Positions 1-64,000 of a DNA stretch of 64,000 nucleotides are shown here, piece after piece. How positions within the stretch are numbered: position 1 is the stretch's first letter; every line of letters starts with the position of its first letter. Location of the stretch: the NCBI GenBank assembly GCA_963718915.1, contig CAVRAI010000003.1, forward strand, positions 642,103 to 706,102. Direction: 5' to 3'. Position numbers and translations under genes: made by a program. The DNA comes from an uncultured Chloroflexia bacterium (GTDB taxonomy: Bacteria; Chloroflexota; Ktedonobacteria; Ktedonobacterales; JADMIN01). The notes under the pieces are model-generated. The model was not told the DNA's origin, did no database searches, and saw nothing but the letters and a program-made list of their open reading frames with translations.

Positions 1-291
1 GAGATAGTCCAGATGCGAATGGATCACGTCGAAGCGGTCGGCGTCTCCATACACATCCTCGAGCATGCCGATGTGGTAGGCGGCGGCATCCATCTCAGGA
101 TCGAAGTTGATCGCCCTCTCCAGCGTCGAGACGAGCCGGGCGCTGGTGTGTGAATCGCCGGTGGCAAAGAGCGTCACCTCATGGCCAAGATTGACAAGCG
201 CTTCTGTCAACGCATACACAACACGCTCTGTGCCCCCATACCCATGAGGCGGAACCGCGATCTGGAGCGGGGCGATTTGAGCGATGCGCAT
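1..291 (-). CDS. Glycosyltransferase family 4 (GT-B fold), N-terminal part only; gene continues beyond the left edge
   Basis: Not in the ORF track because it is truncated. Manual reverse translation from ATG 291-289 gives MRIAQIAPLQIAVPPHGYGGTERVVYALTEALVNLGHEVTLFATGDSHT..., the typical GT4 N-terminal Gly-rich loop. GGAGG lies 5 nt upstream on the minus strand. Confidence 0.7.
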   Translation of the reverse strand, partial: MRIAQIAPLQIAVPPHGYGGTERVVYALTEALVNLGHEVTLFATGDSHTSARLVSTLERAINFDPEMDAAAYHIGMLEDVYGDADRFDVIHSHLDYL

Positions 292-683
292 AACTACCTC
301 CGGTAGGTTGTGAGTCTGGACGCCGATGGGCCGAGGTTAGCGTACAGGTCAAAAGCATGAGATGACACCGTAAGTTGGTGAAGTTCGCGGGATTAATACC
401 GCCCTACGCCCCTGGGTGAGTATGCTCCTTGCCTGGAGTTGAGTGATGCGCTCTGCCGATGATGCTGTAGTGGGAGAGGGGCATACTCTGCTTTTGGATA
501 GCGTGGAACTGCGCTTATGGACTCACCCGGCGTATGGCGCGGATGAAGCGGACGTTGACTATGCTCAAGATGCGTCCGGAGCGGGCGGCAGGTTGTCGTC
601 TCCATAGACGCAATGCGCGTAGAGGCGACAACGACAGGTTGAAGCGCGTTCAAGCGCGTTCACGAACACGAAGGAGAAGGCAA

Positions 684-1103
684 GTGTCGCAAATGTCTCA
701 TGCATTAGGGCGACGTCCCGGCCTCGTCACGTTCGCGGCAATCATGATGTTTCTGCTCGGCGGTTTCCAGCTCACCTTTGCGCTGGTGGAGTTTTGGCAG
801 GCGACGTGGATTCTGTTCAGCCCGTATGGCTCATTCGGCGGCTACCTGTGGCTGTGGGGCATCCTCGACGGGATCTTCGCGCTGATCGCGTTCTATGCGG
901 GCGCTGATCTCCTGCGCGGCGGATCCTTCGGGCGAATCGTCGGTATCCTGGTTGCCGCGTTTAGCGCAATCCGGTGGTTCTTCTATCTGCCCGTGGCTCC
1001 CTGGATGGCAGCGGTTGTTATCGCGGTGGACATCCTGATTATCTACGGCCTCGTGGCGCATTCTGAGTATTTCGACGAGGCGAATGCCGCGAGCGCTATG
1101 TAA
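684..1103 (+). CDS. HdeD/DUF308-like (possibly DUF7144-type) integral membrane protein
   Basis: ORF 534..1103. Start moved to GTG 684 (AAGGAG at 671-676); ATG 693 is also possible. Four hydrophobic helices are visible (LVTFAAIMMFLLGGF, WLWGILDGIFALIAFYAG, IVGILVAAFSAIRWFFY, MAAVVIAVDILIIYGLV). Confidence 0.6.
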   Translation: MSQMSHALGRRPGLVTFAAIMMFLLGGFQLTFALVEFWQATWILFSPYGSFGGYLWLWGILDGIFALIAFYAGADLLRGGSFGRIVGILVAAFSAIRWFFYLPVAPWMAAVVIAVDILIIYGLVAHSEYFDEANAASAM

Positions 1104-1134
1104 AACCAGCGCGTGTTATGAAGGGACAGCTAAC

Positions 1135-1614
1135 ATGATGCGAAGACGAATGGGTCGCCGGGTGCTCGCGACGGCGGCGGTTGGTGGCGCAGCCTATATG
1201 GTGGGCAGCCATTCCGCCAAGAAGAACGCCGCGGCACAACAGCAGGAAGAGGCTCAGAACCAACAGATTGCCGATCTCCAGGCACAGCAACAGGCGCAAC
1301 CGCAACAGGCGCAGCAGCAACCGCAGCAGGCGGATACGACGCAGCAGCAGTATGTGGCGCCACAGCAGCCACCACCACAACAGTACGCTCCGCCTCCACA
1401 GCAGCAATACGCGCCACCGCCACAACAGTATGCTCCGCCACCGCCGCAGGCGGCGCCTGAGCCGCCACCCGCGATTAGCACTACAGGGGAGCCATCGGCA
1501 GACCCCCAGGTGGTGATGGATGAGCTCAAACAACTGGGCGAGCTGAAGGCGGCTGGGGTGCTGACGGATGAGGAGTTCGCGGTGAAGAAGGCGGAGCTGC
1601 TCAAGCAAATCTGA
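1135..1614 (+). CDS. SHOCT domain-containing protein with Q/P-rich low-complexity linker
   Basis: ORF 1084..1614, start taken at ATG 1135 (MMRRRMG). Has a basic N-terminus, a PPPQQYA-type repeat linker and the C-terminal LKQLGELKAAGVLTDEEFAVKKAELL SHOCT signature. Paralogue at 54707..55120. Confidence 0.75.
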   Translation: MMRRRMGRRVLATAAVGGAAYMVGSHSAKKNAAAQQQEEAQNQQIADLQAQQQAQPQQAQQQPQQADTTQQQYVAPQQPPPQQYAPPPQQQYAPPPQQYAPPPPQAAPEPPPAISTTGEPSADPQVVMDELKQLGELKAAGVLTDEEFAVKKAELLKQI

Positions 1615-1658
1615 TGATGCTGATAGTGCTGGATAGCGGCCATCGCGGGAGGTGCTGT

Positions 1659-2114
1659 ATGACCATGGGACCGCTGGAATATGTTGTGATCGAGTTTGAA
1701 GGAAACCACTTTACCGGCGAGATCCTGCCGGAACTGCGGGCGTTGCGCAATCAGGGCGTCCTGCGCGTCGTCGACCTCGTCTTCATCCAGAAAGATGAGG
1801 CCGGGAATATGATGGCGCGTGAACTCAGCGATCTCAGCGAAGAGGAGGCAAAGCCGTTTGGCCCGATGGCTGGTGACATGCTCCGCCTGCTGACGCCGGA
1901 GGATATCGATGATGTCGCGGAGTCTGTACCCAACAATAGTTCGGCGGCGGTTGCCTTGCTCGAGCATACCTGGGCCATTCACTTGAAGGAGACCATCCAG
2001 AATGCGCGTGGCAGGGTCATTAGTGCGGGCATGGTGCCAGCGGAAGATGTAGAGGCGCTGGCGTCGGAACTGGAGGCGGAGCTGGCGGCGGAACAGACGG
2101 CAATCCCGCAGTAG
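1659..2114 (+). CDS. DUF6325-like soluble protein (family name from memory)
   Basis: ORF 1614..2114, start at ATG 1659 (GGGAGG 6 nt upstream). N-terminus is MTMGPLEYVVIEFEGNHFTGEILPELRALRNQGVLRVVDLVFIQKDEAG. No hydrophobic segment. Paralogues at 54241..54672 and 40457..41005. Confidence 0.65.
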   Translation: MTMGPLEYVVIEFEGNHFTGEILPELRALRNQGVLRVVDLVFIQKDEAGNMMARELSDLSEEEAKPFGPMAGDMLRLLTPEDIDDVAESVPNNSSAAVALLEHTWAIHLKETIQNARGRVISAGMVPAEDVEALASELEAELAAEQTAIPQ

Positions 2115-2188
2115 TCTCGTAAGTAGACGATACGCATCCCGCAGCGGGCGAGAAGCGAGAGAAACAAGAGGAGCGAGAGGAGCAAAGC

Positions 2189-2770
2189 ATGAGCAATCTA
2201 GTTGTCATCGCGTATCCCGATCAGTATCGGGCGGCAGAGGTGCTTGCGTCATTGAGACGGTTAAACAAGGAGTACCTGATCGACTTTGACGATGCGTGTT
2301 ACGTCACCAAGGATGCGTCGGGCAAGATCAAACTCCACCAGAACACCAGCCTTACCGGCGCGGCCGCTGCCTGGGGCGGCATGTGGGGGATGCTCATCGG
2401 ACTGCTGTTCTTTGTGCCATTCATCGGACTGGCCATCGGCGCGGGCCTCGGGGCGCTCTCTGGCAGGCTCGCTGACTACGGCATCGATGACAACTTCGCC
2501 AAGCAACTCACCCAGACCTTGCAGCCGAATAGTTCGGCTATCTTCGTGCTGGTGAGCAAGGCCACCCCGGACAAAGTGCTGCCTGAGGTTGCTAAGTACG
2601 GTGGCACTGTCCTCCAGACGTCCCTGCCAAAGGAGACCGAAGAGAAGCTCCAGGCGGCGCTGAGCCAGGGTGGCGGAGAGCAGGTTGCGCAGGCGCAGGC
2701 AGTCGCCGAGTCCCAGCCAGCCGCAGCCACTCAGGCGCCACCCCAGGCCGGAGCATCAGGCACAGCCTAG
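2189..2770 (+). CDS. DUF1269 domain-containing membrane protein
   Basis: ORF 2189..2770 with GAGGAG upstream. Soluble N-domain (MSNLVVIAYPDQYRAAEVLASLRRL), Gly-zipper hydrophobic hairpin (GAAAAWGGMWGMLIGLLFFVPFIGLAIGAGLGALSG), then YGIDDNF...PNSSAIFVLV. Paralogue at 53532..54107. Confidence 0.8.
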   Translation: MSNLVVIAYPDQYRAAEVLASLRRLNKEYLIDFDDACYVTKDASGKIKLHQNTSLTGAAAAWGGMWGMLIGLLFFVPFIGLAIGAGLGALSGRLADYGIDDNFAKQLTQTLQPNSSAIFVLVSKATPDKVLPEVAKYGGTVLQTSLPKETEEKLQAALSQGGGEQVAQAQAVAESQPAAATQAPPQAGASGTA

Positions 2771-2822
2771 TAGCGCATCCCAGCTGGATTCCGGCGCGGG
2801 ATATCGCGAAGAATCGCAACGG

Positions 2823-2846
2823 CCACAGGGGCTGCTTCTCCTGTGG
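2823..2846 (+). terminator. Candidate weak intrinsic terminator after the DUF1269 gene
   Basis: Hairpin CCACAGG-(10 nt loop)-CCTGTGG followed by ctgttctcattc. The T-tract is poor. Confidence 0.3.
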
Positions 2847-2923
2847 CTGTTCTCATTCGCGTTCGCGCCACGATACGCGCAATCGTAGCGGAGCTGGCTT
2901 CAGCAGGTGAGCCGGAGGCGGCG

Positions 2924-3712
2924 ATGGAAGAGCACTCAACTGGCACGGCGCCTCACAAGGTCGAGCATAGATTCCGCGCGCTTTCACGCCCCGCGGACAG
3001 TTTTGGAATCGTCTTGATTCTCCTCGTCCTCGATTACATCGCCGTCTCGGCGATCACTGACAACGCCTGGGGACGAGTCGTCATCGTTGTATTGCTGGGC
3101 GCTACCCTTCTGTTCGCGTTGCATACCTCACATGCTCGTCGTATCTGGCAGCTTCTGGCGGCGCTCTACCTCCTGGTGAGCACGCTGGTCACGGTCGTCA
3201 GCATCCTGGCGCCTGGCGCGACCGATTTTAGCTCGCAGACCTCCCTGGTGGGTGGATTGCTGTTGCTCATTACACCGGTCGCCATTTCGCGCCGCATCGT
3301 TTCGCACCGGTTTGTGACGACCGAGACGGTGCTCGGGGCGATATGTGTGTACTTGTTGATTGGTTTCTCATTCTCATTCATCTACTCGGCGATTGGTTTC
3401 GTGAGCGGCGCCCCCTTCTTCGGAGGCCAAATGCAGGCGACCGCGAACGACTACCTCTTCTTCAGCTACACCACGCTTACCACAGTAGGCTACGGCAATC
3501 TCATACCCGCGGGCAGTGTGGGGCAGACCTTCGCCATGCTCGAAGCGCTTACTGGCCAGATCTATCTGGTAATCGTCGTCGCACGGTTAGTCTCCCTCTG
3601 GGGCCAAGAGCGCCCCTCATCGGCAGTGAGAGGCATGCGCGGCGCGGAAACCAATAACACGCCGCAGGAGCGCGCCCAGTCTCCACAGACTCCCCAACCG
3701 CCAACCGGTTAG
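2924..3712 (+). CDS. Two-TM-type potassium channel family protein
   Basis: ORF 2843..3712. Start preferred at ATG 2924 (GGAGG 5 nt upstream). Selectivity filter TTLTTVGYGNLIP; several TM helices. Confidence 0.8.
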   Translation: MEEHSTGTAPHKVEHRFRALSRPADSFGIVLILLVLDYIAVSAITDNAWGRVVIVVLLGATLLFALHTSHARRIWQLLAALYLLVSTLVTVVSILAPGATDFSSQTSLVGGLLLLITPVAISRRIVSHRFVTTETVLGAICVYLLIGFSFSFIYSAIGFVSGAPFFGGQMQATANDYLFFSYTTLTTVGYGNLIPAGSVGQTFAMLEALTGQIYLVIVVARLVSLWGQERPSSAVRGMRGAETNNTPQERAQSPQTPQPPTG

Positions 3713-3919
3713 CCTTTCGGTGAGGCGCATTCCCCCCATTTGTATGGGCGGTGACTACCCTGCCAGACATACCTTGCGCATGAGGACAAGCCAGACCGCA
3801 CTCTATATGCTTCCCATATGCTTCCCATGTGCGCGCCAAATGCACGCGCGGCGCCAGGCCATGTGCCTGTCACGTCTGGGGTGGCAGTGTGTATGGGGAA
3901 TATGGGGAGAAACGCATCC

Positions 3920-5200
3920 ATGCGAGATTCGAAGAATACCGCGGCTGGGCAGCAACGGCGGCTTCCCTTGCCGAACCTGCGCCTGATTCTCGGTATCGTC
4001 GCCGCCGCGTTCGCGGTCATGCTGGTGTTGCAGGCGATCACTATTGCCGCGCTCACGATGGTGGACAGGCAGCGCAAACGCCGGAGCGCCCCGGCGGCTT
4101 TTCCGCATAGCGAGCTGCCCGAAGTCACCCTCGACGGTAGCTCTTTCCAGATCTACGTCTACGGGCGCGACCTCTACGATGCGATGCTTACCGCCATCGA
4201 TGAGGCTACCGACACCATCTATATGGAAACATTCATCTGGAAGGATGATGAGGCTGGCCAGGAATTCAAGGAGCATCTCGCGCGCAAGGCCGAGCAGGGG
4301 GTCGCGGTCTATGCGGTCTACGATGTCTTCGGCAATCTCGTGGTGCCGCGCGACTTTAAGCAGTTTCCCGCCAACATCCATCTGCTGCGCTACCGTGCCA
4401 TCCATCGCCTGCGCCACCTGCTCATGCCGCGCCGCTATGCCCTCGACCATCGCAAGCTGTTGATCGTGGATGGCCGGATCGCCTTTATCGGCGGCTACAA
4501 CATCGGCAGTCTCTACGCCACCGAATGGCGCGACACCCACCTGCGTATCACCGGGCCAGACGCCGCATTCATCGCCCAGGCGTTCGTCGACTTCTGGAAC
4601 CGGAACGCCCCGCGCTCCGATCTCATCAACAAACGCTACCAGCGACACTACAACGCCGCAATGGGCGTGCGCAGCAATGACGCGATGCGCCTGACATTCC
4701 CCATTCGCGACATGTATCTCAACGGAATCGACGCCGCCGACCGCGACATCCGCCTCACCAGCGCCTATTTTATTCCTGACCACGTCTTGCTGAACTCGCT
4801 CAAAGCGGCGGCGGCCCGTGGGGTGGATGTGCAGGTGCTCGTGCCGTGGACATCGAACCATATCGTCGCCGACTGGGCCTCCCACGCCTACTTCACTGAA
4901 TGCCTGCAAGCGGGCATCCGCATCTTTGGCTATGAGCACGCGATGATTCATGCCAAGACCTGTACCGTGGATGGCGAGCTTACGACCATCGGCACCGCGA
5001 ATATCGACCGGCTCAGCTCCGTTGGCAACTATGAGATCAACGCGGTGATTGTCAACCCGGACGTAGCCAGTCAGATGGAGCGCATCTTCGAGGCCGACAA
5101 ATCGAACGCGTTCGAGCTGACGCTGGAAAAGTGGCGTTCGCGCCCGTGGTACGTCAAAGCAAGCGAGCGGATCATCAAACCACTGCGGTTCGTCCTGTGA
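3920..5200 (+). CDS. cls: Cardiolipin synthase / phospholipase D family protein
   Basis: ORF 3818..5200. The start is uncertain (ATG 3893, 3902 or 3920). N-terminal TM LILGIVAAAFAVMLVLQAITIAAL. Two HKD motifs: HRKLLIVDGRIAFIGGYNIG and HAKTCTVDGELTTIGTANID. Confidence 0.75.
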   Translation: MRDSKNTAAGQQRRLPLPNLRLILGIVAAAFAVMLVLQAITIAALTMVDRQRKRRSAPAAFPHSELPEVTLDGSSFQIYVYGRDLYDAMLTAIDEATDTIYMETFIWKDDEAGQEFKEHLARKAEQGVAVYAVYDVFGNLVVPRDFKQFPANIHLLRYRAIHRLRHLLMPRRYALDHRKLLIVDGRIAFIGGYNIGSLYATEWRDTHLRITGPDAAFIAQAFVDFWNRNAPRSDLINKRYQRHYNAAMGVRSNDAMRLTFPIRDMYLNGIDAADRDIRLTSAYFIPDHVLLNSLKAAAARGVDVQVLVPWTSNHIVADWASHAYFTECLQAGIRIFGYEHAMIHAKTCTVDGELTTIGTANIDRLSSVGNYEINAVIVNPDVASQMERIFEADKSNAFELTLEKWRSRPWYVKASERIIKPLRFVL

Positions 5201-5219
5201 GACGGCGGGGGAATGTCGC

Positions 5220-5792
5220 GTGACGCGCAGAATCGACTATAGCAGCGATGAATGGGCGCTCCTCACCATCACCCCGGAACTCATCGGACTCAAGATGCTC
5301 GCGGTCTCCCGGAGCGGCCCGATAGGCAAGCTGCGCGAGCTTGTCGCGCTCTCCGCATGCCTGACGCCCGAGTCTGTCCCCGCGCGATTCAGGCGCAACG
5401 AGCTGGTGCTGGCGCTGCTGGAGGATAGCGGGTTCCAATCCTCCACTGCTCTTTCGTGGGGCAGCATGAATGGACTGGCTACAACGATAGCAACCGCGCG
5501 GCTCCGGGCGTTGCCTTCGTGTGAGAAAGTCGCCGCCCTGCTCATGGATAAGACGCCGTGGGCTGAGGCGGATGGCGTGAAGCGATGGCTGTTCTGGCTG
5601 GCTACGTCTGTCGCGCGGGCGAGCAGCGATGGGTGGCTAGGTTTTGGACGGAGGGTGAGCGCGGAGGAAGCGACGTTGCTGCGGCAGATCGCCACATCGC
5701 TTCATCTCTCTCTGGCCGACCCGATTCCATCCATAGGCCACCTCGATACGACACACCCTGCGCTACAGGATGTCGAAGATGTTCCTGGGTAG
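5220..5792 (+). CDS. Hypothetical protein
   Basis: ORF 5220..5792 (GTG start), co-directional with its neighbours. No motif recognised. Confidence 0.4.
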   Translation: MTRRIDYSSDEWALLTITPELIGLKMLAVSRSGPIGKLRELVALSACLTPESVPARFRRNELVLALLEDSGFQSSTALSWGSMNGLATTIATARLRALPSCEKVAALLMDKTPWAEADGVKRWLFWLATSVARASSDGWLGFGRRVSAEEATLLRQIATSLHLSLADPIPSIGHLDTTHPALQDVEDVPG

Positions 5793-5907
5793 CGCCGCTG
5801 GAGATGGCCATTGGCGAACCAACAAGGGCCAGTGATGACCAGAGTGATGACCAGTGATGACCAGCGATAGGTGGCGCGGGCCGGTCAACGCGGGGGGAGC
5901 GCAATAC

Positions 5908-7308
5908 ATGAGCGGGCGCGGTAACTCGCCGCTATCAGTGTTTGCGGAGGGGAACTGGAGGCGGAACCTCTGGATCTGGGCAACGCCGCTGCTCTTTTTT
6001 GTGGGCGCGATTGCCTTTGCGCTTCTCACGCTGCAATGGGATCAGGCGGTTGCCGCGGGACATCTCGCCTTGCCGAGATGGGCGGTGAGCGATGACCCCG
6101 GTGACGCTCAGTCCATCCTCTCGGTCGTCGCGGGCGCGTCCATCAGCGCGCTCACGCTGGTCTTCTCTTCGGCGCTGGTCGTGCTGACGCTGGCGGCGGC
6201 GCAGTTCGGCTCTTTTCTGTTACATGACTTCATCCGCATGCGCATCGTGCGCTTAACCCTCAGTATGTTTGTCGCCACGTTCGTGTATAGCCTGATGATA
6301 CTGGCGCGCGTGGGGGACGGATTGACCCAGGAGTTCGTCCCTCAAATCTCCGCCAAAATCGCGATGGTGCTTGCCTTTGTCAGCTTAATACTGCTGATCG
6401 GATTCATCTATAGCATCTCGATCTCGATCCAGGCCCAGCAGGTGGCCGCGCAGGTGGCTGCCGAACTGCGACGGGCGATTGACGAGCGCCAGCGTGCGAT
6501 TGCCTCCGAGGGAGGGATCGATGTCTCCGACGCGCCCGTGCCAGACAATCTGGCCGAGGCTACTCGTCATCTGGCAGCGGACGCGGCGTCGGTGACTGCG
6601 ACGAAGAGCGGCTACCTCCAGGAGCTTGCGTTTCGGAAGCTGGTGCGCGCAGCCAGCCAGGCGGGGGCCGTCGTACATCTTATGTACCGCCCAGGGCAAT
6701 ACATTCTGGCTGGTTCGGTGCTCGCCGAGGTCTGGCCACCACATGCCATTGATGCGCACTCGCCATTGGCGTCGGCGGTCCAGCGCGCCCATATCGTGGG
6801 ATCGCAGCGCACGATGCGCCAGGATCTCGAGTTTGCCATCGACAAGCTCGAACAGATTGCGTTGATCGCGCTCTCCGCTTCGATCAACAATACCTTCAAC
6901 GCGCTGATCTGCATCGACTGGCTCGCCGATGGGCTGCGCATGCTTGCCGAGAAGCCCAGCGACTGGCTTGTCTACCATGATGTGCAGGGCGCCGTCAGGG
7001 TCATCACCCAACCACTCACGCTGACGAGCCTCATCGACGCCGCATTCTCTAAAGTCCGCTACGCGAGTCGCGGCAATCCGGCGGTGGTCATCCACCTGCT
7101 GCGGGCAATTGGCCGCCTCGCGCCGTTTCTTGCCGCGCCGGAGCAGCGTGACGCGCTGGCAGCCCAGGCGAACGCGGCGGTCGAGGAGGCGCTGCACGTG
7201 CTTTCGCTGGAATCGGACCGTGCGGCGGTTCTCGATTGCTACACGAGTACCTGCGAGGTTCTTGGGCGGCCAGCGCTCCTGTCTCCGGCGCGGGCGCCTG
7301 TGCGCTGA
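5908..7308 (+). CDS. DUF2254 domain-containing membrane protein
   Basis: ORF 5854..7308, start preferred at ATG 5908 (GGGGGAG upstream). N-terminal multi-TM region (LWIWATPLLFFVGAIAFALLTL...) followed by a large soluble domain, the architecture I associate with DUF2254. Confidence 0.7.
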   Translation: MSGRGNSPLSVFAEGNWRRNLWIWATPLLFFVGAIAFALLTLQWDQAVAAGHLALPRWAVSDDPGDAQSILSVVAGASISALTLVFSSALVVLTLAAAQFGSFLLHDFIRMRIVRLTLSMFVATFVYSLMILARVGDGLTQEFVPQISAKIAMVLAFVSLILLIGFIYSISISIQAQQVAAQVAAELRRAIDERQRAIASEGGIDVSDAPVPDNLAEATRHLAADAASVTATKSGYLQELAFRKLVRAASQAGAVVHLMYRPGQYILAGSVLAEVWPPHAIDAHSPLASAVQRAHIVGSQRTMRQDLEFAIDKLEQIALIALSASINNTFNALICIDWLADGLRMLAEKPSDWLVYHDVQGAVRVITQPLTLTSLIDAAFSKVRYASRGNPAVVIHLLRAIGRLAPFLAAPEQRDALAAQANAAVEEALHVLSLESDRAAVLDCYTSTCEVLGRPALLSPARAPVR

Positions 7309-7354
7309 GGGCCAGCTTCCCAGGGTGGCTCATACCGAGCGCGTTAACACTTGG

Positions 7355-7771
7355 TTAACACTTGAAGGTGGACTTCAACGAGTTTACCTTGGTCTGCGCC
7401 TGGGCCACCTTGCTCTTGAAGTCCTGGAGCTTGGGGCCGACCTGACCCATCGTGGCGTTATCGGGCTGGTCTTTGATCGCCGCCGTTAGCTCATCGTTGG
7501 CCTGCTGGAGGTCGCTCATCGTTGAGCCGTCCAGTCCAGGGATCTTGCTGAGCACGCCGATCGCGGTGGTAAGTTTCTGCTGGATCGCCTTGACCTCGCC
7601 CACCGTGGTCTGATCGCCCACATTGGCGAGCTGGTTGAGCGGCTGTTCAACCGCCGCCAGGCCCTGGCATATCTTGTTCGTTACGCCCCCGGTGGAGATG
7701 GATGTGGCGCCGCAGCCCGCCAGCAGCAGGAGCGCGGCCAGCAGGATGATGGCTACACGTGAGTGACGCAT
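7355..7771 (-). CDS. Lipoprotein, function unknown
   Basis: ORF 7355..7771. Signal peptide with lipobox MRHSRVAIILLAALLLLAGC. GGAGG upstream. Confidence 0.7.
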   Translation of the reverse strand: MRHSRVAIILLAALLLLAGCGATSISTGGVTNKICQGLAAVEQPLNQLANVGDQTTVGEVKAIQQKLTTAIGVLSKIPGLDGSTMSDLQQANDELTAAIKDQPDNATMGQVGPKLQDFKSKVAQAQTKVNSLKSTFKC

Positions 7772-7868
7772 GGTGGAACCTCCTGTATTGGGCTGTTGGG
7801 CTGTTGGGCTGTCCTGGCATATCAGGCGACCCGGCTCTGCGCCGCGCGCCTGGCTTCCTCTCCCACCT

Positions 7869-7933
7869 CAGCATAGCCGCCGCCCATGCTCGCTACCCCA
7901 TCCGCAGGGTGAGTACGCCGGGCGGGTTTTCCC
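7869..7933. other. Conserved about 65-nt intergenic element, copy 1 (partner at 10757..10820)
   Basis: CAGCATAGCCGCCGCCCATGCTCGCTACCCCATCCGCAGGGTGAGTACGCCGGGCGGGTTTTCCC aligns by eye with the copy at 10757 at roughly 85 percent of positions. Confidence 0.7.
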
Positions 7934-8175
7934 TTATCTTTGTGGGAAGCCACGCAGTAAGCAGGCGGTAGTGGTGGTATGCTCGTATGGCGAGGGTACG
8001 GTGAGGGCAATAGACGTAACAAGACCAGGAGCGCCTGGCACAACCAGTGATAGACTGGAGGCATGAGCATGAGCGCGTACACTCTGGGCCGGGGACGCGA
8101 CCGTGGTATCGGACGGTCGGTTTCGGCGCAATCGGGGTCCATCCGACGACGAGGCGGGCGAGAGGAGCCTGTGCG

Positions 8176-9315
8176 ATGAGTTACGACTATGTGGTGGTAG
8201 GCGGTGGCATCTATGGCTGTGCCACAGCGTGGGAGCTGGCGCGCCGTGGGGCGCGCGTGGTCGTGCTCGAAGCGCGAGCCGTTGCGTCGGGCGCATCGGG
8301 TGGGCCTGGCAAGCGTGGTGTGCGTGCGTGCGGTCGCGATCCGCGGGAGTTGCCTCTCATGCAACTGGCGTACGACCTGTGGCCTGCGTTAGCCGACGGG
8401 ATCGGCGCGGCAACCGGTTACGAGCGCACGGGCCTACTCCACCTTTTCGAGCGCGAACCGGACGGCCTCGACGGCGGCTGGGCGAGCGCCCCCGGTCGCG
8501 CCTGGGTGCAAAGTCGGCGTGGCATCGCTACAGAGATCCTCGACCGCGACGCCGTGCGCGCGCTGGAGCCTGACGTGTGTGAGGCAGTGAGCGGCGCACT
8601 CTACTGCCCCGACGACGGCATCGCGGATCACACGGCCACTACGCGCGGCCTCGCCGCAGCTGCGGCGCGCCTGGGCGCCGAGATCCGCGAGGGGACAGCA
8701 GTCGTCGGCCTGGAGCGTGCGGGCGACCGAGTGACGGCGGTGGTGACGGCAGAGGGCGAGCGCATCGCGGTGGGTGATGCTGCGCTGCTCCTCACCAATG
8801 GGCACGCGCCTGGCTTCGTGCGCAAGGAGCTTCGTGTGACCTTGCCCGTCTGGTCCATGCTGCCGCAAGTGCTGCTGACCGAGCCGCTAGACTCGCCGCC
8901 GATCCGTCACCTGATCGGTCACGAGCGACGCACACTGGCGATCAAGCCGATCCCCGGCGGGCAGGTGATGATCTCGGGTGGGTGGCACGGACGCTGGAAC
9001 GCCCAGGCGGATCGGGGCGAGGTCATCCCGGCGCAGGTGGAGGGCAACCTCGCCGAGGCCGCCGCTGTCTTCCCCGCGCTCGTCGGCGTTCGTCTGGCTG
9101 AGAGTGACGCCTCCCGCCTAGAGTCGGTCTGCGTGGACGACATTCCGATTATCGACCGCCTCCCCGGCGCCACAAATCTCATCGTCGGCACTGGCTGGTC
9201 AGGGCATGGCTTCGCCATCTCGCTGGCGGTGGCGAAGCTTCTAGCCGACTGGGTCACCGGGTCAGAGCAGCCCGAACTGCTACGTCCATTCGCCTACGAT
9301 CGCTTCCTGGCATGA
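8176..9315 (+). CDS. FAD-dependent oxidoreductase (DAO / glycine-sarcosine oxidase-like)
   Basis: ORF 8047..9315, start at ATG 8176 (GAGGAG upstream). Dinucleotide-binding motif YDYVVVGGGIYGCATAWELARRGARVVVLE. Confidence 0.85.
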   Translation: MSYDYVVVGGGIYGCATAWELARRGARVVVLEARAVASGASGGPGKRGVRACGRDPRELPLMQLAYDLWPALADGIGAATGYERTGLLHLFEREPDGLDGGWASAPGRAWVQSRRGIATEILDRDAVRALEPDVCEAVSGALYCPDDGIADHTATTRGLAAAAARLGAEIREGTAVVGLERAGDRVTAVVTAEGERIAVGDAALLLTNGHAPGFVRKELRVTLPVWSMLPQVLLTEPLDSPPIRHLIGHERRTLAIKPIPGGQVMISGGWHGRWNAQADRGEVIPAQVEGNLAEAAAVFPALVGVRLAESDASRLESVCVDDIPIIDRLPGATNLIVGTGWSGHGFAISLAVAKLLADWVTGSEQPELLRPFAYDRFLA

Positions 9316-9350
9316 CGTGGCGCGCGGCTGGCCATCGTGCCTTCCTCTTA

Positions 9351-10672
9351 TTAGCCGGTCGGCGCCGTGGCTTGCGTCTTTGTGCTTCTGGCTCTGCGCT
9401 GCGCTATCATCCGCTTGATGCTTTCGCCCACGATCAGCGCGACAAGGCTGGAGAGCACCAGGAGCGCGATCTCGTTCGCGTCGGCGGTGCCGATCACCAC
9501 CACCAGCAGGATCGACGTCAACGGCGCGCCCAGCGCCATCGTAAGGGTCGCCGCCTCGATGCACAGCACGAAGATCGAGACTGGCACACCGGGGAAGAGC
9601 AGGCTCAGCGCGAGGCCGAACATCGTGCAGGAGAACAGGATCGGGAACGTGGGGCCGCCCAGATAGCCGCTCTTGAAGGAGAGGGCCAGGAGCAGCAGCT
9701 TGAGGATTCCTAGCCCCAGCAGCGCCAGGACGCCATAGCTCGCGGGGTTGTCGATCATGGGGAAGATTTGTGTCTCGCCAGCGAACATCACCTGCGGGAC
9801 GAAGAAGACGACAATAGCGATGACGACCGCGGCGACAAGAATCCGCAAGATAACCCGGTCGTGGAAGATGCGCTCGGTGAGCGTCTGGAAGAAGCGGAAC
9901 GAAATTGCGACGAAGAGCGCCACCAGCACGCCGACGAAACCCAGCGCGATAGCGAAGAGAACGTAGGGCACGGTCAACTGATTGATTGGCGTGAAAGTGA
10001 TGTATTTGGCGAAGTCTGACAGGTTGAGCAGCGCATAGAAGAGGTATCCGATGACGCCGGCAAGCAGGTTCCAGGCAAGGAACGCCAGCGCATTCGTCCC
10101 GCCAACGCCCAGCTCAGTCGCGAGTACTCCGGTGAAGAGCGGGCTGCCGATAATGCCATTGTAGGCGGAGGCCAGGGCCGCCAGGTCGAATCCCTGTGCG
10201 GTCTCGCGTGAGATTCTGAGCTTGCTGCGAATCCATGCCGTAACGTCGCCGACAAGTATGCCAACGGGAGCTTCAGGGCCGACACTTGCTCCGGAGAGCA
10301 ACGAGGCGAATGCCGTGAGAAGCGCGCCGGGGAAGGTCGTGTAGTCCGACTCTTCGCCTCCCTTGAACGCATTCACCACCCCGCCGTGGATGACGGTTGG
10401 CGCGCGCAGATACTTCTGGGCAAGCCCGACGATGAGGGAGAAGACGAGAACCCCGACCGGGATCGTCCAGCGCCGGGTGGTGAAGAAATCGTTGGGCCAG
10501 ATGGCACGGAGAGAAACCCGTTGATGCCCAGGAAAATCGCCGTGAAGATGATAGCGACCAGCGCAATGCCGATGATCTGCCATAATTTCGGCGCCGCTAC
10601 GGATCCTTCCTGGTCGGTTGGCGTCGTTGCTGGCGTCGCTGCCTCTGTCGGCGTCTCGTGCGTCTCAGTCAT
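9351..10672 (-). pseudogene. ClC family chloride channel, apparently frameshifted near 10505-10520
   Basis: ORF 9351..10583 carries the ClC body (GASVGPEAP, GSPLFTGVLATELG, GYLGGPTFP). The true N-terminus (MTETHE...KLWQIIGIALVAIIFTAIFLGINGFLS) is in another frame (ORF 10373..10762). It starts at ATG 10672 with GGAGGAA upstream. Confidence 0.6.
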
Positions 10673-10756
10673 ATCAGCGTTTCCTCCAGGAGGATCCAGG
10701 AAAGCAAGTGGCAACGCTTCCCATAGACTCGCTTCCCATAGACTCCAGTTAGACTC

Positions 10757-10820
10757 CAGCATGAACGACGCCCACGCTCGCTACCCCGTCCGCTGGGTGA
10801 GTCTGCCGGGTGGGTTTCTC
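10757..10820. other. Conserved about 65-nt intergenic element, copy 2
   Basis: CAGCATGAACGACGCCCACGCTCGCTACCCCGTCCGCTGGGTGAGTCTGCCGGGTGGGTTTCTC. See copy 1 at 7869..7933. Confidence 0.7.
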
Positions 10821-11033
10821 ATTACTCCATGCTTAGAGAATGGGTATGGTACCAGCGGCGGCGCATGCTCTCACTCCCCTTATGGCCAGTCGAATACTAT
10901 GCCACTGATCCACCCCGGCGCATGGGGTAACGATGCGATTTTCTGTCTACCTTGATTGCTGACAGCATGGCATTGGCCGCAATGGATGTAGATGTCGCAT
11001 GCTAACATCCTGTTCCTGGGAGGGAGATAGCCT

Positions 11034-11477
11034 GTGGTCTTCTGGCTGGCGGCGCTCTTTGTCGCCATCTTCTGGCTCCTTCCCGCACTCTGGGCATTCA
11101 CCTCCCATTTCCAACGCCGCCGGAGACGGGTCGCGCCTTCAGCCGAATACGCCCTTGCGGAGGCGCGTTCGCGCGCCCTTTTGCGCGATCTGCTGGATGA
11201 GCGGGAGTTCCAGCAACTGACGCAGCAGGGATATCTGGACGTCGCCAGCCCCAACTATGAGGATCGCGTCTATCGCATACCTGGCTGCGCTGGATGGGTC
11301 TGTGTCTACGAGAAAGGGCAGGCGCGGGTGAACCTGTGCCTACAGCCAGTGGAGCCGCTTCCAGGCAACGATATGATCGCACTGCACAAGCTCATGATCG
11401 AGGGGAACGAACACGGCTACCTGGCTCGCGCCAATGAGATTCCGCTCTTCTTCCCGACCCGGAGCGACGACGAGTAG
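11034..11477 (+). CDS. Uncharacterised single-TM protein, paralogue of 42106..42582
   Basis: ORF 11034..11477 (GTG start, GGGAGGGAG upstream). N-terminal TM, then the conserved block YLDVASPNYEDRVYRIP...LCLQPVEPLP...HKLMIEGNEHGYLARAN shared with the 158-aa paralogue. Confidence 0.6.
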   Translation: MVFWLAALFVAIFWLLPALWAFTSHFQRRRRRVAPSAEYALAEARSRALLRDLLDEREFQQLTQQGYLDVASPNYEDRVYRIPGCAGWVCVYEKGQARVNLCLQPVEPLPGNDMIALHKLMIEGNEHGYLARANEIPLFFPTRSDDE

Positions 11478-11507
11478 AGGGTAATTTTCCTGAAGGGGGA
11501 ACGAACC

Positions 11508-12275
11508 ATGATGCTGGCAAACAAGGTGGCCATCGTGACCGGGGGCGACAGCGGCATTGGGCACGCAATCAGCGTGGGACTCGCCCGCGAGGGCGCCGCA
11601 GTGACGATTAACTACCACCGCGACCAGGCGGCTGCCGAAGCCACGTTGCGACAGATTCAGCAGGAGGGTGGCAAGGGCCAGGTCATCCAGGCCGATGTCG
11701 CCAATCCGGCGGATATTCAGAAGCTCGTCGACCAGACGGTGCAGGCGTTCGGGCGTCTGGATGTGATGGTCAATAACGCCGGGATGGAGACGCGCACCTC
11801 CCTGCTCGATACCACGGAGCGGCAGTTCGATCTGGTGATCGGCGTTGACCTGAAGAGCGCCTTTTTCGGGACGCAGATGGCCGCCCGGCAGATGATCAAA
11901 CAGGGCGGCGGCGGCCACATCATCAATATCTCGTCGGTCCATGAAGACTGGCCGATGCCAGGCAATATCGCCTACTGCTGCGCCAAAGGCGGGGTGCGCA
12001 TGCTGACCCGGACCGCTGGCGTTGAGCTGGGGCCGAATGGCATCACGGTGGTGAACGTTGGCCCTGGCGCGGTGGATACCCCCATCGACGCCAAGACACT
12101 TGCCGATCCAGCAGAGAAGGCCAAGCTCGACGCCGCCATTCCACTTGGCCACGTCGCTGAGCCGAACGAGATCGCCAACCTGGTGGTCTGGCTGGCCTCT
12201 GACCAGGCGCGCTATGGGACCGCGACCACGTACTTCATTGACGGCGGCATCATGCAGAGCAGCGTTGGCCTCTAG
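11508..12275 (+). CDS. SDR family oxidoreductase (glucose 1-dehydrogenase-like)
   Basis: KVAIVTGGDSGIGHAI (TGxxxGxG), NNAG, catalytic YCCAKGG (YxxxK). Confidence 0.9.
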   Translation: MMLANKVAIVTGGDSGIGHAISVGLAREGAAVTINYHRDQAAAEATLRQIQQEGGKGQVIQADVANPADIQKLVDQTVQAFGRLDVMVNNAGMETRTSLLDTTERQFDLVIGVDLKSAFFGTQMAARQMIKQGGGGHIINISSVHEDWPMPGNIAYCCAKGGVRMLTRTAGVELGPNGITVVNVGPGAVDTPIDAKTLADPAEKAKLDAAIPLGHVAEPNEIANLVVWLASDQARYGTATTYFIDGGIMQSSVGL

Positions 12276-12283
12276 CCCACTGC

Positions 12284-13243
12284 TCAGAGAATCGCCAGCG
12301 GGTTGACTGGTGAGCCTGTTCCGCCGGTGATGCGTAGTGGAGCCGCGACGAAGAGAAACTCCCAGCGTCCAGCCTGCTCGCAGGCGGCGCGGAGGTCTTC
12401 TAACTGCAGATAGTCCAGCAGGTGGACACCCAGCGCGTTGATCGCCAGGACGTGGATCGGGAAGCCAACGCCGTCGGTGGGGCTCGGCGCGGTATCGCTG
12501 TTCCCATCGGAACCCAGCGCGGCAACCCGACGCTCGGCGACGAACGACATCGCGGTCGGATGCAGGCCAGCCTTGAGCCGCGCCGTATCCCACGGCCCAA
12601 GCTCGCTGAGTCGCCGGACGTGGCCGGTACGCACCAGGAGGATGTCGCCCTCGCCAACGGCAATGCCCTGTGCGCGCTCCGCCGCCTCGAGATCATCACG
12701 GAAGATGTGCTCGCCTGGCTCGATCCAGGGTACGCCGCGCAGGCGCGGGATGTCGAGCAGGACACCGCGACCGACGAGTCCGTCTTTCAGGACGTCAATC
12801 GCGTCGACCGTCGCTCCATCCGTCGTCACGGTATCGTCCCGCTGCGCATTGTACAGGAGCCTCTGATAGTCAACGTGGCACAGCGCATCAATGTGTGTAT
12901 GGCCATCGTTATGATAGTCCACGCCAATGTAATCCTTGACGAAGTGGAGTGCTTCCGAGCCGCTGTCGTCCTCACCAGCCGCGATAATGCCTGGCATAAT
13001 CATATGGTGCACGGCGGGTCTGGGATTGTCGATCGCTGCCTGCGTGTTCAACGGCAGACTCAGCGAGAGGCTGACACCGTCGCGTACGAGCCGGGCAGAT
13101 GCCGCGACACGCTGAGGGGTGAGATAGTGCAGCGCCCCACGCTGGTCTTGTGCGCCCCAGTGGCCCCACCGCTTCATCTCCTGAAAGAGTGTGTCGAACT
13201 CGTCCGCAGTGAGATGCGCGTCGTCTGTGCGCTGCTGATCCAT
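12284..13243 (-). CDS. Cyclase family protein (kynurenine formamidase-like fold)
   Basis: ORF 12284..13300, start preferred at ATG 13243 (AAGGGAGA upstream). Metal motif DGHTHIDALCH. Confidence 0.75.
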   Translation of the reverse strand: MDQQRTDDAHLTADEFDTLFQEMKRWGHWGAQDQRGALHYLTPQRVAASARLVRDGVSLSLSLPLNTQAAIDNPRPAVHHMIMPGIIAAGEDDSGSEALHFVKDYIGVDYHNDGHTHIDALCHVDYQRLLYNAQRDDTVTTDGATVDAIDVLKDGLVGRGVLLDIPRLRGVPWIEPGEHIFRDDLEAAERAQGIAVGEGDILLVRTGHVRRLSELGPWDTARLKAGLHPTAMSFVAERRVAALGSDGNSDTAPSPTDGVGFPIHVLAINALGVHLLDYLQLEDLRAACEQAGRWEFLFVAAPLRITGGTGSPVNPLAIL

Positions 13244-13598
13244 AGGTCGATCTCCCTTTCGCTCCGTAGCCAGTACTCGAACTATGGCACATATGCACAT
13301 TGATCGGCGCCAGGATACGTTGTATCCATCGGCTCGCCTCCAGGCGGATCAAATCGGGGCAGGAAGCGGGTCACGCAGCCGTGGATGCCCTCGTTGCGCG
13401 TCTGAAACAGGCGCATGACTGGCCTTGCGGGTAGGTGGAAAACTCGCCGCACATACTCCACCATCAACCGGGGCGCGCATGGACCAGCCGACACACTATT
13501 GTACGGTGTCACTATAGGCGCTATAGGCGTTTTCCGAAGATTTGCTCGCCGAGAATCGGTGTAATCTCCGTTTGACCGCTAACCAGGGAGCAGAAGTT

Positions 13599-14936
13599 AT
13601 GAAACGGATCGTGGTGCTCGGCGGCGGGTTCGGTGGTATCGCCGCCGCGCAGCGTTTGGATCGCCAGTTTCGTCACGACGACGACGTCGAGATCGTCCTG
13701 GTGAGCAATACCAACTTTCTCGTCTACACCCCGATGCTGGCCGATGTCGCCGGTGGGACCATCGAGCCACGCCACGCTGTTCCGCCGGTGCGGGCCTTCC
13801 TCAAGAAAGCCCACTTCCGCGAGGCATTCGTCAAGAGCATCGACGTTGCCAACCAAACGGTGCATGGGATGCTGATCAACGGAGACAGCGCCGACGTGCA
13901 GTATGACTACCTCGTCATCGCGCTGGGCGCCGTGACCAACTACAGTCATGCCACGGGGGCAGCTGAGTATGCGCTCGGTTTGAAAGACCTGTTCGACGCC
14001 TTCCGTTTGCGCAACCGCGCGCTGACGATGCTCGAATGGGCCAATACCACGCGCGACCCGGTGCAGCGCCGGGAGATTCTGACTTTTGTGATGGCGGGCG
14101 GTGGCTTCTCTGGCGTCGAAGGGATAGCCGCGCTTGAGGATCTGCTGCGTGGGTCGTTGCGGTACTACCACGACATTAATCCAGACGACCTGCGGCTGAT
14201 TCTCGCGCCCCACGGCGAGCGCCTGCTCACCGAGGTGGACGCGCGGCTGGGGGCGTATGTCGTGGAGAAGTTCGCGCGGCGGACAATCGATGTGCGGCTG
14301 GGCGTGGGGGTGACTGCCGTGACCGAACGCACCGCGACCCTCTCGACCGGCGAGGTCATCCCGACGCGGACAGTAATCTGGACGGGTGGCATCATGGTCA
14401 ATCCCGTTTTGCAGAGCGCCGACCTGCCCAAAAACAAGCACAATGCGATCCAGGTCAACGACCAACTCCAGGCGCTCAATCATCCAGAAGTCTTCGTGCT
14501 GGGTGACTGCGCCGCGGTGCCAACCCCTGACGGCCAGGGTTTCTATTCTCCGACCGCGCAGAACGCGATCCGCGAAGGCCCAGTCGCCGCGGCCAACATC
14601 GCCGCCGCGATTTGCAAGACCGGGAAGACGAGGAATTTCACCTACAAGCCCATCGGCAGTCTGGCGAGCCTGGGCCATCGCCAGGCCGTCGCGCAGATTG
14701 GCAGCATCCAGCTCTCTGGTCTGCCCGCCTGGTTCGCCTGGCGCGGCATCTACCTTGCCAAGCTGCCAACCTTCTCCGACAAGGTGCGGATTGGGTTGGA
14801 CTGGGTCACCGACCTCTTCGCGCCCGTCGATACGATGCAGATTCCTATCGTTCGGGAGAATGCGGCATCCATCGGTGGCCTGGAGACTCTTGTGGCGTCT
14901 CATGGAACCATGCCGTCCGCGCCTGCCATCGGATGA
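13599..14936 (+). CDS. ndh: Type II NADH dehydrogenase (NDH-2) / FAD-dependent pyridine nucleotide-disulfide oxidoreductase
   Basis: ORF 13542..14936, start at ATG 13599 (AGGGAG upstream). MKRIVVLGGGFGGIAAAQRL, a second GG motif FVMAGGGFSGVE, and LGDCAAVP. Confidence 0.8.
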   Translation: MKRIVVLGGGFGGIAAAQRLDRQFRHDDDVEIVLVSNTNFLVYTPMLADVAGGTIEPRHAVPPVRAFLKKAHFREAFVKSIDVANQTVHGMLINGDSADVQYDYLVIALGAVTNYSHATGAAEYALGLKDLFDAFRLRNRALTMLEWANTTRDPVQRREILTFVMAGGGFSGVEGIAALEDLLRGSLRYYHDINPDDLRLILAPHGERLLTEVDARLGAYVVEKFARRTIDVRLGVGVTAVTERTATLSTGEVIPTRTVIWTGGIMVNPVLQSADLPKNKHNAIQVNDQLQALNHPEVFVLGDCAAVPTPDGQGFYSPTAQNAIREGPVAAANIAAAICKTGKTRNFTYKPIGSLASLGHRQAVAQIGSIQLSGLPAWFAWRGIYLAKLPTFSDKVRIGLDWVTDLFAPVDTMQIPIVRENAASIGGLETLVASHGTMPSAPAIG

Positions 14937-14981
14937 TAGGCGCACTCTGGGCAAAACAACGTGAAGCGAAGGAGAAGCGCT

Positions 14982-16586
14982 ATGGCCTCGGGTGACCAGT
15001 TCGACGTGATTATCATTGGGACCGGCGCTGGTGGCGGCACGCTTGCCTACCATCTGGCGCCCTCCGGCAAACGCATCCTGTTGCTGGAACGCGGCGACTT
15101 CCTTCCGCGCGAGCTGGAGAACTGGGACGCCGAGGCCGTGTTCGTCAAGAACCGCTACATTTCTCCGGACACCTGGTATGACGCCAACGGCAAATCATTC
15201 CAGCCCCAGGTCCACTACGTCGTCGGCGGGGCGACCAAAATGTATGGCGCCGCGCTCTACCGACTGCGCAAAGAAGACTTCGGCGAGCTGCGCCACCAGG
15301 ATGGCGTCTCGCCTGCCTGGCCAATCAGCTACGATGAGATGGAGCCGTACTACACGTATGCCGAGCAGTTGTATCAGGTGCATGGTCAGCATGGCGAAGA
15401 CCCAACAGACCCACCCGCAAGCGCGCCTTATCCATGGCCAGCGGTCTCCCATGAGCCGCGCATGCAACAACTCTACGATGATTTGCGGCGGAACGGATAT
15501 CATGCCTTCCACGCGCCCTGCGGCATCCTGCTCAATGAGCAGGATCGCGCCGCCAGCACCTGTATCCGCTGCCAGACCTGCGATGGCTATCCATGTCTCG
15601 TGCATGCTAAGTCGGATGCGGAGGTCATCGCGGTGCGCCCGGCGCTGGAATTCCCCAATGTCACCTTGCTGAGACATGCGCCGGTGGTGCAACTCAACAC
15701 CGGCCCCACCGGCCGCGAGGTGACCGAGGTGGTGGTCGAGCGTGACGGCGCCCGCGAAGTCTATCACGGCGATATTGTCGTCGTCTCGTGCGGCGCGGCG
15801 AACTCGGCGAAGCTGCTGTTGATGTCGGCTAACGACAAGCATCCACATGGGTTGGCTAATGGGTCGGACCAGGTCGGGCGCAACTACATGTTCCACAATA
15901 GCCGGGCGGTGCTAGCCGTCTCGACGGGACTCAACGACACCACCTTTGAGAAGACGCTCGGCTTGAACGACTTCTACTTGAAAGGTGTCGATGGGTTCGA
16001 CTATCCAATGGGCAACATCCAGATGACGGGCAAGTCGGTCGCGCCGATGTATCGCGGCGAGAAGCCGCGGCTAACCATGCTCGCGCCGACCTGGTCACTC
16101 AAGGACGTAGCTCTCCACGCCGTAGACTTCTGGCTTTCCACCGAGGATCTCCCGAGGCCTGACAATCGCGTTACGGTCGATGCGCAGGGGAACATCACGC
16201 TTAGCTACACACCAAATAATCAGGCAGCCGCCGACAGGCTCTACGAGCAACTCAAAGCGATGCTGCCCCATCTCGGCTTCCAACAGGGGCACTTGATTCA
16301 ACGTGATCTCTACCTGCAGACGGAGATTCCGATCGCGGGTGTTGGCCACCAGGCTGGCACGTGTCGCTTTGGCGCTGATCCCGCAACCTCGGTGCTGGAT
16401 ACCAGTTGCCGCGCCCATGAGGTGGACAATCTCTATGTGGTGGACACGAGCTTCTTCCCGAGCATCGGCGCGGTCAATCCTGCGCTCACTGCCATGGCGA
16501 ACGCTGTGCGTGTAGGCGATCACATCTTGGAACGGCTCGGTGTGGCAACGCCCGCATTGACCGTGAGCGGGAGTCGCATCCACTGA
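14982..16586 (+). CDS. GMC family oxidoreductase
   Basis: ORF 14961..16586, start at ATG 14982 (AAGGAGA upstream). FDVIIIGTGAGGGTLAYHLA. C-terminal HQAGTCRFG...LYVVDTSFFPSIGAVNP. Confidence 0.85.
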   Translation: MASGDQFDVIIIGTGAGGGTLAYHLAPSGKRILLLERGDFLPRELENWDAEAVFVKNRYISPDTWYDANGKSFQPQVHYVVGGATKMYGAALYRLRKEDFGELRHQDGVSPAWPISYDEMEPYYTYAEQLYQVHGQHGEDPTDPPASAPYPWPAVSHEPRMQQLYDDLRRNGYHAFHAPCGILLNEQDRAASTCIRCQTCDGYPCLVHAKSDAEVIAVRPALEFPNVTLLRHAPVVQLNTGPTGREVTEVVVERDGAREVYHGDIVVVSCGAANSAKLLLMSANDKHPHGLANGSDQVGRNYMFHNSRAVLAVSTGLNDTTFEKTLGLNDFYLKGVDGFDYPMGNIQMTGKSVAPMYRGEKPRLTMLAPTWSLKDVALHAVDFWLSTEDLPRPDNRVTVDAQGNITLSYTPNNQAAADRLYEQLKAMLPHLGFQQGHLIQRDLYLQTEIPIAGVGHQAGTCRFGADPATSVLDTSCRAHEVDNLYVVDTSFFPSIGAVNPALTAMANAVRVGDHILERLGVATPALTVSGSRIH

Positions 16587-16700
16587 GGCAATAGGTCGCT
16601 TGATTCCGGCGCGCGTATGTGTGGATAGAGTCACATCCCACATGTGTAGCGCAGACCAGAGAGGCCTGAGCAAAGCGATCCGAGAGAATGGAGCGCGCCG

Positions 16701-18044
16701 ATGAGTTCGGACGTTGCTGCTCGCGCGTCATTGGCGGTCTCGTTGGCCTTTCACATTGTCTTCGCCGCAGTGGGCATCGGCCTGCCGCTCATGTTCTGCA
16801 TCGCCGAAGGCATTGGTCTGCGCAAGCGCGACGCCACCTGGTATACCCTGGCGCGGCGCTGGAGCCGGGCGGCTGGCATCCTCTTCGTCGTCGGCGCGGT
16901 CTCCGGCACCGCCCTCTCATTCGAGTTCGGACTGCTCTGGCCGCGCTTCATGGCCTTTGGGTCAGGCATCTTTGGGCTGATGTTCACTTTCGAGGGTTTC
17001 TGCTTCTTCCTGGAGGCGATCTTTCTGGGCCTTTATCTCTTTGGCTGGGATCGCCTCTCACCCCGCACCCATTGGCTCTGCTCGTTTCCCGTGGTGATAA
17101 CAGGAGCGCTCGCCTCGCAGTTTATTCTGTCGGTCAACTCGTGGATGAACACGCCGACTGGCTTCACGCTCGCCAATGGCACGGCGACAAACATCGATCC
17201 GATTGCAGCGATGTTCAACCCCATGGCGCCCTCGCAGGCGATCCATATGCTCGTCGCGGCGTATCAGGTCACTGGCTTTACCATCGCTGCGGTATATGCC
17301 GCTGGCCTGCTCCGTGGTCGCAACGATAGCTATCACCGGCGGGGCGTGCTGCTTGGGATGATCGTCGCGGCGGTGATGATTATCCCGCAAGCGATTGCCG
17401 GAAGCTGGATTGGCGAGGCGCTCGCGCGCAACCAACCGCAGAAGCTGGCAAGCATCGAAGGCCTGTTTCAGACCACCGCGCATGCGCCGCTGGCGCTCTT
17501 TGGATGGGTGGACACGGCGGCGCAGCAGATCTATTTTGCCATCAATATCCCGGACATGCTGAGCTTCCTTGCGTTTAATCACTTCGACGCCAGCGTCACT
17601 GGCATGGACGCCTTTGCGGAGAATACGTGGCCTGGACCTGTGCTCGTGCCAATTGCCCACCTGGCCTTCGATACGATGGCGACCCTGGGCGGGCTCTTCC
17701 TGCTCGTACCCCTCGTCTTCTGGTTCGTCTACTTTCGGCAGCACAAGACCGTGCCGACTGCGCGCTGGCTGCTCTGGGTGCTGTTGATCTGTAGCCCGCT
17801 GACGTTTGTTGCCCTCGAGGCGGGTTGGGTGACAGCCGAGCTAGGGCGGCAGCCCTGGATCATTTACAACATCATGCGGACCAGCGACGGCGTCACAACC
17901 AATGGCGGCGTCGCGTTCTTCTTCTTTGTCTTCTTGGCCATTTATATCGCACTGGCGATAGCCACCATCGGGTTGCTGCGGCGGCTCGCGCGCGAACGCA
18001 AGACGTTTAACCCGGAGAAGAAAGTGATCGGCAGTGCCGAATAG
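16701..18044 (+). CDS. cydA: Cytochrome bd-type quinol oxidase subunit I
   Basis: N-terminus LAVSLAFHIVFAAVGIGLPLMFCIAEG and the overall multi-TM pattern. Immediately followed by cydB. Confidence 0.9.
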   Translation: MSSDVAARASLAVSLAFHIVFAAVGIGLPLMFCIAEGIGLRKRDATWYTLARRWSRAAGILFVVGAVSGTALSFEFGLLWPRFMAFGSGIFGLMFTFEGFCFFLEAIFLGLYLFGWDRLSPRTHWLCSFPVVITGALASQFILSVNSWMNTPTGFTLANGTATNIDPIAAMFNPMAPSQAIHMLVAAYQVTGFTIAAVYAAGLLRGRNDSYHRRGVLLGMIVAAVMIIPQAIAGSWIGEALARNQPQKLASIEGLFQTTAHAPLALFGWVDTAAQQIYFAINIPDMLSFLAFNHFDASVTGMDAFAENTWPGPVLVPIAHLAFDTMATLGGLFLLVPLVFWFVYFRQHKTVPTARWLLWVLLICSPLTFVALEAGWVTAELGRQPWIIYNIMRTSDGVTTNGGVAFFFFVFLAIYIALAIATIGLLRRLARERKTFNPEKKVIGSAE

Positions 18045-18131
18045 CGTGTTGGTGCTCGTCGTCCCAGACAGGCGCGCCTGCCACGACAGATTGCCCCATG
18101 CGCTGACACATTCAAGAGCAGGCGGTGTCCC

Positions 18132-19463
18132 ATGTCACAGAGCACCCTGGCTGCTTTGGCCGCGGCCCTCGCCTGGGTGGCGTTGATCGCCTATGCCGTG
18201 CTCGGGGGCGCGGATTTCGGCGGCGGGATCTGGGATTTGCTGGCCAGAGGACCGACGGCCGAGCGTCAGCGCGCGGTCATAGCCCGTGGCATGGGACCTG
18301 TCTGGGAGTCCAACAACGTCTGGCTCATCTTTGTGCTGGTGGTCACCTGGACGGCTTTCCCCATTGTCTACGCTGGGATCTCGACCGCTCTCTTCATCCC
18401 TATTACACTGGCCGTCATTGGCATTGTGCTGCGCGGGGCGGCGTTCAGCTTTCGCTCGAACTACGGCCGGGAAATCGGGTCAGGCGTGCGCTGGGGCTAT
18501 GCCTTCAGCATCGCGAGCACAATCACACCATTTCTCTTTGGCACGATGGCTGGGGCGCTGGCGAGTGGTAACATTCGTGTCTCAACTGGACCATCTCTGC
18601 AGGTACAAGCCAACCCGTGGACGACCTGGACGACCCCCTTCGCCCTCGCCTGTGGCCTGTTTGCGGTCGCGCTCTGCTCGGTCCTTGCGGCGACTTACCT
18701 CACCATTGATGCACGCAAGGCGGGAGACAACGCAGTCGCCGAGGGCTTCCGGCTGCGTGCGCTCATCGCTGGCGCTGTGACTGCGGCGCTGGGGGCGCTG
18801 TCGGCGGTGCTCGCGATCTCCGAGGCGCCCACCTTCTGGCAAGGGTTGATCGGCAAGGCCCTGCCATTCACCATCGCCGCAGTGGTGATTGGCCTGGCTA
18901 CGGCCGCCGCGTTGCTGCGTCACCTCGATTATCTTGCCCGCGTCCTGGTGGCAGCGGAGACGGCGTGTATCTTCCTGGCCTGGGGTGTTGCCCAATGGCC
19001 GTATTTGATCGTGCCAGATGTGACGGTAGATAATGCCGCTAGTCCAGCCTCTGTGCTCGGACCGCTGTTGATTGTCTCCCTCCTTGGTCTGGTAATTCTC
19101 TTGCCTTCGCTCTGGTATCTTTTTACAGTCGTCAAGCGTACCCCGAGGCCCAGCACACCTTCGGCTGGGGCTAGGGTCACGACGGCTGCCTTCGTCGCAT
19201 CACTCCCGCTCGCCGAGCCTGAGGCGCCGTCACCGCGCACCGAACCGATGTCCGCGCAAGCCTCGGCGGTTGTGTTGCCGGGTGGCCCAACCATGCAACG
19301 GATTGTGCCAGTGCTCACAGCATTGTTCGCGATCGCCGCCGCCCCCCTCATTACCAGTATGCTAGAAGGCATGAGTCGCGGCATGCATCGTGGCATGCAG
19401 CAGGGCCTTGAGCGTGTCCAGCGTCGGCGCAACCAACGGCATCGGAGCGCGCACGCACATTAA
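18132..19463 (+). CDS. cydB: Cytochrome bd-type quinol oxidase subunit II with a C-terminal extension of about 100 aa
   Basis: LAWVALIAYAVLGGADFGGGIWDLLA is typical of CydB. At 443 aa it is longer than usual, and the extra tail contains one more hydrophobic helix (IVPVLTALFAIAAAPLITSML). Confidence 0.85.
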   Translation: MSQSTLAALAAALAWVALIAYAVLGGADFGGGIWDLLARGPTAERQRAVIARGMGPVWESNNVWLIFVLVVTWTAFPIVYAGISTALFIPITLAVIGIVLRGAAFSFRSNYGREIGSGVRWGYAFSIASTITPFLFGTMAGALASGNIRVSTGPSLQVQANPWTTWTTPFALACGLFAVALCSVLAATYLTIDARKAGDNAVAEGFRLRALIAGAVTAALGALSAVLAISEAPTFWQGLIGKALPFTIAAVVIGLATAAALLRHLDYLARVLVAAETACIFLAWGVAQWPYLIVPDVTVDNAASPASVLGPLLIVSLLGLVILLPSLWYLFTVVKRTPRPSTPSAGARVTTAAFVASLPLAEPEAPSPRTEPMSAQASAVVLPGGPTMQRIVPVLTALFAIAAAPLITSMLEGMSRGMHRGMQQGLERVQRRRNQRHRSAHAH

Positions 19464-19529
19464 TACCAACCATGAACAAAAGAGGTCATTCCTTCTGCTG
19501 TAAGAGGCTGCTAGCCAGGGAGCGTGAGA

Positions 19530-20180
19530 ATGTTGGATTTAAGCTCATTTGATATCACCGTAGCGATTGAGATTTTCTTCTTGCTGCTGATTGGTGTTGG
19601 TCCCAAGATTGCACTGGTTCCTTTTCTCGAGTTGACCGCAAAGATGGACAAGCAGACCAAGGATAAGGTTGTTCGCAAGATGCTGAGCACGGCATCCATC
19701 ACCGCTGTTTTGCTCATGATATTCGGCGGGCTGCTGACAAGGCTGCTCCATTTTTCTACGGGCGCATTGGCCATCGCTGGAGGGATCATTTTGCTCGTGA
19801 TCTCGATGGCAATGGTTCTCAGTCGCGGCGAGAGACAGACGCAGCACGATGCGCCAGTCGCCAGCGATCCCATGAAGCTCGCCGTCTTTCCACTCGCGGT
19901 TCCCTACCTGCTCAATCCCGCGGGCATCGTAACGCTCGTCACGGTCTCTGCGGAAGCCGGAGCGTTCGGTGTCTTCGCCATTGTCTTTGGCCTCCTTGCC
20001 GTGGTGATTCTTATCGATGTTGCCGTATTCCGTTGGGCTGAACGAGTGAGCGCGCATCTCGATGAGAGCCGCATGCTGGTGATCGAGAAAGTCTTTGGTT
20101 TCCTGCTGGCCGCGCTGGCGGTTCAACTGGCATTGGATGGCCTGGCCGACCTTGGCGTCATCCACCTCGCCGCTCATTAG
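19530..20180 (+). CDS. MarC family (UPF0056) integral membrane protein
   Basis: ORF 19524..20180; ATG 19530 has AGGGAG 8 nt upstream. AIAGGIILLVISMAMV and AVFPLAVPYLLNPAGIVTLV resemble the MarC conserved blocks. Confidence 0.65.
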   Translation: MLDLSSFDITVAIEIFFLLLIGVGPKIALVPFLELTAKMDKQTKDKVVRKMLSTASITAVLLMIFGGLLTRLLHFSTGALAIAGGIILLVISMAMVLSRGERQTQHDAPVASDPMKLAVFPLAVPYLLNPAGIVTLVTVSAEAGAFGVFAIVFGLLAVVILIDVAVFRWAERVSAHLDESRMLVIEKVFGFLLAALAVQLALDGLADLGVIHLAAH

Positions 20181-20289
20181 ATGTCCGCATATGGAGTATA
20201 TGGAGCATATGAAGCATATGGAGCGAGCGCGACGAGCACTGTCTCCGTCGCGCTCTCATGCATTGCCAGTGGTGTGTGGCGGCAGCGGC

Positions 20290-20988
20290 CTAGGCGGGGC
20301 TTGGCCCGGTGTCGCTGCCAGATGCGGTAGCCTCGGGAGGAGGCGTTTCGCCACTGGCCGGAGTAGCCGTGGAAGTGTTTGGGGTTGATGGGCCAGGCGT
20401 CGCCGCGCTCTGCGTGGATGCGCTCGACGCGGATGTGTCGGTCGCTGTCGCTGCTGCTGAGCCACCGGCTACCGGAACCTCGACAGGCTGCTCCGCATCG
20501 AGCTGCGCGGCGATATCTGCCCGCACCGCCTCGGTGACGACGTCCGCGCCATACTGCTGAAGCTCAGCCTCCACCTCGCGCACCCAGACGTCCTCGATCA
20601 CGGCGATCAACGCCGAGGTGTTGGGCTTCAGTCCCTTGCCGACCTCGCGCAGACGGTCGTCTGGAAAACCGGCGTCGTGCAGCCGGGCAGAGAACCCGCC
20701 GACGGCCGCCCCTACCGCAGCGCTTGCCAGGATCGATGGCGGGAAGATGAGGCCAACCACCCCACCGATGACACCACCAATCACCGCGCCTTTGCCGCCA
20801 CGCATGTCGGCGGTTTCTTTGAAGTGGAGCTTGCCGTCCCCATCCTTCCAGAGGACGGCGGCGTTGCGGATGCCAATCAGCCGATCCTTTTTGGCCTGTT
20901 TGAGTTCGCCCAGCGCCTTCTCAGCGCCATCCTCGTCTTTGAACGCGGCGAGTACGACTTCTACGGGTACATCGCTCTCTTTGCTCAT
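20290..20988 (-). CDS. DUF1269-related membrane protein (orphan member)
   Basis: ORF 20290..21015, start at ATG 20988 (AGGAGG upstream). VEVVLAAFKDEDGAEKALGELKQ, Gly-zipper GKGAVIGGVIGGVVGLIFPPSILASAAVGAAVGGFS, then PNTSALIAVIEDVW. Low-complexity S/T/A tail. Confidence 0.65.
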   Translation of the reverse strand: MSKESDVPVEVVLAAFKDEDGAEKALGELKQAKKDRLIGIRNAAVLWKDGDGKLHFKETADMRGGKGAVIGGVIGGVVGLIFPPSILASAAVGAAVGGFSARLHDAGFPDDRLREVGKGLKPNTSALIAVIEDVWVREVEAELQQYGADVVTEAVRADIAAQLDAEQPVEVPVAGGSAAATATDTSASSASTQSAATPGPSTPNTSTATPASGETPPPEATASGSDTGPSPA

Positions 20989-21167
20989 GCCAGTCCTCCT
21001 GTGCGTCCAGCACATCCACGATTCACGAAATTACTCGCCCAGGCGGCCACGCCGTGAGGGGTACTTGCCAGGCAGTGTAACGCGGGCCTGGCTCTGCCGC
21101 GCCATCCTCAGAGGGAGGCCGAAAGGCTAGAATCTCTCCTCTCTTGAGCGGTGGCTTCTATCGACGC

Positions 21168-21764
21168 CTACGCGGCCACCATGGCGCCCATCCGTTTGAT
21201 CGCGAACGCCTTGATGATGTCGCTTATACCATGGAGGAGCGCCCAGACTCCCGAAAAGATGAGCAGTGTATAGGCCTGTGTGGCAAGAAACTGGCCGCCC
21301 GCCCAGAAGCCCAAAAGAATCATGATGATCCCGGAGATCAACCCGAGCCACCACATCGAATTGGTTGCCATGGTCGCGAATGCTTCAATCATCCAGAAGA
21401 TGCCGACCAGCGCGAACAGGAAGCCGAGCAGATTGGCCACCGCGAGGAAGGTCTGCACCGGGTTAACCAGGGCATAGATGCCTCCAATGAGGAGGATCAC
21501 CCCGAAGACAGCCCAGAGCCATCGCCAGCCGCCCGAGACAAAGGCAACGGTCAGTTCCTCTATTCCGGCCACCAGGAACATGATGCCAATCACGATACCG
21601 ACGAGCGTGAGCGAGCTATTCCTGAACTGCAGAATGACAATCGAGGCGAGAATCCACAGGATTCCACTGACGAGCCACCCCCACCACCACTTGCTCAGCT
21701 CTCGCGCCGCCTGGCGGGTCTCCGCGGTTTGTGGTTGCGCCGCGGCGTTCATCGACGTATCCAT
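21168..21764 (-). CDS. HdeD family (DUF308) membrane protein
   Basis: WWWGWLVSGILWILASIVILQF followed by repeated DUF308-like helices (FLVAGIEEL, LLIGGIYALVNP, MILLGFWAGG). Confidence 0.8.
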   Translation of the reverse strand: MDTSMNAAAQPQTAETRQAARELSKWWWGWLVSGILWILASIVILQFRNSSLTLVGIVIGIMFLVAGIEELTVAFVSGGWRWLWAVFGVILLIGGIYALVNPVQTFLAVANLLGFLFALVGIFWMIEAFATMATNSMWWLGLISGIIMILLGFWAGGQFLATQAYTLLIFSGVWALLHGISDIIKAFAIKRMGAMVAA

Positions 21765-22082
21765 TGCTCCCCCCGTTTCTTTTCACTGAATTCACGTGCA
21801 TACCTGGCATGCGGCCTCTACCCTCATAGACCGGATCGGTGATGATAACTAAAAATGCGCCTGCCTGCATCATTGCCTTCGCGCCACCACCAGCAGCATA
21901 TGTCAGGCGCACGATGTAGACCTCACCCCAAAAGCGGGAGCAAAAGGAGAGTCTTGAACTTGCCCTATGCGAGAGCATGCCCCCTCTCCCAAAGGTGGGG
22001 AGACTCACCAGGAATATGCTGGTGCGCAGATAGGCGTATCGGATTAATGCCGTCCTCAGCCGTCCGCCGATTCGCCTGATCG

Positions 22083-22919
22083 TTAATAGACTTCGGGAAC
22101 CATGTGATAAGCCCGTTCTGGCTCTTTATAGCCGTTGCGATGGTGTGGTTTTCCCAGCTTGATCTCTTCCTGCGGGAGATCCTTGTAGGGGATCAAGCTC
22201 AAAAGGTGCGCGATACAATTCAGACGCGCGCGCCTTTTCACGTTCGCATCAACGACATACCAGGGAGAAACTATTGTATCGGTCGCGTCGAACATAGCAT
22301 CCCTGGCCCGCGAGTAGTCGTACCAGCGACGATGCGCCTCGATATCCATCGGGCTGAGCTTCCAGATCTTTCTGCCGTCGTCAATCCTTGCCTTGAAGCG
22401 GCGGTCTTGCTCTTCCTCGCTGACTTCAAGCCAGTATTTGATCAGGATGATGCCCTGCTCGACGATCAGGCGCTCGATGTCAGGGGTGTTTTTGAGGAAC
22501 TCCTCATACTCTCGGTCGGTGCAGAAGCCCATCACATGCTCGACGCCAGCCCGGTTATACCAGCTGCGGTCGAAGATGACGACCTCACCCGCCGACGGAA
22601 AGTGCGCCATGTAGCGTTGGAAGTAGAGTTCGGTTTTCTCGCGCTCGGTTGGTTTGGGCAGCGCTACATGCCGAAAGACGCGCGGGCTGACCCGTTCTCT
22701 GATGCGCTTGATCGTGCCCCCTTTGCCCGCCGCGTCACGCCCCTCAAACACGATGACTACCCTTAGCCCCTCGTGTATCACCCAGCGCTGCAATTTCACG
22801 AGTTCGATATGGAGCTTCGCCATCTCTTTCTCGTATGCTTTTCGCTTCAACTTCTCTTTGCCGGGTTTTACGTCCTGGGCGACTTGCGGGTGTTCGTGTT
22901 CTTTGACCTTCGACATCAT
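22083..22919 (-). CDS. ppk2: Polyphosphate kinase 2
   Basis: Walker-A-like VIVFEGRDAAGKGGTIKRI plus FDRSWYNRAGVEHVMGF, typical of PPK2. Confidence 0.9.
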   Translation of the reverse strand: MMSKVKEHEHPQVAQDVKPGKEKLKRKAYEKEMAKLHIELVKLQRWVIHEGLRVVIVFEGRDAAGKGGTIKRIRERVSPRVFRHVALPKPTEREKTELYFQRYMAHFPSAGEVVIFDRSWYNRAGVEHVMGFCTDREYEEFLKNTPDIERLIVEQGIILIKYWLEVSEEEQDRRFKARIDDGRKIWKLSPMDIEAHRRWYDYSRARDAMFDATDTIVSPWYVVDANVKRRARLNCIAHLLSLIPYKDLPQEEIKLGKPHHRNGYKEPERAYHMVPEVY

Positions 22920-23001
22920 CTACCACCTTTCAACGCGCTCCTCTATCCATCGATCCATCGCGGCTCAAGCGACCTGCTCTTCTGTGTCTTGCGTTTCAGC
23001 C

Positions 23002-25680
23002 TCAGGTGTGGATGAGGCGTGAGGCTGTGGATGATGCTGCCGCGCGCCGCCGGAAGATCTTGGCTATCTCGATCACCCACAGAATCGCCGAGCCGACGAC
23101 GATGCATATGACCCACTCGCCGATAGTGAGACCGGATGTCTGGAAGAGCCTGTTCATGAAATCCGGCGCAGTCACTAAGAATGTTGCCAGCAACGACCAT
23201 CCGCACGTTTGCAGCAACCGAGTACTCCGAAGCGTCTCGTGGTTGAATACCGAGCGAAGCTCATCGTTGGTCTCCAGCGCATAGAAGATGCTCGCTAGCG
23301 AGAAGACGGTCATGCCCATCGTGTGGGCAACTGTGGTGTTCACGTGAGCGCTGACAATCGCGTACTGCATCACGCCGAGTGTGCATGCCGCAAGGATCAA
23401 CCCAACGAGAACCAGACGCGCGAGGAGCCGAGCAGGGAGAATCTGTGCGTTCGCTTTGCGCGGACGTCGTTGCATGAGACCCGGCGTCGGGTTGCCAAGA
23501 CCCAGGCCAATAGATAGCAGGATGTCAATCGTAAAGTTGATCCAGAGCGCCTGTAAGGGCAGGAAGGGAACACCTGAAAGGATATCGAACAGCGCCGCGC
23601 CCAGGAACGTGATGATGAACGCGAACAGCGAACCCATCTGGAAGCGAATATACTTCATCAGGTTATCGTAGAGGGCGCGCCCACTCTCTACGGCTCGGAT
23701 GATCGTGGCGAAGTTGTCATCGGTAAGGATCATTACCGCAGCCTCTTTGGCCACATCGGTGCCAGTGACACCCATGGCTACCCCGATATCAGCCTTCTTG
23801 AGCGCTGGCGCATCGTTGACGCCGTCGCCGGTCATCGCTACGATCTTGTGCGCCTTCTTCAAAATCTCGACCAGTCTGACCTTGTGCTCTGGTGTGACAC
23901 GCGCGATGACGCCGATCTCATTGACCTGGCGTAGCGCTTCCTCGTCGCTCATGGCGGCAAAGTCTGCCCCACTGATCGCCCGGCCTGGGATACCCAACTG
24001 CTGTGCAATAGCCCCAGCGGTAACCGCGTGGTCGCCGGTAATCATGCGTACCTGGATGCCAGCGGATCGCGCTTTGGCGATTGAGGTCTTCGCCTCTGGA
24101 CGCGGCGGATCCACGATGCCGATGAGCGCCAGCATGGTCAGGCCCTTCACCTCCGCCAGGAGATCGCCAGAGGGATCGAACGACGCTGGATCGAGGTCGC
24201 GATGCGCAACGGCCATAACGCGCAGACCCTGTTTGCCAAGCCGCTCATTGATCGCAACATACTCGGCGCGCACGGCGTCAATTGGTACCTTGTGTTGTTG
24301 CGCATCCAGTGTATATGAAGAGCGAGTCAGCAACTGATCAGGAGCGCCTTTCACGAAGCAGCGGATGACCTCGCGACCATCATCCCCTGTCATCCTATGA
24401 AATGTGGCCATCAACTTATAGGCGGCGTCGAACGGCACCTCGGCCACGCGGGGGTATTCCTGACGGGTCGTGACGGCATCAATGCCTCCCTTGGCAGCCA
24501 GTACTACGAGCGCACCCTCGGTGGGATCGCCAACCAGCTCGCCATCTTTTGCCACTGCGTCAGAGGCTAATGCCATCGGCAGCAGATAGGGTTCGAGTTC
24601 GATGGTAGCCTTGCCGCCGACCCGCGTGATCTGGCCGTTGGTGGAGTAGCCTCCACCTGTGACTGTATAGCGCTGGCCAGGAGTCACCATCTCGACGGCG
24701 GTCATCTGGTTGAGGGTGAGCGTGCCCGTTTTATCGGTATTGATGGCAGAGGTCGCACCGAGTGTCTCGACCGAACGCAGTCGCTTGACGATTGCGCCGA
24801 CTTTCGCCAGGGCTGTCGTGCCGTGAGCCAGCAGGTAGGTAACGACTGCGGGCAGGCCAGTTGGAATCGCCGAGATGGAGAACGCAACGCCGGCGAGTAA
24901 GAGCGCATTCACATCCTGGCCATTACGGAAATAGCCGAGCGCGAGAAAGAGAGCCAGCGCCACCAGGGCAATCACGACGATCTGGTTCGTGAGGGTATTG
25001 AGCTGTTTGGTGAGCGGAGTCTGCTCGATGGTCGTCGTTTGCAGCATCCCGGAGATATGCCCGACTTCGGTCGACATGCCGGTGGCAGTCACCACGATGT
25101 CCCCAGCGCCACGGGTCACTTCCGTATTCATGTAGGCCATATCGACACGGTCAGCCAGCGGAGTGTCGGCTTTGTCGACGGGGGTGACTTCCTTGGGCAC
25201 TGGTGCGCTCTCTCCAGTGAGCGCGGACTCGCCGATCTCCAGAGTCGCTGCTCGAATGATCCGACCGTCAGCCGTCACACGGTCACCAGCCTCAAGCAAG
25301 ATGATATCGCCAGGGACAATCTGCTCTGCCGGAATCTCGATGACTTGCCCGCCGCGACGCACCTTCGATTTGACGATCATCATCTTCTGCAAAGCGGCCA
25401 CACTGGCCTCCGCCTTGCCTTCCTGGCTCAGCCCCATGAACGCATTCAAGAGGGTCAACGCTAACAAGAGGAGCGCTGTGCCCCATTCCTTGATGAAGAG
25501 ACAGGCGACGGTAGCCACCAGCAGGAGAATCTGCATAGGGTCCTGGTACTGACGCAGAAAAGTCCGCCAGCCGGGTTCCTTCTTCTCCGCTGTGAATGCG
25601 TTTGGGCCATATTTCTTGAGGCGCGCCTCAGCCTCTGACGTGCTCAGACCGGTCGTGGCATCGACGCCCTGTTGACGCAA
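23002..25680 (-). CDS. Cation-translocating P-type ATPase (P2-like), substrate unassigned; 5' end probably extends to 25758
   Basis: DKTGTLT (INTDKTGTLTLNQM), TGES (LTGESAPV), TGDGVNDAPALKKADIG. The TM4 motif reads IPTGLPAV rather than PEGL. In-frame WHTLTIEEAL lies upstream of the tracked TTG start. Confidence 0.9.
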   Translation of the reverse strand: MRQQGVDATTGLSTSEAEARLKKYGPNAFTAEKKEPGWRTFLRQYQDPMQILLLVATVACLFIKEWGTALLLLALTLLNAFMGLSQEGKAEASVAALQKMMIVKSKVRRGGQVIEIPAEQIVPGDIILLEAGDRVTADGRIIRAATLEIGESALTGESAPVPKEVTPVDKADTPLADRVDMAYMNTEVTRGAGDIVVTATGMSTEVGHISGMLQTTTIEQTPLTKQLNTLTNQIVVIALVALALFLALGYFRNGQDVNALLLAGVAFSISAIPTGLPAVVTYLLAHGTTALAKVGAIVKRLRSVETLGATSAINTDKTGTLTLNQMTAVEMVTPGQRYTVTGGGYSTNGQITRVGGKATIELEPYLLPMALASDAVAKDGELVGDPTEGALVVLAAKGGIDAVTTRQEYPRVAEVPFDAAYKLMATFHRMTGDDGREVIRCFVKGAPDQLLTRSSYTLDAQQHKVPIDAVRAEYVAINERLGKQGLRVMAVAHRDLDPASFDPSGDLLAEVKGLTMLALIGIVDPPRPEAKTSIAKARSAGIQVRMITGDHAVTAGAIAQQLGIPGRAISGADFAAMSDEEALRQVNEIGVIARVTPEHKVRLVEILKKAHKIVAMTGDGVNDAPALKKADIGVAMGVTGTDVAKEAAVMILTDDNFATIIRAVESGRALYDNLMKYIRFQMGSLFAFIITFLGAALFDILSGVPFLPLQALWINFTIDILLSIGLGLGNPTPGLMQRRPRKANAQILPARLLARLVLVGLILAACTLGVMQYAIVSAHVNTTVAHTMGMTVFSLASIFYALETNDELRSVFNHETLRSTRLLQTCGWSLLATFLVTAPDFMNRLFQTSGLTIGEWVICIVVGSAILWVIEIAKIFRRRAAASSTASRLIHT

Positions 25681-25884
25681 GGCTTCCTCGATAGTGAGCG
25701 TGTGCCAGGCGGGACTCTTCGGCAGGCGTGCTATCGACAGGTGAGGTTGTTGTAGCCATGCTTCCCTCCGTGACGATGTGATGCGTTCGTGCAGAGGACT
25801 CGCGTGATGCTGTGCTTCAGGTTTGCCCGATTTGGTGGGGTAGCGCTGTTGATGTCTGGGCTACATGGAACCGGCTGTACATTT

Positions 25885-26118
25885 CTATGATGAGTAGCGC
25901 CTGGACTCCGATTGGTAGCGGCTGGCTTCACGCAGTTGATACGTCGAGCCAGGCTTGGCTGGCAGAATGGCGCCGATGAGCCAGAGGAACGGCACGAAGA
26001 TGCCGATAATCCCCAGCAACCAATGTCCCTTCTGGAAGGTCATCACACAGACCGTGAATAAGAGGAAGAAGTAGATTACTCCGAACGAAATGGTCAGTAT
26101 CCAATCGAGAGTTGACAT
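25885..26118 (-). CDS. Small two-TM protein (77 aa), paralogue of 28232..28465
   Basis: Inner start ATG 26118 of ORF 25885..26358, with GGAGGAGG upstream. MSTLDWILTISFGVIYFFLLFTVCVMTFQKGHWLLGIIGIFVPFLWLIGAILPAKPGS. Confidence 0.6.
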   Translation of the reverse strand: MSTLDWILTISFGVIYFFLLFTVCVMTFQKGHWLLGIIGIFVPFLWLIGAILPAKPGSTYQLREASRYQSESRRYSS

Positions 26119-26338
26119 ACAGAACCTCCTCCATCGAGACGGGGCACTCCAGCGAACTGGGGTCTCCGTCGGGCGGCCAAACCGCGTAGCTGCGTAGAGA
26201 TGCAACCAGTGTAGCCCCAATCCGCGACATAGAACCCATGCGCAGAGATAGACCTGGCGATGGGTTTTCTTCCTGTCGCAGAGCGTGGAAATGCCTATCC
26301 CTGTGGTGAGGTTGGGTGTATCCCTGTGGCATATCCCG

Positions 26339-27963
26339 TCATCGTGCCTGAGCGCCAACCTCAGCGGGCTGTGGCGCGGCGCGACTGGCGGGCAGAAGAA
26401 TCGCCGCGATCAGGCCGATACAGGCGAAGGCGACCATCACGATGAGCGCCAGACCAAAATCCTTGTTGCCTTCGAGCAGATTCAAGACGAGCACCGAGCC
26501 GACAATGGCAGTTCCAAGTGACGAGCCGAGGTTCGAGACACTGCGCGACAGACCCGAAATCTCGCCCTGATCTTGCTCCGGGAAGGCGGACTGGACGACA
26601 TTGACCGAGGAGGTCAGCATGACCCCAACGCCCGCGCCGATCAGGAACAGGCCGGGCAGGAAGCGAAGGGTGTTGGTGGTGGCGCCTGCCAGTAGGATCA
26701 GCAGAAGCATGCCGAGGATGGTCACGACGAATCCCGCCAATGATAAGTGTTCGTTGGGGGCGCCGCTTCGCGAGCCGACCCGCGACAGCTCGATGAGAGC
26801 AGGATGCCGATGGTCGTAGGGGTGAGGATCAGGCCCGTTTCGATGGCGCTGTAGCCACGAACGGTCTGCAGGAAGACCGAGATGACGAAGAAGCTTCCCT
26901 GCAAGACGAGCCACTGGATGTTTTGTGTCACCAGCCCAAAGTTAGACGTACGATTGCGGAACAGCCTGCTCGCCAGGAGAGGCTCTTTTCCCGCTCGCTC
27001 CCAGGATCGGATGTGGAGGAAGAACCAGAGCAAGATGAGGGCGCCGATTCCCACAAACAGCCAGACCGGCGAGATTCCACCCTTGGGGATGATGACAACC
27101 GAGCCGATGGTAAAGTCCTGGTTCGCCGTGAGCCATCCATACGTGCCGGATTGCAGGATGCCCAGCACGATGAAGAAGAGTCCCGCCGCCGAGAGCACCG
27201 CGCCAAGGATATCGAAGCGCGGCTTGGCGCCCTGAATGCCCGCATCCTGGATCCGCCGATGGCCGCTGATGATAATCAGGGCGACGACCAGCACCTGAAG
27301 AATAAACGAGGCGCGCCAGCTGATCGCGCTGGTGATAAGCCCGCCGATAAGCGGGCCCGCCGCAGCTCCGATCCCGGCGGCGGCGCTGATAATGCCGAAC
27401 GCCCTGGCGCGAGAAGGAAGATCGGTGAAGACAACCGTGGCCAGGATATAAATCGGTGGGATCATCAGCGCGGAGCCGACGCCTTCGAGCAGCGAATAGC
27501 CGAATATCAATACACCCAGCCCCGGCGCGAGCGCCGCGATCAGCGCGCCGATCCCATAGACGATCAGGCCCAGCTCGAAGCAGAACTTGCGACCCCAGAT
27601 GTCCGTCAGTTTGCTGCCGGGGATCATCAGTGCGGCCATGGTGAGCGTGAAGAAGGTGATCGCCGTCTGGACGCCCTGGACGTCTGTATTCAAGTCCTGA
27701 GCGATGCTATTGATCGCCACGTTCATATTGGACGCGGCATAGCTGGCGATGAACTGCGCAAGCGCGAGCGGAAGCAAGTATTGACCAGTCGAATGGCGCC
27801 GCGCGCGATGGCGCTGGGCGAGAGGTGTCAATGTGGGCGTCCATCGCGAATGGTCTCCTTGTGCTCCAGCTCCCGCGAGGGAATCCGTCAGCGCGAACAA
27901 CGACAGGGCGGTTCGTGCCAGTATAGCCCCAACGATTTCGTGAGGAACCCCGCCCTCAGGCAA
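26339..27963 (-). pseudogene. MFS transporter (DHA2/EmrB-like, 14-TM type) with at least one frame break near 26760-26830
   Basis: ORF 26722..27963 (LALAQFIASYAASNMNVAINSIAQDL, many TMs) and ORF 26339..26914 (C-terminal TMs) are two frames of one gene. A third frame reads AVAGRLAKRRPQRTLIIGG between them. The start codon is uncertain. Confidence 0.65.
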
Positions 27964-28231
27964 GTTTTTAGGGGGAGTTGCTTCCTCGCCCCATGGGCAG
28001 CGCCTCGCCCAGGCAAACAGTAGACATGCCGCTCTATGGGGAACTTACCACCTGCGGGTTAGCGGAAATACTGCCCTTCAGGACACTCCTCGCGTGCAGG
28101 GTAAGTGGAATCAACTTGTCATATTCTATGCCCGGCAACTTTGCGCGAGCGTGCCTTAGGGATAGGCCCGGAGGAGCAGTAGAGACATTGGCTGGATCCC
28201 ACCAACAGTTTCGGACAGGAGGCGCTGATCT

Positions 28232-28465
28232 ATGACAACGCTTGATTGGTTTCTCTCCGTGACGTTCATCATGTTGTATTTCTTCATGATTTTCACGGTC
28301 TGTTTCCTGACCTTCCAGAAGGGCCACATCGTGCTGGGGATCGTCGGGATCTTCCTGCCGATCCTCTGGCTCATCGGGGCAATCCTCCCGGCGAAGCGTG
28401 GGTCGCGCTACGAAGCCCAGCAGGCTATGCGCGATCAAGCACAGATTGAAGAAATGACCCGTTGA
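28232..28465 (+). CDS. Small two-TM protein (77 aa), paralogue of 25885..26118
   Basis: ORF 28232..28465 with GGAGG upstream. MTTLDWFLSVTFIMLYFFMIFTVCFLTFQKGHIVLGIVGIFLPILWLIGAILPAKRGS. Confidence 0.65.
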   Translation: MTTLDWFLSVTFIMLYFFMIFTVCFLTFQKGHIVLGIVGIFLPILWLIGAILPAKRGSRYEAQQAMRDQAQIEEMTR

Positions 28466-28540
28466 AGAGGACACCGTTGCTTATCGTGATCGTGAAACGG
28501 AGACAAGCGCTCGATCACAGACACGCCTGAGAGGTGCGGT

Positions 28541-29404
28541 ATGACCAAAGAGCCATCCCTTCGCCATCCATCCGAGATCCCCTGGTATGTCGTCTGCCTA
28601 GTGCTCAACCTGCTCATTCTCGCCGCGCTCATTGAGTTAGTTGTGTTTGTGTGGACCAATCCGTCCCTGTTGAATAATCAGGCGCTCACCGATACCGCCA
28701 TAGCCATCCTGTTCGGGCTGATCCTGTTGCCCCTGGCGTATGTGATCTATCGCAACTTGACGCGCGCGGCGACACGTGGCTCGGCGGTCCTCGTCTCAGA
28801 GCAGCAATTTCCCGAAATTGCCGCCGTGCGTGACACATTCGCGCGGCAGCTTCATCTACGCCGGGTACCGGAAGTCTATGTCATGTCCGGGAATGGCCAG
28901 TTGAATGCTTTTGCCGCCTCGGCATACCGCGTTGATTTTGTGGTTCTGCACAGCGAGTTGTTCGCCAATCTTTATCAGAATAATCGCGAAGGATTGGCGT
29001 TTATTGTCGGCCACGAAATGGGGCACATCCGGCTCAGCCACACCCGCCTGTGGTATCAGCTCTCGCTCGCGTTCATCAACCTGATCCCGGTGATTCCGGG
29101 ATTCCTCTCGCGGGCGCGCGAGTACTCCAGTGATCGACATGGCGCCTTTGTGGAACCACAGGGCGAGGAAGGGCTGGTGCTGCTGACGGCGGGCCGCTAT
29201 GTCTACCGGCAAGTGGATGTCACGAACTTGCTGGACCAGGCGGCGCATGTGCGCGGCTTCTGGCCAGAGGTTGCGCAACTCACCCAGTCCCATCCGCTCA
29301 CCGTCTGGCGCTTGAAGAAGCTCCATGATCTCGGCCTGTTTCCGGGACAGGGACAGCAACAATCCGCCCCTCCGTCAGGCGCACCCATGCCGACTGGGGC
29401 GTAG
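28541..29404 (+). CDS. M48 family metallopeptidase (HtpX-like), membrane-anchored
   Basis: Zinc motif FIVGHEMGHIRLSH, N-terminal TM helices and a later glutamate region (REYSSDRHG). Confidence 0.8.
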   Translation: MTKEPSLRHPSEIPWYVVCLVLNLLILAALIELVVFVWTNPSLLNNQALTDTAIAILFGLILLPLAYVIYRNLTRAATRGSAVLVSEQQFPEIAAVRDTFARQLHLRRVPEVYVMSGNGQLNAFAASAYRVDFVVLHSELFANLYQNNREGLAFIVGHEMGHIRLSHTRLWYQLSLAFINLIPVIPGFLSRAREYSSDRHGAFVEPQGEEGLVLLTAGRYVYRQVDVTNLLDQAAHVRGFWPEVAQLTQSHPLTVWRLKKLHDLGLFPGQGQQQSAPPSGAPMPTGA

Positions 29405-29492
29405 CATAAGCATCCTGTACACCTCTCATTCCACGATGGCGAATCTGTTTCGCCTGATATCATGAAGGACTAGCGACGTCAGTGGTGCACAC

Positions 29493-31211
29493 ATGAAGCT
29501 GCCACAGTGGCTACCAGGCGCGCACGTGCTCGCGAGTTATAAGCGCTCCTGGTTGCGCCGCGACATCGTGGCGGGCATCGTGCTGAGCACCCTGCTGGTG
29601 CCGCAAGGCATGGCCTACGCGGAACTGGCTGGCCTACCGGTCATTACGGGTCTCTATACAACAGTCCTCTGCCTGCTCGCTTATGCGGTCTTCGGGCCGT
29701 CACGCATCCTGGTGCTCGGCCCGGACTCGTCGCTCGGCCCCATGATTGCGGCGACCATCCTGCCCATCGTCGGCGCGAATGGCAATCCCGAACAGGCTGT
29801 CGCCCTGGCCTCGCTGCTCGCCCTCTTCGTTGGCGGCATCATGGTGGTCGCTGGGATCGCGAAACTTGGCTTCGTGGCCGATCTTCTTTCCAAGCCGACG
29901 CGGATCGGCTACATGAATGGCCTCGCATTGACGATCTTCATCGGACAACTGCCCAAATTGTTCGGATTCTCCGTAGACGCCAGTGGCCTGATCCACGAGG
30001 CGGTGGCGTTCGTACAGGGGCTGGTGGCGGGCAAGACAGTTGGCGCTGCCGTCTTCATCGGTCTGGTCAGTCTGGGGCTTGTCCTCGCGCTCGATCGCTG
30101 GCTGCCGCGGGTACCTGGCGTGCTCGTGGCCGTCCTCGTCGCGATTGCCGCGACGGCGCTCCTGAATTTAGGCGACCATGGTGTCGCGCTCGTCGGCACG
30201 CTGCCCCAGGGATTCCCGCCGTTGACGCTGCCGCGCAGCGTGTCTAATCTGCCGCTGCTCATTGGCGGCGCCCTTGGCATAGCGCTGGTCGCGCTCACAG
30301 ACACTATCTCGACCGCATCGGCGTTTGCCGCGCGCTCCGGGCAGGAGGTCAACGGCAATGGAGAGATGGTTGGTATTGGCGCCGCGAATATCGCCGCCGG
30401 ATTCTTTCAAGGCTTCCCGGTCAGCACAAGCGGGTCGCGTACCGCCGTCGCCGAGCACGCGGGGGCTAAGTCGCAGGTCGCTGGAGTCGTCGGCGCGGCA
30501 GTGATCGTGCTGATGCTGGTATTCGTACCGGGCCTGCTGAGAAACCTTCCACAGCCCACGCTTGCCGCTGTGGTGATCGCCGCCTCGATATCGCTGGCAG
30601 ACATCCCAGGTACCGTGAGGCTCTGGCGCCAGCGGCGCACCGAGTTCCTGCTCTCGATTGCGGCGTTTCTTGGTGTGGCTCTCCTCGGCGTCTTGCAGGG
30701 TATCGCGCTGGCAGTAGCGCTTTCAATTCTCAACGTGTTTCGCCGCGCCTGGTGGCCCTATCAAACAACACTGGGCCGCGTTCCTGACGTGCCCGGCGTA
30801 CATGACCGGCAGCAGCACCCCACTGCTGAGGTGTTACCTGGCCTCGTCATCTTCCGCTTTGACGCCCCGCTCTTCTTCGCCAATACTCGCGCCTTCCGCG
30901 ACCATATTCGCTACTTCGCCGCCACCGAGGAGAAGCTGCGCTGGATACTGATCGCCGCCGCGTCGATTACCGATGTCGATACCACCGCCGCCGACATGCT
31001 GGCCACGCTTGACGAGGAGATCAATGCGGACAATATCTCGCTGGTGTTTGCCGAACTCAAGGATCCCGTCCGCGAGAAACTCGAACGGTACGAGTTGATC
31101 GGGCATCTCGACCCTGCCCACTTCTTCCCGACGCTTGATGCCGCGATCAGCGCCTTCCGCGAGCAGACTGGCGCCCAGTGGGAGCCGCCGCGGCAAGTGG
31201 GGTCAAGCTGA
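29493..31211 (+). CDS. SulP family inorganic anion transporter with C-terminal STAS domain
   Basis: N-terminus SYKRSWLRRDIVAGIVLSTLLVPQGMAYAELAGLP, a multi-TM core and a C-terminal STAS-like region (LVIFRFDAPLFFANTRAF...). Confidence 0.9.
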   Translation: MKLPQWLPGAHVLASYKRSWLRRDIVAGIVLSTLLVPQGMAYAELAGLPVITGLYTTVLCLLAYAVFGPSRILVLGPDSSLGPMIAATILPIVGANGNPEQAVALASLLALFVGGIMVVAGIAKLGFVADLLSKPTRIGYMNGLALTIFIGQLPKLFGFSVDASGLIHEAVAFVQGLVAGKTVGAAVFIGLVSLGLVLALDRWLPRVPGVLVAVLVAIAATALLNLGDHGVALVGTLPQGFPPLTLPRSVSNLPLLIGGALGIALVALTDTISTASAFAARSGQEVNGNGEMVGIGAANIAAGFFQGFPVSTSGSRTAVAEHAGAKSQVAGVVGAAVIVLMLVFVPGLLRNLPQPTLAAVVIAASISLADIPGTVRLWRQRRTEFLLSIAAFLGVALLGVLQGIALAVALSILNVFRRAWWPYQTTLGRVPDVPGVHDRQQHPTAEVLPGLVIFRFDAPLFFANTRAFRDHIRYFAATEEKLRWILIAAASITDVDTTAADMLATLDEEINADNISLVFAELKDPVREKLERYELIGHLDPAHFFPTLDAAISAFREQTGAQWEPPRQVGSS

Positions 31212-31278
31212 CCGTGACGGTGTTGCTGTACGAGATCATCGGCACACGCGCGCATTCGGAGTATGAGGCTCTGGTCGG

Positions 31279-32961
31279 TCAGTTGAATCCAAGGCGTTTT
31301 GCTACCCAGCCATGCTCTTCGTGGAAATGTATCCCTTGCTGCTTTGCCTCTTCATCTGTCAAATAGGGGAGGAGATGGCCCACCAGCGGTTGTTGGGCTT
31401 TGAAACGACGTACATTCTCCTGAGCATGCTCAGTCATCAAGCGCAGACCAACCAGCGGGTCTCCCAGTGTCTCATCCAGGGAGTGCAGCAGTGCTTGTGC
31501 CTGCGCTTCGACCGCCGGACTTTGCTGCTGGTGACCCAGATAGCGGGCTACCTTCACGAGATTTTCTTCGCGCAGCAGCCCAAGGTGCTCCGCCCAGAGC
31601 AACAGGCGTAGGCCATGGGCTAGCTCGGGATTGAGCGTCGCGACATTCATTTCGGTATCATCGCGCATGCCGCGATTGTTCAAGTTCGCGGAGCCGACTG
31701 TGGACCAGAGATCGTCGACAATCGCGACTTTGGCGTGCACATAGATTGGGCGGTAGTCTTGTCCTCCCGAGGTCTCTGAGGATGTAGCCAGACAGAAGAC
31801 CTGGATCCGCCCCTGTGCCGTCGCGTCGGGCGCTTCTTCTCGCAAACGGGTCAGCCCCGCGTCGGTGAAGAAGCGGCCCACATTGGGATGATCTGGCAGC
31901 ACTATGGCGACGCTCGCGCCACGCTGCAACGCTGCCGCGAGTTCGCGAACATTGCGCTCCATGTCGGGGCTATCGGCTGCCTTCCAGTGGAGTCGGACAC
32001 CAACCCCGAGGGGTGAGATGTATGCATGGGTCCAGAAATACTGGTTTTCCAGATAGACAAACCGTTGCACATTGCTTAGGGCATTGGCGTAGAGCTGAGC
32101 GATGCCTTGAATGCCATCCTCTGGAGCGAAGTTATACGTGTGCGCCGGGATCGTCCGCGCTACCTGGATCAGGCTGTTGCTTTCCACAGGCGGCGGCAGC
32201 GGATGTTCGGGAACGAGCAACTGCTGATCCCACTCTTTGCGCTGGACGACATCATTCCAGCGCTGGCGAAAATTGCGTTCTACGTCTCCGGCGGCTGGTC
32301 CCTCGATCAGGGCGTGGGCATCGTGCCAGTTATGCGGAGTGGCGTTGTCCGTGTTACTTCGCAATGGCGAATAGTAGTGATGGAAATGGGTATCCCAGCG
32401 ATCATAGTCGCCATTGAGCTCGATCAGCATGTCGATGCCGCCAACGAAGGCATGTGTGCCGTCTATCACCGCGAGTTTTTGATGCAGTGACTCGATGGGA
32501 TGATGTCGAATACCGTGGGCGCTATCATCCAAAATGCAGGAAACGCCGACCGCATCCAGCTGCTCCTGCGCTGCTTTGGGATCGCAGTGAGAAAAGTGTT
32601 CGGAACTCGACCAAATCAGGACTTTCACCTCGACCCCTTTGCGGATCGCATGTCCCAGAACGGCCTGGACGGTCAGGTCATGCGCGCACCAGAAGTCAAT
32701 CTCAGCCTGCTGAAGGCCTTCGTCGCGAAGTTCTGCCAAGAGCGCCTCCTGTTCGGGGCTGCCATCTGATCCTGCGCGCTGATCTGACCCACGCACCAGT
32801 CTCATCAGGGGCGTCATTCCCCAGGCAGCAATGTAGATATATTTCCGCGCCATCAGGAAGTGGCGGCACATGGTGAGCATGGTGGCGTGCGCGTCGACAC
32901 CATAGGTCACCTGTGAATCGGCATGGACGGGCGAATCGCCCTCAGCCCACCAGTTGCTCAT
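31279..32961 (-). CDS. Phospholipase D-like domain protein (two HKD motifs), soluble
   Basis: HQKLAVIDGTHAFVGGIDM and HAKVAIVDDLWSTVGSANLN. Confidence 0.85.
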   Translation of the reverse strand: MSNWWAEGDSPVHADSQVTYGVDAHATMLTMCRHFLMARKYIYIAAWGMTPLMRLVRGSDQRAGSDGSPEQEALLAELRDEGLQQAEIDFWCAHDLTVQAVLGHAIRKGVEVKVLIWSSSEHFSHCDPKAAQEQLDAVGVSCILDDSAHGIRHHPIESLHQKLAVIDGTHAFVGGIDMLIELNGDYDRWDTHFHHYYSPLRSNTDNATPHNWHDAHALIEGPAAGDVERNFRQRWNDVVQRKEWDQQLLVPEHPLPPPVESNSLIQVARTIPAHTYNFAPEDGIQGIAQLYANALSNVQRFVYLENQYFWTHAYISPLGVGVRLHWKAADSPDMERNVRELAAALQRGASVAIVLPDHPNVGRFFTDAGLTRLREEAPDATAQGRIQVFCLATSSETSGGQDYRPIYVHAKVAIVDDLWSTVGSANLNNRGMRDDTEMNVATLNPELAHGLRLLLWAEHLGLLREENLVKVARYLGHQQQSPAVEAQAQALLHSLDETLGDPLVGLRLMTEHAQENVRRFKAQQPLVGHLLPYLTDEEAKQQGIHFHEEHGWVAKRLGFN

Positions 32962-32990
32962 CTATTCGGTTCCTCAATCCTGTGGCGCTA

Positions 32991-33599
32991 TCATGTCGGC
33001 GCTGTTCGCGTGCGCGCTCGTGGCCGCTCCGTCCGCGCTCTTGTCGGCGAATTCGGTTCCACCGCGATTTTCAGCTCACCGATCCGGCGCAGGGTGAAAT
33101 TCTCGCGCATCAGCGCAATCGGGTTGAAGATCAGGGCCTCCAGCGGATCCCAGAGACTCACCCAGGCGAAGAGCGAGATCGTGGCCGCAATGACCACCTG
33201 TACCGCCTGCGGTACTCCGGCAAGCGGGCCGGTGAACAGGAAATAGGTGACGCCAATGATCGCGGCGACGATGACCATCAGGCTGATCAGCCCCAGCGAA
33301 CTCCGAAAACGAATGAGATGAATCTCTACCTTGTTGTCTTCAATCTTCGCGCGGCAATAGCGATGCACAGCGTCCGCCAGCCGCCGGTCAAGCCCAGGCG
33401 TGATCTGGTCAGGTGGCATCCGTATTAGCAGGCGGGCGTTCTTCAGGTCGCGACGGTGGGCCTGCAACTGGCGCGTGATGTACGCCACCCCTGACATCCC
33501 CAGTATCTCAAGCTCGTTCTCCGAGAACGGATTGATCGCGGGGGCGTCGAACAACTGGTCGGGCGAGCTGACCGCAATCTCAAGGTCGCGAGTGGTCAT
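32991..33599 (-). CDS. Hypothetical membrane protein
   Basis: ORF 32991..33599. The start overlaps the GH15 stop by 20 nt, with GGGAG upstream. Soluble N-half, then 2-3 TM helices (LGLISLMVIVAAIIGVTYFLF, VVIAATISLFAWVSLW). Confidence 0.55.
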   Translation of the reverse strand: MTTRDLEIAVSSPDQLFDAPAINPFSENELEILGMSGVAYITRQLQAHRRDLKNARLLIRMPPDQITPGLDRRLADAVHRYCRAKIEDNKVEIHLIRFRSSLGLISLMVIVAAIIGVTYFLFTGPLAGVPQAVQVVIAATISLFAWVSLWDPLEALIFNPIALMRENFTLRRIGELKIAVEPNSPTRARTERPRARTRTAPT

Positions 33600-35514
33600 T
33601 CATCACTCCCTGTATTGCCCCCAGTTCCTCAAGGCTCACTCGTCCGGCGCCGTGGTCGAGCTGGTAGTCGAGGTTCAGGGCCGCGTTGATGAGCGCCAGG
33701 TGCGTGAATGCCTGGGGGAAGTTTCCCTGCTGCCCGCCAGTTAGCCCAATCTGCTCGGAGAACAGACCGAGGTGATTTCCATAGGTGGCCATCTTCTCGA
33801 AGACGAAGCGGGCATCTCCGAGACGACCGGAACGGGCGAGCGCATCCACGTACCAGTAGGTGGCGATAGAAAAGGTGCCTTCATGGCCGCGCAGCCCGTC
33901 AGGTGAGGCGCTCGGATTGTAGCGGTAGACCAGACTGTCGGAGACCAGCTCCTTGTCAATCGCGCGTAGCGTCGAGAGCCACATCGGGTCGTTCGGCGAG
34001 ATGAAGCCCACCAGCGGCATGAGCAGCAGTGAGGCGTCGAGCACATCGGTGTTGTAGTGCTGGACGAAAGCGCCGCGTTTGGCGTTCCATCCCCTCTCCA
34101 TAATCTGTTGATAGATCGCGTCGCGCGTGGCGGTGAGACGTGGCAGGTCCGCGGGCAGACCATGGTTGTTGGCGATGCGAATCGCCCGGTCCATGGCCAG
34201 CCATGACATGAGCCGTCCGTAGGTGAAGGGCTGCTGGCCGCCGCGCGTCTCCCAGATACCCTCCTCCGGCTGATCCCAGTGCTCGCAGAGCCAGTCGAGC
34301 ACTTCATGCAGACGTGTCCAGCCCTGGTGGCCGACGCGAAAACCCCGTGTGTCGGCCAGGTAGAGGCTATCCATCATTTCCCCATAGATGTCGAGCTGAA
34401 GCTGACTCGATGCCCCATTGCCGATGCGGACCGGTCGCGAGTCCAGATACCCCTTGAAGTGCTCCAGGCTTTCCTCGTGCAGGTCCGACGAGCCATCGAC
34501 GCGATACATGATGTTCAACGGGGGCGTTGCGCCACGTGTATCCACGTGATCGCTGATGCGATCACCTACCCATCGCAGGAAGGCCTCCGCTTCTTCCTCG
34601 TAGCCCAGGCCGAGCAGCGCATAGACCGAAAACGAGGCGTCACGTATCCAGGTATAGCGATAGTCCCAGTTGCGCTCGCCGCCAATCTCCTCGGGCAGCC
34701 CGGTCGTCACCGCGGCCACCAGCGCGCCGGTGGGAGCATAGGTCATCAACTTGAGCGTCATCGCCGAGCGGCTGACCGTCTCGCGCCAGCGTCCGTTATA
34801 CTTCGAGCGATTGAGCCAGTCCTTCCAGAACTGTCCTGTCTGTATCAGCATCCTGTCGACGGTCTTCGCGGAGGTCGTCCCTGGTGGGTTCTTACCGCCT
34901 GACTCTAGCACGACCGTCGCGACCTGCCCGGCGTGCAGCGTAAAGGTGGCGTGGACATCGTTTCCCTTGTGCGCCAGGTGGATGGGGTCAGGGGCCTGGG
35001 CAGTGGCGACGTGAATGGATGGGTCCACGGCCAGAGACGTGTCGACATGCAGCGTCAAGATAAGCTCAGAGGTGGAGAAGACGGCGCCTCGTTCGGCCAT
35101 GACCAGCTCGTGCTGATGGCGCCCGTAGTCGAAGCGCGGCGCGCAGTCGAGGGTAAAGCGCATGGAGCCACGAACCACACGCACTCGCCGCACCAACTCG
35201 TGATGCGCCGTGGCCACCTTCGGGCGATCAATCGGCATGAAGTCGATCAGTTCGCCGACGCCATTGGAGTTCATGAAGCGTGTGATGAGAATCGCCGAGT
35301 CGGGAAAGTAGAGTTGCCGGGTGACATAGTCTCGTTCAGCCGCCGCGATGCGGAAATAGCCGCCGCGGTCGTGGTCGAGCAGTTCGGCGAAGATGCTTGG
35401 CGAGTCGAAGCGCGGGCAGCAGTAGAAGTCGATGGAGCCATCTGTGCTGACCAGCGCTGCCGTCTGCAGGTCGCCGATCAATCCATGGTCGGCAATGGGT
35501 GGATAGCGGTTCAT
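33580..35514 (-). CDS. Glycoside hydrolase family 15 protein (glucoamylase/trehalase-like)
   Basis: N-terminus MNRYPPIADHGLIGDLQTAALVSTDGSIDFYCCPRFDSPSIFAELLD is the GH15 signature. 644 aa. Confidence 0.9.
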   Translation of the reverse strand: MNRYPPIADHGLIGDLQTAALVSTDGSIDFYCCPRFDSPSIFAELLDHDRGGYFRIAAAERDYVTRQLYFPDSAILITRFMNSNGVGELIDFMPIDRPKVATAHHELVRRVRVVRGSMRFTLDCAPRFDYGRHQHELVMAERGAVFSTSELILTLHVDTSLAVDPSIHVATAQAPDPIHLAHKGNDVHATFTLHAGQVATVVLESGGKNPPGTTSAKTVDRMLIQTGQFWKDWLNRSKYNGRWRETVSRSAMTLKLMTYAPTGALVAAVTTGLPEEIGGERNWDYRYTWIRDASFSVYALLGLGYEEEAEAFLRWVGDRISDHVDTRGATPPLNIMYRVDGSSDLHEESLEHFKGYLDSRPVRIGNGASSQLQLDIYGEMMDSLYLADTRGFRVGHQGWTRLHEVLDWLCEHWDQPEEGIWETRGGQQPFTYGRLMSWLAMDRAIRIANNHGLPADLPRLTATRDAIYQQIMERGWNAKRGAFVQHYNTDVLDASLLLMPLVGFISPNDPMWLSTLRAIDKELVSDSLVYRYNPSASPDGLRGHEGTFSIATYWYVDALARSGRLGDARFVFEKMATYGNHLGLFSEQIGLTGGQQGNFPQAFTHLALINAALNLDYQLDHGAGRVSLEELGAIQGVMNDHSRP

Positions 35515-35562
35515 CAGAGCGCACCTCCGTGTGAATGCACAATCAGGGTTGTGGCGGCCAGG

Positions 35563-36352
35563 TCAGACGTTGGCTTCCGCCGCCGGTGGCTTTGGTGTCG
35601 GTTGGGTTGGCTGGGTTGGCTGGGTTGGCTGGGGTCGCTGGCCCCAACTAGCGCGCAGAATGTGCAGGCTCACGACGAAGACCCATATCGGCAGGAGAAA
35701 CTCGATCCACGGCGCGAAGTTGATCGTCAGCAACAGGATGAGCGCGCATGTGTATCCGAAGATCGCATACCATCGGGGCAGAAAGGCGGTGCGCACCGCG
35801 AGGGTGGCGGTTGCGATCATGAAGACGCCAGCCATGCGCATCGCATAGATGGTCAGGAAGGAGCCGGTTACCTGAAGCTGGAACTTCCAGACGGCGTTTC
35901 CGGCTGATCCGGGAACGGAGTCTCGCGACGTTCGTCGCCAGGACGCCTCCCACCGCCGCGGACGCGAAGAGCATCGCGATAAACAGCAGTCCACTGCCCA
36001 GGAAGACAGTTGAGAAGAAGCGGTCTTCGCGGTCTCCCAAGTGGTCGCGCACAACTCCGATGAACCAGAGAAACGCGATGCCCGCAAAGGGTATGAGATT
36101 CAGGGCAAGCGCGACGATGTTCCGGTGAAAGGAGTCGGCAAGCCAGGAGCTGAGGTCACGCGAGCTAGCCATGACGGAGAGCCTGATGATGAGCAGGCTA
36201 ATCGAGAGTAGCACCGAGAAGATGATGCCAGCAATCGCGGCCGCGCGTGGCGTCCTGACCGCATGGCGCGCTTCGGGTAGCACCGTACTCACCCCGTCCC
36301 CCTTGTCGTGCATGTCATGCATGTCATGCATGAAGAGATGGTCACCGTACAA
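35563..36352 (-). pseudogene. Multi-TM membrane protein of unknown family, apparent frameshift near 35900-35945
   Basis: ORF 35648..36352 holds the N-terminal TMs up to AAVGGVLA. ORF 35563..36087 holds the C-terminal TMs (SFLTIYAMRMAGVFMIATATLAV...). They are in different frames of one gene. HDM and PTQ tandem repeats sit at the two ends. Confidence 0.5.
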
Positions 36353-36704
36353 CCCCTGTCACCAATAGGGTATGCTTGCGATCTGGCGAATGCGCCGCTC
36401 GCAGGACGGGACCGCTGGGACAGTCTTCTGCCCACCTAGCGGTTAGGTATCGGCCCACCTTCTGGCAGAAAGTCGGCGTGGAGCGGGCGATCCCTGCCGC
36501 TACGCATCGCGTGATTGTGTCTCGCGCCTGGGAGGGACACGCGCCGCACACCTCTCCCTGAGGCGGGTGGAAAATCAACCCTACAGACTATCCCTATGTG
36601 TCGTGTTCGATGACGCCTGTTGGGTTCAACTTTCACGAGGCGCACTATCACCAGATGCTTTCGTACGCGGAACAGCGCGCCGACGCGGAGAGGAGCAATC
36701 CGCC

Positions 36705-37931
36705 ATGGATTCGACCGACCGTCTTGATGGCGCAGGCAGCACAGGTGGTGTAGCGCCCAGAGTTGACCCATCCGCGCGGCGTCGTTTCTCCATCACGATC
36801 ACGACGCGCAGCCTCCTGCTGGCGGCGGCTATCGGCGTCGCCATCCTGGTTGGCGTGATTGTCATCACGCAGGCGCTGGGGACGTTGATCTCCCTTGTGC
36901 TGGCCATCATTCTTGGCGAGGCCATCCGGCCAGTGGTGGCCTGGTTGCGGAAGTATCGGATTCCCGCCCCACTGGCGGTTTTACTCATCTATGTGGTGGG
37001 CGCTGTGGTTTTCGGCGTGCTTATCTGGCTGCTGCTGAACCCAATCATCAGCCAGATCAACAATCTGACCACCCACCTCCCGGAGTATCTCCAGCGCCTT
37101 CAGCAACACGCAGACGATCTGGAGCGGCAACTGCGTGCTCAGAGCGCGCTCTCGGGCCTCATCGACACGATCTCCCAATCGCTGGCGAACCTCGCGCAAC
37201 AGTTTATCCCCAGGCTGATCGCGGTGCCCTTGGGGCTGCTAACTGGCGTCTTCAGCCTCTTCATCAATGCCGTGATCCTGCTGACGATGACCCTCTTCTG
37301 GTTTTTGGCTACGGACGAGCTCAAGCCGTTCGTCGTCGGGCTTTTCCCGGAAGCCTCGCAAGACCATGCGTCGCAGGTATTCACCGAGATAGGGCGGGCG
37401 TTCGGCGGCTACATTCGGGGCACGCTGATCGCTATGCTCTTGATTGGGAGCTTGACTGGCGCCGGCCTTGCGCTGCTCGGGGTGCCCTACGCCTTGCTGC
37501 TGGGGATCCTGGCCGGGTTCACCGAGCTCCTACCGTACCTGGGGCCGTGGATTAGTGGGACCGTCTCGGTTCTGGTTGCGCTAATTACGGTGGACCCGGG
37601 CAAAGCACTCCAGGTGGTCTTGTTGTTTATCTTGATCCAGAATATCGAGGGCAATGTGATAGAGCCGTTGGTGATGAGCCGTGCGGTGAAGATCAATCCG
37701 CTGGTGGTGATCGTTGCGGTGCTGATCGGGCTGGACCTGTTGGGAATCGTTGGCGCGATCCTGGCGGTGCCCGTTGCCGCAGCTATCCAGATCATCATAT
37801 TGCGCGTGCTGGCGCCAGCGATCCGTCGGTCGTCGGCATCCTCCGCGCCACCTCCCGTCGAGGTGATGACGGTCGAGTCGACCGCGCCACCCGATGCCAG
37901 CGTGGCGGGCCAACCTGTGACGGAGACGTGA
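36705..37931 (+). CDS. AI-2E family transporter (PerM/UPF0118)
   Basis: ORF 36567..37931, start at ATG 36705 (GGAGAGGAG upstream). FGGYIRGTLIAMLLIGSLTGAGLALLGVPYALLLGILAGFTELLPYLGPWISG. Confidence 0.85.
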   Translation: MDSTDRLDGAGSTGGVAPRVDPSARRRFSITITTRSLLLAAAIGVAILVGVIVITQALGTLISLVLAIILGEAIRPVVAWLRKYRIPAPLAVLLIYVVGAVVFGVLIWLLLNPIISQINNLTTHLPEYLQRLQQHADDLERQLRAQSALSGLIDTISQSLANLAQQFIPRLIAVPLGLLTGVFSLFINAVILLTMTLFWFLATDELKPFVVGLFPEASQDHASQVFTEIGRAFGGYIRGTLIAMLLIGSLTGAGLALLGVPYALLLGILAGFTELLPYLGPWISGTVSVLVALITVDPGKALQVVLLFILIQNIEGNVIEPLVMSRAVKINPLVVIVAVLIGLDLLGIVGAILAVPVAAAIQIIILRVLAPAIRRSSASSAPPPVEVMTVESTAPPDASVAGQPVTET

Positions 37932-39000
37932 TGCTAGCTATTGCCTCTCTCCTGCTTTTGCGCTGTCCGGTGCGGCTTCGGTGGCTACCGGTGGCTTCGG
38001 TGGCTTCGGTGGCTTCGGTGGCTTCGGTGGCTTCGGTGGCTTCGGTGGCTTCATCCGCATGAAGGCGCGCTGCCTGCAGGATCGCCGGAATATCCCCGCC
38101 CACCAGCCGCCGCCCCGCGATCCATGAGTTCAGCTCCGCGCCGAGGAGCAGGATGAAGCCGAGATAGTAGAAGAAGATGAGGATCACCACGGCGAATCCC
38201 GCGACGGAGCCGTAGTTGTCTGGCCGCAGGAAGCGGCTCACATAGAGGGGAAAGAGGCTGATGTATGGAACCAGCAGCACCGTGGCGAGCAGCGTCCCCG
38301 GAATAACCTGCCGGAGGCGAATGCGCCGGTTGGGCACGATGAGATAGATGGCGCCGAACAGGATAAACGCGGAGAGCACTGCCACGATATTCCCCAGCAC
38401 GCCAGCGAGCGCCGCCTGACCAGAGTCCGCCAGGTATGGATCGACGAGTCTGACGATGGCCGAGGGCAGCGAGAAGGCCAGCGCGATGAGTGGCGTGAGA
38501 ATGAGATACAGCGCGAGCATGCCAAACGCCATCAGTTGTTTCGGGATCAGATCGCGCCCGCGCACGCGGAAGATGATTCCGAAGCAGGTCTCGATGACCA
38601 TGAACAGGTTCGACCCGCCAAGCACCGACCCCACCAGGCCAATGAGGAAGAGCAGCCCGACATTCGTGGTCAGCTGGTTCGCGACCGCATGAAATATCTC
38701 GGCTCCGCCAGGGATAACCTGTGCAAACACCTGCTCGATATGCGCATAGATGCTGGAAGCATGGTCGCCAAGGATGAGTCCCACGGCAGCGAGCAAGAGG
38801 AGCAAGATCGGGAAGAGCGACATCAGGAGGTTATAAGCCAGCATCCCCGAGAGATTGAAGACCCAATCGTCATTGAGTTTGGTCCAGAAGTCGAGCAGGG
38901 GCTGGATCGTCTTGAGAACGCGCCGCACCAGGCTGAATCGCATCCAGGGCTGTTGTTGTTCCATTGGGTCGGCCTCGTGGAAGCGCTCGCGCGCCGTCAC
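37795..39000 (-). CDS. YihY/BrkB family membrane protein with an (EAT)n repeat tail; the annotated 3' end is probably an artefact of a frame change in the repeat
   Basis: FWTKLNDDWVFNLSGMLAYNLLMSLFPILLLLLA is typical of YihY. The GTG start at 39000 overlaps the upstream protease stop (GTGA). The tail overlaps the convergent AI-2E gene by 137 nt. Confidence 0.8.
   Translation of the reverse strand: MTARERFHEADPMEQQQPWMRFSLVRRVLKTIQPLLDFWTKLNDDWVFNLSGMLAYNLLMSLFPILLLLLAAVGLILGDHASSIYAHIEQVFAQVIPGGAEIFHAVANQLTTNVGLLFLIGLVGSVLGGSNLFMVIETCFGIIFRVRGRDLIPKQLMAFGMLALYLILTPLIALAFSLPSAIVRLVDPYLADSGQAALAGVLGNIVAVLSAFILFGAIYLIVPNRRIRLRQVIPGTLLATVLLVPYISLFPLYVSRFLRPDNYGSVAGFAVVILIFFYYLGFILLLGAELNSWIAGRRLVGGDIPAILQAARLHADEATEATEATEATEATEATEATGSHRSRTGQRKSRREAIASITSPSQVGPPRWHRVARSTRPSSPRREVARRMPTTDGSLAPARAI
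37974..38052. repeat. 9-nt tandem repeat (ggcttcggt), about 8 units, one 10-nt variant unit at 37983-37992
   Basis: Read directly from the sequence. Encodes the EAT repeats of the YihY tail on the minus strand. Confidence 0.9.
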
Positions 39001-40184
39001 CCGGTTGCGCTGGTAGGTCGTTCTCCCAGCGTCACCGTCATGGTCTGCTGGGAGGAGCCGCGCTGGACGGTCACCTGAACCCGCGTGCCGGGCGAGAGGG
39101 AGAGCAGGATGCCTGCCAGGTCAGCATTGCCGGTGACCCTGGCGCCATTCACGGCGACAATGATATCGCCCTGTTGCATGCCAGCCTGCTGCGCGGGGCT
39201 TTGTCCGGCGGCGTCAGAGACGAAGCCGGTTACCAGCACACCGGAATTGACGGGCAGGTTGTTTGCCGATGCCAGGTCTGGGGTCACGTCGGCGCCAGTG
39301 ATACCAAGGAAGCCCTGGCCGCTGTTTACCACACGGCCATTCTTCACGAGCTGGTCGGCGACGAATTTGACCCGGTTCACCGGGATCGCGAAGCCGATGC
39401 CCTCCGCCGCCGCGCCAGAGGAAGGGATGGTCGCCGATAAGGTGGGGATGCCAATCAGTTCCTCCTGCAAGTTCACCAGCGCCCCGCCCGAATTGCCTGG
39501 ATTGATGGGCGCGCTGGTCTGGATGAGGCCGGTCAGCACGCCTGCGGGGCCGTTGGGCGCTTCGCTGGCCGTCCGGTTGAGCGCGCTCACAATGCCAAAC
39601 GTGGCCGACTGTTGCAGGCCAAGCGGCGCACCAATCGCGAGGACGAATTCGCCGACCTGCACCGCGCTTGAATTTCCAAACTTGATCGGCCGTAACCCGG
39701 TGGCGCTGACCTTCAGCACGGCCAGGTCATCGGCAGGCGCCTCGCCGACGAGCGTCGCGGGTAGCGTCTTTCCATTGGAGAGCAAGACGTGAAATGAGGT
39801 GAACCCCTGAACCACGTGGTCGTTGGTGACAATGTTGCCGTCGCTGGAGATGATTTCGCCCGACCCAATCGCGCCTGATCCATCGGCGCTGGCGCTCTGC
39901 ACCTCGACGACGGAGGGCTGAACGGCGGGGATAACGTTCACGGGCGCCTGGGGAAGTGCGGATGCTCCACCAGATGACGATGATGACGAGGAGTTTGCCG
40001 TGGGGGTCGTTAATCCCTGTCCTGGATTCGTGCCGGGGAGCGCACAGCCGCCGATGAGCAGAGCGATGGCAAGCGCGATGGCGCCCAACCCGCCCGGCCA
40101 CCACGCTGACAACCTGGCATATCGCGCCGTGCGCCGCGCCCCTGTCGTGACGCCGCCACATGAATCATCTGCATTCACGGCCAT
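38997..40184 (-). CDS. S1C (HtrA/DegP-like) serine protease with C-terminal PDZ domain, membrane-anchored
   Basis: ORF 38997..40316, start preferred at ATG 40184. TM WWPGGLGAIALAIALLIGG. Triad context TNDHVV, DLAVLKV, GNSGGALVNL. PDZ-like tail (GVLVTGFVSDAAGQSPAQQAGMQQGDIIVAVNG). Confidence 0.85.
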   Translation of the reverse strand: MAVNADDSCGGVTTGARRTARYARLSAWWPGGLGAIALAIALLIGGCALPGTNPGQGLTTPTANSSSSSSSGGASALPQAPVNVIPAVQPSVVEVQSASADGSGAIGSGEIISSDGNIVTNDHVVQGFTSFHVLLSNGKTLPATLVGEAPADDLAVLKVSATGLRPIKFGNSSAVQVGEFVLAIGAPLGLQQSATFGIVSALNRTASEAPNGPAGVLTGLIQTSAPINPGNSGGALVNLQEELIGIPTLSATIPSSGAAAEGIGFAIPVNRVKFVADQLVKNGRVVNSGQGFLGITGADVTPDLASANNLPVNSGVLVTGFVSDAAGQSPAQQAGMQQGDIIVAVNGARVTGNADLAGILLSLSPGTRVQVTVQRGSSQQTMTVTLGERPTSATG

Positions 40185-40286
40185 TTCCCTTTGCGGTTGG
40201 TTGCCAGCCAGCGGTCTTCCGTGGGGATGATTCCTTACCAGCGGCGCGCAATGTGCTGTCGCTGGCGCGTTGCGCCGTAATCTGCG

Positions 40287-40321
40287 CATAAGCAATAAGC
40301 AATAAGCAATAAGCAATAAGC
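40287..40321. repeat. 7-nt tandem repeat (aataagc) x5
   Basis: cataagc aataagc aataagc aataagc aataagc, read directly. Lies upstream of the preferred protease start. Confidence 0.9.
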
Positions 40322-40456
40322 GACCAGGGTGAGCTGGACATTCCTCACCACCACCTCAACCTCTTCCGTGTCCATCCACCCTGGCCAGGCACTGCGCGCA
40401 TCTCCTGACCTATCGCGGCATTGAAAAGCATGATAGGCGCGGGAGCAACGCGCCGG

Positions 40457-41005
40457 TTAGTGCATCTGCTGTGACTGCGAGGTATCGGTCTGGGTAGCCG
40501 CCATATCAGCCGCGGCGAGCCTGGACCCCATAGCGATCAAGGTCTCGGGGTGCACCATGCCCTGCGCCAGTACCACGCCGCCGGTCGACTGCAGCGCTTC
40601 TTTTAGCGGGATAGCCCAGCGATGCTCGACCAGCACCAGCACGCCCGTCGTCCCTTCCGGGATATCTTTGGCGATGTTCTTGATGTCATCGGCAGAGAGG
40701 CCGAAGTCGTGGTCGGAGAATGCCACAGCGCCCATTTCCGCGCCGGTTTCCACGCCTTCATCACCGGCGGCGCCATAGCCCAGCAGCCCCCCGATGACGG
40801 CGCCCATTTCCGCGCGCTGGTCGGTGGTGAGGTCGCTCGCGCCGAGCGATACCACTGTGCCATCCTTTTCTTTCTGTATGGCGAGCGCATCGAGCACGCG
40901 GATGGTACCCGACTGACTTGCCTTCTCCAACTCCTGAGCAATTCGCCCTTTCAGATTCTCATTTGGCAATCCCAATACGAAGAGTTGAACCGGACCCAGA
41001 GTCAT
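40457..41005 (-). CDS. DUF6325/DUF1269-related protein, intermediate form with a short Gly-rich insert
   Basis: ORF 40457..41113, start at ATG 41005 (AAGGAGA upstream). MTLGPVQLFVLGLPNENLKGRIAQELEKASQSGTIRVLDALAIQKEKDG, insert GAVIGGLLGYGAAGDEGVETGAEMGAV, then GTTGVLVLVEHRWAIPLKEAL. Confidence 0.6.
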   Translation of the reverse strand: MTLGPVQLFVLGLPNENLKGRIAQELEKASQSGTIRVLDALAIQKEKDGTVVSLGASDLTTDQRAEMGAVIGGLLGYGAAGDEGVETGAEMGAVAFSDHDFGLSADDIKNIAKDIPEGTTGVLVLVEHRWAIPLKEALQSTGGVVLAQGMVHPETLIAMGSRLAAADMAATQTDTSQSQQMH

Positions 41006-41219
41006 CTTTCTCTCCTTCCGCATGCGACTCGCCCGCGCCGACAATTGGCGCATGTCGGGGTCGCCATGGACGTACGCCTCCAGTGTAGTTCGAATCGTTA
41101 CTCGCGCCCTCATGCAGCGGGCGCGTTTCGCGGGTCAGCTTCAGGCACTGTGTTGGGTCAGCGCCAACCTCGCCCAGGGGTGAGCAGGCGCATAACGTCC
41201 ATCCCCGCACCCCGAAGGG

Positions 41220-41519
41220 CTAATACGACTGGGCGGGATTTCCCTGAATCTGATTGCGATTGCGCCATGCGCCGCCCGCGTAGGTCGTGATATCGAGGAG
41301 CAATCCGATCCCGATCCAGAACCAGCCCCAGCCGACGGCTGGCCAGACGAAGACATACATGATCGTCGTGAACGGCAGGAATGCGAGGCCAAGCAACGGC
41401 CCGACAAACGTGTTGAAGGCGCGGTCAACCAGGGGGGTGAATAACCACATGAAGAGCAGCGCCACACGCGGGAAGCTCGCGGCGAGAATGGCAAATAGGC
41501 ATCCACATCCTAATAACAT
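41220..41519 (-). CDS. Small membrane protein (99 aa), unknown family
   Basis: ORF 41220..41519. Three hydrophobic segments (LFAILAASFPRVALLFMWLF, LLGLAFLPFTTIMYVFVW, WFWIGIGLLLDI). Confidence 0.5.
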   Translation of the reverse strand: MLLGCGCLFAILAASFPRVALLFMWLFTPLVDRAFNTFVGPLLGLAFLPFTTIMYVFVWPAVGWGWFWIGIGLLLDITTYAGGAWRNRNQIQGNPAQSY

Positions 41520-41619
41520 CGGGAACCCCCTCCTGCGCGCCGCACGGATCGGCCACTGCTCGCAATACTCTCGAAGGTACGATGGTCTCTAGCGCCTGCC
41601 CATCGTCACGATGGCTGGC

Positions 41620-41958
41620 TTACGACGGCGAAGGCGAAGGACTGGGCGCGGCTCCCGGAGCTTGCCCCGCTGGCGCCTGTGGAGGCGCGGCCTGCGGCGC
41701 GGCTGATTGCGGTATCCCCGGCATTCCTGACATTCCTGGCATTCCCTGCACCGCCACTGGCGCCATGGGATTTGCGGGCCGTGTGACGAGGTAGGCCAGC
41801 GCGCCGAGCCAGGGGAAGAAGATGATCAGCGCCACCCACAGCCCCTTCTGCCATCCAACAAGGTCTGGCCGTTTGACCGCATCCGCCAGCACCAGAAACC
41901 AGATGATGGTGAGAGGTATGAAGATGAATAGCAGCCAGAACCAATCCCAGGCAGTCAT
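41620..41958 (-). CDS. PLDc_N (PLD nuclease N-terminal) domain small membrane protein with Pro/Gly-rich tail
   Basis: MTAWDWFWLLFIFIPLTIIWFLVLADAVKRPDLVGWQKGLWVALIIFFPWLGALAYLV matches my recollection of the PLDc_N pattern (K..W...I...P.LG...YL). Confidence 0.65.
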   Translation of the reverse strand: MTAWDWFWLLFIFIPLTIIWFLVLADAVKRPDLVGWQKGLWVALIIFFPWLGALAYLVTRPANPMAPVAVQGMPGMSGMPGIPQSAAPQAAPPQAPAGQAPGAAPSPSPSPS

Positions 41959-42105
41959 GGCAGACCTCCACTGTTGCTCGTTTGTTGCTCGTTGTCCGCG
42001 CCGTCGCAGCCATGTCGAAGCATAACCAGGAACCGCCCGGCGCGCATCGCATATGGGGAGTGTTTGCGAAGTCAGGTTCGCGCGCTCCGTCGGGAGAGCG
42101 CCCCA

Positions 42106-42582
42106 CTAGCCGTTCGTTGCCCTCGGGGCGGCGATTGGACCCGGCCCGGAGGCCGCGGGGGGGAATGCATTCGCCTGCGCCAGGTACTCGCGCTCATTCC
42201 CCTCAATCATGAGTTTGTGCATCGCGATCACGTCATGCCGTGGCAGGGCGCTGATGGGCTGCACGCAGAGCCGGAGCACTGGGTTGCCGCCTTCATAGAC
42301 GCTCACCATACCCTCTTCCAGCGGAATGCGGTAGATGCGCAGGGCATAACTGGGGCTGGCGACATCCAGATACCGCGACTCCTTGAGCTGGCGCAGCTCA
42401 TTCTCGTCGAGTAGATCGCACAGCAACTCTTTCGCGCGGTTGTTGGCGGCTCGCATATCTGTTTCGGCGTCCAGGGAGCGCGAGAACGTCCTGATGGCCA
42501 GCCAGATGTTAAGCCCCAGCAGCAGAATGCATACGGCGAGCAGCAGGAACAAGATGAAGTTACTGGTTGGATCCAGAGTCAT
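42106..42582 (-). CDS. Uncharacterised single-TM protein, paralogue of 11034..11477
   Basis: ORF 42106..42582. TM FILFLLLAVCILLLGLNIWLAI, then YLDVASPSYALRIYRIP...LCVQPISALP...HKLMIEGNEREYLAQAN. Confidence 0.6.
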   Translation of the reverse strand: MTLDPTSNFILFLLLAVCILLLGLNIWLAIRTFSRSLDAETDMRAANNRAKELLCDLLDENELRQLKESRYLDVASPSYALRIYRIPLEEGMVSVYEGGNPVLRLCVQPISALPRHDVIAMHKLMIEGNEREYLAQANAFPPAASGPGPIAAPRATNG

Positions 42583-42808
42583 AGGGCAACCGCCATCCCG
42601 TGAGCGATACGACGAACATCAAGCGGCGCTACATCACCGACCGTGCGGCAATGTTTGCGCCAAATCGAGTTGTGGTGTTTTGGGATTAGGGAGTCTACGA
42701 CAAGCATAGAGTCTTCGATGGCACATGCCATCCGCACACGGAAGGGCTTTGGCGGCTAGTCCTCTCCTCGCCCGCGGGTCAGGGCGCGACCTCACCAGAA
42801 GGCTAGGC

Positions 42809-42919
42809 CTACGCTAGCGCCACCAGAGTCCCGCCAGCGATGGTAGCGCCCCGGAGCCATGTGCGGGAGTAAGCTGGGAGCCAGACGACGATAGGAACAT
42901 ACTGGCCAAGCCAACGCAT
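42809..42919 (-). pseudogene. Possible remnant of a SulP transporter N-terminus (36 codons)
   Basis: Manual translation MRWLGQYVPIVVWLPAYSRTWLRGATIAGGTLVALA* resembles the SulP N-terminal block (compare SYKRSWLRRDIVAGIVLSTLL at 29493). Nothing SulP-like follows. Confidence 0.3.
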
Positions 42920-43023
42920 GATGCCCGTGCCTCTGCCTCATCCAGTGGAGTGTGGCGCATTCTTCTGTGGCGAGGCGGTCGCGCTCATGGCTATCCCTCT
43001 TGGCGCACTATGCCGCAACGCCG

Positions 43024-43947
43024 CTACCCGGCATCGGGAGACGCCTCACGTCCGACGCTCTGTGTCGAGGATTTCGCGGGTTCCGTCGCGCTGGCCGTCT
43101 TCGCGGCGTGGCTGTGCCTGCCGAGTTCCGCCGCCAGCGGCATCACGATAATCATGCCGACCAGGCCCGCCGCCGCCAGAAACACCAGCACATTCGGCTT
43201 GTCGGCGAAGTTGCCCGTCGCGATCACGAATGCCGCCGCCATGTTGCGCTGGCCCGTTCCCAGCGCCAGCACCTGTCGCGTATCGCTGCCCGGGCCGCCC
43301 AGCAGATAGCCAGACCCCAGCGCCACCACGACGAGCAACACCATAGCGATGATCGCGCCGCTCCCCAACAGCCCAAGCACGTTGCTGATATTCAGGCCCA
43401 GCATCAGCACGATCAAGAGCGCCAGGCTGATGTTGGAGATTTGGGTCATCGGATGCAACAGCGAGGCGGCGGCGTCCTCATAGCGTGCCTTGACGAAGAG
43501 GCCGATGCCCAGCGGCAGCAGCATCTCCAGGATGAGCGAGAGGGCGATCTGACCGGCGTTGACGTTCACGCCCGGCAGCAGCAGCGGCAGCACAATCGGC
43601 AGGTAAATCACCGTCGCCACCACCAGCAGCGACATCAGCCCGACGGCGAAGGCGACGTTCGCTTTGGCGATCTGGGCCAGCTTCGGCAGGAACGGCGCGC
43701 CCGCCGCCGAGCCGAACAAAATCAGCCCAATCTGGAGGTCCTGACTCAGCGGAATGACCCGCGAGAGCAGGAACGCCACCGCTGGCACGATGACGAAGTT
43801 GGCGACCAGCGCCAACACGACCAGCCGTGTGTTGCGGAGCGGCGCGGCGATCTGCGGAATCGTGAGCGCGAGGCCCATGCTGAGCATGCTCGTGACCACG
43901 AACAGCAGCGTGAACAGATTGGAGAGCGTATTCAAAAACTCTGCCAT
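43024..43947 (-). CDS. Bile acid:sodium symporter (BASS/SBF-like) family transporter
   Basis: Inner start ATG 43947 of ORF 43024..44469. MAEFLNTLSNLFTLLFVVTSMLSMGLALT..., GLILFGSAAGAPF, RNMAAAFVIA. Confidence 0.75.
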   Translation of the reverse strand: MAEFLNTLSNLFTLLFVVTSMLSMGLALTIPQIAAPLRNTRLVVLALVANFVIVPAVAFLLSRVIPLSQDLQIGLILFGSAAGAPFLPKLAQIAKANVAFAVGLMSLLVVATVIYLPIVLPLLLPGVNVNAGQIALSLILEMLLPLGIGLFVKARYEDAAASLLHPMTQISNISLALLIVLMLGLNISNVLGLLGSGAIIAMVLLVVVALGSGYLLGGPGSDTRQVLALGTGQRNMAAAFVIATGNFADKPNVLVFLAAAGLVGMIIVMPLAAELGRHSHAAKTASATEPAKSSTQSVGREASPDAG

Positions 43948-43981
43948 CGCCGTACCGCCTTTTCCGACATGGGACACATGT

Positions 43982-44914
43982 TTAGAACACGGTTGCCCAA
44001 TCGTCCTTGACGTTGACCACCGTCCAGTCGTGCGTCTTCGCCCGGTCGAGCGCGCGCTCGGCGCCCCCGATGTAATCGAACTCGCGGGTGGCGTCGTTGT
44101 GCAGCAGCAGCAGACGCAGCGCGGGCTTCTTCGGCCCTCCGGCGAACTGGAGCATCTCGATATCGCCGTTGGCATTGCCCCCCGCCAGGATCGGTCGCCT
44201 TCCGACGCGGCTCCAGATGCGCACCGGTTTCTCTGGCCCGTCGTCGAAGAAGTCCATCCCTCCCTTGTAGAGCACATTGCCGCCGCGCTCATCTTCCTGG
44301 TATGACAACGCGAAGCTGCTGCCGATGACGCGCTCACGGGGGATGCCGTATAGTTCGTTCGCCATTGGACGCATGAAGTCGCGGTCGCCGCCGGAGGCGA
44401 TGTAGGTCGTGAACCCGTTCGCTTCGAGGTGGCGCAGTAGCTCGACCATTGGCCGGAATGCGCAGCCAAGATAGGGGCGGCCGAGAGTGGGATGCTGAGC
44501 GCTCTTCAGAAAGCCACTCACCTCCGCCTCGTACTCCTCGACGCTCATGCCCTCAAACGCCTTCGTGACGCCACCCATGAGCACCTTCAGTTCGTCGTTA
44601 TCCCCCTGGTAGTGCTTGACCAGTGCATCCTTCAGCCAGCCATAATCCTTGCCGTAGGCTGCCTTCCATGGCTGGCGCGCGCGCAACTCTGGATTCCGCT
44701 CGGCCATCGCGGCGAGGCGGCGCAGGATGAAGTCGGCCTGAACTGGCAGCGGCCGCTCGCACCAGAGCGTGCCGTCGTTGTCGAAGGTGGCAACCCGCTC
44801 CCGCGGCGGGACGTAGTCTGGCCCGCCTTCCCGCGTCACCCGCGCGACAAAGCGCACGATGGCGTCCCGCGTCGCAGTCTCGTTCCAGGAAGGCAATACA
44901 TTCGCGTCGTTCAC
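43982..44914 (-). CDS. HAD family hydrolase (HAD-IB-like phosphatase)
   Basis: Motif I FDNDGTLW, IASGGDRDFMRP, and GNANGDIEML (motif IV-like). Confidence 0.8.
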   Translation of the reverse strand: MNDANVLPSWNETATRDAIVRFVARVTREGGPDYVPPRERVATFDNDGTLWCERPLPVQADFILRRLAAMAERNPELRARQPWKAAYGKDYGWLKDALVKHYQGDNDELKVLMGGVTKAFEGMSVEEYEAEVSGFLKSAQHPTLGRPYLGCAFRPMVELLRHLEANGFTTYIASGGDRDFMRPMANELYGIPRERVIGSSFALSYQEDERGGNVLYKGGMDFFDDGPEKPVRIWSRVGRRPILAGGNANGDIEMLQFAGGPKKPALRLLLLHNDATREFDYIGGAERALDRAKTHDWTVVNVKDDWATVF

Positions 44915-45190
44915 AGCAGTCCTCCGAATTCGTGCGGCATGTTACAAGCAGCTAATTCTATCGATGCGCCTGCCAACAACTTTGCCATTCAGGCCGTAGG
45001 CGAGGTGGATACCACCCAGGCACAGTCTATGGGCTGAAACCCTGTTTTTATCTCGCTTTGAGCCGCGACCACAGGGCCAGTTTTGCCCTCGACCCTGGGT
45101 GAGAGGAGAGGTTAACCTTTGAGCTAGGCGCGCCGAGCAGGCAAATTCCTGTCACCTGGCGGCGCAGCCGCGACACCCGCTCGCGTCTGC

Positions 45191-46198
45191 TTATGAGGCT
45201 GACGTGCTGTCTTGTTGGCTCCCTGTTTGCGGGCGCACGATGCAGCGGAAGCCGATGTGGCAGGTTGAGGTATCGACCATCTCGGGCGAGCGCGCGGCGG
45301 GACGATAGCGCAGGCAGTAGTTGGGCGCGCAGAGATACGAGCCGCCTTTGAGCACCCTGCGTGGAATGCGCACGTCCGGCTGCAATGGGTCGTAGCTCTG
45401 CTCGATGGAGCCGCCGCGTGGGTTATGCGGCGTGCAGCAGGCTTTGACTGGATCGCCAGCGTGGCGCGGCTGATACCAGTCGCTGGTCCACTCCCAGACG
45501 TTGCCCGCCATGTCGTACAGCCCGTAGCCATTCGGCGCGAACGAGCCAACCGGCATTGCCTTGGGATGGTGTCCCATGCGGATATTCTGCCAGGGGAAAT
45601 CACCCCGCCAGGTATTGGCCATCAGCTTGCCGCCGGGCATGAACTCGTCGCCCCAGGAATAGACCTTTCCTTCCAGCCCACCGCGCGCGGCAAACTCCCA
45701 TTCCGCCTCACTGGGCAGTTGCTTGCCAGCCCAGGTGGCATAGGCCATGGCGTCTTCATAGGCGACGTGAACCACCGGGTGTTTCTCACGCCCTTTGATC
45801 GCGCTGCCCGGCCCGTATGGATGCCGCCAGTCGGCGCCTGGCACATAGGCCCACCATTGTGAGGGATTGTTCAGGTTCACTGGCCGGTCAGGCTGATGGA
45901 ATACCAGCGATCCCGGCACCAGCAGCTCAGGGGCTGCCCCTGGATAGTCCGCGGGGTTCAGCGGGCGCTCGGCCACGGTGACGTATCTGGTCTCGTGTAC
46001 GAAGTGTGTGAACTGCTCGTTCGTCACGGCGTAAGTGTCCATCCAGAAGCCGTCAACGGTGGCGTGATGGATAGGCGCCTCGTCGGGGTAAAAGTCGCTT
46101 GACCCCATCTGGAATGCGCCGCCAGCGATCCAGACCATGCCCGCGTCTGGCGCGGCGGGTGGGATTGTGCCTGTTGTCATCTCCTGCTGTGGTGTCAT
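45191..46198 (-). CDS. Formylglycine-generating enzyme family protein (SUMF1/EgtB/PvdO-type)
   Basis: ORF 45191..46303, start preferred at ATG 46198. FQMGSSDFYPDEAP, RLPSEAEWEFAARGG, GNVWEWTSDWY. Confidence 0.85.
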   Translation of the reverse strand: MTPQQEMTTGTIPPAAPDAGMVWIAGGAFQMGSSDFYPDEAPIHHATVDGFWMDTYAVTNEQFTHFVHETRYVTVAERPLNPADYPGAAPELLVPGSLVFHQPDRPVNLNNPSQWWAYVPGADWRHPYGPGSAIKGREKHPVVHVAYEDAMAYATWAGKQLPSEAEWEFAARGGLEGKVYSWGDEFMPGGKLMANTWRGDFPWQNIRMGHHPKAMPVGSFAPNGYGLYDMAGNVWEWTSDWYQPRHAGDPVKACCTPHNPRGGSIEQSYDPLQPDVRIPRRVLKGGSYLCAPNYCLRYRPAARSPEMVDTSTCHIGFRCIVRPQTGSQQDSTSAS

Positions 46199-46290
46199 CA
46201 AAATCCGGCCAGGATACCCCTGCCTTGAGGCATGAGGAGGAATGGCCGTCTCCTTTCCGTTTCTAGCTGCCTGCGATAGAATAGAACTCA

Positions 46291-47289
46291 ATGAACAAAA
46301 CACTCACCCGCACAATCTGTTGCAAACTGGATGTTGACGGCCATGAAGTTGTCTTGGCCGCGACGCAACGCGCCTTCAACGCGGCAGCGACCTGGATTGC
46401 GCAGATATGCTGGGATGAGGGCATCACGAACACCAACACTGCCCACCATCGGGTCTATGGCGAGACGCGCCTGAACTTCGGCCTGGGCGCGCAATTGGCT
46501 GTCTGCGCCAGAGCCAAGGCGATTGAAGCCATCAAGGCGGTCAAGGCCAAGCGTCGCGAACAGACCGACACCTGCCCGCGCTTCGGGCCACGTGGCAGCA
46601 TTCGCTACGACGCCCGCACCTATCGCCTGATGAGTCTTGACCGTGTCTCGCTTAACACCCTGGATGGTCGTATCGTCTGCCGTCTGCTGTTGGGCGCGCG
46701 TCAGCATGAGATGCTGGTAGACCCGGCATGGACGATTGGCGGTGCTGATCTGGTCTGGCGGCGTGGGGTCTACTACCTGCATGTCACGCAAAGCCGCGAA
46801 GCGCCGGATGTCTTGGAGCCAAATAGTGGCACACATAGTGGCACACTGGGTGTTGACCTGGGCATTGTGAATCTGGCCACCGATAGTGAGGGTGAGTCGT
46901 TTAGCGGCACGACGGTGAAGAAAGCCGTCGTCTCGTGCAAGGCAATCGCTCTCGAAGACCTCAGCGGAATCCGAGAGCGGGTCACGGTTCGTCACGAACA
47001 TCGCTACGAACGGCATTCCTGGGCCTTCTACCAATTGCGCTCCTTTCTCACCTACAAAGCCGCATGGGCCGACGTGTCGCTGCATCTGGTAGACCCTCGG
47101 AATACCAGCCGCACGTGCTCGGCTTGTGGCCATTGTGAGAAGGCGAATCGGAAGAGCCAAGAGTCGTTCCTCTGCCAGCGATGTGGCTTCGCACTCAATG
47201 CGGACTACAATGCCGCCATCAACATCTCGCGAAAAGAATCCTATCGGGCCGCAGTCAATCGGCCTATGGCGTCACCCCTCGCGGGGTAG
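46291..47289 (+). CDS. tnpB: TnpB (IS200/IS605-family OrfB, RNA-guided nuclease type) with an internal deletion of about 50-55 aa
   Basis: RuvC-I GVDLGIVNLA (D189), RuvC-II AIALEDL (E222), zinc ribbon TCSACGH...CQRCG, RuvC-III NADYNAAINI (D305). D-to-E spacing is 33 aa versus about 85 in full-length TnpB. No tnpA is adjacent. Confidence 0.8.
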   Translation: MNKTLTRTICCKLDVDGHEVVLAATQRAFNAAATWIAQICWDEGITNTNTAHHRVYGETRLNFGLGAQLAVCARAKAIEAIKAVKAKRREQTDTCPRFGPRGSIRYDARTYRLMSLDRVSLNTLDGRIVCRLLLGARQHEMLVDPAWTIGGADLVWRRGVYYLHVTQSREAPDVLEPNSGTHSGTLGVDLGIVNLATDSEGESFSGTTVKKAVVSCKAIALEDLSGIRERVTVRHEHRYERHSWAFYQLRSFLTYKAAWADVSLHLVDPRNTSRTCSACGHCEKANRKSQESFLCQRCGFALNADYNAAINISRKESYRAAVNRPMASPLAG

Positions 47290-47400
47290 ATGCAAGCCCC
47301 CGGCTTTAGTCGTGGGGTAGTTGACGGTGCGTTCCTTCTGGCAATGCTGACAATGGATCGTGAGTGTGCTGAGAGTCGGGCGCTCGTTTCAGCGCGGTAT
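47150..47400 (+). ncRNA. Possible omega-RNA / right-end region of the TnpB element (boundaries not determined)
   Basis: By analogy with IS605-family elements, whose guide RNA overlaps the tnpB 3' end. An imperfect hairpin gcccccggctttagtcgtggggt lies just after the stop. No boundary is proven. Confidence 0.25.
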
Positions 47401-47406
47401 TCGCGA

Positions 47407-48003
47407 TCAGGACGGCGAGTAGAAGTGATCGAGACGTAGCGTGCCCAGCGCCAGGCCACACCGTATGCGCAGATAGCCCAGCGCCGCGGCGAAGAGTCCA
47501 ATGACCGGAACAGCCATACCAGCGCTGGTCATTGGCAACGCAAGCAGCGCGCCAGCAAAGACGATGGCAATCGCCCCGGCAAACAGGCATGCGCGCGCTG
47601 GTGGTAACGCATAGCGATGCGTAGTGGGTTGGCTCGCGGCCAGTTCCCGGCCAAACCGGATGCCGATGTAGACCTCGGCGATGCCCATCACGCCAGCCCA
47701 GGCAATTATTGGGATCTCGGCGATGTGGATATTGTGCGGCGCTGTGCGTATGTCGGAGAGGCTGACCGCCGCGACAGTCACGCCGACGAGGCCCTCCGCC
47801 AGCAGTAACATGCCACACATCCCCAACCCCACCGCGATCCCGCCAGCGAGCGCGACGATACTATCGACGAGGATGTACGCGCCGAGGGCCGCCGTCACCA
47901 TGGTCATCGAGACATGTGATTGCAGGAGCACTATCAGGGCGATGGTTAGTGCGGCAACCCCGCGTACCACCGCTACCCACCACGCGTGTGTTAAGGCGAT
48001 CAT
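47407..48003 (-). CDS. HdeD/DUF308-like membrane protein
   Basis: MIALTHAWWVAVVRGVAALTIALIVLL... with six hydrophobic helices in a repeating pattern. Confidence 0.55.
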   Translation of the reverse strand: MIALTHAWWVAVVRGVAALTIALIVLLQSHVSMTMVTAALGAYILVDSIVALAGGIAVGLGMCGMLLLAEGLVGVTVAAVSLSDIRTAPHNIHIAEIPIIAWAGVMGIAEVYIGIRFGRELAASQPTTHRYALPPARACLFAGAIAIVFAGALLALPMTSAGMAVPVIGLFAAALGYLRIRCGLALGTLRLDHFYSPS

Positions 48004-48404
48004 GGCTCATCCCTCTCCATGGGCTTTGATGAGCGCCGATCAAATTGGGAGCAGTTATCCGTACCAGGCGACCACTCTAGCGACCGCCTGGCTGGCATGC
48101 GGCGAGTGTGATCAAGTGCGTCATGCGTGTGGATGCAAGTGTAGGAGGAGTGGAGTATACGTGCATGGGCCAAAGGTTGCAACTCCTTGCGCGACAACAA
48201 TACCCCTTTTGGCGCGCATGATCGCGTTATGGCTGAAGGTTCCTGACTGGCCGTCGCGCTTATGAAAATCAACGCTGTAATACGGATGCATCCTTTAGCG
48301 GATTTCAGGACACGATGGCATGATGCATGCTAAGGGGGGATGCGGGATAAGGGAGTACAAGAACGCGAGGAGTGTGCATTGTGATGTAAGGAAGGGCGAG
48401 CGCT

Positions 48405-49637
48405 ATGGTCACCAATGCTATGGTCGCCGACGATGCTGTAACAATCGTGCAGCAAGATCCCATTCAACTCGTTCAAGCAAAAGTGCCGCTCGACTCGGCC
48501 GCGGATACGTTCGCCACCCGAGATGCCTGGGGCCGCATACCGATTGCCATCGTACCAACCAGACTGAGCCATATCCGCAATGACCATATGATTGCGGCGA
48601 TTGCCATCGCGATCCTGGCGGTGCTGGCACAGACGGCGCTCTCGACCTGGTGGATTGTGCCGCTGATTATCCCACTCGCCCTCGCGCTCATCATCTACGC
48701 GCTCTGGAGCGCCTTCTTCGTATCCATCCCTGAAGGCGCAAGCGGACTCCTTAGCTGGGGTGGCAGATACCTGCGCACCATCAATAGTGGCATGCACATG
48801 GTGCCACCGTGGGTGGTTGTCTCGCACCTGGTGACACTGCGCGAGATCCCCTTCGACATCCCGGTGGTCGAGGCCCAGACCAAAGACAATGTGCGTGTGA
48901 CCGTCACCTCACTCTGCACCTTCGCGATAAACGATCCCTATCGTTTCGTCTTCGCGATCCCCGCCGACGATTTCAGCCAGGTGTTGCACGCCTCCTGCCA
49001 GGAGGAGTTGCGCGGTGTGATCCGCCAGGTTCGCGCTGAAGAGGTCGTTGACCTCGTGCGGGCAGAGCGGGAAAACCTTGCCGATGCCATCAGTGCGGAT
49101 GTGGCGCAGTATGGCATTGAGATCATGAAGATGAAAGTGACCTATGTCCGGCTCCCGGAAGAGTTCCTCCGGCTGCAGGAGCAGCGGCAACTGGCATTGT
49201 GGCAGCGCGAGGAGCAAGCCGATTCGCATGCGCTCGCGCGGAAGCAACAGGAGCATACGCACCTGCTTGCGCACCAGGAACTGAACGCGCGCCTCGACCG
49301 CGACCGCGATGCGCTCCAGTTGAAGATCCAGCAGGCCGAGGCCCTCAAGCAGGTCTCGAAGCTGGAGGCGGAAGCTGAGGAACTGCGGATGGCCAAGCTC
49401 GATGATCGTCTGCGCTCCTTCCCGCGCGCCGCGAAGTATGACCAGGAGATCGAGCGTCGCCGCGCGTCCACTGTTCCGCCAGCGCCCGTGAGCAACAGCC
49501 ATCCAAGGGTTCAGGGCGCCAACGTCGGCTCCGACACCGATCCTGGCTCTGACGACATCGCTCATCCGTTCGTGGCGCAGAATTCGCTCCAGCATTCCGC
49601 GCTGCGTTCCTTGGGGGCTAGGAATATACCGGGGTAG
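48405..49637 (+). CDS. SPFH/band 7 domain protein with long coiled-coil tail
   Basis: N-terminal TMs, then LRTINSGMHMVPPWVVVSHLVTLREIPFDIPVVEAQTKDNVRVTVTSLCTFAINDPYRFVF (SPFH core), then an E/Q/R-rich coiled coil. Confidence 0.85.
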   Translation: MVTNAMVADDAVTIVQQDPIQLVQAKVPLDSAADTFATRDAWGRIPIAIVPTRLSHIRNDHMIAAIAIAILAVLAQTALSTWWIVPLIIPLALALIIYALWSAFFVSIPEGASGLLSWGGRYLRTINSGMHMVPPWVVVSHLVTLREIPFDIPVVEAQTKDNVRVTVTSLCTFAINDPYRFVFAIPADDFSQVLHASCQEELRGVIRQVRAEEVVDLVRAERENLADAISADVAQYGIEIMKMKVTYVRLPEEFLRLQEQRQLALWQREEQADSHALARKQQEHTHLLAHQELNARLDRDRDALQLKIQQAEALKQVSKLEAEAEELRMAKLDDRLRSFPRAAKYDQEIERRRASTVPPAPVSNSHPRVQGANVGSDTDPGSDDIAHPFVAQNSLQHSALRSLGARNIPG

Positions 49638-49683
49638 CGGCCAGGGACGGACAAGCTCTAGCTGGCGGGTCAGCCAGAAAGGG

Positions 49684-50088
49684 ATGCTGGATATGGAGAG
49701 ACAGCGCCGCTACCTGGCGTGGTTATTCGCGCTCGTCGCCGCCATCTCGCTGCTGTTTGCCGGGATACGGGGCGCGCAGGTCGCGCTGGACGCCTTGAGG
49801 CAGCTCATGCTCTTCAAGGTGACGCCATTCGCGACGGAGATGCGTGATACGCTGGTGCTGGCAGGGATCGCCCTTCTGGCTGGAACATGCGCCATTCTCA
49901 TCGCCCCGCGGCGCGTCACTATTGTCTACCGGATCATCTCCGATAAGCACGAGAAGGGGATTGCGGTCCGTGATGTGCAGCCGAGCCTATCCAATGTACG
50001 TTTCATGCGGATTGACGCTCGCACGCACGCGCATGGGGAGAAGGCCGTGTTCCACGACCACGGCGCCAGCGGGAAGCGCCCGGCATAA
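49684..50088 (+). CDS. Hypothetical two-TM protein downstream of the SPFH gene
   Basis: ORF 49684..50088. TMs YLAWLFALVAAISLLFAGI and LVLAGIALLAGTCAILIA. No clear NfeD motif. Confidence 0.45.
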   Translation: MLDMERQRRYLAWLFALVAAISLLFAGIRGAQVALDALRQLMLFKVTPFATEMRDTLVLAGIALLAGTCAILIAPRRVTIVYRIISDKHEKGIAVRDVQPSLSNVRFMRIDARTHAHGEKAVFHDHGASGKRPA

Positions 50089-50106
50089 GGACATCGCGAG
50101 CAGCGC

Positions 50107-51210
50107 TCAGGCGGCGTCAGTCTTTGGCAGAAGCCGCATAAGCCACTCCGGCCTGCTCGCCAGATAGGCTCCCAGCGCCACGACCAGGCCGATAAACAAG
50201 CCAACGACGAGCGTTCCTTGCAGGTTTGCCTGCACCAGCCCCGCCAGCGCCGCCGTGATCTCGTGCGCTGGGCTTGCCGTCACTGCGGCGGGGATGTTGC
50301 CCAATACGATCTGCGCCACCAGCATCGCCACGAGGAAGAGCGCCGCCGTCACGCCTCCCAGCAGCAGCAGCGTTCGCCATCGGTTCGCCGCGAGCCAGAG
50401 CGCCAGTATCGCCAGTACGAGTGTCACGAGAGGCAGGATGACTTGCAGCGCGTCCAGAATGGAGACGATGCGCTGCGCCGTTCTGAGAGTATCGCTCTGA
50501 AACAGGGTGATGAGGCCAAAATCAGGGGCAAGTTGGACGCCCAGCGCTTGCGCAAGCTCCTGCCGCGCCTGTGCTGGGGTCTGAGCGGCAGAGAGGTCGG
50601 GAATCGTTACGCCGAATGGGATGATGCCGGGCGCCGCCTGCTGCAGACGGCTCAGCATCGCGGCGAGTATTGGCAGCAGGTCTAACGTCACCGTGCCATT
50701 CGCCGTGCCGATTGTGGAGGTCTGGCCCCGCAGCAACGCGACCAGCCCGGCGTGACCCCGGCGCACCTGGGCCTGCCAGAGCGCCTGCCCCTGGTCGCTG
50801 TTGAGGAAATCCGCCGTGCGTGTCTGGACGAAGTCGTGGACGATGCGCTCCAGTGGGCCAGTGAGAAACCGACCGTCAATCGGCAGCGCGTTGGCCGTCC
50901 GGTTCTGGATGTCGAGCGCGGTGACGACCTGATCGGCGACATACTGGCTGACGCTGTTGATGACCTGCGGATCGCTCCCGAGTGGCGCGACCAATGCCAC
51001 GAAGTGATCCGTGTTCAGCATGGTCGATTCGACCCAGATCACCAGCGTGCTCGCCAGCACGCCGCTGCATGTCAGGATAACCAGTATGACCAATAGCCAC
51101 GTGGGCAATGTGCGACGACTGGCGCGGGGCGTGGGTGTAGGCGCCGCCTGACGTTCCGGCTGATGCTCGCTCGCACTGGCCATGCCCCACCTCCGGCGAC
51201 GAGCCAGCAA
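50107..51210 (-). CDS. Hypothetical integral membrane protein
   Basis: ORF 50107..51210 (ATG 51183 is also possible). N-terminal TM, a large middle domain and C-terminal TMs. Confidence 0.55.
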   Translation of the reverse strand: MLARRRRWGMASASEHQPERQAAPTPTPRASRRTLPTWLLVILVILTCSGVLASTLVIWVESTMLNTDHFVALVAPLGSDPQVINSVSQYVADQVVTALDIQNRTANALPIDGRFLTGPLERIVHDFVQTRTADFLNSDQGQALWQAQVRRGHAGLVALLRGQTSTIGTANGTVTLDLLPILAAMLSRLQQAAPGIIPFGVTIPDLSAAQTPAQARQELAQALGVQLAPDFGLITLFQSDTLRTAQRIVSILDALQVILPLVTLVLAILALWLAANRWRTLLLLGGVTAALFLVAMLVAQIVLGNIPAAVTASPAHEITAALAGLVQANLQGTLVVGLFIGLVVALGAYLASRPEWLMRLLPKTDAA

Positions 51211-51246
51211 AACGTCAGGCGCTCGCGGTGATTGCAGTTCTCGCGA

Positions 51247-51951
51247 TTACCGCTGTACGGCCGGATCCGTCCCGGCTGTGGGTGTCGACGGGAGCGCTAC
51301 GTTGGGCGCATAGGCGCTTGTGCGCTCGGGCCAGTTCGGCTCCAGATTGTATCGCTCGGGGAGGAGTATCTGAACCGCAGCGCCCGCTGCGGCAATCAAC
51401 AGGAAAACCAGTCCCCAGAACCACGAATCGCGGAGAAACGCGCCGACGACACCCCATTGTAGCGCTGCCAGCGGGATGCGGCCAATCGTCAGCAAAATCC
51501 CCGTCAGGATCATGCTTGCTCCGAGCAGCGCGGTGAGCGCGATAACGAATAACTGTGGCACATTCAGCAGAACGACCAGAATGCAAAGCCCCAGCGCCAC
51601 GACAAGTCCGACGATGAAGAGTACGAAGCCCGACGTGACGCCCAACCCCGACAGGAATCCGGTGACGAGTTCGTAGGCAAAGGCCCCGGCCAGCACGACG
51701 ACTGCCCCATAGTAGAAGAAGTAGGCGATCACCGCGCAGAAGATGCCGACGACGAAGCCGAACACCCAGCCGCTGATGGTTGCCAGGAAGCCCCCGCCGA
51801 ACAGCTCCTGAATTGCCTGGGCGGTTACCACAAATCCGCCGAAGAAGCCGATGATTGGTAGCACCAGGACGAAGACCCGGAAGCCAGCGAAGCAGAGCGC
51901 CAGCCCAATGAGGATCTGTAGCAGAGACGCAAAGATGATCTGGAAGAACAT
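51247..51951 (-). CDS. DUF4203-like polytopic membrane protein
   Basis: Inner start ATG 51951 of ORF 51247..51978. MFFQIIFASLLQILIGLALCFAGFRVFVLVLPIIGFFGGFVV... with 7 hydrophobic helices. Confidence 0.55.
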   Translation of the reverse strand: MFFQIIFASLLQILIGLALCFAGFRVFVLVLPIIGFFGGFVVTAQAIQELFGGGFLATISGWVFGFVVGIFCAVIAYFFYYGAVVVLAGAFAYELVTGFLSGLGVTSGFVLFIVGLVVALGLCILVVLLNVPQLFVIALTALLGASMILTGILLTIGRIPLAALQWGVVGAFLRDSWFWGLVFLLIAAAGAAVQILLPERYNLEPNWPERTSAYAPNVALPSTPTAGTDPAVQR

Positions 51952-52041
51952 ACCTCTCACCCTCCATCTATGGCACATGCCGTCCGCGCATCTGGTAATC
52001 AGCGGGCGGACGGCTCTCTTGTGGCTCCGCTAGAAGCCGCG

Positions 52042-52974
52042 CTAGAAGAGCGCGCCGCCAGTGAGCTGATTGACGATCGTTTTCATGCGATTCGAGGAGA
52101 TAGCGAAACCGATGCCATTGGCGGCAACCCCGGTCGAAGGCTCTACCGCTGCGAGGGTCGGGATGCCGACAAGCTGCCCTTGCAGGTTGACCAGCGCCCC
52201 ACCACTATTGCCAGGGTTGATCGGCGCGCTCGTCTGGATCATGCCAGTGATCGTGAATCGCTGGTTATCCACCACCTCGGTCGCGGAACGATTGAGCGCG
52301 CTGATGATGCCGGATGTGGCCGATTGCTCGAGTCCCAGTGGGCTGCCCACGGCAAGGGCAAACTCGCCGACCACCACCTTGCTGGAATCGCCAACTGCTA
52401 TCGGCTTGAGGTCGGTCGCATTGACTTTCAGCACCGCCAGGTCTTCGGAGGGCGCCTCGCCGATCAGCGTGGCGGGAATCTGCTGGCCATTTGCCAGCAG
52501 CACTGTATAGGTAGAGAGGCCGTGAACGACGTGGCTATTCGTCACGATGTAGCCATCCGAGGTCAGAATCTCGCCTGACCCGATGCTTCCGCCCGTGAGG
52601 CCGCCGCGCCCCTGTATCTGCACGACCGATGGATCGACGTTATGGATGACGTTGATGGTGGTCGCCTCGATGTCCGTACCGGAGGGCGCCGATGAGGTAG
52701 ACGACGTGCCATTAGTCCTCCCAGCTAACGTCCCCGCCCCAAAGATGAGACCGAAAAGCACAGCCGCGCCGAGGGCAATCCAGAGCGGTCGCCAGGAATG
52801 GCCTTGTCTCGTCTGTTGCGCGGTCGGTGGTGGCGCGGATGGCGCAATCGATGGCGTGGCTTGTGGTGCGACAGGTGGCGTGGCTGGAGAGGTTGCGCCA
52901 TTCACTGGCATACTGGTAGAAACCGGCGAATTAGGTACGTTGAAGGCGCGTGGATCCCTGGAATTGTCTTGCAT
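52042..52974 (-). CDS. S1C (HtrA-like) serine protease without PDZ domain
   Basis: ORF 52042..53016, start preferred at ATG 52974 (AGGAG 7 nt upstream). TM RPLWIALGAAVLFGLIFGAG. TNSHVV, DLAVLKV, GNSGGALVNL. The protein ends right after the protease domain. Confidence 0.8.
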   Translation of the reverse strand: MQDNSRDPRAFNVPNSPVSTSMPVNGATSPATPPVAPQATPSIAPSAPPPTAQQTRQGHSWRPLWIALGAAVLFGLIFGAGTLAGRTNGTSSTSSAPSGTDIEATTINVIHNVDPSVVQIQGRGGLTGGSIGSGEILTSDGYIVTNSHVVHGLSTYTVLLANGQQIPATLIGEAPSEDLAVLKVNATDLKPIAVGDSSKVVVGEFALAVGSPLGLEQSATSGIISALNRSATEVVDNQRFTITGMIQTSAPINPGNSGGALVNLQGQLVGIPTLAAVEPSTGVAANGIGFAISSNRMKTIVNQLTGGALF

Positions 52975-53531
52975 ATAGTGGCTCCTGGTTGGGACGTTCT
53001 GCAGCCCCTTCAGCATTGCCTTACAGCGCGGACTCCAGAAAGCCCTGTTTTAATGGAAGTCTGCCGCTCCACATGAAGTACCCGGACGCCTCACACATGA
53101 TGGAGTATCAGGTATGAGGCGTCGGGCAGATACGCAGACATCGCTGGTCACAAGTGTACGAGTTGGCAGCGCCTGTTTCACCACCTGTCGGGTGAGTCCA
53201 AACGACGTGTTTTGTAGCTGTCCAAAGCTACGACACGCGCCTATCCCGAAGGGGAGCATCGGCTTGCCATGTTGCGTCGCCGATGTGCCATGTCGGGCGC
53301 TCTGGGCCATCCATCGGTGCGCCAACTCACCCTGGAGGGAGATAGCCGCTCACCTTGATGTCTCACCCAGGGTGTGAAGCTCATAGGCAAGGCGCATGCC
53401 TATACTTGGTTTATGCTGGCTGGATTCTGGGGGATTTTCGGCGTCGAGTCAGCGGCTTTCAATGCTGGATTATTGATCCATGGTGTTGACAGAACCATTC
53501 TGTATGCTTTGCCCGAAGGAGAAGAAACGAC

Positions 53532-54107
53532 ATGAGCGATCTGGTTGCCATCACATACCCAGATATCAATCAGGCACAGAAAACACTCGATACGCTGAAG
53601 CGCATGGTGGTTGAGCATCTGCTTGAGCTAGACGATGCCGTCTATGTCACCAAGGATAGTAACGGCGCGGTGGATATGCATCAGATGATTAACCTGCCCG
53701 CGGCGGGCGCGGCGACTGGCGGCGCGACCGGCGCCCTCTGGGGAACGCTGATCGGCCTGCTCTTCCTCTCGCCACTCGCGGGGGCTGCCATTGGGGCAGC
53801 GGTTGGCGCGGGCACGGGCGCCATCGCGGGAAAGATGAGCGACTATGGTATTGACGATAACTTTGTCCAAGACCTGAGCGCCCATATGCCGCCGAATAGC
53901 TCGGCCATCTTCGTCCTGGTGCGCAATGTGACGGTGGATAAGGTGATCCCAGAGATCAGCAAATATGGCGGCACGGTCATGCGTACCTCGCTCTCGGACG
54001 ATGCGGAACAACGCCTTCAGGCAGCGCTCGCGCAACGATCAACCGCTGGGGCGTCGGCCGCCGCAACTCCACCGACAACCACTGACACGCCATCGCAGCC
54101 AGCGTAG
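53532..54107 (+). CDS. DUF1269 domain-containing membrane protein (cassette B)
   Basis: AAGGAGAAG upstream. MSDLVAITYPDINQAQKTLDTLKRM..., Gly-zipper GAATGGATGALWGTLIGLLFLSPLAGAAIGAAVGAGTGAIAG, YGIDDNF...PNSSAIFVLV. Confidence 0.8.
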   Translation: MSDLVAITYPDINQAQKTLDTLKRMVVEHLLELDDAVYVTKDSNGAVDMHQMINLPAAGAATGGATGALWGTLIGLLFLSPLAGAAIGAAVGAGTGAIAGKMSDYGIDDNFVQDLSAHMPPNSSAIFVLVRNVTVDKVIPEISKYGGTVMRTSLSDDAEQRLQAALAQRSTAGASAAATPPTTTDTPSQPA

Positions 54108-54240
54108 GCTGGTTAGAAGACAAACAGTCTGAGAAAAGTCTGAGAAAAGCCGGAGGCATCGTGCCATAGATGCCTCTTGCGGAACATAAGCAGGCGCGCG
54201 AGAGCTACGCGCGCCTCGCCAGATGATTGCGAGGCCTGAG

Positions 54241-54672
54241 ATGGGACTTGGCCCGGTCGAATATGTCATGATTGAGTTTCCAGGCGCTACCGAGATTGGC
54301 GACATCGAGCCAGCGCTTCAGGAACTGGTGTCCTCAGGGACTGTCCGCATTATCGACCTGATGTTTATCAAGAAAGATGCGGAGGGGCACATCCAGGCGC
54401 TGGAGGTTGACCAACTCGACAGCGTGAGCGCTCACCGGTATGAGGAGCTGGACGCCGAGGTCGACGACCTGGTGAATATGGAAGATATCGAAATCGCTGC
54501 GGCGGAACTATTGCCTGATAGCATCGCGGTGGTGCTGGTCTGGGAGGATGCCTGGGCCAAACGGTTCGGGGAGACCATGCGGGCCGCGGGCGGGCGTGTG
54601 GTGGAAATCGAGCGGATTCCTAGCGAGGTGGTCGAAGCGGCTATGAGGGCAAGCGTGGGAGCGGATGCGTAG
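54241..54672 (+). CDS. DUF6325-like soluble protein (cassette B)
   Basis: ORF 54223..54672, start preferred at ATG 54241. MGLGPVEYVMIEFPGATEIGDIEPALQELVSSGTVRIIDLMFIKKDAEG. Confidence 0.7.
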   Translation: MGLGPVEYVMIEFPGATEIGDIEPALQELVSSGTVRIIDLMFIKKDAEGHIQALEVDQLDSVSAHRYEELDAEVDDLVNMEDIEIAAAELLPDSIAVVLVWEDAWAKRFGETMRAAGGRVVEIERIPSEVVEAAMRASVGADA

Positions 54673-54706
54673 AGCCTGAACTGCGGTAGAGAGGACGAAC
54701 CCGATT

Positions 54707-55120
54707 ATGATGCGACGAGGTGGAGCACTGGGACGGCGCGGCCCTGGCCTGCTTGGAACGATGGCGCGAACCGCGGTGATCGCGGGGACGGCCACGGCGG
54801 TCTCCAAAGGGGTGAGTGGTTCAATGAATCAACGCGCCGCACAACAACAGACGGCGCAGCAACAGCAACAGCAGGCGGCATTTGACGCGGGCTACCAGCA
54901 GGCGCAGACGCAAGAACAGGCGCAACAACAGCAACAGCAACAGCAGCAGATGCAGGCGGCTCAGGCTCAGGCTGGGGCGCCACAGGCCGCTAGCCCGGCC
55001 TCGACTACCGATGCCATGATCGCGCAATTGCAACAACTGGCCGAGCTACAGAAGCTGGGGATTCTGACGCCAGACGAATTCGCCCAGCAGAAGGCGAGGG
55101 TTTTAGGCGGCGCGAACTAA
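54707..55120 (+). CDS. SHOCT domain-containing protein with poly-Q linker (cassette B)
   Basis: MMRRGGALGRRG..., Q-rich linker, C-terminal IAQLQQLAELQKLGILTPDEFAQQKARVLG. Confidence 0.75.
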   Translation: MMRRGGALGRRGPGLLGTMARTAVIAGTATAVSKGVSGSMNQRAAQQQTAQQQQQQAAFDAGYQQAQTQEQAQQQQQQQQQMQAAQAQAGAPQAASPASTTDAMIAQLQQLAELQKLGILTPDEFAQQKARVLGGAN

Positions 55121-55216
55121 AAGTATCCAGATGATACTGATTTGGGATAAGGTGTTGTGCTATTACAACGCCGTAGCATGACGCAGGTTTACAAAATAGG
55201 AGGGGCACGCCAGGAG

Positions 55217-55590
55217 GCAGGCGACTGAAGTCGCGCCTGAAGGGCCTGCCTGCTGCGCCTGCTGCGCACGCTCCGCCACAAAACCCGCCTGCGCGGGTTG
55301 CAGAGACGCACTCCCAACGCGTGTCGCGCGCGTGTCGCGCCGGGCAGCGTCTGGCTCTGGGGAGTCCGCGACGGCGGACTTGGTGGCCGCAGGCCCTTCA
55401 GGCGCGGTTTGAACCGCCCGCGCCCCTCCGCGCATGGCCCTCGTACTTTCTAAAACCACATCAGGCTGCGGCGAATGGGGCGGAGCGGCGGGAAATTCGC
55501 CGTAGCGTTCACGCTACGGCCTGCCTCGCCCGCCACGACGTGTGGGGTTCGGACGAAAAAGTGAACGTTCATTACGCTACGGCCAGCATC
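55217..55590 (+). repeat. REP-like multi-hairpin array, copy A
   Basis: Chain of GC-rich stem-loops: GCGAC-tgaa-GTCGC, CCCGC-ctgc-GCGGG, GTCCGC-gacg-GCGGAC, GCGG-tttgaa-CCGC, GGCGAAT...ATTCGCC, CCGTAGCG-ttca-CGCTACGG. Its reverse complement recurs at 61691..61953. Confidence 0.75.
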
Positions 55591-55686
55591 CTCAAACACC
55601 AACCCCAGATGTGGATACTGCGAAAAGCGGGGGCGTGATAGTCTGTCATAATGGCTATCATACCCCCGCTCGGTGATTCGGGCTTT

Positions 55687-57027
55687 CTAGTTCGCGGCAA
55701 GCGGGACGGTGAACCAGAAGGTCGAGCCTTCGCCGGGCACGCTCTCGACGCCAACTTTTCCTCCCATCTGTTCGACCAGCTGGCGACAGATGAACAGGCC
55801 GAGGCCAAGTCCCTCGGCGCTAAATTTGCTGGACCCGCTGGCGCGGTAAAAGCGCTCCCACACACGGGGCTGATGCTCCAGGGCGATACCGACACCATGA
55901 TCGCAGACAGCCACCCGCGCCTCGCCGTCGCCGCGCTCCAGCCGCACCTCGACCGGCTGGACATTTGGTGAATACCTCAGCGCATTGGAGAGATAGTTGC
56001 CGACCACCTGCGCGATGCGATCCGCATCGGCCACGACGGGAATGGCCTCCGTGGGTGATTCCAGATGGATGATTCGTCTGCGCCACACCAGCCGCTGGCC
56101 AGCGACCGTATCATGCAGGATCTCGCTGAGGTCGCAGCGCGACGTATGTGTCTCGGCGATGCCGACGCGAATGCGCGTGATATCGGCAAGATCGGAGAGC
56201 AGGCGCTCTGCCATGTTGGTATTGCGGTCGACGAGCGCGAGAGCCGCCGTGGCGCGCGCCACATGCATCGAGGTAGAGTCGGAGGCCATGCGGCTATCCT
56301 CCACCCGCTTCAGCTGGCGCTGCGCGATCTGTGTGCCCAGTTTCATGGTTGTGAGTGGCCCGCGAAGCTCATGGACGATCTGCATGAGCGCCGCTTCGGT
56401 GTTTTCGCTATCCTGGCGCAGTTGTCCCACCGTGTTCGCCCATGCCTCGCGCTCATACATCAGTCGCCCATGATCGAGCGCCAGCGCGACCAGTTGCGCC
56501 AGCGCGCGTGTCCGCAAGAGAACATCCGGCATGACACGCTTACCAAATCGAAACTCGACGATCAACGCGCCCAGCCGTCGCTCGCTGACCAAGAGCGGCA
56601 GCACGAGCCGGACGATTCTGCGTGTGGTGGAGTCGGGAGAGGCAGGATCATGGGTATCACCTTCCTCCCGAACCGCGTGCAGTCCCGTCGAACGAGAGAT
56701 GGATTCGTTGCCTGCCTCGATTTCGGGGATGTCGGCGCATATCTGATCCCACCAGGCGGATGCGCGGCCCGGCGCAACGCCAGCCGTAGCGATCAAGCGT
56801 GGCCGCCTGGCGCGCGCTGACCTCAAAACGATCCCCACCGTCTCGCTATAGAGGGTATAGCGAACCAGATTGGCAAGCCATGTTGCGAGGCCAGTCTCGT
56901 CACGCCAATCGTCGGCGCCAACCAGTGTTGTCTGGCGAGCATCGGTGGGCACGGCAAAACTTACCGTTCCATGTGCCCATCGTCCCTGGTCTCTTCTCGC
57001 ATGCATACCACACCTCCCGGGGTTCAT
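55687..57027 (-). CDS. Cytoplasmic sensor histidine kinase (GAF-like N-domain, HisKA, HATPase_c)
   Basis: H-box [12 protein letters not shown]-box [11 protein letters not shown]-boxes DHGVGI and [18 protein letters not shown]. No TM segment seen. Confidence 0.85.
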
Positions 57028-57338
57028 TAGTTGAGGGTTCGTTCAGCGCGCACTGTCTGCGGTAAACGCGCGCGGGAGACGCATCACGGCGCTCAATGAG
57101 GATGCGCCCGACGGTTTCTCCTGCTGTGCAGCCAGGGCCTGTCGCTCCAGCGTGTGTAACGTCAACTGAAGGGAGGCTCCTGCCGCACTGCTCACTCTAA
57201 AACGAGAATCCCTGCGCCGCATGCAACAAAGGTTGCAAAAATGAAGTGGCAAGTTTTGTGAGAATACCCCTTATGGTGATGCGGTTTTGTATGATAAAGT
57301 ACAGATTGCAGCCTATTCGTCGTAGGAAAACAGCCTGT

Positions 57339-57367
57339 TTGTATGTGTTAACAGGATCAACATACAA
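57339..57367. promoter_or_regulatory. Candidate operator: inverted repeat TTGTATGT-N13-ACATACAA in an AT-rich divergent intergenic region
   Basis: Read directly. Lies between the kinase (minus strand) and the response regulator (plus strand), in the most AT-rich stretch of this part of the window. Confidence 0.3.
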
Positions 57368-57580
57368 CCATCTTAACAACTTGCTTCCTGTATCTGTGCA
57401 TCGCGCTCTCAGGCCAGAAGATAGCAAATGGTATACATGGGGAAATGCTCGACAGGCGGGTGTGATCGCACAAGGCGTTGTAGGGGTGTAGGTGTGTAGG
57501 TGTATGCAGGAGGAAGACTGTGTATCAAGCGCCGCGAAGGTGTAGCTGATAGTTGCGGCCTGCGTGCGTTTGACGTTCCC

Positions 57581-57647
57581 CGATAACAGCGCGATAACAG
57601 CGTGGCATATCTGGCGTATCTGGCATCTTTGGCATCTTTGGCATCTT
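57581..57647. repeat. Two adjacent tandem repeats: 11-nt (cgataacagcg) x2 and 9-nt (tggcatctt-like) x5
   Basis: Read directly. About 200 nt upstream of the response-regulator start. Confidence 0.85.
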
Positions 57648-57849
57648 TAGCAAGAGTCAGGGGCGGTGCGGGCGGACGTGCGTCTGGGTATTGGCGATCC
57701 CGCGAGGCCGAGCGGAGGGATCATTTGGTGTGCGAGAGCGGCTTCATCGAACGCTTGCGGTTGGAAGAGGCTCACACACGCGCTCAAATGAGTTCGGTAC
57801 GCGGAACAGGGATCATCGCGACAGTGCCCCACCACGAAAGAGGCGAACG

Positions 57850-58503
57850 ATGGTGAGAATCCTGGTGGCGGAAGACCATGAAGTCATGCGGCGCGGTCTG
57901 CGTGATCTGCTCCTGGAGCACCAGGGATGGGAGGTGTGCGGGGAGGCGCGCAATGGGCGTGATGCGCTCGATCTCGCCGTCCAGTTACGCCCCGACGTCG
58001 CCGTCGTGGATATCTCCATGCCAATACTCAGCGGCCTGGAGGCTACACGCCACATTCGCCAGCAATCTCCTGATACGGAGGTGCTCATTTTTACCCAGTA
58101 CGAGAGCGGCCAGTACGTTCAAGAGGCGTTGCGTGTCGGCGCACAGGGATATATCCTCAAGTCCGACGCGGCGCTACACCTGACCGAAGCGGTAGAGGCG
58201 CTGGCCAGACACGAGCCGTTCTTCTCGCCGGGCATCTCGAAAACGATCCTGAATACGTTCCTGAACTCGGAAGAGCAGAAGCGTGATGAGGTTGCGTTAT
58301 CCACGCTCACGACGCGCGAGCGTGAGGTGATGCTGATGCTCGCCTCGGGTAAAAGGAATCGTGATGTGGCCGATGAGCTGTACATTGCCCCAGGTACTGT
58401 CATCACGTATCGTGCTAAAATCATGAAAAAGCTGGGGGTGTCTTCCATTGCCGGGGTGATCCTCTTTGCCGCGCGGAACAACCTCATCGTATTCCAACGA
58501 TAG
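57850..58503 (+). CDS. NarL/FixJ-family response regulator (REC + LuxR-type HTH)
   Basis: Inner start ATG 57850 of ORF 57691..58503. MVRILVAEDHEVMRRGL...DVAVVDISMP. HTH LTTREREVMLMLASGKRNRDVADELYIAPGTVITYRAKIMKKLG. Confidence 0.9.
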   Translation: MVRILVAEDHEVMRRGLRDLLLEHQGWEVCGEARNGRDALDLAVQLRPDVAVVDISMPILSGLEATRHIRQQSPDTEVLIFTQYESGQYVQEALRVGAQGYILKSDAALHLTEAVEALARHEPFFSPGISKTILNTFLNSEEQKRDEVALSTLTTREREVMLMLASGKRNRDVADELYIAPGTVITYRAKIMKKLGVSSIAGVILFAARNNLIVFQR

Positions 58504-59192
58504 GCAATGTACGCGATATGGCGTAGAAACCATGTGAAACGGGCATCTTTGCATACAGTGATTATCGACATAAAATACTACAAAAGCTGTATACAAAGTC
58601 CCATCGACTGGTGCTATAGTACTGGTGTGCTCAAAACGCACCGATACCTTTGTGCAAGGGCATCGTCGCTCCTCCGTCGAATGGCTAATGTACCTGATAC
58701 TACAGTGTGTCATACGACAATGCGTCCAATGCCTTAGTCCTACCAGTTAACCCCCTCTCAGGGCGCAGTTCTGTGCGTTCACGTACCATCTTCAGGTACC
58801 CCTGGGAGAGATGCACAGGTCCTTGCAAAGTGTCCTGGATCTGCCACACCGCGTGGCAAACGTAGCACAAGAGCCTGGAGAGTTCTTCCCGATCTTCCTT
58901 GTGACAGGACGGATCCCAACAATTACCAGGAACTGGGATGGAAGACGGGATAGGATATAAGCGGTGATTGCCTCGCTGCCCGTACGGCAAAGAGATGCTG
59001 AGGGATGTGGTAATGCATCCCTGAACATTGGCGAGGCGCTCATTGTGGCGGCATGGCGCACGTCGTTGCACCCCGGCAAGCCGACGTGGCGGAGCCGACA
59101 CTGCCGCGATGCTAGTGCGGCGCTTCACGAGCGCCCTAGCTGCTGACTCTCCTCTCAGGAATCTCCGCATTACCCAAGGGAGGAGACGATCC

Positions 59193-61538
59193 ATGGGTAT
59201 CCCTCTCGTCACAGTTCGGCATGGGCTTGTGAGCGTGTCGATGGACATTGGCTCCGCTGAATGGTTCACCTTGCTCGATAGGATCGACATTTTTGCCGTT
59301 GAGGCACACGATATCTCGTTCCTCGTGCGACGCATGCATGATGGAGCGTTCGCGCTCTGGCTGGCCTTTTGCTCGATTGACAATGACCCACGCTGTGTTG
59401 TGGTGGGTTCGGCGTCGGAACTCACGCGAGAGCGGCTGCTGACGGCAGCGCACCAGCTCGCGAATTGGGATACGGTCACTCCCGAATTTCAGGTAGAGCT
59501 GGAGCGAGAAAGCGCGCCTATGCCGCAGCTGTCTGTCACCAGCCCGGATCTCCTCGTGACCAAGTTAGAGATGCCTACCGTCACCAGCAGGACGCTGGTT
59601 CGCACACAAGCCATTGACCGCATGGCGCGCGCGCTGGATTATCCTCTCACCGTCGTCAACTCGCCTTCTGGCTATGGCAAGACGACCCTCGTGGCAGCAT
59701 GGGCGAGCGAGACCCCTGCGCGGGTGGCTTGGTTGCTGCTGGATGAGAACGACAACGACCCGGTGCGCTTCTCCACCCATCTGCTCGCCGCTCTCGACCG
59801 GGTTGTCCCTGGTCTGCTTACCGCGGTACTACCCTATGTGCAGAACGCGCAGACGCATCTCTCTGATGGATCGCTCATCTCCCGGCTCATTAATTCACTG
59901 ACCTCGACTGATGGTCACATTGCCCTCGTGCTCGATGGGTACCATACGATCAGTCAAGACAATGCGGTGATCCAGAACGCGATGAACTACTTCATCGAAA
60001 ACCTGCCACCCCACGTCCATGTCATCGTCCTGACTCGTACCAGCGTCCCCTTGCGCCTCCCATGGTTGCGCGTTGCCGGGCGGCTGTTTGAATTGCGCAT
60101 TGATGACCTGCGCTTCACGGAAGACGAAGCGCGCGTATTTCTGGAGCGACGGACAGGCTCGGACGTAGCGCCTGAGGTCAGCGCGCGCATTCACCGACGC
60201 ACTGAGGGCTGGGTGGCTGGGCTGCAGCTTGCCGCGTTCGCGCTCGAAGATTCGCGCACTCCCGCGGAAAATGTGGCAGACCTCCTGAGTGAGAATCGCA
60301 ATGTCGTCGATTTCATCGCGGAGGAGGTGCTCACGCGACTGCCGCATGCGGTCAGCGAGAATGTCTTGTGGATGGCCGCACTGGACCGGTTCAACGTGGC
60401 GCTCTGCGACGCGCTGCCAGGGATCGTGGACAGCCAGACGACGCTGGAGACCCTCGAGCGCGAAAACGCATTCCTCGTCCCGGTCGATGACCCCTCCGGC
60501 TGGTACAGGTTCCATAGACTCTTCCGGGAGGTGCTCTGGAAGCGGCTTCAACGGACGCACAAAGAAGAGTTGGCCGAGATGCATCGCCAGGTGAGCGCCT
60601 GGTATGAAGCCCATGGCATGACGCGCGATGCGGTTCACTATGCGTTGCATGCGAGCGATGAGCACGCGGTTCTGCGCATCGTTCGTGAACTTGCCAATCG
60701 TGTCTTCGAGAGCGGATCCTCCCCGTCCGACCTCCGGGCACTGGCGCAATGCCTTGATCTTCTGCCCGCGGACATGATACAGAAGCATCCGCAGCTCTGT
60801 CTGATTGAAGCGCAGATGTTCGTACAATCAGGCGATCTCGACGAGGCCGAACTGTGGCTGGAAGCCGCCGATACGCATATCTCTCAGGATATGACAGTGG
60901 ATGGCGAGACAGCTGCATCAGGCGACCATATGCGTATGCGGGACGAGATCATGCAGGTTCGGGGCATCATCGCGCGACTGCGCAAGGGAAGCCCTCCCGC
61001 CGATGGCTGGCAGTCAGCCCTGATGCACGCGCCGCACGCATCGCATTCATCGCATGCGTGGGAGCCTCAAGCCGCCATGTTGTCCACACTGTCCATATCG
61101 TCCGTATCGTCCGTGCCACCGCGCGCGCAACGCATGCCCCAGCGTACCGATGCGCACCATTCCTCCACCGTTCCTGGACCTCTGGTCATTTACGAGCGAG
61201 TCACCGCGCGCGAAAAGGAGGTTCTGGTGCTGCTCGCCAAAGGCGAACCCAATCAGGTGATCGCTGACGATCTCACCATCGCCGTCGCGACGGTCAAGCG
61301 CCATCTGAGCAACCTCTACCGCAAGTTACAGGTGGATAACCGGACTCAGGCGGTGTGGCGAGCCTGGACCCTTGGCCTGCTCGACGACCTTCCTGCCGAT
61401 GGCGCGGATACATTGGCGCCTCATAGCGACCGGACTAAGCCGGACGAGCGCGGTGCGGGTATGAGTATGCCTCGGTGGAATAACTTCCCCAACAGCAATG
61501 GCAACGGCAATCTTCCCCCTGGCATCACGCCGGGATAG
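59193..61538 (+). CDS. Large LuxR-family regulator (MalT/LAL-like: unknown N-domain, P-loop NTPase, helical repeats, LuxR HTH)
   Basis: ORF 59028..61538, start preferred at ATG 59193 (GGGAGGAG upstream). Walker A NSPSGYGKTTL. C-terminal LTAREKEVLVLLAKGEPNQVIADDLTIAVATVKRHLSNLYRKL. Confidence 0.85.
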   Translation: MGIPLVTVRHGLVSVSMDIGSAEWFTLLDRIDIFAVEAHDISFLVRRMHDGAFALWLAFCSIDNDPRCVVVGSASELTRERLLTAAHQLANWDTVTPEFQVELERESAPMPQLSVTSPDLLVTKLEMPTVTSRTLVRTQAIDRMARALDYPLTVVNSPSGYGKTTLVAAWASETPARVAWLLLDENDNDPVRFSTHLLAALDRVVPGLLTAVLPYVQNAQTHLSDGSLISRLINSLTSTDGHIALVLDGYHTISQDNAVIQNAMNYFIENLPPHVHVIVLTRTSVPLRLPWLRVAGRLFELRIDDLRFTEDEARVFLERRTGSDVAPEVSARIHRRTEGWVAGLQLAAFALEDSRTPAENVADLLSENRNVVDFIAEEVLTRLPHAVSENVLWMAALDRFNVALCDALPGIVDSQTTLETLERENAFLVPVDDPSGWYRFHRLFREVLWKRLQRTHKEELAEMHRQVSAWYEAHGMTRDAVHYALHASDEHAVLRIVRELANRVFESGSSPSDLRALAQCLDLLPADMIQKHPQLCLIEAQMFVQSGDLDEAELWLEAADTHISQDMTVDGETAASGDHMRMRDEIMQVRGIIARLRKGSPPADGWQSALMHAPHASHSSHAWEPQAAMLSTLSISSVSSVPPRAQRMPQRTDAHHSSTVPGPLVIYERVTAREKEVLVLLAKGEPNQVIADDLTIAVATVKRHLSNLYRKLQVDNRTQAVWRAWTLGLLDDLPADGADTLAPHSDRTKPDERGAGMSMPRWNNFPNSNGNGNLPPGITPG

Positions 61539-61690
61539 CCTGGGCGCCGCCCGCTGGCTATCCCGGTTGGCGCGGAATCTCTCGCAGCGTTTCTCGCATC
61601 GCCAGGCTGAGCCAATGGCAGGCTCCGTACGTCAGGTCACGAGCATGAGTCATACCAATTCCGGCTGGGTTGTTGTATGTGGGGAGCGTG

Positions 61691-61953
61691 CCGGAAGCCC
61701 AATGTAGTTTTAGAAAGCACCAGGGACACGGGCTGGGCAGCGCGGGCGGTTCAAACCGCGCCTGTGGGGCCTGCGGCCACCAAGTCCGCCGTCGCGGACT
61801 CCCAGACCGTGTCCCAACGCGCTCCCCGTTGGCGAGCGGTTCTGGGCAACCCGCGCAGGCGGGTGTCGTGGCGGAGCAGGTGCAGCAGGCGGAGCAGGCG
61901 CAGCAGGCGAGGCGCAGCAGGCGAGGCCCTTCAGGCGCGACTTCAGTCGCCAG
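61691..61953 (-). repeat. REP-like multi-hairpin array, copy B (inverted relative to copy A)
   Basis: The reverse complement aligns with 55217-55465, sharing blocks such as ggcgactgaagtcgcgcctgaagggcc and gagtccgcgacggcggacttggtggccgcaggcc...caggcgcggtttgaaccgcccgcg. Confidence 0.75.
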
Positions 61954-61975
61954 CCGCCGTGGCGGTCCGTCGTAA

Positions 61976-63108
61976 TTAACGTGAGTTCGGGATAACTACA
62001 GGGTAACATGAACGGGCATCTCCTGCTCTTGGACGAGGGAGGGTTTCTTGGGTTGGCGGCAGTAGGCGACCAATCCGGCGAAGAGATGCACGAGGAAGTT
62101 GAGCGGGCTGCGGTGGCGGGTATGCTCAATCTGGCAGATGTTCTTGAGTTGGTCGTTGATGCTCTCAATGATCGCCCGTTTGCGGAGCAGGAGTTTGTCG
62201 GCCAGGGGCATGAGCACATGGCGCATATTTTTGCGCAGTTTGGTAATGAGGCGCAGGCGCTGAGTGAGCAAGAGCTGCTCAGCGAGCGCTGCTCAGCGAG
62301 CGCTGCTCAGCGAGCGCCGCCGAGATGTAGCCTTTGGTAGCCTTTGTCGGCGAAGAGGCGGCCGAAGAGGCGACCGAAGAGGCGGACCGAAGAGGCGGCC
62401 GAAGAGGCGATGCGTGCCACGCACCAAGCGTGGCACAGGCTGACGGTCATCGACGTTGCCGGGGGAAGACAAAACGCCAGCAGTTCGCCGCGGTCGTTGA
62501 CCACCAGATGCAGTTTGAAGCCGAAGAACCAGCCCACCGAGGTCTTGCCCCGCCGGGCATCCACGCGAAAGACCCGATGCTGGTGGATGCGCGCCGGGTG
62601 ACAGACCGCGAGGGCCGTCGAGTCAATGAAGCTGACACGAAGCTGACACCGGTGCAGGTTCCACATTGCGTGCGCAGGTAGACGGCGAGCGGAAGGAGGA
62701 CTCGCGGCAGCAATTCGATGCAGCAATTCGATGCAGCGATTCGATGCAGCGATTGTAGCTCACGAGGTGCGGAAACTCCCGGCGCAGATGCACCTGCACA
62801 TACTCAGTATAGAACGCTTTGTATAGAACGCTTTGAAGGTGCGGTAGCCCGACTGCTGCAAGAGGATCGCGATGGTCATAATTTCACTGGGATGCAGCCG
62901 GGTCGCGCGTCGACGACGGCGCGTCCCCGAGACGAGCAACTCGCGCTCCCACCACGGCTCAAAGACCTGCCAGAACGCATCCACGGAGCAGTACAAGGCG
63001 TCCAGGTCGAGTATACTCATGACATGCCTCCATTCAGGGACTGACGGGGTGTCGTAAACCGCATCATATCTCTGTTGAAGGCATTTCGCTTATCCCGAAC
63101 TCACGTTA
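61976..63108 (-). mobile_element. IS982-family insertion sequence, decayed (transposase in at least 3 frames, riddled with tandem duplications)
   Basis: Terminal inverted repeats taacgtgagttcgggataa (61976-61994) and ttatcccgaactcacgtta (63090-63108). Transposase fragments are ORFs 62760..63020 (MSILDLDALYCSVDAFWQVF...SEIMTIAILLQQSGYRTFKAFY), 62307..62726 (FIDSTALAVCHPARI...GWFFGFKLHLVVNDRGELL...LFADKGY) and 61996..62271 ([26 protein letters not shown]). Confidence 0.8.
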
Positions 63109-63185
63109 TTTAGTAAAACGACATAAGGCCCCGGCGAATGGGGATGGAAATTCGCCGTAGCGTTCACGCTACGGCCTGCCTTCCG
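63109..63185 (+). repeat. REP-like array, partial copy C (matches 55445-55525 of copy A, same orientation)
   Basis: tttagtaaaacgacataaggccccggcgaatggggatggaaattcgccgtagcgttcacgctacggcctgcc compared with tttctaaaaccacatcaggctgcggcgaatgggg...ggaaattcgccgtagcgttcacgctacggcctgcc. Confidence 0.6.
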
Positions 63186-63546
63186 TATGACAACAGTCCA
63201 ACCGGATGGAGTATCAGGAGGATAGCGCGACGATTTGCTCAGGCGCGGATGCTCATGTGGCTTTCTACAACTTTTGGCCCATGCGTCTGACGCGGTTGTA
63301 TAGTCTCGTTAGGTTCTAGATGGTGTAGCGCGTAGCGTTGGATGGAGGTGAGCGCGAGAGTAGCGCATATCGCGATGGCGCAGTAGTAGGAGGTGAACCG
63401 TTTTGCGACTCCTGAATCGCATCACGTTCCATGAATCGTATCAGCACTATAGGAAGTCCGTTGCCCTTGCTATACGTCAAAAGATTCAGGGGATATCCCT
63501 GAGTCAGTTGCGTCGTTCCGCGAAAGACGTGGCGGCGAGCCATTCC

Positions 63547-64000
63547 ATGCATGTTGCGGTGTTGGTCGCGGCCGCCTATTTGCTGGGCGCGCAGTTCGGC
63601 TTTTCGCTGCGTTTTCCCGCGTCCCCTCTCTCGGTGATCTGGCCGCCGAATGCTATTTTGCTCGCCGCGTTTCTGCTCACGCCCACCCAGTTGTGGTGGC
63701 CAATACTGCTGGCGGTCTTACCAGCGCATGTGATTGTGGAGTTCCCAAATGGCGTAGACTTCTCGACAATCATGGGGCTTTATGTGACCAATTGCGGGCA
63801 GGCATTGCTTGGCGCGGTTGGCATACGGTACGTGTTTAGCGAATCTGCTCGCCTGGACAGTCTGCGGCGCATTGCGGTGTTTGGCCTGTGCGCCGTTTTC
63901 GCCGCTCCATTTATCGTTTCTTTCCTGGATACCGCCGTCTCTATGCTCACCCATTGGGAAATGCGCAATCAGTTCGCATTGCACTGGGAAGAGCGATTTG
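63547..64000 (+). CDS. MASE1 domain-containing sensor protein, N-terminal part; gene runs off the right edge
   Basis: Not in the ORF track because it is truncated. Manual translation from ATG 63547: MHVAVLVAAAYLLGAQFGFSLRFPASPLSVIWPPNAILLAAFLLTPTQLWWPILLAVLPAHVIVEF..., the MASE1 N-terminal pattern. GTG 63529 or TTG 63508 are alternative starts. Confidence 0.6.
   Translation, partial: MHVAVLVAAAYLLGAQFGFSLRFPASPLSVIWPPNAILLAAFLLTPTQLWWPILLAVLPAHVIVEFPNGVDFSTIMGLYVTNCGQALLGAVGIRYVFSESARLDSLRRIAVFGLCAVFAAPFIVSFLDTAVSMLTHWEMRNQFALHWEERF

Follow-up and report, generated by a model that had tools for sequence, protein, structure and literature searches.

Two three-gene clusters in the window

An ORF check of the window (the whole stretch of 64,000 nucleotides analysed) found three open reading frames at 53532-54107, 54241-54672 and 54707-55120, all on the plus strand. 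Pfam assigned them to DUF1269, DUF6325 and SHOCT, the families proposed in the preliminary description, and the three counterparts in a second cluster (cassette A) matched the same families. The first gene of this cluster (cassette B) encodes DUF1269-B (53532..54107), a predicted membrane paralogue of the long-zipper subtype, with a ribosome-binding site (GAAGGAG) upstream. It scored 121.2 bits (E = 2.6e-35) against a PF06897 gathering cut-off of 26.9 bits, reached a peak 19-residue hydropathy of 2.13 and matched Gly-zipper_YMGG and Gly-zipper_Omp over residues 57-103, the YMGG score lying slightly under its cut-off. A 133-nt spacer follows (54108..54240, +), in which a hairpin scan located a conserved stem-loop at 54153-54176 and a second GC hairpin at 54192-54216; the first stem is retained in four other loci (L001, L003, L004 and L081), with some changes being compensatory. 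DUF6325-B (54241..54672), a DUF1269 homologue that is predicted to be soluble and is devoid of the hairpin, scored 40.2 bits (E = 4.4e-10) against a PF19850 gathering cut-off of 23.4 bits, and its start at 54241 agrees with the family N-terminus MxxGPVEY. The small SHOCT partner B (54707..55120) begins 34 nt past the DUF6325-B stop with its own ribosome-binding site and contains an RRGPGL..TAVIAGTATAV motif, a 62-residue Q/A-rich linker and a C-terminal SHOCT domain. The SHOCT match (24.4 bits, E = 2.4e-5) is slightly below the PF09851 cut-off of 27 bits; homologues have precomputed PF09851 matches, and the domain occupies residues 106-133 of 137, within the 50 C-terminal residues where SHOCT domains are expected.

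Regulatory genes neighbour cassette B (55687..61538). Pfam identified a histidine kinase (55687-57027, -), a response regulator of NarL type (57691-58503, +) and, at 59028-61538 (+), an AAA+/GerE (LAL-type) regulator; these neighbours are syntenic in L001-L003. Divergent from DUF1269-B lies an HtrA-like serine protease gene (52042..53016, -; Trypsin_2, E = 3.2e-31) that is syntenic in L001, L003 and L004. No K+ channel gene was found close by.

Cassette A begins with SHOCT-A (1135..1614, +; SHOCT, 36.7 bits against the cut-off of 27, E = 3.2e-9), a divergent small partner that lies upstream of DUF6325-A and whose orthologues hold the same position in L086-L089. It is followed by DUF6325-A (1659..2114, +; 32.7 bits against 23.4, E = 9.6e-8), which belongs to a divergent branch, and by DUF1269-A (2189..2770, +; 133.2 bits against 26.9, E = 4.6e-39), a member of the short-zipper subtype with a peak hydropathy of 2.39. 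Directly 3′ of the cassette is a K+ channel gene (2843..3712, +; Ion_trans_2 with a TVGYG filter, E = 2.4e-10), retained beside the cassette in L089 and L090. A DUF7144 membrane protein gene (534..1103, +; E = 1.1e-17) ends 31 nt upstream of SHOCT-A and is retained in L086, L087 and L089. Promoter and terminator scans gave no usable plus-strand signals at either cassette.

Pairwise BLASTP produced significant alignments for all three A/B pairs. The DUF1269 proteins are 54% identical over 168 aa (E = 2e-65), including the motifs quoted in the preliminary description, and the DUF6325 proteins 37% identical over 137 aa (E = 1e-27); by sequence comparison both resemblances are far above chance. 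For the SHOCT proteins only the C-terminal 37 residues aligned significantly (41%, E = 1e-7), such that the claim of clear paralogy with cassette A holds for DUF1269 and DUF6325 and, for SHOCT, stops short of everything outside this segment. SHOCT-A and SHOCT-B do have a common architecture of basic N-terminus, small-residue stretch, Q/P/A-rich linker and SHOCT domain.

The gene order had been read as circularly permuted. With all genes on the plus strand, cassette B runs DUF1269, DUF6325, SHOCT and cassette A runs SHOCT, DUF6325, DUF1269, which is a mirror order; true rotations of A would be DUF6325, DUF1269, SHOCT or DUF1269, SHOCT, DUF6325, and B matches neither. The idea that the three partners were retained through a duplication proved misleading as well. 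In a distance analysis DUF6325-A ranked 87th of 90 among relatives of DUF6325-B; at 0.67, A is more distant from B than other phyla are (median 0.52). The common ancestor of DUF1269-A and DUF1269-B spans 118 of 132 sampled homologues, and the closest relatives of DUF1269-A are P0192, P0189 and P0182 rather than DUF1269-B. These distance analyses rule out a recent block duplication and indicate that A and B are deep paralogues; the cassettes are therefore either ancient paralogues or independent assemblies. The B order is retained down to 64% identity in L081, where the flanking genes are different, and the A order in L086, L087 and L089 at 73-95% identity, while a third order containing all three families was found in L104.

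DUF1269 and DUF6325 as members of one superfamily

Profile comparison of DUF1269 with DUF6325 gave a full-length alignment (hhalign, 97.3%, E = 2.2e-11), and an iterated DUF1269 HMM recruited 97 DUF6325 ORFs. These comparisons show that the two families are homologous, so that the three families of the preliminary description are really two. Cassette B is thus one of two deep-paralogous clusters, each combining one protein superfamily with a SHOCT partner. The window holds two more superfamily members. One is a "hybrid" (ORF 40457-41113, -; the probable start MTLGPVQ gives 40457..41005) that matches DUF6325 in its N-terminal half (E = 2.4e-9) and DUF1269 in its C-terminal half (E = 9.9e-8, 32.7 bits), exceeds both Pfam cut-offs and contains no hydrophobic segment (peak hydropathy 0.95), suggesting a soluble protein. 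Relatives of the hybrid in L047, L049 and L064 are each followed by an Arg-rich SHOCT gene, and next after the hybrid itself comes an HtrA gene (38997-40316) to which the HtrA-like gene at 52042-53016 is 63% identical. The fourth member (20290..21015, -) is a DUF1269-like predicted membrane protein (E = 3.5e-18, 66.2 bits; hydropathy 2.06) and adjoins a DUF308/HdeD-like gene (21168-21764).

The two families differ in what separates the halves of the domain: a hydrophobic glycine-zipper hairpin in DUF1269 and a short acidic segment in DUF6325. Peak 19-residue hydropathy was 2.0-2.5 for DUF1269 and 0.85-1.6 for DUF6325, and from these values and the Gly-zipper Pfam matches DUF1269 is predicted to be membrane-inserted and DUF6325 to be soluble. 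DUF1269-B thereby recalls Gly-zipper_YMGG and Gly-zipper_Omp proteins; however, known glycine-zipper proteins are free-standing small membrane proteins or lipoproteins, whereas its hairpin is embedded in a soluble domain.

AlphaFold2 models of DUF1269 and DUF6325, of moderate confidence overall (pLDDT 69-74; mean 74 for DUF6325-B), showed an identical order of secondary-structure elements. The DUF1269-B model runs β-α-β-β, helical hairpin, then β-α-β-α, with pLDDT below 50 in the zipper region. The models indicate that the common domain is ferredoxin-like (β-α-β-β / β-α-β), and the same fold description has been given for DUF1269 in a preprint (10.1101/2024.07.07.602159). Best Foldseek matches were CutA1 (2zom, E = 0.06), GlnK/PII and IlvN, all non-significant (E = 0.05-0.7), with target-normalised TM-scores of 0.46-0.59 for GlnK, PII and CutA1. 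PDB profile searches with DUF1269 and DUF6325 returned insignificant matches only, that for DUF1269 being the prion glycine-rich core. An EF-hand at DUF6325 residues 42-84, raised by a calmodulin match (E = 0.2-0.4), was rejected because the model places a β-hairpin there.

These comparisons point to PII/GlnB-like proteins (GlnK-AmtB, SbtB-SbtA, PstA/DarA) and CutA1 as the nearest known systems: each is a small domain of ferredoxin-like type, and they head the fold matches of both models. Channels and transporters in the membrane are regulated by PII proteins, and the K+ channel gene links of DUF6325 loci described below fit this style of action. The resemblance is nevertheless at the level of fold: the P-II model had no Pfam match at E ≤ 0.01 among the window proteins, the CutA1 model had none in the Pfam scans, and no fold match reaches significance. 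Moreover, the predicted membrane hairpin of DUF1269 and the acidic segment of DUF6325 set both apart from PII and CutA1, and PII systems have no counterpart of the SHOCT partner of DUF6325.

The DUF6325-SHOCT pair across genomes

The genome scan used a narrower alignment (A2) as query, the first alignment (A1) being too diverse. Genome matches to DUF6325 numbered at least 591; the 80 closest were surveyed as loci, and 76 of these had enough downstream sequence. A SHOCT gene lay directly after DUF6325 on the same strand, at a median gap of 25 nt, in 71 of these 76 usable species loci, drawn from Chloroflexota, Actinomycetota and Dormibacterota; in the other five, DUF6325 occurred without a SHOCT gene. 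Across 676 kb of outer flank, SHOCT genes occurred at a background rate of 0.013 per kb. Reciprocal look-ups agreed, since the SHOCT partner homologues P0294 and P0286 each lie directly 3′ of a DUF6325 gene.

The position of DUF1269 is different. It stood alone in all four DUF1269-centred look-ups (P0169, P0189, P0138 and P0187), a DUF1269-like gene occurred within 6 kb in only 12 of the 80 DUF6325 loci, and a DUF1269 gene next to DUF6325 was found essentially in Ktedonobacterales only. The preliminary proposal of a triad acting together was partly supported: the gene association is real and non-random, but what is strongly conserved is a DUF6325 gene with a small SHOCT gene behind it rather than the triad, and DUF1269 usually lies apart.

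The partner is a protein of about 100 residues with the motif RRGPGLvGmAArTAVVAGTATAV, a low-complexity Q/A/P linker and a C-terminal SHOCT domain. Its Arg-flanked small-residue motif near the N-terminus is conserved across phyla (seen in partners from 53 loci), and the N-terminal segment is marginally hydrophobic (median 1.34). A derivation of this motif from a detached DUF1269 glycine zipper was rejected (hhalign, 0.2%). In the available text of the original description, SHOCT is reported fused to Ion_trans_2 channels, Band-7 and PLDc_N membrane proteins, and was not an oligomerisation domain in the single assay tried (Eberhardt 2013, PMC3581485). The available part of a PSP partner survey predicts that SHOCT-like domains are intracellular and bring proteins to the inner leaflet of the membrane (PMC11237479). 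The partner resembles the SHOCT tethers of these sources in carrying a C-terminal two-helix SHOCT on an otherwise simple protein; it differs from the known SHOCT proteins that their available texts cover in being a dedicated protein of this size with its own N-terminal motif, paired with one family, and such a pairing is absent from those texts. In the accessible portions of the literature searched, nothing appeared under DUF6325 and the DUF6325-SHOCT pair went unmentioned under DUF1269 and SHOCT, in agreement with the preliminary statement that the system is undescribed.

Gene fusions and neighbours connect the pair to signalling. P0455, which occurs on two independent contigs, is a DUF6325-SHOCT fusion; a further example, P0336, comes from one 846-bp contig of low coverage, and we give it little weight. 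Receiver (REC) domains are fused to DUF6325 in P0394 and P0440, and Pfam found none in the DUF6325 proteins of the window. One operon (L099) encodes a kinase, a NarL regulator, REC-DUF6325 and the SHOCT partner; another (L104) encodes REC-DUF6325, SHOCT, DUF1269 and a K+ channel that is not orthologous to the one at 2843-3712. The receiver fusions in kinase/regulator operons are like response regulators with non-DNA-binding output domains, from which the DUF6325 proteins of the window differ in having no receiver domain. LAL-type regulators were present in 21 of the 80 DUF6325 loci, and PLDc_N-SHOCT genes were directly upstream of DUF6325 in 18 loci. K+ channel genes lay within 6 kb in 10 of the 80 loci and adjoined the cluster in five of these ten, an enrichment set against a rough background estimate and with several of the loci related.

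Proposed function and alternatives

We propose, with about even confidence, that DUF6325 is a cytoplasmic PII/CutA-like regulator held near the membrane by its SHOCT partner, with DUF1269 as its membrane paralogue, and that it acts on ion homeostasis. DUF6325 would be the cytoplasmic signalling or regulatory domain, and the SHOCT protein would bind it and keep it against the cytoplasmic side of the membrane. DUF6325 plus SHOCT may then be a two-polypeptide counterpart of DUF1269, which would be self-anchored by its zipper hairpin. For Ktedonobacterales we presume co-expression of the anchored paralogue with the soluble one; the two probably act on the same membrane target and possibly form mixed oligomers. 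The most likely target would be ion homeostasis, K+ channels especially, and in some lineages two-component or LAL-type regulators would feed into the system. A more specific version is decidedly tentative, and we hold it to be rather improbable: an undescribed Terrabacteria module in which a SHOCT-tethered PII/CutA-like protein, driven in some lineages by a phosphorelay acting via the fused receiver, controls K+ channels or ion flux and DUF1269 serves as a membrane-embedded arm.

A narrower reading, possible though not favoured, is that DUF6325 and SHOCT are the sole functional unit and that DUF1269 is independent, its adjacency in Ktedonobacterales being an accident of paralogue placement or local synteny. 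The solitary DUF1269 genes in all four look-ups imply that DUF1269 may work with the pair in certain lineages only or not at all, and both the low count of nearby DUF1269-like genes, with next-gene adjacency confined essentially to one order, and the structured spacer that parts DUF1269-B from the tight DUF6325-SHOCT pair are consistent with such independence. However, all three families occur together in three gene orders (A, B and L104), and the B triad persists at 64% identity despite its changed flanks. Adjacent DUF1269 genes also resemble stand-alone DUF1269 from other phyla far more than the DUF6325 gene beside them, so the adjacency is not a relic of recent tandem duplication, and 12 of 80 is probably well above chance for a family with few copies per genome. 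A more intimate relationship would be that the DUF1269 zipper oligomerises into a small pore or leak channel, with DUF6325 and SHOCT as a gate or as a dominant-negative regulator in mixed oligomers. Glycine zippers drive the packing of homo-oligomeric channels, and the DUF1269 zipper matches Pfam Gly-zipper models and weakly resembles the prion glycine-rich core; in addition, the closest fold matches are trimer-forming proteins and both cassettes co-encode DUF1269 and DUF6325. We consider this unlikely: the zipper region is modelled at low confidence (pLDDT < 50), and most DUF6325-SHOCT pairs have no DUF1269 gene nearby, so regulation of DUF1269 cannot be the primary role of the pair.

The remaining alternatives remove the SHOCT protein from the cytoplasm or place the cluster in a known system. 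Twin arginines followed by a weakly hydrophobic Ala/Gly/Thr-rich stretch at the partner N-terminus, together with HtrA-like envelope proteases next to members in the window, could indicate export or anchoring by a Tat-like RR signal peptide and an envelope role apart from cytoplasmic DUF6325. Judged by motif and hydropathy, however, the partner lacks the consensus, the uninterrupted hydrophobic region and the N-terminal position of Tat signals: RRGPGL departs from (S/T)RRxFLK, an Arg breaks the stretch, whose hydropathy is only 1.34, and the RR motif is internal in the DUF6325-SHOCT fusion P0455. As the receiver fusions place DUF6325 in the cytoplasm and SHOCT-like domains are predicted to be intracellular in the accessible part of the survey (PMC11237479), export is very unlikely. 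That the cluster belongs to an accessory system already known, for example gas vesicles, anti-phage defence or toxin-antitoxin, is more improbable still. A weak GvpG match of SHOCT-A (E = 3e-4) was rejected, as it scored 21.2 bits against a cut-off of 30.6 and covered the SHOCT helices only, and no gvp genes were found among the scanned neighbours. PADLOC matched none of the six cassette proteins, NCBIfam returned no meaningful names, Rfam found no elements in the whole window, and the DUF6325-SHOCT pair is chromosomal and widespread, with stable synteny.

The preferred reading of a membrane-tethered regulator gives testable roles to DUF1269, DUF6325 and SHOCT, which are widespread families without known function: DUF6325 sequences fall into about 5,600 clusters at 50% identity, and relatives of the SHOCT partner number at least 2,385. 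The pair would supply the first specific partner family for SHOCT, a little-studied domain, and DUF6325 as the soluble twin of DUF1269 would merge two orphan families. If the PII-like reading is true, a membrane-tethered branch would be added to a classic signal-protein family. The receiver-domain fusions and the neighbouring K+ channel genes suggest ion or osmotic stress as a possible setting. Among the genera with homologues are Streptomyces and Kitasatospora, both of which include species amenable to genetics.

Cassette composition and gene order

All six ORFs of the two cassettes were confirmed on the + strand. Cassette A comprises SHOCT-A (1135-1614; Pfam SHOCT E 3.2e-9, 36.7 bits, cut-off 27), DUF6325-A (1659-2114; Pfam DUF6325 E 9.6e-8, 32.7 bits, cut-off 23.4) and DUF1269-A (2189-2770; Pfam DUF1269 E 4.6e-39, 133.2 bits, cut-off 26.9), and cassette B comprises DUF1269-B (53532-54107; E 2.6e-35, 121.2 bits, cut-off 26.9), DUF6325-B (54241-54672; E 4.4e-10, 40.2 bits, cut-off 23.4) and SHOCT-B (54707-55120; E 2.4e-5). 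The proteins count as members of these Pfam families, SHOCT-B lying at 24.4 bits, under the cut-off of 27. The paralogy claimed in the preliminary description is real, because pairwise BLASTP matched the A and B members of DUF1269 (54% identity, 168 residues, E 2e-65), DUF6325 (37% identity, 137 residues, E 1e-27) and SHOCT (41% identity, last 37 residues only, E 1e-7). The order had been read as circularly permuted; on the same strand, cassette A runs SHOCT > DUF6325 > DUF1269 and cassette B runs DUF1269 > DUF6325 > SHOCT, which is a mirror order and not a circular permutation.

The distance between DUF6325-A and DUF6325-B was 0.67, against a median of 0.52 from DUF6325-B to homologs of other phyla, and DUF6325-A ranked 87th of 90 among the relatives of DUF6325-B. 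DUF1269-A belongs to a short-zipper subtype (nearest relatives P0192, P0189 and P0182) and DUF1269-B to a long-zipper subtype; in a neighbour-joining tree their common ancestor spanned 118 of 132 sequences. The DUF6325 distances and the span of the DUF1269 ancestor indicate that the cassettes are ancient paralogs or independent assemblies. A recent block copy was ruled out by the DUF6325 distances and ranks together with the DUF1269 tree.

Both arrangements are stable in relatives. L001, L003 and L004 share the B order, which also persists in L081/L082 (64% identity) amid unrelated flanks. The A order recurs, with its DUF7144 and K+ channel flanks, in the metagenome loci L086, L087 and L089 (73-95% identity); L088 stops short of the DUF1269 position. 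A third order, in which DUF6325 carries a response-regulator receiver domain (REC), was REC-DUF6325 > SHOCT > DUF1269 > K+ channel (L104, 373-2944). The spacer between DUF1269-B and DUF6325-B (54108-54240) contains a stem-loop (54153-54176) and a second, GC hairpin (54192-54216); four relatives preserve the stem-loop, some of their changes being compensatory. RNAalifold paired the invariant DUF1269-B stop-codon region with the DUF6325-B RBS region, and the spacer may act in translational coupling or as a terminator or attenuator that lacks a U-tail.

DUF1269 and DUF6325 as one superfamily

Profile-profile comparison of DUF1269 (alignment A3, n=20 sequences) with DUF6325 (alignment A1, n=24 sequences) aligned both proteins end to end with 97.3% probability (E 2.2e-11), the part left out being the glycine-zipper segment of DUF1269. 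The motifs common to both include [FY]P following strand 1, a beta-hairpin motif D...KDxxG, PNSSA ahead of strand 3, and a GG turn. An iterated DUF1269 HMM recruited 97 DUF6325 ORFs. These comparisons show that DUF1269 and DUF6325 are homologous, so that the "three families" reported for the cassette reduce to two. Hydropathy separated the branches (DUF1269 2.0-2.5, DUF6325 0.85-1.6, hybrid protein 0.95) into one hydrophobic (DUF1269) and one soluble (DUF6325). AF2 models of both (pLDDT 74 for DUF6325 and 69 for DUF1269) had a common element order of b-a-b-b, insert, b-a-b-a. Foldseek searches with these models gave no significant match, the top-ranked small domains, likewise not significant, being CutA1, GlnK/PII, IlvN and MTH889. 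This picture agrees with a preprint in which DUF1269 is described as having a glycine zipper embedded in a ferredoxin fold (10.1101/2024.07.07.602159).

The hybrid, a soluble protein encoded at 40457-41113(-) with a probable start at 41005, scored above the Pfam cut-offs for DUF6325 in its N-terminal half and DUF1269 in its C-terminal half, and so bridges the two families within the window. In it, the place of a hydrophobic zipper is taken by a glycine-rich loop that is degenerate and acidic. Just upstream of its gene are a small membrane ORF unmatched in Pfam (41220-41519(-)) and a PLDc_N two-helix membrane protein (41620-41958(-)), and an Arg-rich SHOCT gene follows hybrid-subtype relatives in L047, L049 and L064. 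A fourth member, a DUF1269-like membrane protein (20290-21015(-); Pfam DUF1269 E 3.5e-18), adjoins a DUF308/HdeD-like membrane protein (21168-21764(-)). The DUF1269 and DUF308 neighbourhood recurs in L094, and in L075 DUF6325 is followed by a protein resembling DUF308 by sequence rather than by Pfam scan. Two HtrA-like serine proteases in the window (38997-40316(-) and 52042-53016(-); 63% identical across the protease domain) each adjoin a superfamily member, and the one beside cassette B is without a PDZ domain.

The DUF6325-SHOCT pair across genomes

A genome scan with the DUF6325 alignment as query, using one genome per species, returned at least 591 relatives, and the best 80 of these loci (44-92% identity) were inspected. 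They came from Chloroflexota, Actinomycetota and Dormibacterota; L001-L004, at 90-92% identity, belong to assemblies classed as Ktedonobacterales or Chloroflexia. ORFs were called mechanically and assigned to families using HMMs built from the window proteins, with spot checks against Pfam. Among these best 80 of at least 591 loci, SHOCT lay directly 3' of DUF6325 on the same strand in 71 of the 76 with enough downstream sequence (median gap 25 nt) and was absent from this position in five (L031, L058, L067, L075 and L079); as background, the outer flanks held just 9 SHOCT genes across 676 kb. Across these loci the pairing is near-obligate. In a reverse look-up, two distant SHOCT-B homologs (46-49% identity) were each encoded directly after a DUF6325 gene. 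The partner has ~100 residues, with an N-terminal RRGPGLvGmAArTAVVAGTATAVsgrv.rrQ, a Q/A/P-rich linker and then SHOCT. No literature was found on DUF6325, COG4803 or PF06897 under those names, and the available portions of the DUF1269 and SHOCT papers give no description of the pair.

The pair survives from the proposed triad, and DUF1269 as a constant third partner does not: a DUF1269-like gene lay within 6 kb of DUF6325 in 12 of the best 80 loci, and was the next gene only in Ktedonobacterales-type loci. The main rival to a joint system is that DUF1269 is functionally independent, as suggested by this scarcity and by all four DUF1269-centred look-ups (P0169, P0189, P0138 and P0187), in which it occurred without DUF6325 or SHOCT. 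Despite this solitary occurrence elsewhere, both window arrangements are maintained in relatives, and we consider independence rather doubtful.

Fusions linked the pair to signalling. A DUF6325-SHOCT fusion (P0455) was found on two independent contigs with the partner motif retained internally, and another (P0336) on a single low-coverage contig; REC-DUF6325 fusions were P0394 and P0440. In L099, genes for a hybrid kinase and then a NarL-type regulator precede a REC-DUF6325 fusion gene, which the canonical SHOCT partner follows (fusion and partner at 4001-5290). The fusions with the partner and with the receiver domain imply that DUF6325 and its partner are cytoplasmic and tied to phosphorelay signalling. 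Cassette B is followed by a histidine kinase and two regulators, one NarL-type and one LAL, in an arrangement syntenic in close relatives. Large AAA+/TPR/GerE (LAL or MalT-like) regulators occurred in 21 of the best 80 loci, in Chloroflexota and Actinomycetota, and may be transcriptional regulators of the pair; examples are L007, L016, L017, L026, L027 and L068, with the window copy at 59028-61538(+). PLDc_N-SHOCT membrane proteins, present in the flanks of 25 of the best 80 loci and directly upstream of DUF6325 in 18, were the commonest gene in that position in other phyla. In L101 (323-3471) the stop of the P0455 fusion gene overlaps the start of a polyphosphate kinase 1 gene, and a PPK2-like polyphosphate kinase gene, assigned by sequence resemblance rather than Pfam scan, lies at 22083-22919(-), ~1 kb from the 20290-21015 member; these neighbours may be coincidence.

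A proposed membrane-held regulator and K+ channels

We propose that DUF6325 would have a PII/CutA-like fold and act as a cytoplasmic regulator, bound by its SHOCT partner and kept by it at the inner membrane face, and that DUF1269 would do the same job in one polypeptide via its zipper hairpin. SHOCT-like domains are predicted to hold proteins at this face (PMC11237479). In Ktedonobacterales, DUF1269 and the pair would act together, probably on ion flux. The known kind that this resembles is small ferredoxin-like signalling proteins acting at membranes; the likeness to PII/CutA1 is confined to the fold and is not significant, and by sequence the cassette proteins do not qualify as members of the PII, CutA1, GvpG or PADLOC families. 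We hold this overall picture, a membrane-held PII/CutA-like regulator acting on ion flux with its SHOCT partner and DUF1269, with moderate confidence. The gene association seen in the sequences is solid and testable for three orphan families.

A version specific to K+ channels is unlikely. Channel genes encoding a T[VT]GYG selectivity filter were found within 6 kb in 10 of the best 80 loci, adjoining the cluster in L011, L041, L061, L072 and L080, and Pfam Ion_trans_2 was confirmed for 7 of 7 checked. Such channels are typically few in a bacterial genome, from which we estimate, rather than measure, a chance expectation of roughly 1% of 12-kb windows. Cassette A is itself followed by a K+ channel gene, and the channel after DUF1269 in L104 differs from, and is non-orthologous to, that of cassette A. 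An earlier study records three Ion_trans_2 channels with a fused SHOCT (PMC3581485).

Genes for membrane maintenance abound in the window, encoding a Band-7/SPFH protein (48405-49637(+)), a PLD-type (cardiolipin-synthase-like) enzyme whose gene follows that of the K+ channel (3818-5200(+)), a BrkB/YihY-family protein with a C-terminal (EAT)n repeat (37795-39000(-)) and a MarC-family protein (19524-20180(+)). Downstream of the HtrA-like gene beside cassette B, two sizeable ORFs with no Pfam match (50107-51210(-) and 51215-51967(-)) are probably real genes outside known families, since they are 62-81% identical in L001 and L004.

Follow-up and report, generated by a model that had tools for sequence, protein, structure and literature searches.

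Two hairpin-rich repeats, A and B, lie in the 64,000-nt stretch of DNA from an uncultured Chloroflexia bacterium that was analysed here (the window), on either side of genes encoding a histidine kinase (minus strand), a Response_reg and GerE domain regulator (plus strand) and a MalT/LuxR-type regulator (plus strand). The cores of A (55214-55424) and B (61739-61957) are in opposite orientation and share approximately 85% identity over approximately 250 nt. Alignment of A with the reverse complement of B gave three collinear blocks, namely 55360-55467 with 61696-61803 (108 nt, 87%), 55248-55313 with 61834-61899 (66 nt, 83%) and 55194-55247 with 61924-61977 (54 nt, 80%), and the two repeats have identical runs of 37, 28 and 25 nt. 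Exact 36- and 27-mers common to A and B occurred twice each, as against none in 100 dinucleotide shuffles, and these results together confirmed the inverted, hairpin-rich repeats of approximately 250 nt described in the initial annotation. The hairpins of A and B are genuine; folded as single-stranded DNA, core A gave a z score of -3.6 and core B one of -1.6. A sequence search and a covariance-model scan with filters off found no further copies of A or B in the 64-kb window. A and B are each made up of exactly two convergent copies of a unit, designated U, and the 64 kb is otherwise free of units. We also agree with the initial annotation that no IS200/IS605-related Y1 transposase gene is present inside the window.

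Organisation of A and B

A had been delimited as 55217-55590, and while the repeat is real, this interval lumps together a core unit pair, outer inverted arms and a separate module, V. The outer left arm (GCCGTAGC..GGTTTACAAAATAGGAGGGGC; 55170-55213, plus strand) corresponds in inverted orientation to 55425-55469, shows homology with outer arm GATGAAGTTTTAGAAAATAGGACGAGC of an element at locus L018 and aligns with the arm of B that is split by an insertion sequence (IS). It is followed by the left U (55214-55301, plus strand; 59.9-65.7 bits with the covariance model R1, E approximately 1e-12), in which hairpin H1 is GGCGACTGAAGTCGC, hairpin H2 is ACCCGCCTGCGCGGGT and the middle is enlarged by the tandem repeat GCCTGCTGC. 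A variable central spacer (55302-55358), with an 11-nt tandem duplication at 55318-55340 (Tandem Repeats Finder), leads to the inverted right U (55359-55424, minus strand; R1 71.7 bits, E 2.5e-15), which is composed of H1 (GGCGGTTCAAACCGC), a middle hairpin (GGCCTGCGGCC) and H2 (GTCCGCCGTCGCGGAC) and forms a 33-nt inverted repeat with 55217-55249. The outer right arm (..CTCGTACTTTCTAAAACCACATCAGGCTGC; 55425-55469, plus strand), common to the left end of B and to the supposed third copy, C, has its GTTTTAGAAA-type motif on the minus strand, and both outer inverted arms of A carry this motif. Module V (55470-55526, plus strand) comprises a GGCGAAT..ATTCGCC hairpin and the perfect palindrome GCCGTAGCGTTCACGCTACGGC, followed by CTGCC. 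The tetranucleotide GTAG is present in module V only, within a stem, and V is separate from U; R1 gave no match to V, nor was V found among 116 foreign loci. A related arm piece occurs 3' of module V, at 55561-55583.

In B, an outer arm (AATGTAGTTTTAGAAAGCACC..; 61693-61738, plus strand), assigned by alignment to A, precedes the first U (GTTCAAAC arm; 61739-61804, plus strand; R1 69.9 bits, E 6.5e-15), a central spacer (61805-61843) placed by the A/B alignment and the family spacer survey, and the inverted U (ACTGAAGT arm; 61844-61957, minus strand; R1 46 bits). The last appeared as two partial matches in the filters-off scan of the window, and its middle is swollen by tandem 9-, 14- and 18-nt repeats at 61870-61937 (Tandem Repeats Finder). 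The proximal part of the second outer arm (61958-61978, plus strand) ends in TAATTA, a candidate 6-bp target duplication, and is followed by an IS982-like insertion sequence with a decayed transposase (61979-63106, minus strand), recognised by an inverted repeat of 23 nt (96%; 61973-61995 and 63090-63112, a match that takes in the flanking 6-mers) and by DDE_Tnp_1_3 fragments of 100.7 and 75.4 bits. This element contains six frame-breaking tandem duplications, none of them present in a homologue at locus L088. Beyond it lie the distal part of the arm (TATTTAGTAAAACGACATAAGGCC; 63107-63132, plus strand), assigned by arm alignment and forming the start of C, and a second copy of module V (63133-63181, plus strand), assigned by its identity to V on the A side. 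Positions 55491-55526 and 63146-63181 are 100% identical over 36 nt, and 55444-55480 and 63107-63143 match at 81%.

When the IS was taken out, the reverse complement of B and C combined aligned with A 55188-55467 across the junction unbroken, and omission of one copy of the 6-mer raised the alignment score to A from 250 to 261. Thus, as B and C read through collinear with A and a 6-bp duplication is left, the IS inserted into a pre-existing element. What had been taken for a third partial copy is actually the outer arm of B, severed by the IS982-like insertion, and then the second module V.

A family of U units in other genomes

U is 57-70 nt long and consists of H1 (GGCG-NN-TGAA-NN-CGC), GCCTG, an optional middle hairpin, CGAAG and H2. 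In a doublet the arms face each other, with H1 outer and H2 inner, and the single strand can fold either as local hairpins or, REPIN-like, as one long hairpin, which is how core A folds. A degenerate 20-nt H1 pattern was used to scan for further copies, and R1 was then run on the resulting loci, of which there were more than 116. Among the matches listed, R1 identified approximately 190 U units at approximately 100 loci in Chloroflexota, Armatimonadota, Myxococcota and Gemmatimonadota; many further copies of the repeat are present in other genomes. Forty-seven pairs were convergent (111-280 bp) and none divergent, tandem arrays were few, and the spacing of paired units across the family ranged from unit overlap up to 148 nt. 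Ten 8-kb blocks of one metagenome-assembled genome, CAVPBB01, together carried at least 26 units. The GTTTTAGAAA outer arms were seen in a single genome besides the window, that of the L018 element.

The stems of U covary strongly: 96.7% of cells were paired as against approximately 35% in slid controls, and compensatory changes were found in five of the seven H2 pairs. The hairpins are therefore structurally conserved among copies, and the description of the repeats as similar in style to REP/BIME elements holds for these palindromic elements and their inverted doublets. Neither GTAG nor CGTC was conserved at the ends of U in the unit alignment and flanks, and no target-site duplication was readable in 44 flank pairs. 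The units are mostly intergenic and are rarer between divergent genes (9/74 compared with 63/322 background spacers), the family favouring co-directional and convergent spacers.

Hairpins as RNA or as DNA

The hairpins of A and B are strong, and these repeats could be imagined to act as RNA, as 3'-UTR stabilisers, terminators or structured non-coding RNA kept for that role. A is situated in the 3' region of a SHOCT operon and precedes a hairpin (55628-55672) also conserved among relatives, and is thus probably co-transcribed, while the spacer preference of the U family is that of REPs (PMC3733652). However, wobble pairs in the U stems were symmetrical, with 27 G.T (G.U in RNA) and 25 A.C among 2219 cells, such that both strands are equally palindromic, which points to the U structure acting as DNA rather than RNA. 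Single units, moreover, were not consistently oriented with respect to the adjoining gene, and together the lack of wobble strand bias and of orientation bias speaks against the family having been selected for a role as RNA. A and B themselves face opposite ways with respect to the genes upstream of them and are missing from the orthologous spacers of relatives, the folding of B is no better than that of shuffled sequence, and no U-tract terminators were found. No Rfam family matched at its gathering score, the best sub-threshold match being CRISPR-DR28 (25.9 compared with 35 bits), which covered the H2 hairpin only. A role for A and B as RNA is, on this evidence, unlikely.

Gene order around A and B

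In six related Ktedonobacterales contigs, from relatives at approximately 70% protein identity, A was absent with gene order and orientation unchanged, and B was absent from all five of these contigs that extend to the LuxR spacer. No U unit was found in the syntenic loci L001-L004, L133 and L135, or at L121 in the 127 nt past the LuxR stop that its sequence covers. As the relatives have the same order with neither A nor B, the two repeats represent independent insertions into two intergenic spacers, although the relatives are too diverged for an exact insertion boundary or target-site duplication of A or B to be defined against them. The window therefore contains no inversion relative to the ancestral order. 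The initial annotation had stressed that A and B flank exactly the kinase and regulator block, to which we can attach no functional meaning, since relatives keep this gene order with neither element; the enclosure of the two-component module is incidental, and the inverted orientation is a 50% outcome.

The same comparison bears on the suggestion of a recombination switch, with A and B as its arms, that inverts the 6-kb segment. Inverted repeats of approximately 250 nt with the identical runs noted above could allow rare homologous recombination, but the order and orientation of the segment equal those of every relative without the repeats, and no recombinase gene lies inside or beside it. A and B are only approximately 85% identical overall, with indels, the U family occurs elsewhere as scattered single insertions, and inversion would produce no obvious promoter swap, all of which renders a switch very improbable. 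Least credible is an origin of A and B as by-products of the IS982-like element, which B and C adjoin on either side, or of local segmental duplication, given that this IS entered a pre-existing element, that A has no IS nearby, that blastn matched none of A, B and C within the 8-kb locus of the L088 IS homologue, whose nearest unit lies approximately 3.7 kb off, and that the U family occurs in hundreds of places without IS982. Compared with a classical DDE-type MITE, A and B do have inverted arms; no DDE element has those arms, and the ends of the adjacent IS982-like element are unrelated.

Association of U with a Y1 transposase

At one locus (L112), an ORF matching Y1_Tnp (76 bits) was found with U units on both sides. 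Seven more homologues were chosen by protein similarity alone, and R1 matches were present beside the gene in every case, such that U units directly flank a gene for a Y1/HUH transposase of approximately 140 aa at 8/8 independent loci, one of them cyanobacterial. This linkage was seen for Chloroflexota and one cyanobacterium, and not for the units of Myxococcota, Armatimonadota or Gemmatimonadota. The cleanest case, L126, has U on the plus strand at 2918-2980, the gene at 3001-3438 and U on the minus strand at 3456-3524; the cyanobacterial locus, from Coleofasciculus, has the same layout, and at L126, L131 and L132 the element ends are inverted copies of U. In 924 kb of DNA selected for its units, approximately 190 units were counted but only one Y1 gene, and clusters of homologues comprised 1-4 members on 1-3 contigs.

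The protein carries HVH and Y-x3-Q-x2-HH motifs, with H55/H57, Y116, Q120 and H124 invariant among 22 homologues and H123 at least 90% conserved. It matched the NCBIfam model transpos_IS200 (63.2 bits, cut-off 55), its closest solved structures are the IS200, IS608 and ISDra2 TnpA proteins, and no TnpA_REP was matched among PDB structures at E<=1. Together with a score of 21.7 bits for REP_Tyr_transpos (cut-off 80), this placed it outside the canonical RAYT/TnpA_REP clade (class 2). With its HUH and Y-x3-Q-x2-HH motifs, short core and low copy number, it is instead a protein of TnpA_Y1 subclass 1.2 as defined by Quentin et al. 2018 (PMC6006769). The idea that an IS200/IS605-related transposase belongs with such repeats was thus borne out in so far as a Y1 gene is flanked by units at all eight loci, but the enzyme is not a canonical RAYT and the units have no GTAG tag.

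Probable origin of A and B

We consider it probable that A and B arose by separate insertions of a palindromic mobile element and are copies without a gene, REPIN-like and non-autonomous, of a REPtron-like system. By analogy with the biochemistry of IS200/IS605 TnpA and TnpA_REP, the Y1 transposase would bind hairpins folded in single-stranded DNA, such as that at a replication fork, and would cleave beside them, the prime candidate site being the invariant GCGCCTG 3' of H1 with its CT dinucleotide; it would then move or copy gene-less doublets in trans. Such a model covers the core units, while the outer arms and module V fall outside it. One doublet would have inserted in the SHOCT-to-kinase spacer and the other in the LuxR-to-MASE1-kinase spacer, both from a sub-family with additional outer arms bearing the GTTTTAGAAA motif, and B would have been hit later by the IS982-like element, itself now decayed. 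From their approximately 15% divergence and the tandem inflation of B, both copies may be old and immobile.

More tentatively, and at a little less than even chances, the IS200-like TnpA_Y1 subclass 1.2 could have in U a DNA partner that had so far gone unrecognised, the two forming an ancient REPIN/RAYT-like system, a further independent pairing of a low-copy Y1 enzyme with dispersed hairpins beside class-2 RAYT/REP and class 3. If so, the sequence of its recognition module would have been kept between Cyanobacteria and Chloroflexota, and the unit, not yet with a linked gene, occurs also in Armatimonadota, Myxococcota and Gemmatimonadota. This would supply a concrete candidate DNA substrate, H1-GCCTG...CGAAG-H2, for a Y1 subclass previously described as devoid of recognisable end structures. 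REPIN-like populations are, moreover, common in large soil genomes beyond the Proteobacteria, and the conservation of the unit across phyla, unusual for REP-type repeats, hints at tight protein-DNA co-constraint or horizontal spread. For the window itself the outcome is deflationary: the bracket arose by chance from two insertions of mobile elements, with nothing to indicate a regulatory cassette or inversion switch around the two-component module. The covariance model lets annotators mask or label such GC-rich intergenic blocks.

Comparison with known systems

Among the closest parallels are the REPtrons, REP/REPIN sequences with their RAYT (TnpA_REP) (Nunvar 2010; Bertels & Rainey 2011; Ton-Hoang 2012; PMC5581495, PMC8266576). 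As in REPtrons, extragenic palindromic units occur as singles, inverted doublets and clusters, a doublet can form one long hairpin, units lie in inverted orientation around a low-copy Y1/HUH transposase gene, repeats far outnumber transposase genes, compensatory change maintains the stems, and co-directional or convergent spacers are preferred. In contrast, U has two or three hairpins in 57-70 nt while a REP is one hairpin of 20-40 nt, U has no GTAG (or CGTC) foot, the linked protein is IS200-like with no match to solved TnpA_REP, and the sequence of U is kept from one phylum to another, REPs being usually confined to a species or genus.

The TnpA_Y1 proteins of subclass 1.2 (PMC6006769) share the Y-x3-Q-x2-HH motif, the length of approximately 140 aa, the low copy number, the proximity to IS200 TnpA and the presence in Cyanobacteria; here, however, all sampled genes are flanked by complex hairpin units, and the genes are abundant in Chloroflexota. 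TIRtrons/TIRYT (Di Nocera 2013, PMC3733652) and TnpA_Y1 class 3 (Quentin 2018, PMC6006769) likewise have Y1 genes within long inverted repeats or 'atypical secondary structures' of dispersed repeat families, one example having approximately 600 repeat copies in Solibacter usitatus (PMC3733652; Quentin 2018). TIRYTs, however, are class-2.1 proteins with HTH extensions and GGGGWSAS in the inverted repeats, and class 3 has Y-x4-Q and a CnGA foot, all absent here.

IS200/IS605 elements and their gene-less PATEs resemble the present system in transposase fold and motifs, in single-strand 'peel and paste' chemistry on hairpins, which is likely here by analogy, and in the existence of deletion derivatives retaining only the ends. 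IS200/IS605 elements lack inverted terminal repeats, both of their sub-terminal hairpins lying on one strand, and they are autonomous, occurring in multiple copies that include the gene. The present system has inverted ends and far fewer genes than repeats, which sets it outside IS200/IS605.

REP dimers nested in longer palindromes have been described for A. variabilis GTAG-15 and H. neapolitanus CGTC-1 (PMC3733652), and the cores of A, B and the L018 element similarly lie inside a longer unrelated inverted repeat, that of the GTTTTAGAAA arms, with other sequences and in other host phyla. The reading of A and B as REPIN-like elements is ordinary for the window, and the system departs only modestly from known REPIN/RAYT-like systems.

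Structure of the inverted repeats A and B

The initial annotation had described two hairpin-rich elements, A and B, as inverted REP-like repeats, and this observation is real. Alignment of A with the reverse complement of B gave three collinear blocks, of 108 nt (87%), 66 nt (83%) and 54 nt (80%), and the two elements share exact 36- and 27-mers, each present twice in the window and in none of 100 dinucleotide-preserving shuffles. No further copies of A or B were found in the 64-kb window by repeat search or by a covariance-model scan with filters off. Between A and B lie genes for a histidine kinase (-), a receiver+GerE regulator (+) and a MalT/LuxR-type regulator (+), and upstream of this block are those for DUF1269, DUF6325 and Q-rich SHOCT proteins.

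A contains a 33-nt inverted repeat (55217-55249 / 55389-55421), and comparison with relatives from other genomes revealed that each of its arms is one copy of a 57-70-nt unit, termed U. The unit consists of a hairpin H1, (G)C-Y-GGCG-NN-TGAA-NN-CGC, followed by GCCTG, an optional middle hairpin (often GGCC-TGC(G)-GGCC), C-R-A-A-R, a second hairpin H2, A/G-N-CCGCC-TGCG-CGG-N-T, and GGG. A scan with R1, a covariance model of U, found exactly four units in the window, at 55214-55301 (+) and 55359-55424 (-) in core A and at 61739-61804 (+) and 61844-61957 (-) in core B; in both cores the paired units face each other with H1 outermost. Two arm types are common to A and B, one with the H1 sequence ACTGAAGT and a long middle part, the other with the H1 sequences GTTCAAAC and GGCCTGCGGCC, and because the identical two types occur in both, A and B are members of a single polar sub-family that lie in opposite orientation. 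Folded as ssDNA, core A forms a single long hairpin from which the H2 stems branch off sideways (-71 kcal/mol, z = -3.6). The corresponding z for core B is -1.6, and its left-hand unit is enlarged by 9/14/18-nt tandem repeats (61870-61937).

Outer arms, the interrupted end of B and module V

The core is surrounded by inverted outer arms carrying the motif GTTTTAGAAA/TTTCTAAAAC, which occurs at 55456 (-), 61707 (+) and 63119 (-); beyond the window, this motif flanks a unit pair only in the foreign locus L018, where it is found at either side of the element. When the IS982-like insertion sequence inside B (61979-63106) was deleted, the reverse complement of the joined flanks (61660-61972 + 63107-63260) aligned to A (55188-55467) across the junction, and dropping one copy of a 6-mer (TAATTA/TATTTA) at this point raised the alignment score from 250 to 261. 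IS-free B and the adjoining sequence near 63109-63185, C, are collinear with A through the junction, and therefore the start of C is the second outer arm of B, severed by an insertion that apparently made a ~6-bp duplication. C had been taken for a third partial copy of the repeat; its first part is this arm, and its remainder (63133-63181) is a distinct palindromic module, V, also present after the right arm of A (55470-55526), with related fragments at 55170-55192 and 55561-55583. V comprises a GGCGAAT...ATTCGCC hairpin and a perfect 22-nt palindrome, GCCGTAGCGTTCACGCTACGGC, followed by CTGCC. Its two copies are 100% identical over 36 nt (63146-63181 and 55491-55526), whereas the adjoining elements are only ~85% alike, and an exact 30-mer common to A and C occurs twice in the window and in none of 100 dinucleotide-preserving shuffles. 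V was not matched by the unit model and was absent from the 116 foreign loci searched; GTAG occurs within V, which may represent a GTAG-type REP repeat of the source genome in its own right.

Distribution and structure of the U family

A degenerate 20-mer spanning H1 and GCCTG matched more than 116 eight-kb blocks of species-representative genomes, a lower bound, and about a dozen chance matches were removed from this set. Among the matches listed, U blocks came from Ktedonobacterales, other Chloroflexota (MAGs labelled Chloroflexia, Thermomicrobiales, Anaerolineae, Thermoflexales and Chloroflexales), Armatimonadota (Chthonomonadales and Capsulimonas), Myxococcales and Longimicrobium, and R1, built on 66 units, recovered ~190 units, so that further copies do exist in other genomes. 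Standard pairs filled 96.7% of cells in the seed alignment, as against 31-39% when the partners were slid, and five of the seven H2 pairs showed changes on both sides; the search pattern had imposed no constraint on H2 or the middle hairpin. The hairpin structure is thus conserved among copies.

The arrangement of the units is strongly non-random, with 47 convergent pairs (111-280 bp), three tandem arrays and otherwise single units among the matches listed, and no divergent pairs except at abutting elements. Sub-families are lineage-specific; units of Myxococcales, for example, have no middle hairpin and always combine a GCTGAAGC arm with a ACTGAAGT arm. This lineage specificity speaks for within-genome amplification rather than for contaminated bins. 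The elements are mainly intergenic, in 42 co-directional, 23 convergent and 9 divergent spacers versus 182:77:63 for background spacers, these being rough counts from an iterated codon-usage caller that replaced a too-crude GC3-based calling; by the same rough calls, single units had no consistent orientation to the neighbouring gene. GTAG immediately precedes the element in 5 of 44 pairs (L083 4233, L018 7596, L050 237, L033 4694 and L103 4310), and may be the TAG stop of the upstream gene, a vestigial REP-like foot or a favoured target.

A strand-specific RNA structure tolerates G.U but not A.C, the latter being the wobble of the other strand. In 149 distinct units aligned to R1, 86 of 2219 cells were non-Watson-Crick, and the wobbles were symmetrical, with 27 G.T versus 25 A.C. 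Against Rfam, neither the full window, searched at gathering score, nor A or a canonical element, searched at E<=10, gave more than sub-threshold noise. The symmetrical wobbles and the lack of an Rfam family fit a palindrome that acts at the DNA level. The resemblance to a hammerhead (CUGA...stem...GAA...stem) fails since the 'G12' position varies in the alignment (CGAAG, ACAAA, CCAAG) and the three hairpins of U follow one another in series and form no three-way junction. A CRISPR was likewise rejected: the 63-nt tandem array of L052 consists of contiguous units without spacers, and a match to CRISPR-DR28 covers the H2 hairpin only. Integron attC sites were dismissed for want of R''/R' core sites and of GTT in H1 variants such as ACTGAAGT, and a phage-borne repeat was ruled out as IMG/VR viral contigs held only two true units.

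Association of U with a Y1 transposase

When ORFs around the units were clustered, the recurrent neighbours were limited to housekeeping genes, genes with TIR domains and a few for TnpB; the clustering overlooked, because it is rare, an IS200-type HUH tyrosine transposase of TnpA_Y1 subclass 1.2 (Y1), which an IS200 probe then detected as one ORF (L112 6005-6442, -) in 924 kb of unit-selected DNA. Pfam assigns its product to Y1_Tnp (76 bits), and in NCBIfam it scored 63 bits for transpos_IS200 (cut-off 55) and 21.7 bits for REP_Tyr_transpos (cut-off 80). The Y1 start is preceded, at a distance of 32 nt, by a unit pair, and the degenerate partner of another unit, at the 3' end, overlaps the stop of the gene.

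Further Y1 homologues were picked by protein similarity and the length of their contigs, not by units, and then scanned with R1, and units adjoin the Y1 gene in every homologue locus scanned. In L126 the gene (3001-3438) lies between U(+) 2918-2980 and U(-) 3456-3524; in L123 a pair ends 54 nt upstream and a unit lies 56 nt downstream, and in L128 a pair follows 7 nt downstream. Units flank the gene on both sides in L129 (Anaerolineae) and, together with tandem H1-like arrays, in L122. In L131 (Thermomicrobiales) U(+) lies 48 nt upstream and U(-) overlaps the stop, and in the cyanobacterium Coleofasciculus (L132) U(+), ending 5 nt before the start, and U(-), 184 nt past the stop, have the H1 GGCGATGGAAATCGC and the H2 CCCGCCTTCGCGGG. 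Off the Y1 genes, these loci hold one other element only (L126 ~4964-5155). The long arrays of L122 are built of half-units, namely an 18-nt repeat, GGCGATTTTAATCCGCCG, present ~13 times upstream of Y1 (2720-2990), and a 48-nt repeat with an H2-like CACCCGCGAAG, present ~5 times downstream (3540-3760); they suggest local amplification of putative transposase-binding hairpins.

The Y1 proteins share the motifs HVH and Y-x3-Q-x2-HH, and their nearest solved structures are IS200-type TnpAs (Sulfolobus, ISDra2 and IS608), TnpA_REP being absent from the solved-structure matches. A profile search placed more than 5,600 clusters in the family at E<=1e-10, with named members from Ktedonobacterales, Thermomicrobiales, Anaerolineae and cyanobacteria. 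The proposed link to an IS200/IS605-related RAYT therefore holds in part: a Y1 gene flanked by U exists in other genomes, but its protein falls outside the RAYT clade.

A and B as insertions in the regulator locus

The source of the window is a Ktedonobacterales genome, and four contigs from relatives, at ~70% protein identity, carry the order trypsin(-), DUF1269(+), DUF6325(+), SHOCT(+), kinase(-), regulator(+), MalT/LuxR(+) and MASE1-PAS kinase(+), identical in order and orientation to the window. The unit model found no U in these contigs, nor in two more orthologous spacers (L133 and L135) from a metagenome scan. The SHOCT-to-kinase spacer measures ~100 bp in the relatives and 567 bp in the window, and that between LuxR and the next gene 449 bp and ~750 bp without the IS; the relatives and the spacers of L133 and L135 are too diverged from the window for insertion boundaries to be defined. 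As the same order and orientation exist without U, A and B are lineage-specific insertions in two spacers. The synteny comparison thus speaks against A and B as a frame for the kinase/regulator module, whose 'exact bracketing' becomes uninformative, and also against an inversion device, since the enclosed segment has not been inverted. In the window itself, A and B amount to two unremarkable and probably old insertions of a mobile element, one of which was later struck by an IS.

The SHOCT-kinase spacer of L133 and L135 holds a different palindrome, CCCCCTCCCTCTTTAGGGGAGGGGG and variants, of a type that adjoins U elsewhere (L075 ~330-400, L078 ~7880-7930), and this spacer seems to attract palindromic elements. 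A long hairpin, GCGGGGGCGTGATAGTCTGTCATAATGGCTATCATACCCCCGC (55628-55672), lies just past the 3' end of the histidine kinase gene and is kept in all relatives of the locus (L001 3075-3125, L133, L135); A sits upstream of it, and it is probably a native bidirectional terminator or regulatory hairpin.

Other repeats in the window

The window is very rich in short, perfect tandem duplications with periods of 7-15 nt and 2-9 copies; ~24 arrays of TRF score >=44 lie outside the IS, among them 37974-38052, 40288-40321, 20187-20224, 57603-57652 and 35603-35641. The 1.1-kb IS982-like element itself (61979-63106) contains six, all frame-breaking and missing from the homologue in L088, which leave its transposase as a pseudogene. 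The same tendency is seen in related contigs (L121 2600-2650; L122 2720-2990 and 3540-3760; L123 3545-3580), and the prevailing periods in genes are 9, 12 and 15 nt; tandem duplication looks like a lineage-wide mutational mode, filtered by selection in genes.

Paralogous DUF1269 cassettes, with following genes, lie at both window ends (2189-2770 and 53532-54107); their direct DNA similarity is 73% (2270-2314 / 53613-53657), and their downstream partners differ, an ion-channel protein in one and DUF6325 + SHOCT in the other. A 188-nt inverted repeat, 74% complementary (25945-26132 / 28218-28405), flanks a fragmented MFS transporter region; as the arm at 25945-26132 resembles the CDS of a small membrane protein, the two arms may belong to paralogous genes in inverted orientation instead of being the termini of a transposon. 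At 7869-7936 and 10757-10824, a direct repeat of 68 nt (81%) has a GC-rich hairpin and a T-run at its end (..GCCGGGCGGGTTTTCCC..), and is possibly a leader or terminator common to two paralogous genes.

Proposed mechanism and relation to known systems

U is a conserved DNA palindrome module present as inverted terminal repeats on either side of a Y1 gene, and gene-less doublets far outnumber the genes and differ in presence between related genomes. By analogy with IS200/IS605 TnpA and TnpA_REP, the Y1 enzyme would bind the folded hairpins in ssDNA and cut beside them, and its strand transfer could move doublets in trans (PMC8266576). TnpA_REP enzymes cut at a CT dinucleotide (PMC8266576). The GCGCCTG after H1 is invariant and includes CT, and our guess from this parallel is that it might be the cleavage region.

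We found no description of U sequences in the literature, also when searching by sequence strings, although coverage was incomplete and an earlier description is possible. The REP-like character of the repeats is borne out by a palindromic family that works much like a REPtron with its REPINs, and the U/Y1 system resembles both the TIRtrons (Di Nocera et al.) and the class 3 systems (Quentin et al.). REP dimers nested in longer palindromes are already known and provide a precedent for the outer arms of A and B. In contrast to canonical REP/RAYT, however, U has no GTAG foot, is multi-hairpin and much longer, and its protein is not in the RAYT clade, while unlike in standard IS200/IS605 elements the U ends are inverted and the Y1 gene is rare. 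The U family is thus a modestly novel variation on the REP/RAYT theme, and merits a short specialist note.

Follow-up and report, generated by a model that had tools for sequence, protein, structure and literature searches.

Bacterial pseudogenes have been described as subject to a deletional bias (Kuo and Ochman, 2009; PMC2817411). In the pseudogenes of Burkholderia, insertions, about half of which create direct repeats, are rarer than deletions (ratio 0.76), and indel sizes follow a power law dominated by changes of 1-3 nt, with few exceeding 15 nt (Danneels et al., 2018; PMC6054270). In E. coli, the topA R168C mutation gives rise to de novo head-to-tail duplications of 2-19 bp for which pre-existing repeats are not needed, and point mutation is not raised (PMC6954433). 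Microhomology-mediated tandem duplication, first described in S. pombe, has been linked to the processing of flaps during the maturation of Okazaki fragments; deletion of the maturation factor Rad27 raises the frequency of tandem duplication, and in bacterial reference genomes 50-60% of duplications lack microhomology (bioRxiv 10.64898/2026.02.28.708716). A search of the literature on Ktedonobacteria for tandem duplication or tandem repeats found nothing relevant.

Dead insertion sequences (IS) are among the few stretches of bacterial DNA that are free of selection, so that the raw spectrum of mutation is visible in them. Here we describe one such relic, an IS982-family copy within a 64-kb stretch of chromosomal DNA from an uncultured Ktedonobacterales bacterium (the window, by which we mean the whole stretch analysed). 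The CydB protein of the window has relatives at 87-93% identity that carry Ktedonobacterales annotations. The account that we favor, and to which we give a probability of roughly 70%, is that this copy was inactivated recently, that its decay has been driven by tandem duplication, and that the same process acts along the chromosome and is filtered there by selection, with nicks or flaps as its probable origin.

An IS982 relic and its intact relatives

The defunct element occupies 61978-63107 on the minus strand and measures 1130 bp between its inverted-repeat cores (1133 bp as found). Its parts are as follows.

61973-61995: terminal inverted repeat, 3' end of the transposase strand (exact core 61978-61995)
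63090-63112: terminal inverted repeat, 5' end of the transposase strand (exact core 63090-63107)
62760-63020, minus strand: N-terminal transposase fragment, 86 aa, beginning MSILDLDALYCSVDAFWQVFEPWW
62307-62726, minus strand: central transposase fragment in a different frame, with IDST and the LFADKGY catalytic-region motif
61996-62271, minus strand: C-terminal transposase fragment, 91 aa, with the IESINDQLK motif

A first-pass annotation, made from the letters of the window, had called a dead IS982 copy bounded by inverted repeats, with its transposase broken into three frames, and each of these calls is borne out. The inverted repeats share an exact core of 18 nt, AACGTGAGTTCGGGATAA (61978-61995 and 63090-63107), and lengthen to 23 nt at 96% identity, where chance would supply 0.01 matches; the same terminal ends are conserved in the aligned copies L081-L095. 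The transposase, on the minus strand, is split by six frame-breaking insertions and a 1-nt deletion, and programmed frameshifting was rejected as an explanation on the ground that six independent frame breaks are present. Deleting the extra repeat units and mending one single-base gap yields a stop-free transposase of 295 aa, which scores 243.7 bits against NF033520, the NCBIfam profile for IS982 transposases (cut-off 130, E = 2.1e-72, profile positions 3-240 of 243), and matches the Pfam domain PF13612 (DDE_Tnp_1_3) at E = 2.4e-68. A search of 5.8 billion proteins returned 7840 homologues at E <= 1e-60; the best share 90%, 88%, 84% and 83% amino acid identity, are 294-295 aa long and, where named, come from Ktedonobacterales MAGs. 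In a scan of the genome contigs with the rebuilt transposase, the best among the matches listed were 64-65% identical, and no intact copy from the same species was among them.

Once its private lesions (net 140 nt) are subtracted, the element is about 993 bp long, the size of its intact relatives, which align with it from end to end. Target-site duplications in the IS982 family are 3-9 bp long (ISfinder), and the intact relatives have AT-rich target duplications of 5 bp, clean in L083 (ATGTT) and pointing to a second site, ATCTT, in L085 and L088. No clean target-site duplication was found at the window copy, where one had also been sought in the first pass: the flanks read TAATT on one side and ATTTA on the other and have ATT alone in common. 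As an IS982 element this copy is ordinary; its peculiarity lies in the mutational spectrum that it has recorded.

Lesions private to the window copy

Lesions were called by aligning the DNA of the element to nine intact relatives, L081-L089 (83-90% amino acid identity), and arrays were mapped with Tandem Repeats Finder (TRF). They are given below in the order of the transposase, followed by arrays in the adjoining DNA.

62807-62835: +14; 14 nt x 2.1, 100% (TRF); 1 nt of junction microhomology; de novo
62707-62754: +26, two extra 13-mers; 13 nt x 3.7, 97% (TRF)
62628-62649: +11; 11 nt x 2, 100% (TRF); no microhomology
62466-62467: -1, a single-base deletion with a neighboring substitution; TGTCT-TCCCCC against TGTCTGACCCCC in the relatives
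62410-62420: +9 net, hairpin-forming insertion; a 3-bp inverted match has become a perfect 9-bp inverted repeat
62351-62409: +37, three extra 12-mers including one frame-shifting 13-nt unit; 12 nt x 4.8, 91% (TRF)
62327-62346: +10, inside the DKGY codons; 10 nt x 2, 100% (TRF); no microhomology
62274-62317: +28, two extra 14-mers (a triplication); 14 nt x 3.1, 100% (TRF); 2 nt of microhomology
62020-62031: +6, an imperfect in-frame 6-nt duplication (minus strand CAAGAG CAGGAG), absent from the relatives in the alignment
61870-61937: overlapping 9-, 14- and 18-nt tandem arrays in non-coding DNA adjoining the element (TRF)

Every array in the element is derived and private to the window copy: all nine intact relatives have a gap at each site, three more close metagenome copies (L093-L095) also have none of the arrays, and 40 intact proteins of 290-301 aa align without the insertions. 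The lesions sum to a net gain of 140 nt, and they comprise eight insertion sites, at least seven of them tandem duplications, against one 1-nt deletion; that deletion, at 62466-62467, is the sole frame-breaking lesion other than the duplications. The arrays at 61870-61937 are the same process acting outside the IS.

The first-pass annotation had listed five tandem arrays, all of which are present in the TRF map, and it had correctly recognized that the 12-mer array duplicates codons of the conserved LFADKGY block (GRLF in its reading) and that one 13-nt unit within it shifts the frame. Its count of at least five duplications holds as far as it goes; with 62628-62649 and 62020-62031 added, there are at least seven sites. 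Two other points need amending: one of the lesions is a hairpin-forming templated insertion and not a tandem duplication, and the 12- and 13-mer arrays grew from imperfect ancestral repeats. The 12-mer array has five units in place of the two imperfect units (RLFG RLFG) of intact copies, and the 13-mer array was seeded by an ancestral direct repeat matching at 9 of 10 positions, AATCGCTGC/AATTGCTGC, whose copies lie 13 nt apart in intact elements; the C/C/T/T pattern of its units requires two events of different phase. The 14-, 11-, 10- and 14-nt duplications, by contrast with these two arrays, have junction homologies of 1, 0, 0 and 2 nt and thus arose de novo.

The annotation had itself raised the prospect that intact copies carry the same repeats, which would then be ancestral to the IS lineage and the copy not unusually decayed. 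Intact relatives do encode RLFGRLFG as two imperfect 12-mers and hold the 9/10 direct repeat at the 13-mer site, but none of the extra units occurs in the nine intact relatives or in the three further copies, and the 40 intact proteins are free of the insertions, so that this explanation is refuted and its probability is negligible. Among the further metagenome copies, L093 is intact, L094 has insertions of 8 and 9 nt, neither of them a clean duplication, and L095 has lost 2 nt; the decayed copies recovered in this metagenome scan are too few to judge how general the spectrum is.

The insertion at 62410-62420 forms hairpin arms at 62414-62422 and 62428-62436 around a loop of 5 nt, and from its sequence it reads as the signature of a template switch and not as a tandem duplication. 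It lies with the frame-breaking duplications in the central 560 bp or so of the element (62274-62835), and the lesions are not spread evenly along its length. Such a pattern could be left by clustered error-prone synthesis, in which the repair of a break in the IS, in a single event or a small number of them, would have fallen to a low-processivity, template-switching polymerase that stuttered repeatedly over about 600 bp, and the duplications would not have built up singly from a genome-wide background; the hairpin insertion, a classic template-switch product, sits well with that explanation. The crowding of some six sites into half of the element has, however, only weak statistical significance, the 13-mer array needs its two events of different phase, and the 14-mer array needed a second step.

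Point decay has been very slight. Between the collapsed copy and intact relatives, dN/dS is 0.112 (L081) and 0.132 (L082), values of 0.085-0.093 being found between intact pairs, and private codon changes, synonymous to nonsynonymous, number 22:6 in the window copy, 33:6 in L081 and 38:3 in L082. In an alignment with 40 intact relatives, 132 columns are otherwise invariant; the window copy departs from them at 3, the relatives do so at 1.0 on average (range 0-6), and no stop codon interrupts the transposase after the insertions are taken out. Neutral substitution since inactivation is estimated at about 1% or less. Within that interval 1 kb gained no fewer than 10 duplications: four pairs that arose de novo, two starts seeded by repeats, and four or more later expansions. 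The decay of this copy is dominated by tandem duplication, as the first pass had claimed, and the claim now has quantitative support in the eight insertion sites set against one 1-nt deletion, the dN/dS of 0.11 and the lack of stops after collapse.

Duplications across the window and the reading-frame filter

Perfect tandem duplications with a unit of at least 8 nt number 28 in the 64-kb window, 6 in the IS (5.3/kb) and 22 elsewhere (0.35/kb). Unrelated bacterial loci used as controls have 0.087/kb over 480 kb and 0.048/kb over 166 kb, which makes the window outside the IS 4-7 times denser (Poisson P = 8e-8), and Markov-2 simulations of the window produce essentially no perfect duplications with a unit of at least 9 nt. 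The units are 8-15 nt long, with size peaks at 9 and 11, none above 15 and no excess at 7. The duplications are seamless and head-to-tail, pairs have expanded to arrays, and about half of the two-copy events across the window have 0 nt of junction homology. Inspection of the units and their flanks for a shared motif found none; the units are 54% GC, as against 61% for the window.

The positions of these duplications bear the mark of selection. When the arrays are overlaid on a gene map based on GC3, those whose period is not divisible by three are found between genes, ahead of likely start codons (as is a 10-mer at 638, upstream of a likely GTG start) or in the IS relic, and the arrays that sit well within genes have units of 9, 12 or 15. 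By our count there are about 11 out-of-frame perfect duplications outside the IS, none of which falls inside an intact gene; with a non-coding share of about 12.5%, taken from a syntenic relative (about 87% coding), the chance that all of them would avoid coding DNA by random placement is 0.125^11, or about 1e-10. The other genes of the window are intact, ordinary chromosomal genes with no frameshifts. Two candidates were set aside: a 13-nt array at 52628, inside an intact protease gene, is a weak TRF call and not a duplication, and a 9-mer pair at 18618 in CydB encodes a conserved WTTWTT motif and is ancient.

This reading-frame filter is a footprint of selection, and as such it is our main argument that the duplications are real mutations, as opposed to artefacts introduced when a multi-copy element was assembled or polished from a long-read metagenome. 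The 910-kb source contig does suggest long reads, polishers deal poorly with repeats such as IS copies, and L090, a relative assembled from short reads, has few such duplications. Yet duplications of the same type elsewhere in the window obey reading-frame selection among genes without frameshifts, their positions do not fall at polishing-window intervals, and short-read assemblies of relatives hold private duplications of their own (a 15-mer in L090, 9-mers in L173, a 12-mer in L083). We judge an artefact to be very unlikely.

The first pass had tentatively linked the decay of the IS to the repeats found throughout the window, as one process acting preferentially on sequence free of selection. 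The link is supported, in that out-of-frame units occur only outside genes or in the relic. The preference is there in the form of an enrichment, though a modest one: other non-coding DNA of the window has about 2.2 duplications/kb by rough estimate, and the relic is about 2.4-fold denser (P = 0.04), an excess consistent with a fully unconstrained relic set against intergenic DNA that is partly constrained.

The duplications are young. Among units of 10-15 nt, 16 arrays are perfect and 6 have one mismatch, where 3.2 would be expected by chance; since nearly all standing duplications are perfect, their mean age is of the order of 1% divergence or less. Turnover was followed by aligning the window to L090, a syntenic JGI contig at about 88% identity, and to a second relative, L173, with P0241 (86-92% identical) used only to polarize indels. 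Against L090, about 9-10 of the 24 indels of at least 4 nt are of the tandem-repeat type, examples being the adjacent 15- and 11-nt duplications at 10715-10759, a 9-mer array at 20187 and a 15-mer array in L090. The polarized three-way comparison leaves two clean duplication indels with a unit of at least 9 nt, of which the window lineage alone has one (a 9-mer array) and L090 alone the other (a 15-mer); the pairwise comparison adds further duplications that only the window or only L090 carries. Perfect duplications, at 5.3/kb in the relic and 0.35/kb in the window outside it, reach 0.16-0.24/kb in L173 and 0.05/kb in L090; given the low densities in these two relatives, the signal is not a uniform property of the clade.

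In a 12-kb region syntenic with both L090 and L173, the window lineage has accumulated 621 private substitutions but only one to three insertions of the duplication type. Scaled to substitutions, the gain of duplications has therefore been at least tenfold faster in the relic than in conserved intergenic DNA, a mismatch that can be read in three ways. Short intergenic regions may be under strong constraint and lose duplications quickly, so that an equilibrium density is soon reached; the rate of duplication may have risen recently in the window lineage; or there may have been a clustered repair event within the IS, given that its frame-breaking duplications and the hairpin insertion all fall in 62274-62835. 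The first two are favored here, as duplications of this kind are found throughout the window. The error-prone synthesis considered above does draw some strength from these figures, as the relic's events fall within about 1% or less of neutral point divergence and syntenic intergenic DNA gained its one to three over 5% of lineage-specific divergence, but duplications of the same type (8-15 nt, seamless, perfect) are scattered over the whole 64 kb and no special event is needed for them. Clustered synthesis is in our view an unlikely explanation, and recurrent duplication by a process common to the relic and its surroundings remains the preferred one.

The window also holds a second mobile-element relic, a TnpB-like ORF at 46291-47289 in which only a Cas12f1-like TNB domain was detected. 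Relative to intact relatives of 374-381 aa, it has lost 49 aa in frame between VKKA direct repeats, and it also has a private 12-nt tandem duplication (NSGT HSGT) at 46823-46846. With one duplication and one repeat-mediated deletion, this relic neither strongly supports nor contradicts the pattern seen in the IS.

Proposed origin and comparison with known systems

We propose that head-to-tail copying of short stretches (10-14 bases) took place at about seven sites in the IS, and that some of the resulting pairs then expanded by replication slippage to three to five copies. Two of the arrays began from imperfect repeats present in the working element, and four duplications arose de novo with 0-2 nt of junction homology. 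The same process would operate across the surrounding chromosome, where its products survive only in non-coding DNA or, within genes, as units that are a multiple of three; the relic, being under no selection, displays the raw mutational spectrum. By analogy with the systems described at the outset, the initiating step may be the mis-repair of nicks or flaps during replication or repair, independent of pre-existing repeats, after which ordinary slippage would expand or collapse the copies and rapid loss would keep the standing ones young.

Other sources of short direct repeats were weighed. Fill-in of staggered nicks is a weaker alternative, as is the possibility that the duplications are transposon footprints, that is, target-site duplications of 8-15 bp left by insertion into the dead IS and by subsequent excision and end joining that kept both copies. 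Several IS families make target duplications in sizes that overlap 8-15 nt (ISfinder family tables), and hence the unit sizes observed here with their peaks at 9 and 11; mobile elements have evidently visited the window, as the IS982 relic and the TnpB-like ORF attest. Insertion and excision of IS30 has also been proposed in the pseudogene study as a source of direct repeats of 2-3 bp (PMC6054270). A single element would nonetheless give a fixed size, and the observed range is broad; the junctions show no seam, slippage is required anyway for arrays of three to eight copies, two arrays clearly grew from pre-existing repeats, and seven independent cycles of insertion and excision in 560 bp within about 1% or less divergence are implausible. 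We consider footprints highly improbable, and return to duplication at nicks or flaps.

A more far-reaching possibility, which we raise tentatively and with the odds against it, is that this Ktedonobacterales lineage is a natural tandem-duplication mutator, in which unconstrained DNA would gain de novo head-to-tail duplications of 8-15 bp, largely independent of microhomology, about as often as substitutions and far oftener than deletions, so that neutral sequence would be insertion-biased. If this were true, it would contradict the deletional bias that is held to be general for bacteria, with the dead IS as its clearest recorder, and the characteristic unit length, close to one helical turn with its peaks at 9 and 11 nt and its ceiling at 15, would implicate a defined step of nick or flap processing and not generic slippage. 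Should the pattern prove genome-wide, the lineage would stand as a counterpart in nature to the topA duplication mutator of the laboratory, and one whose neutral DNA tends to grow instead of shrinking, which would bear on the origin of tandem repeats and on the retention of large genomes in some bacterial lineages. For annotation, there is a practical warning: collapsing perfect short repeats may be all that is needed to restore a pseudogene in this clade.

As a member of the IS982 family, the element is conventional in its length of about 1 kb, in the single DDE transposase of about 295 aa that it encodes once repaired, in its inverted repeats of 18-23 bp, the family range being roughly 18-35 bp, and in its conserved IDST, DKGY and IES motifs. 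It departs from the family in that the window copy is non-functional, lies in three frames, carries 140 extra bases, lacks a recognizable target-site duplication and has a G-to-A change in the LFGDKGY motif.

Compared with bacterial pseudogenes, the relic is alike in that tandem duplication is a normal class of insertion in Burkholderia as well. Its spectrum of 10-14-base tandem duplications is otherwise the opposite of the deletion-biased, point-rich decay described for them: eight insertion sites stand against one 1-nt deletion, the units are 6-14 nt long and point decay is almost absent. At the Burkholderia ratio of 0.76, the probability that at least 8 of 9 indels would be insertions is about 0.007 by our own calculation.

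Microhomology-mediated duplication resembles what is seen here in its passage from single copy to pair to array, and the 13-mer and 12-mer arrays fit seeding by flanking homology, whereas the four other sites in the IS lacked flanking arms of this kind before they were duplicated. Of the two-copy events in the window as a whole, about half show 0 nt of homology, which is near the 50-60% given in the preprint, so that on this point the data do not discriminate. The closest precedent would appear, by analogy, to be the topA R168C mutator, with which the relic shares a high ratio of duplications to substitutions and four duplications with 0-2 nt of microhomology; it differs in that topA R168C is a laboratory mutant and in that the excess of sizes in the window is confined to 8-15 nt.

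Lesions within the window's mobile elements

The defunct IS982-family element and a TnpB-like gene both carry internal lesions, which were set against intact relatives at the following positions:

62410-62436, perfect 9-bp inverted repeat GTGCCACGC-ACCAA-GCGTGGCAC inside the IS982 element
46291-47289, plus strand, TnpB-like ORF of 332 aa, compared with intact Ktedonobacterales relatives of 374-381 aa

The inverted repeat was produced by a net insertion of 9 nt, located amid the tandem duplications of the element; at this place the match in intact copies is just 3 bp long. The insertion bears the signature of template switching (quasi-palindrome correction). Relative to its intact relatives, the TnpB-like ORF has lost 49 aa from the stretch separating RuvC motifs I and II; VKKA direct repeats flank the deletion. 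It also bears a private, in-frame 12-nt tandem duplication (46823-46846). The gene appears to be decayed; since every one of its lesions is in frame, it may have kept some function.

IS982 copies beyond the window

Three intact relatives of the IS982 element have identical transposase genes but swapped flanks: L083 (ATGTT/ATGTT), L085 (ATCTT/ATGTT) and L088 (ATGTT/ATCTT). Such an arrangement indicates two insertion sites with 5-bp target duplications, and either that copies have recombined with one another or that the assemblies are chimeric. Two further close copies from metagenomes are damaged, one (L094, JACZCV010003764.1) by 8-nt and 9-nt insertions, neither of which is a clean tandem duplication, and the other (L095) by a 2-nt deletion. 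As far as these two copies go, IS982 decay outside the window's lineage does not obviously follow a duplication-only pattern.

Arrays at genes and differences from the syntenic contig

Tandem arrays also lie in or at genes of the window, and larger differences separate it from L090, a syntenic relative contig of about 88% identity:

38997-40316, minus strand, HtrA-like protease ORF
40288-40321, perfect array of ATAAGCA (7 nt, 4.9 copies), overlapping the 5' end of that ORF
37795-39000, minus strand, ORF of a YihY/BrkB-family membrane protein
37974-38052, in-frame array of a 9-nt unit (8.7 copies) in the C-terminal tail of that protein
12251-12277, compared in synteny with L090 3008-4133

The ATAAGCA array could serve as an expression switch of variable length, and the 9-nt array is the largest expansion within the window. 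L090 has an additional SBF-family transporter gene (3150-4106) without counterpart in the window, which also lacks about 290 bp found downstream of cydB in L090; the two lineages are therefore also set apart by larger deletions or insertions.

Unit lengths of the duplications

Window-wide, perfect tandem duplications are in excess only where the unit measures 8-15 nt, and the excess peaks at 9 and 11 nt; 7-nt units show no excess, and nothing was found above 15 nt. This length scale, about one helical turn, is not that predicted by simple slippage.
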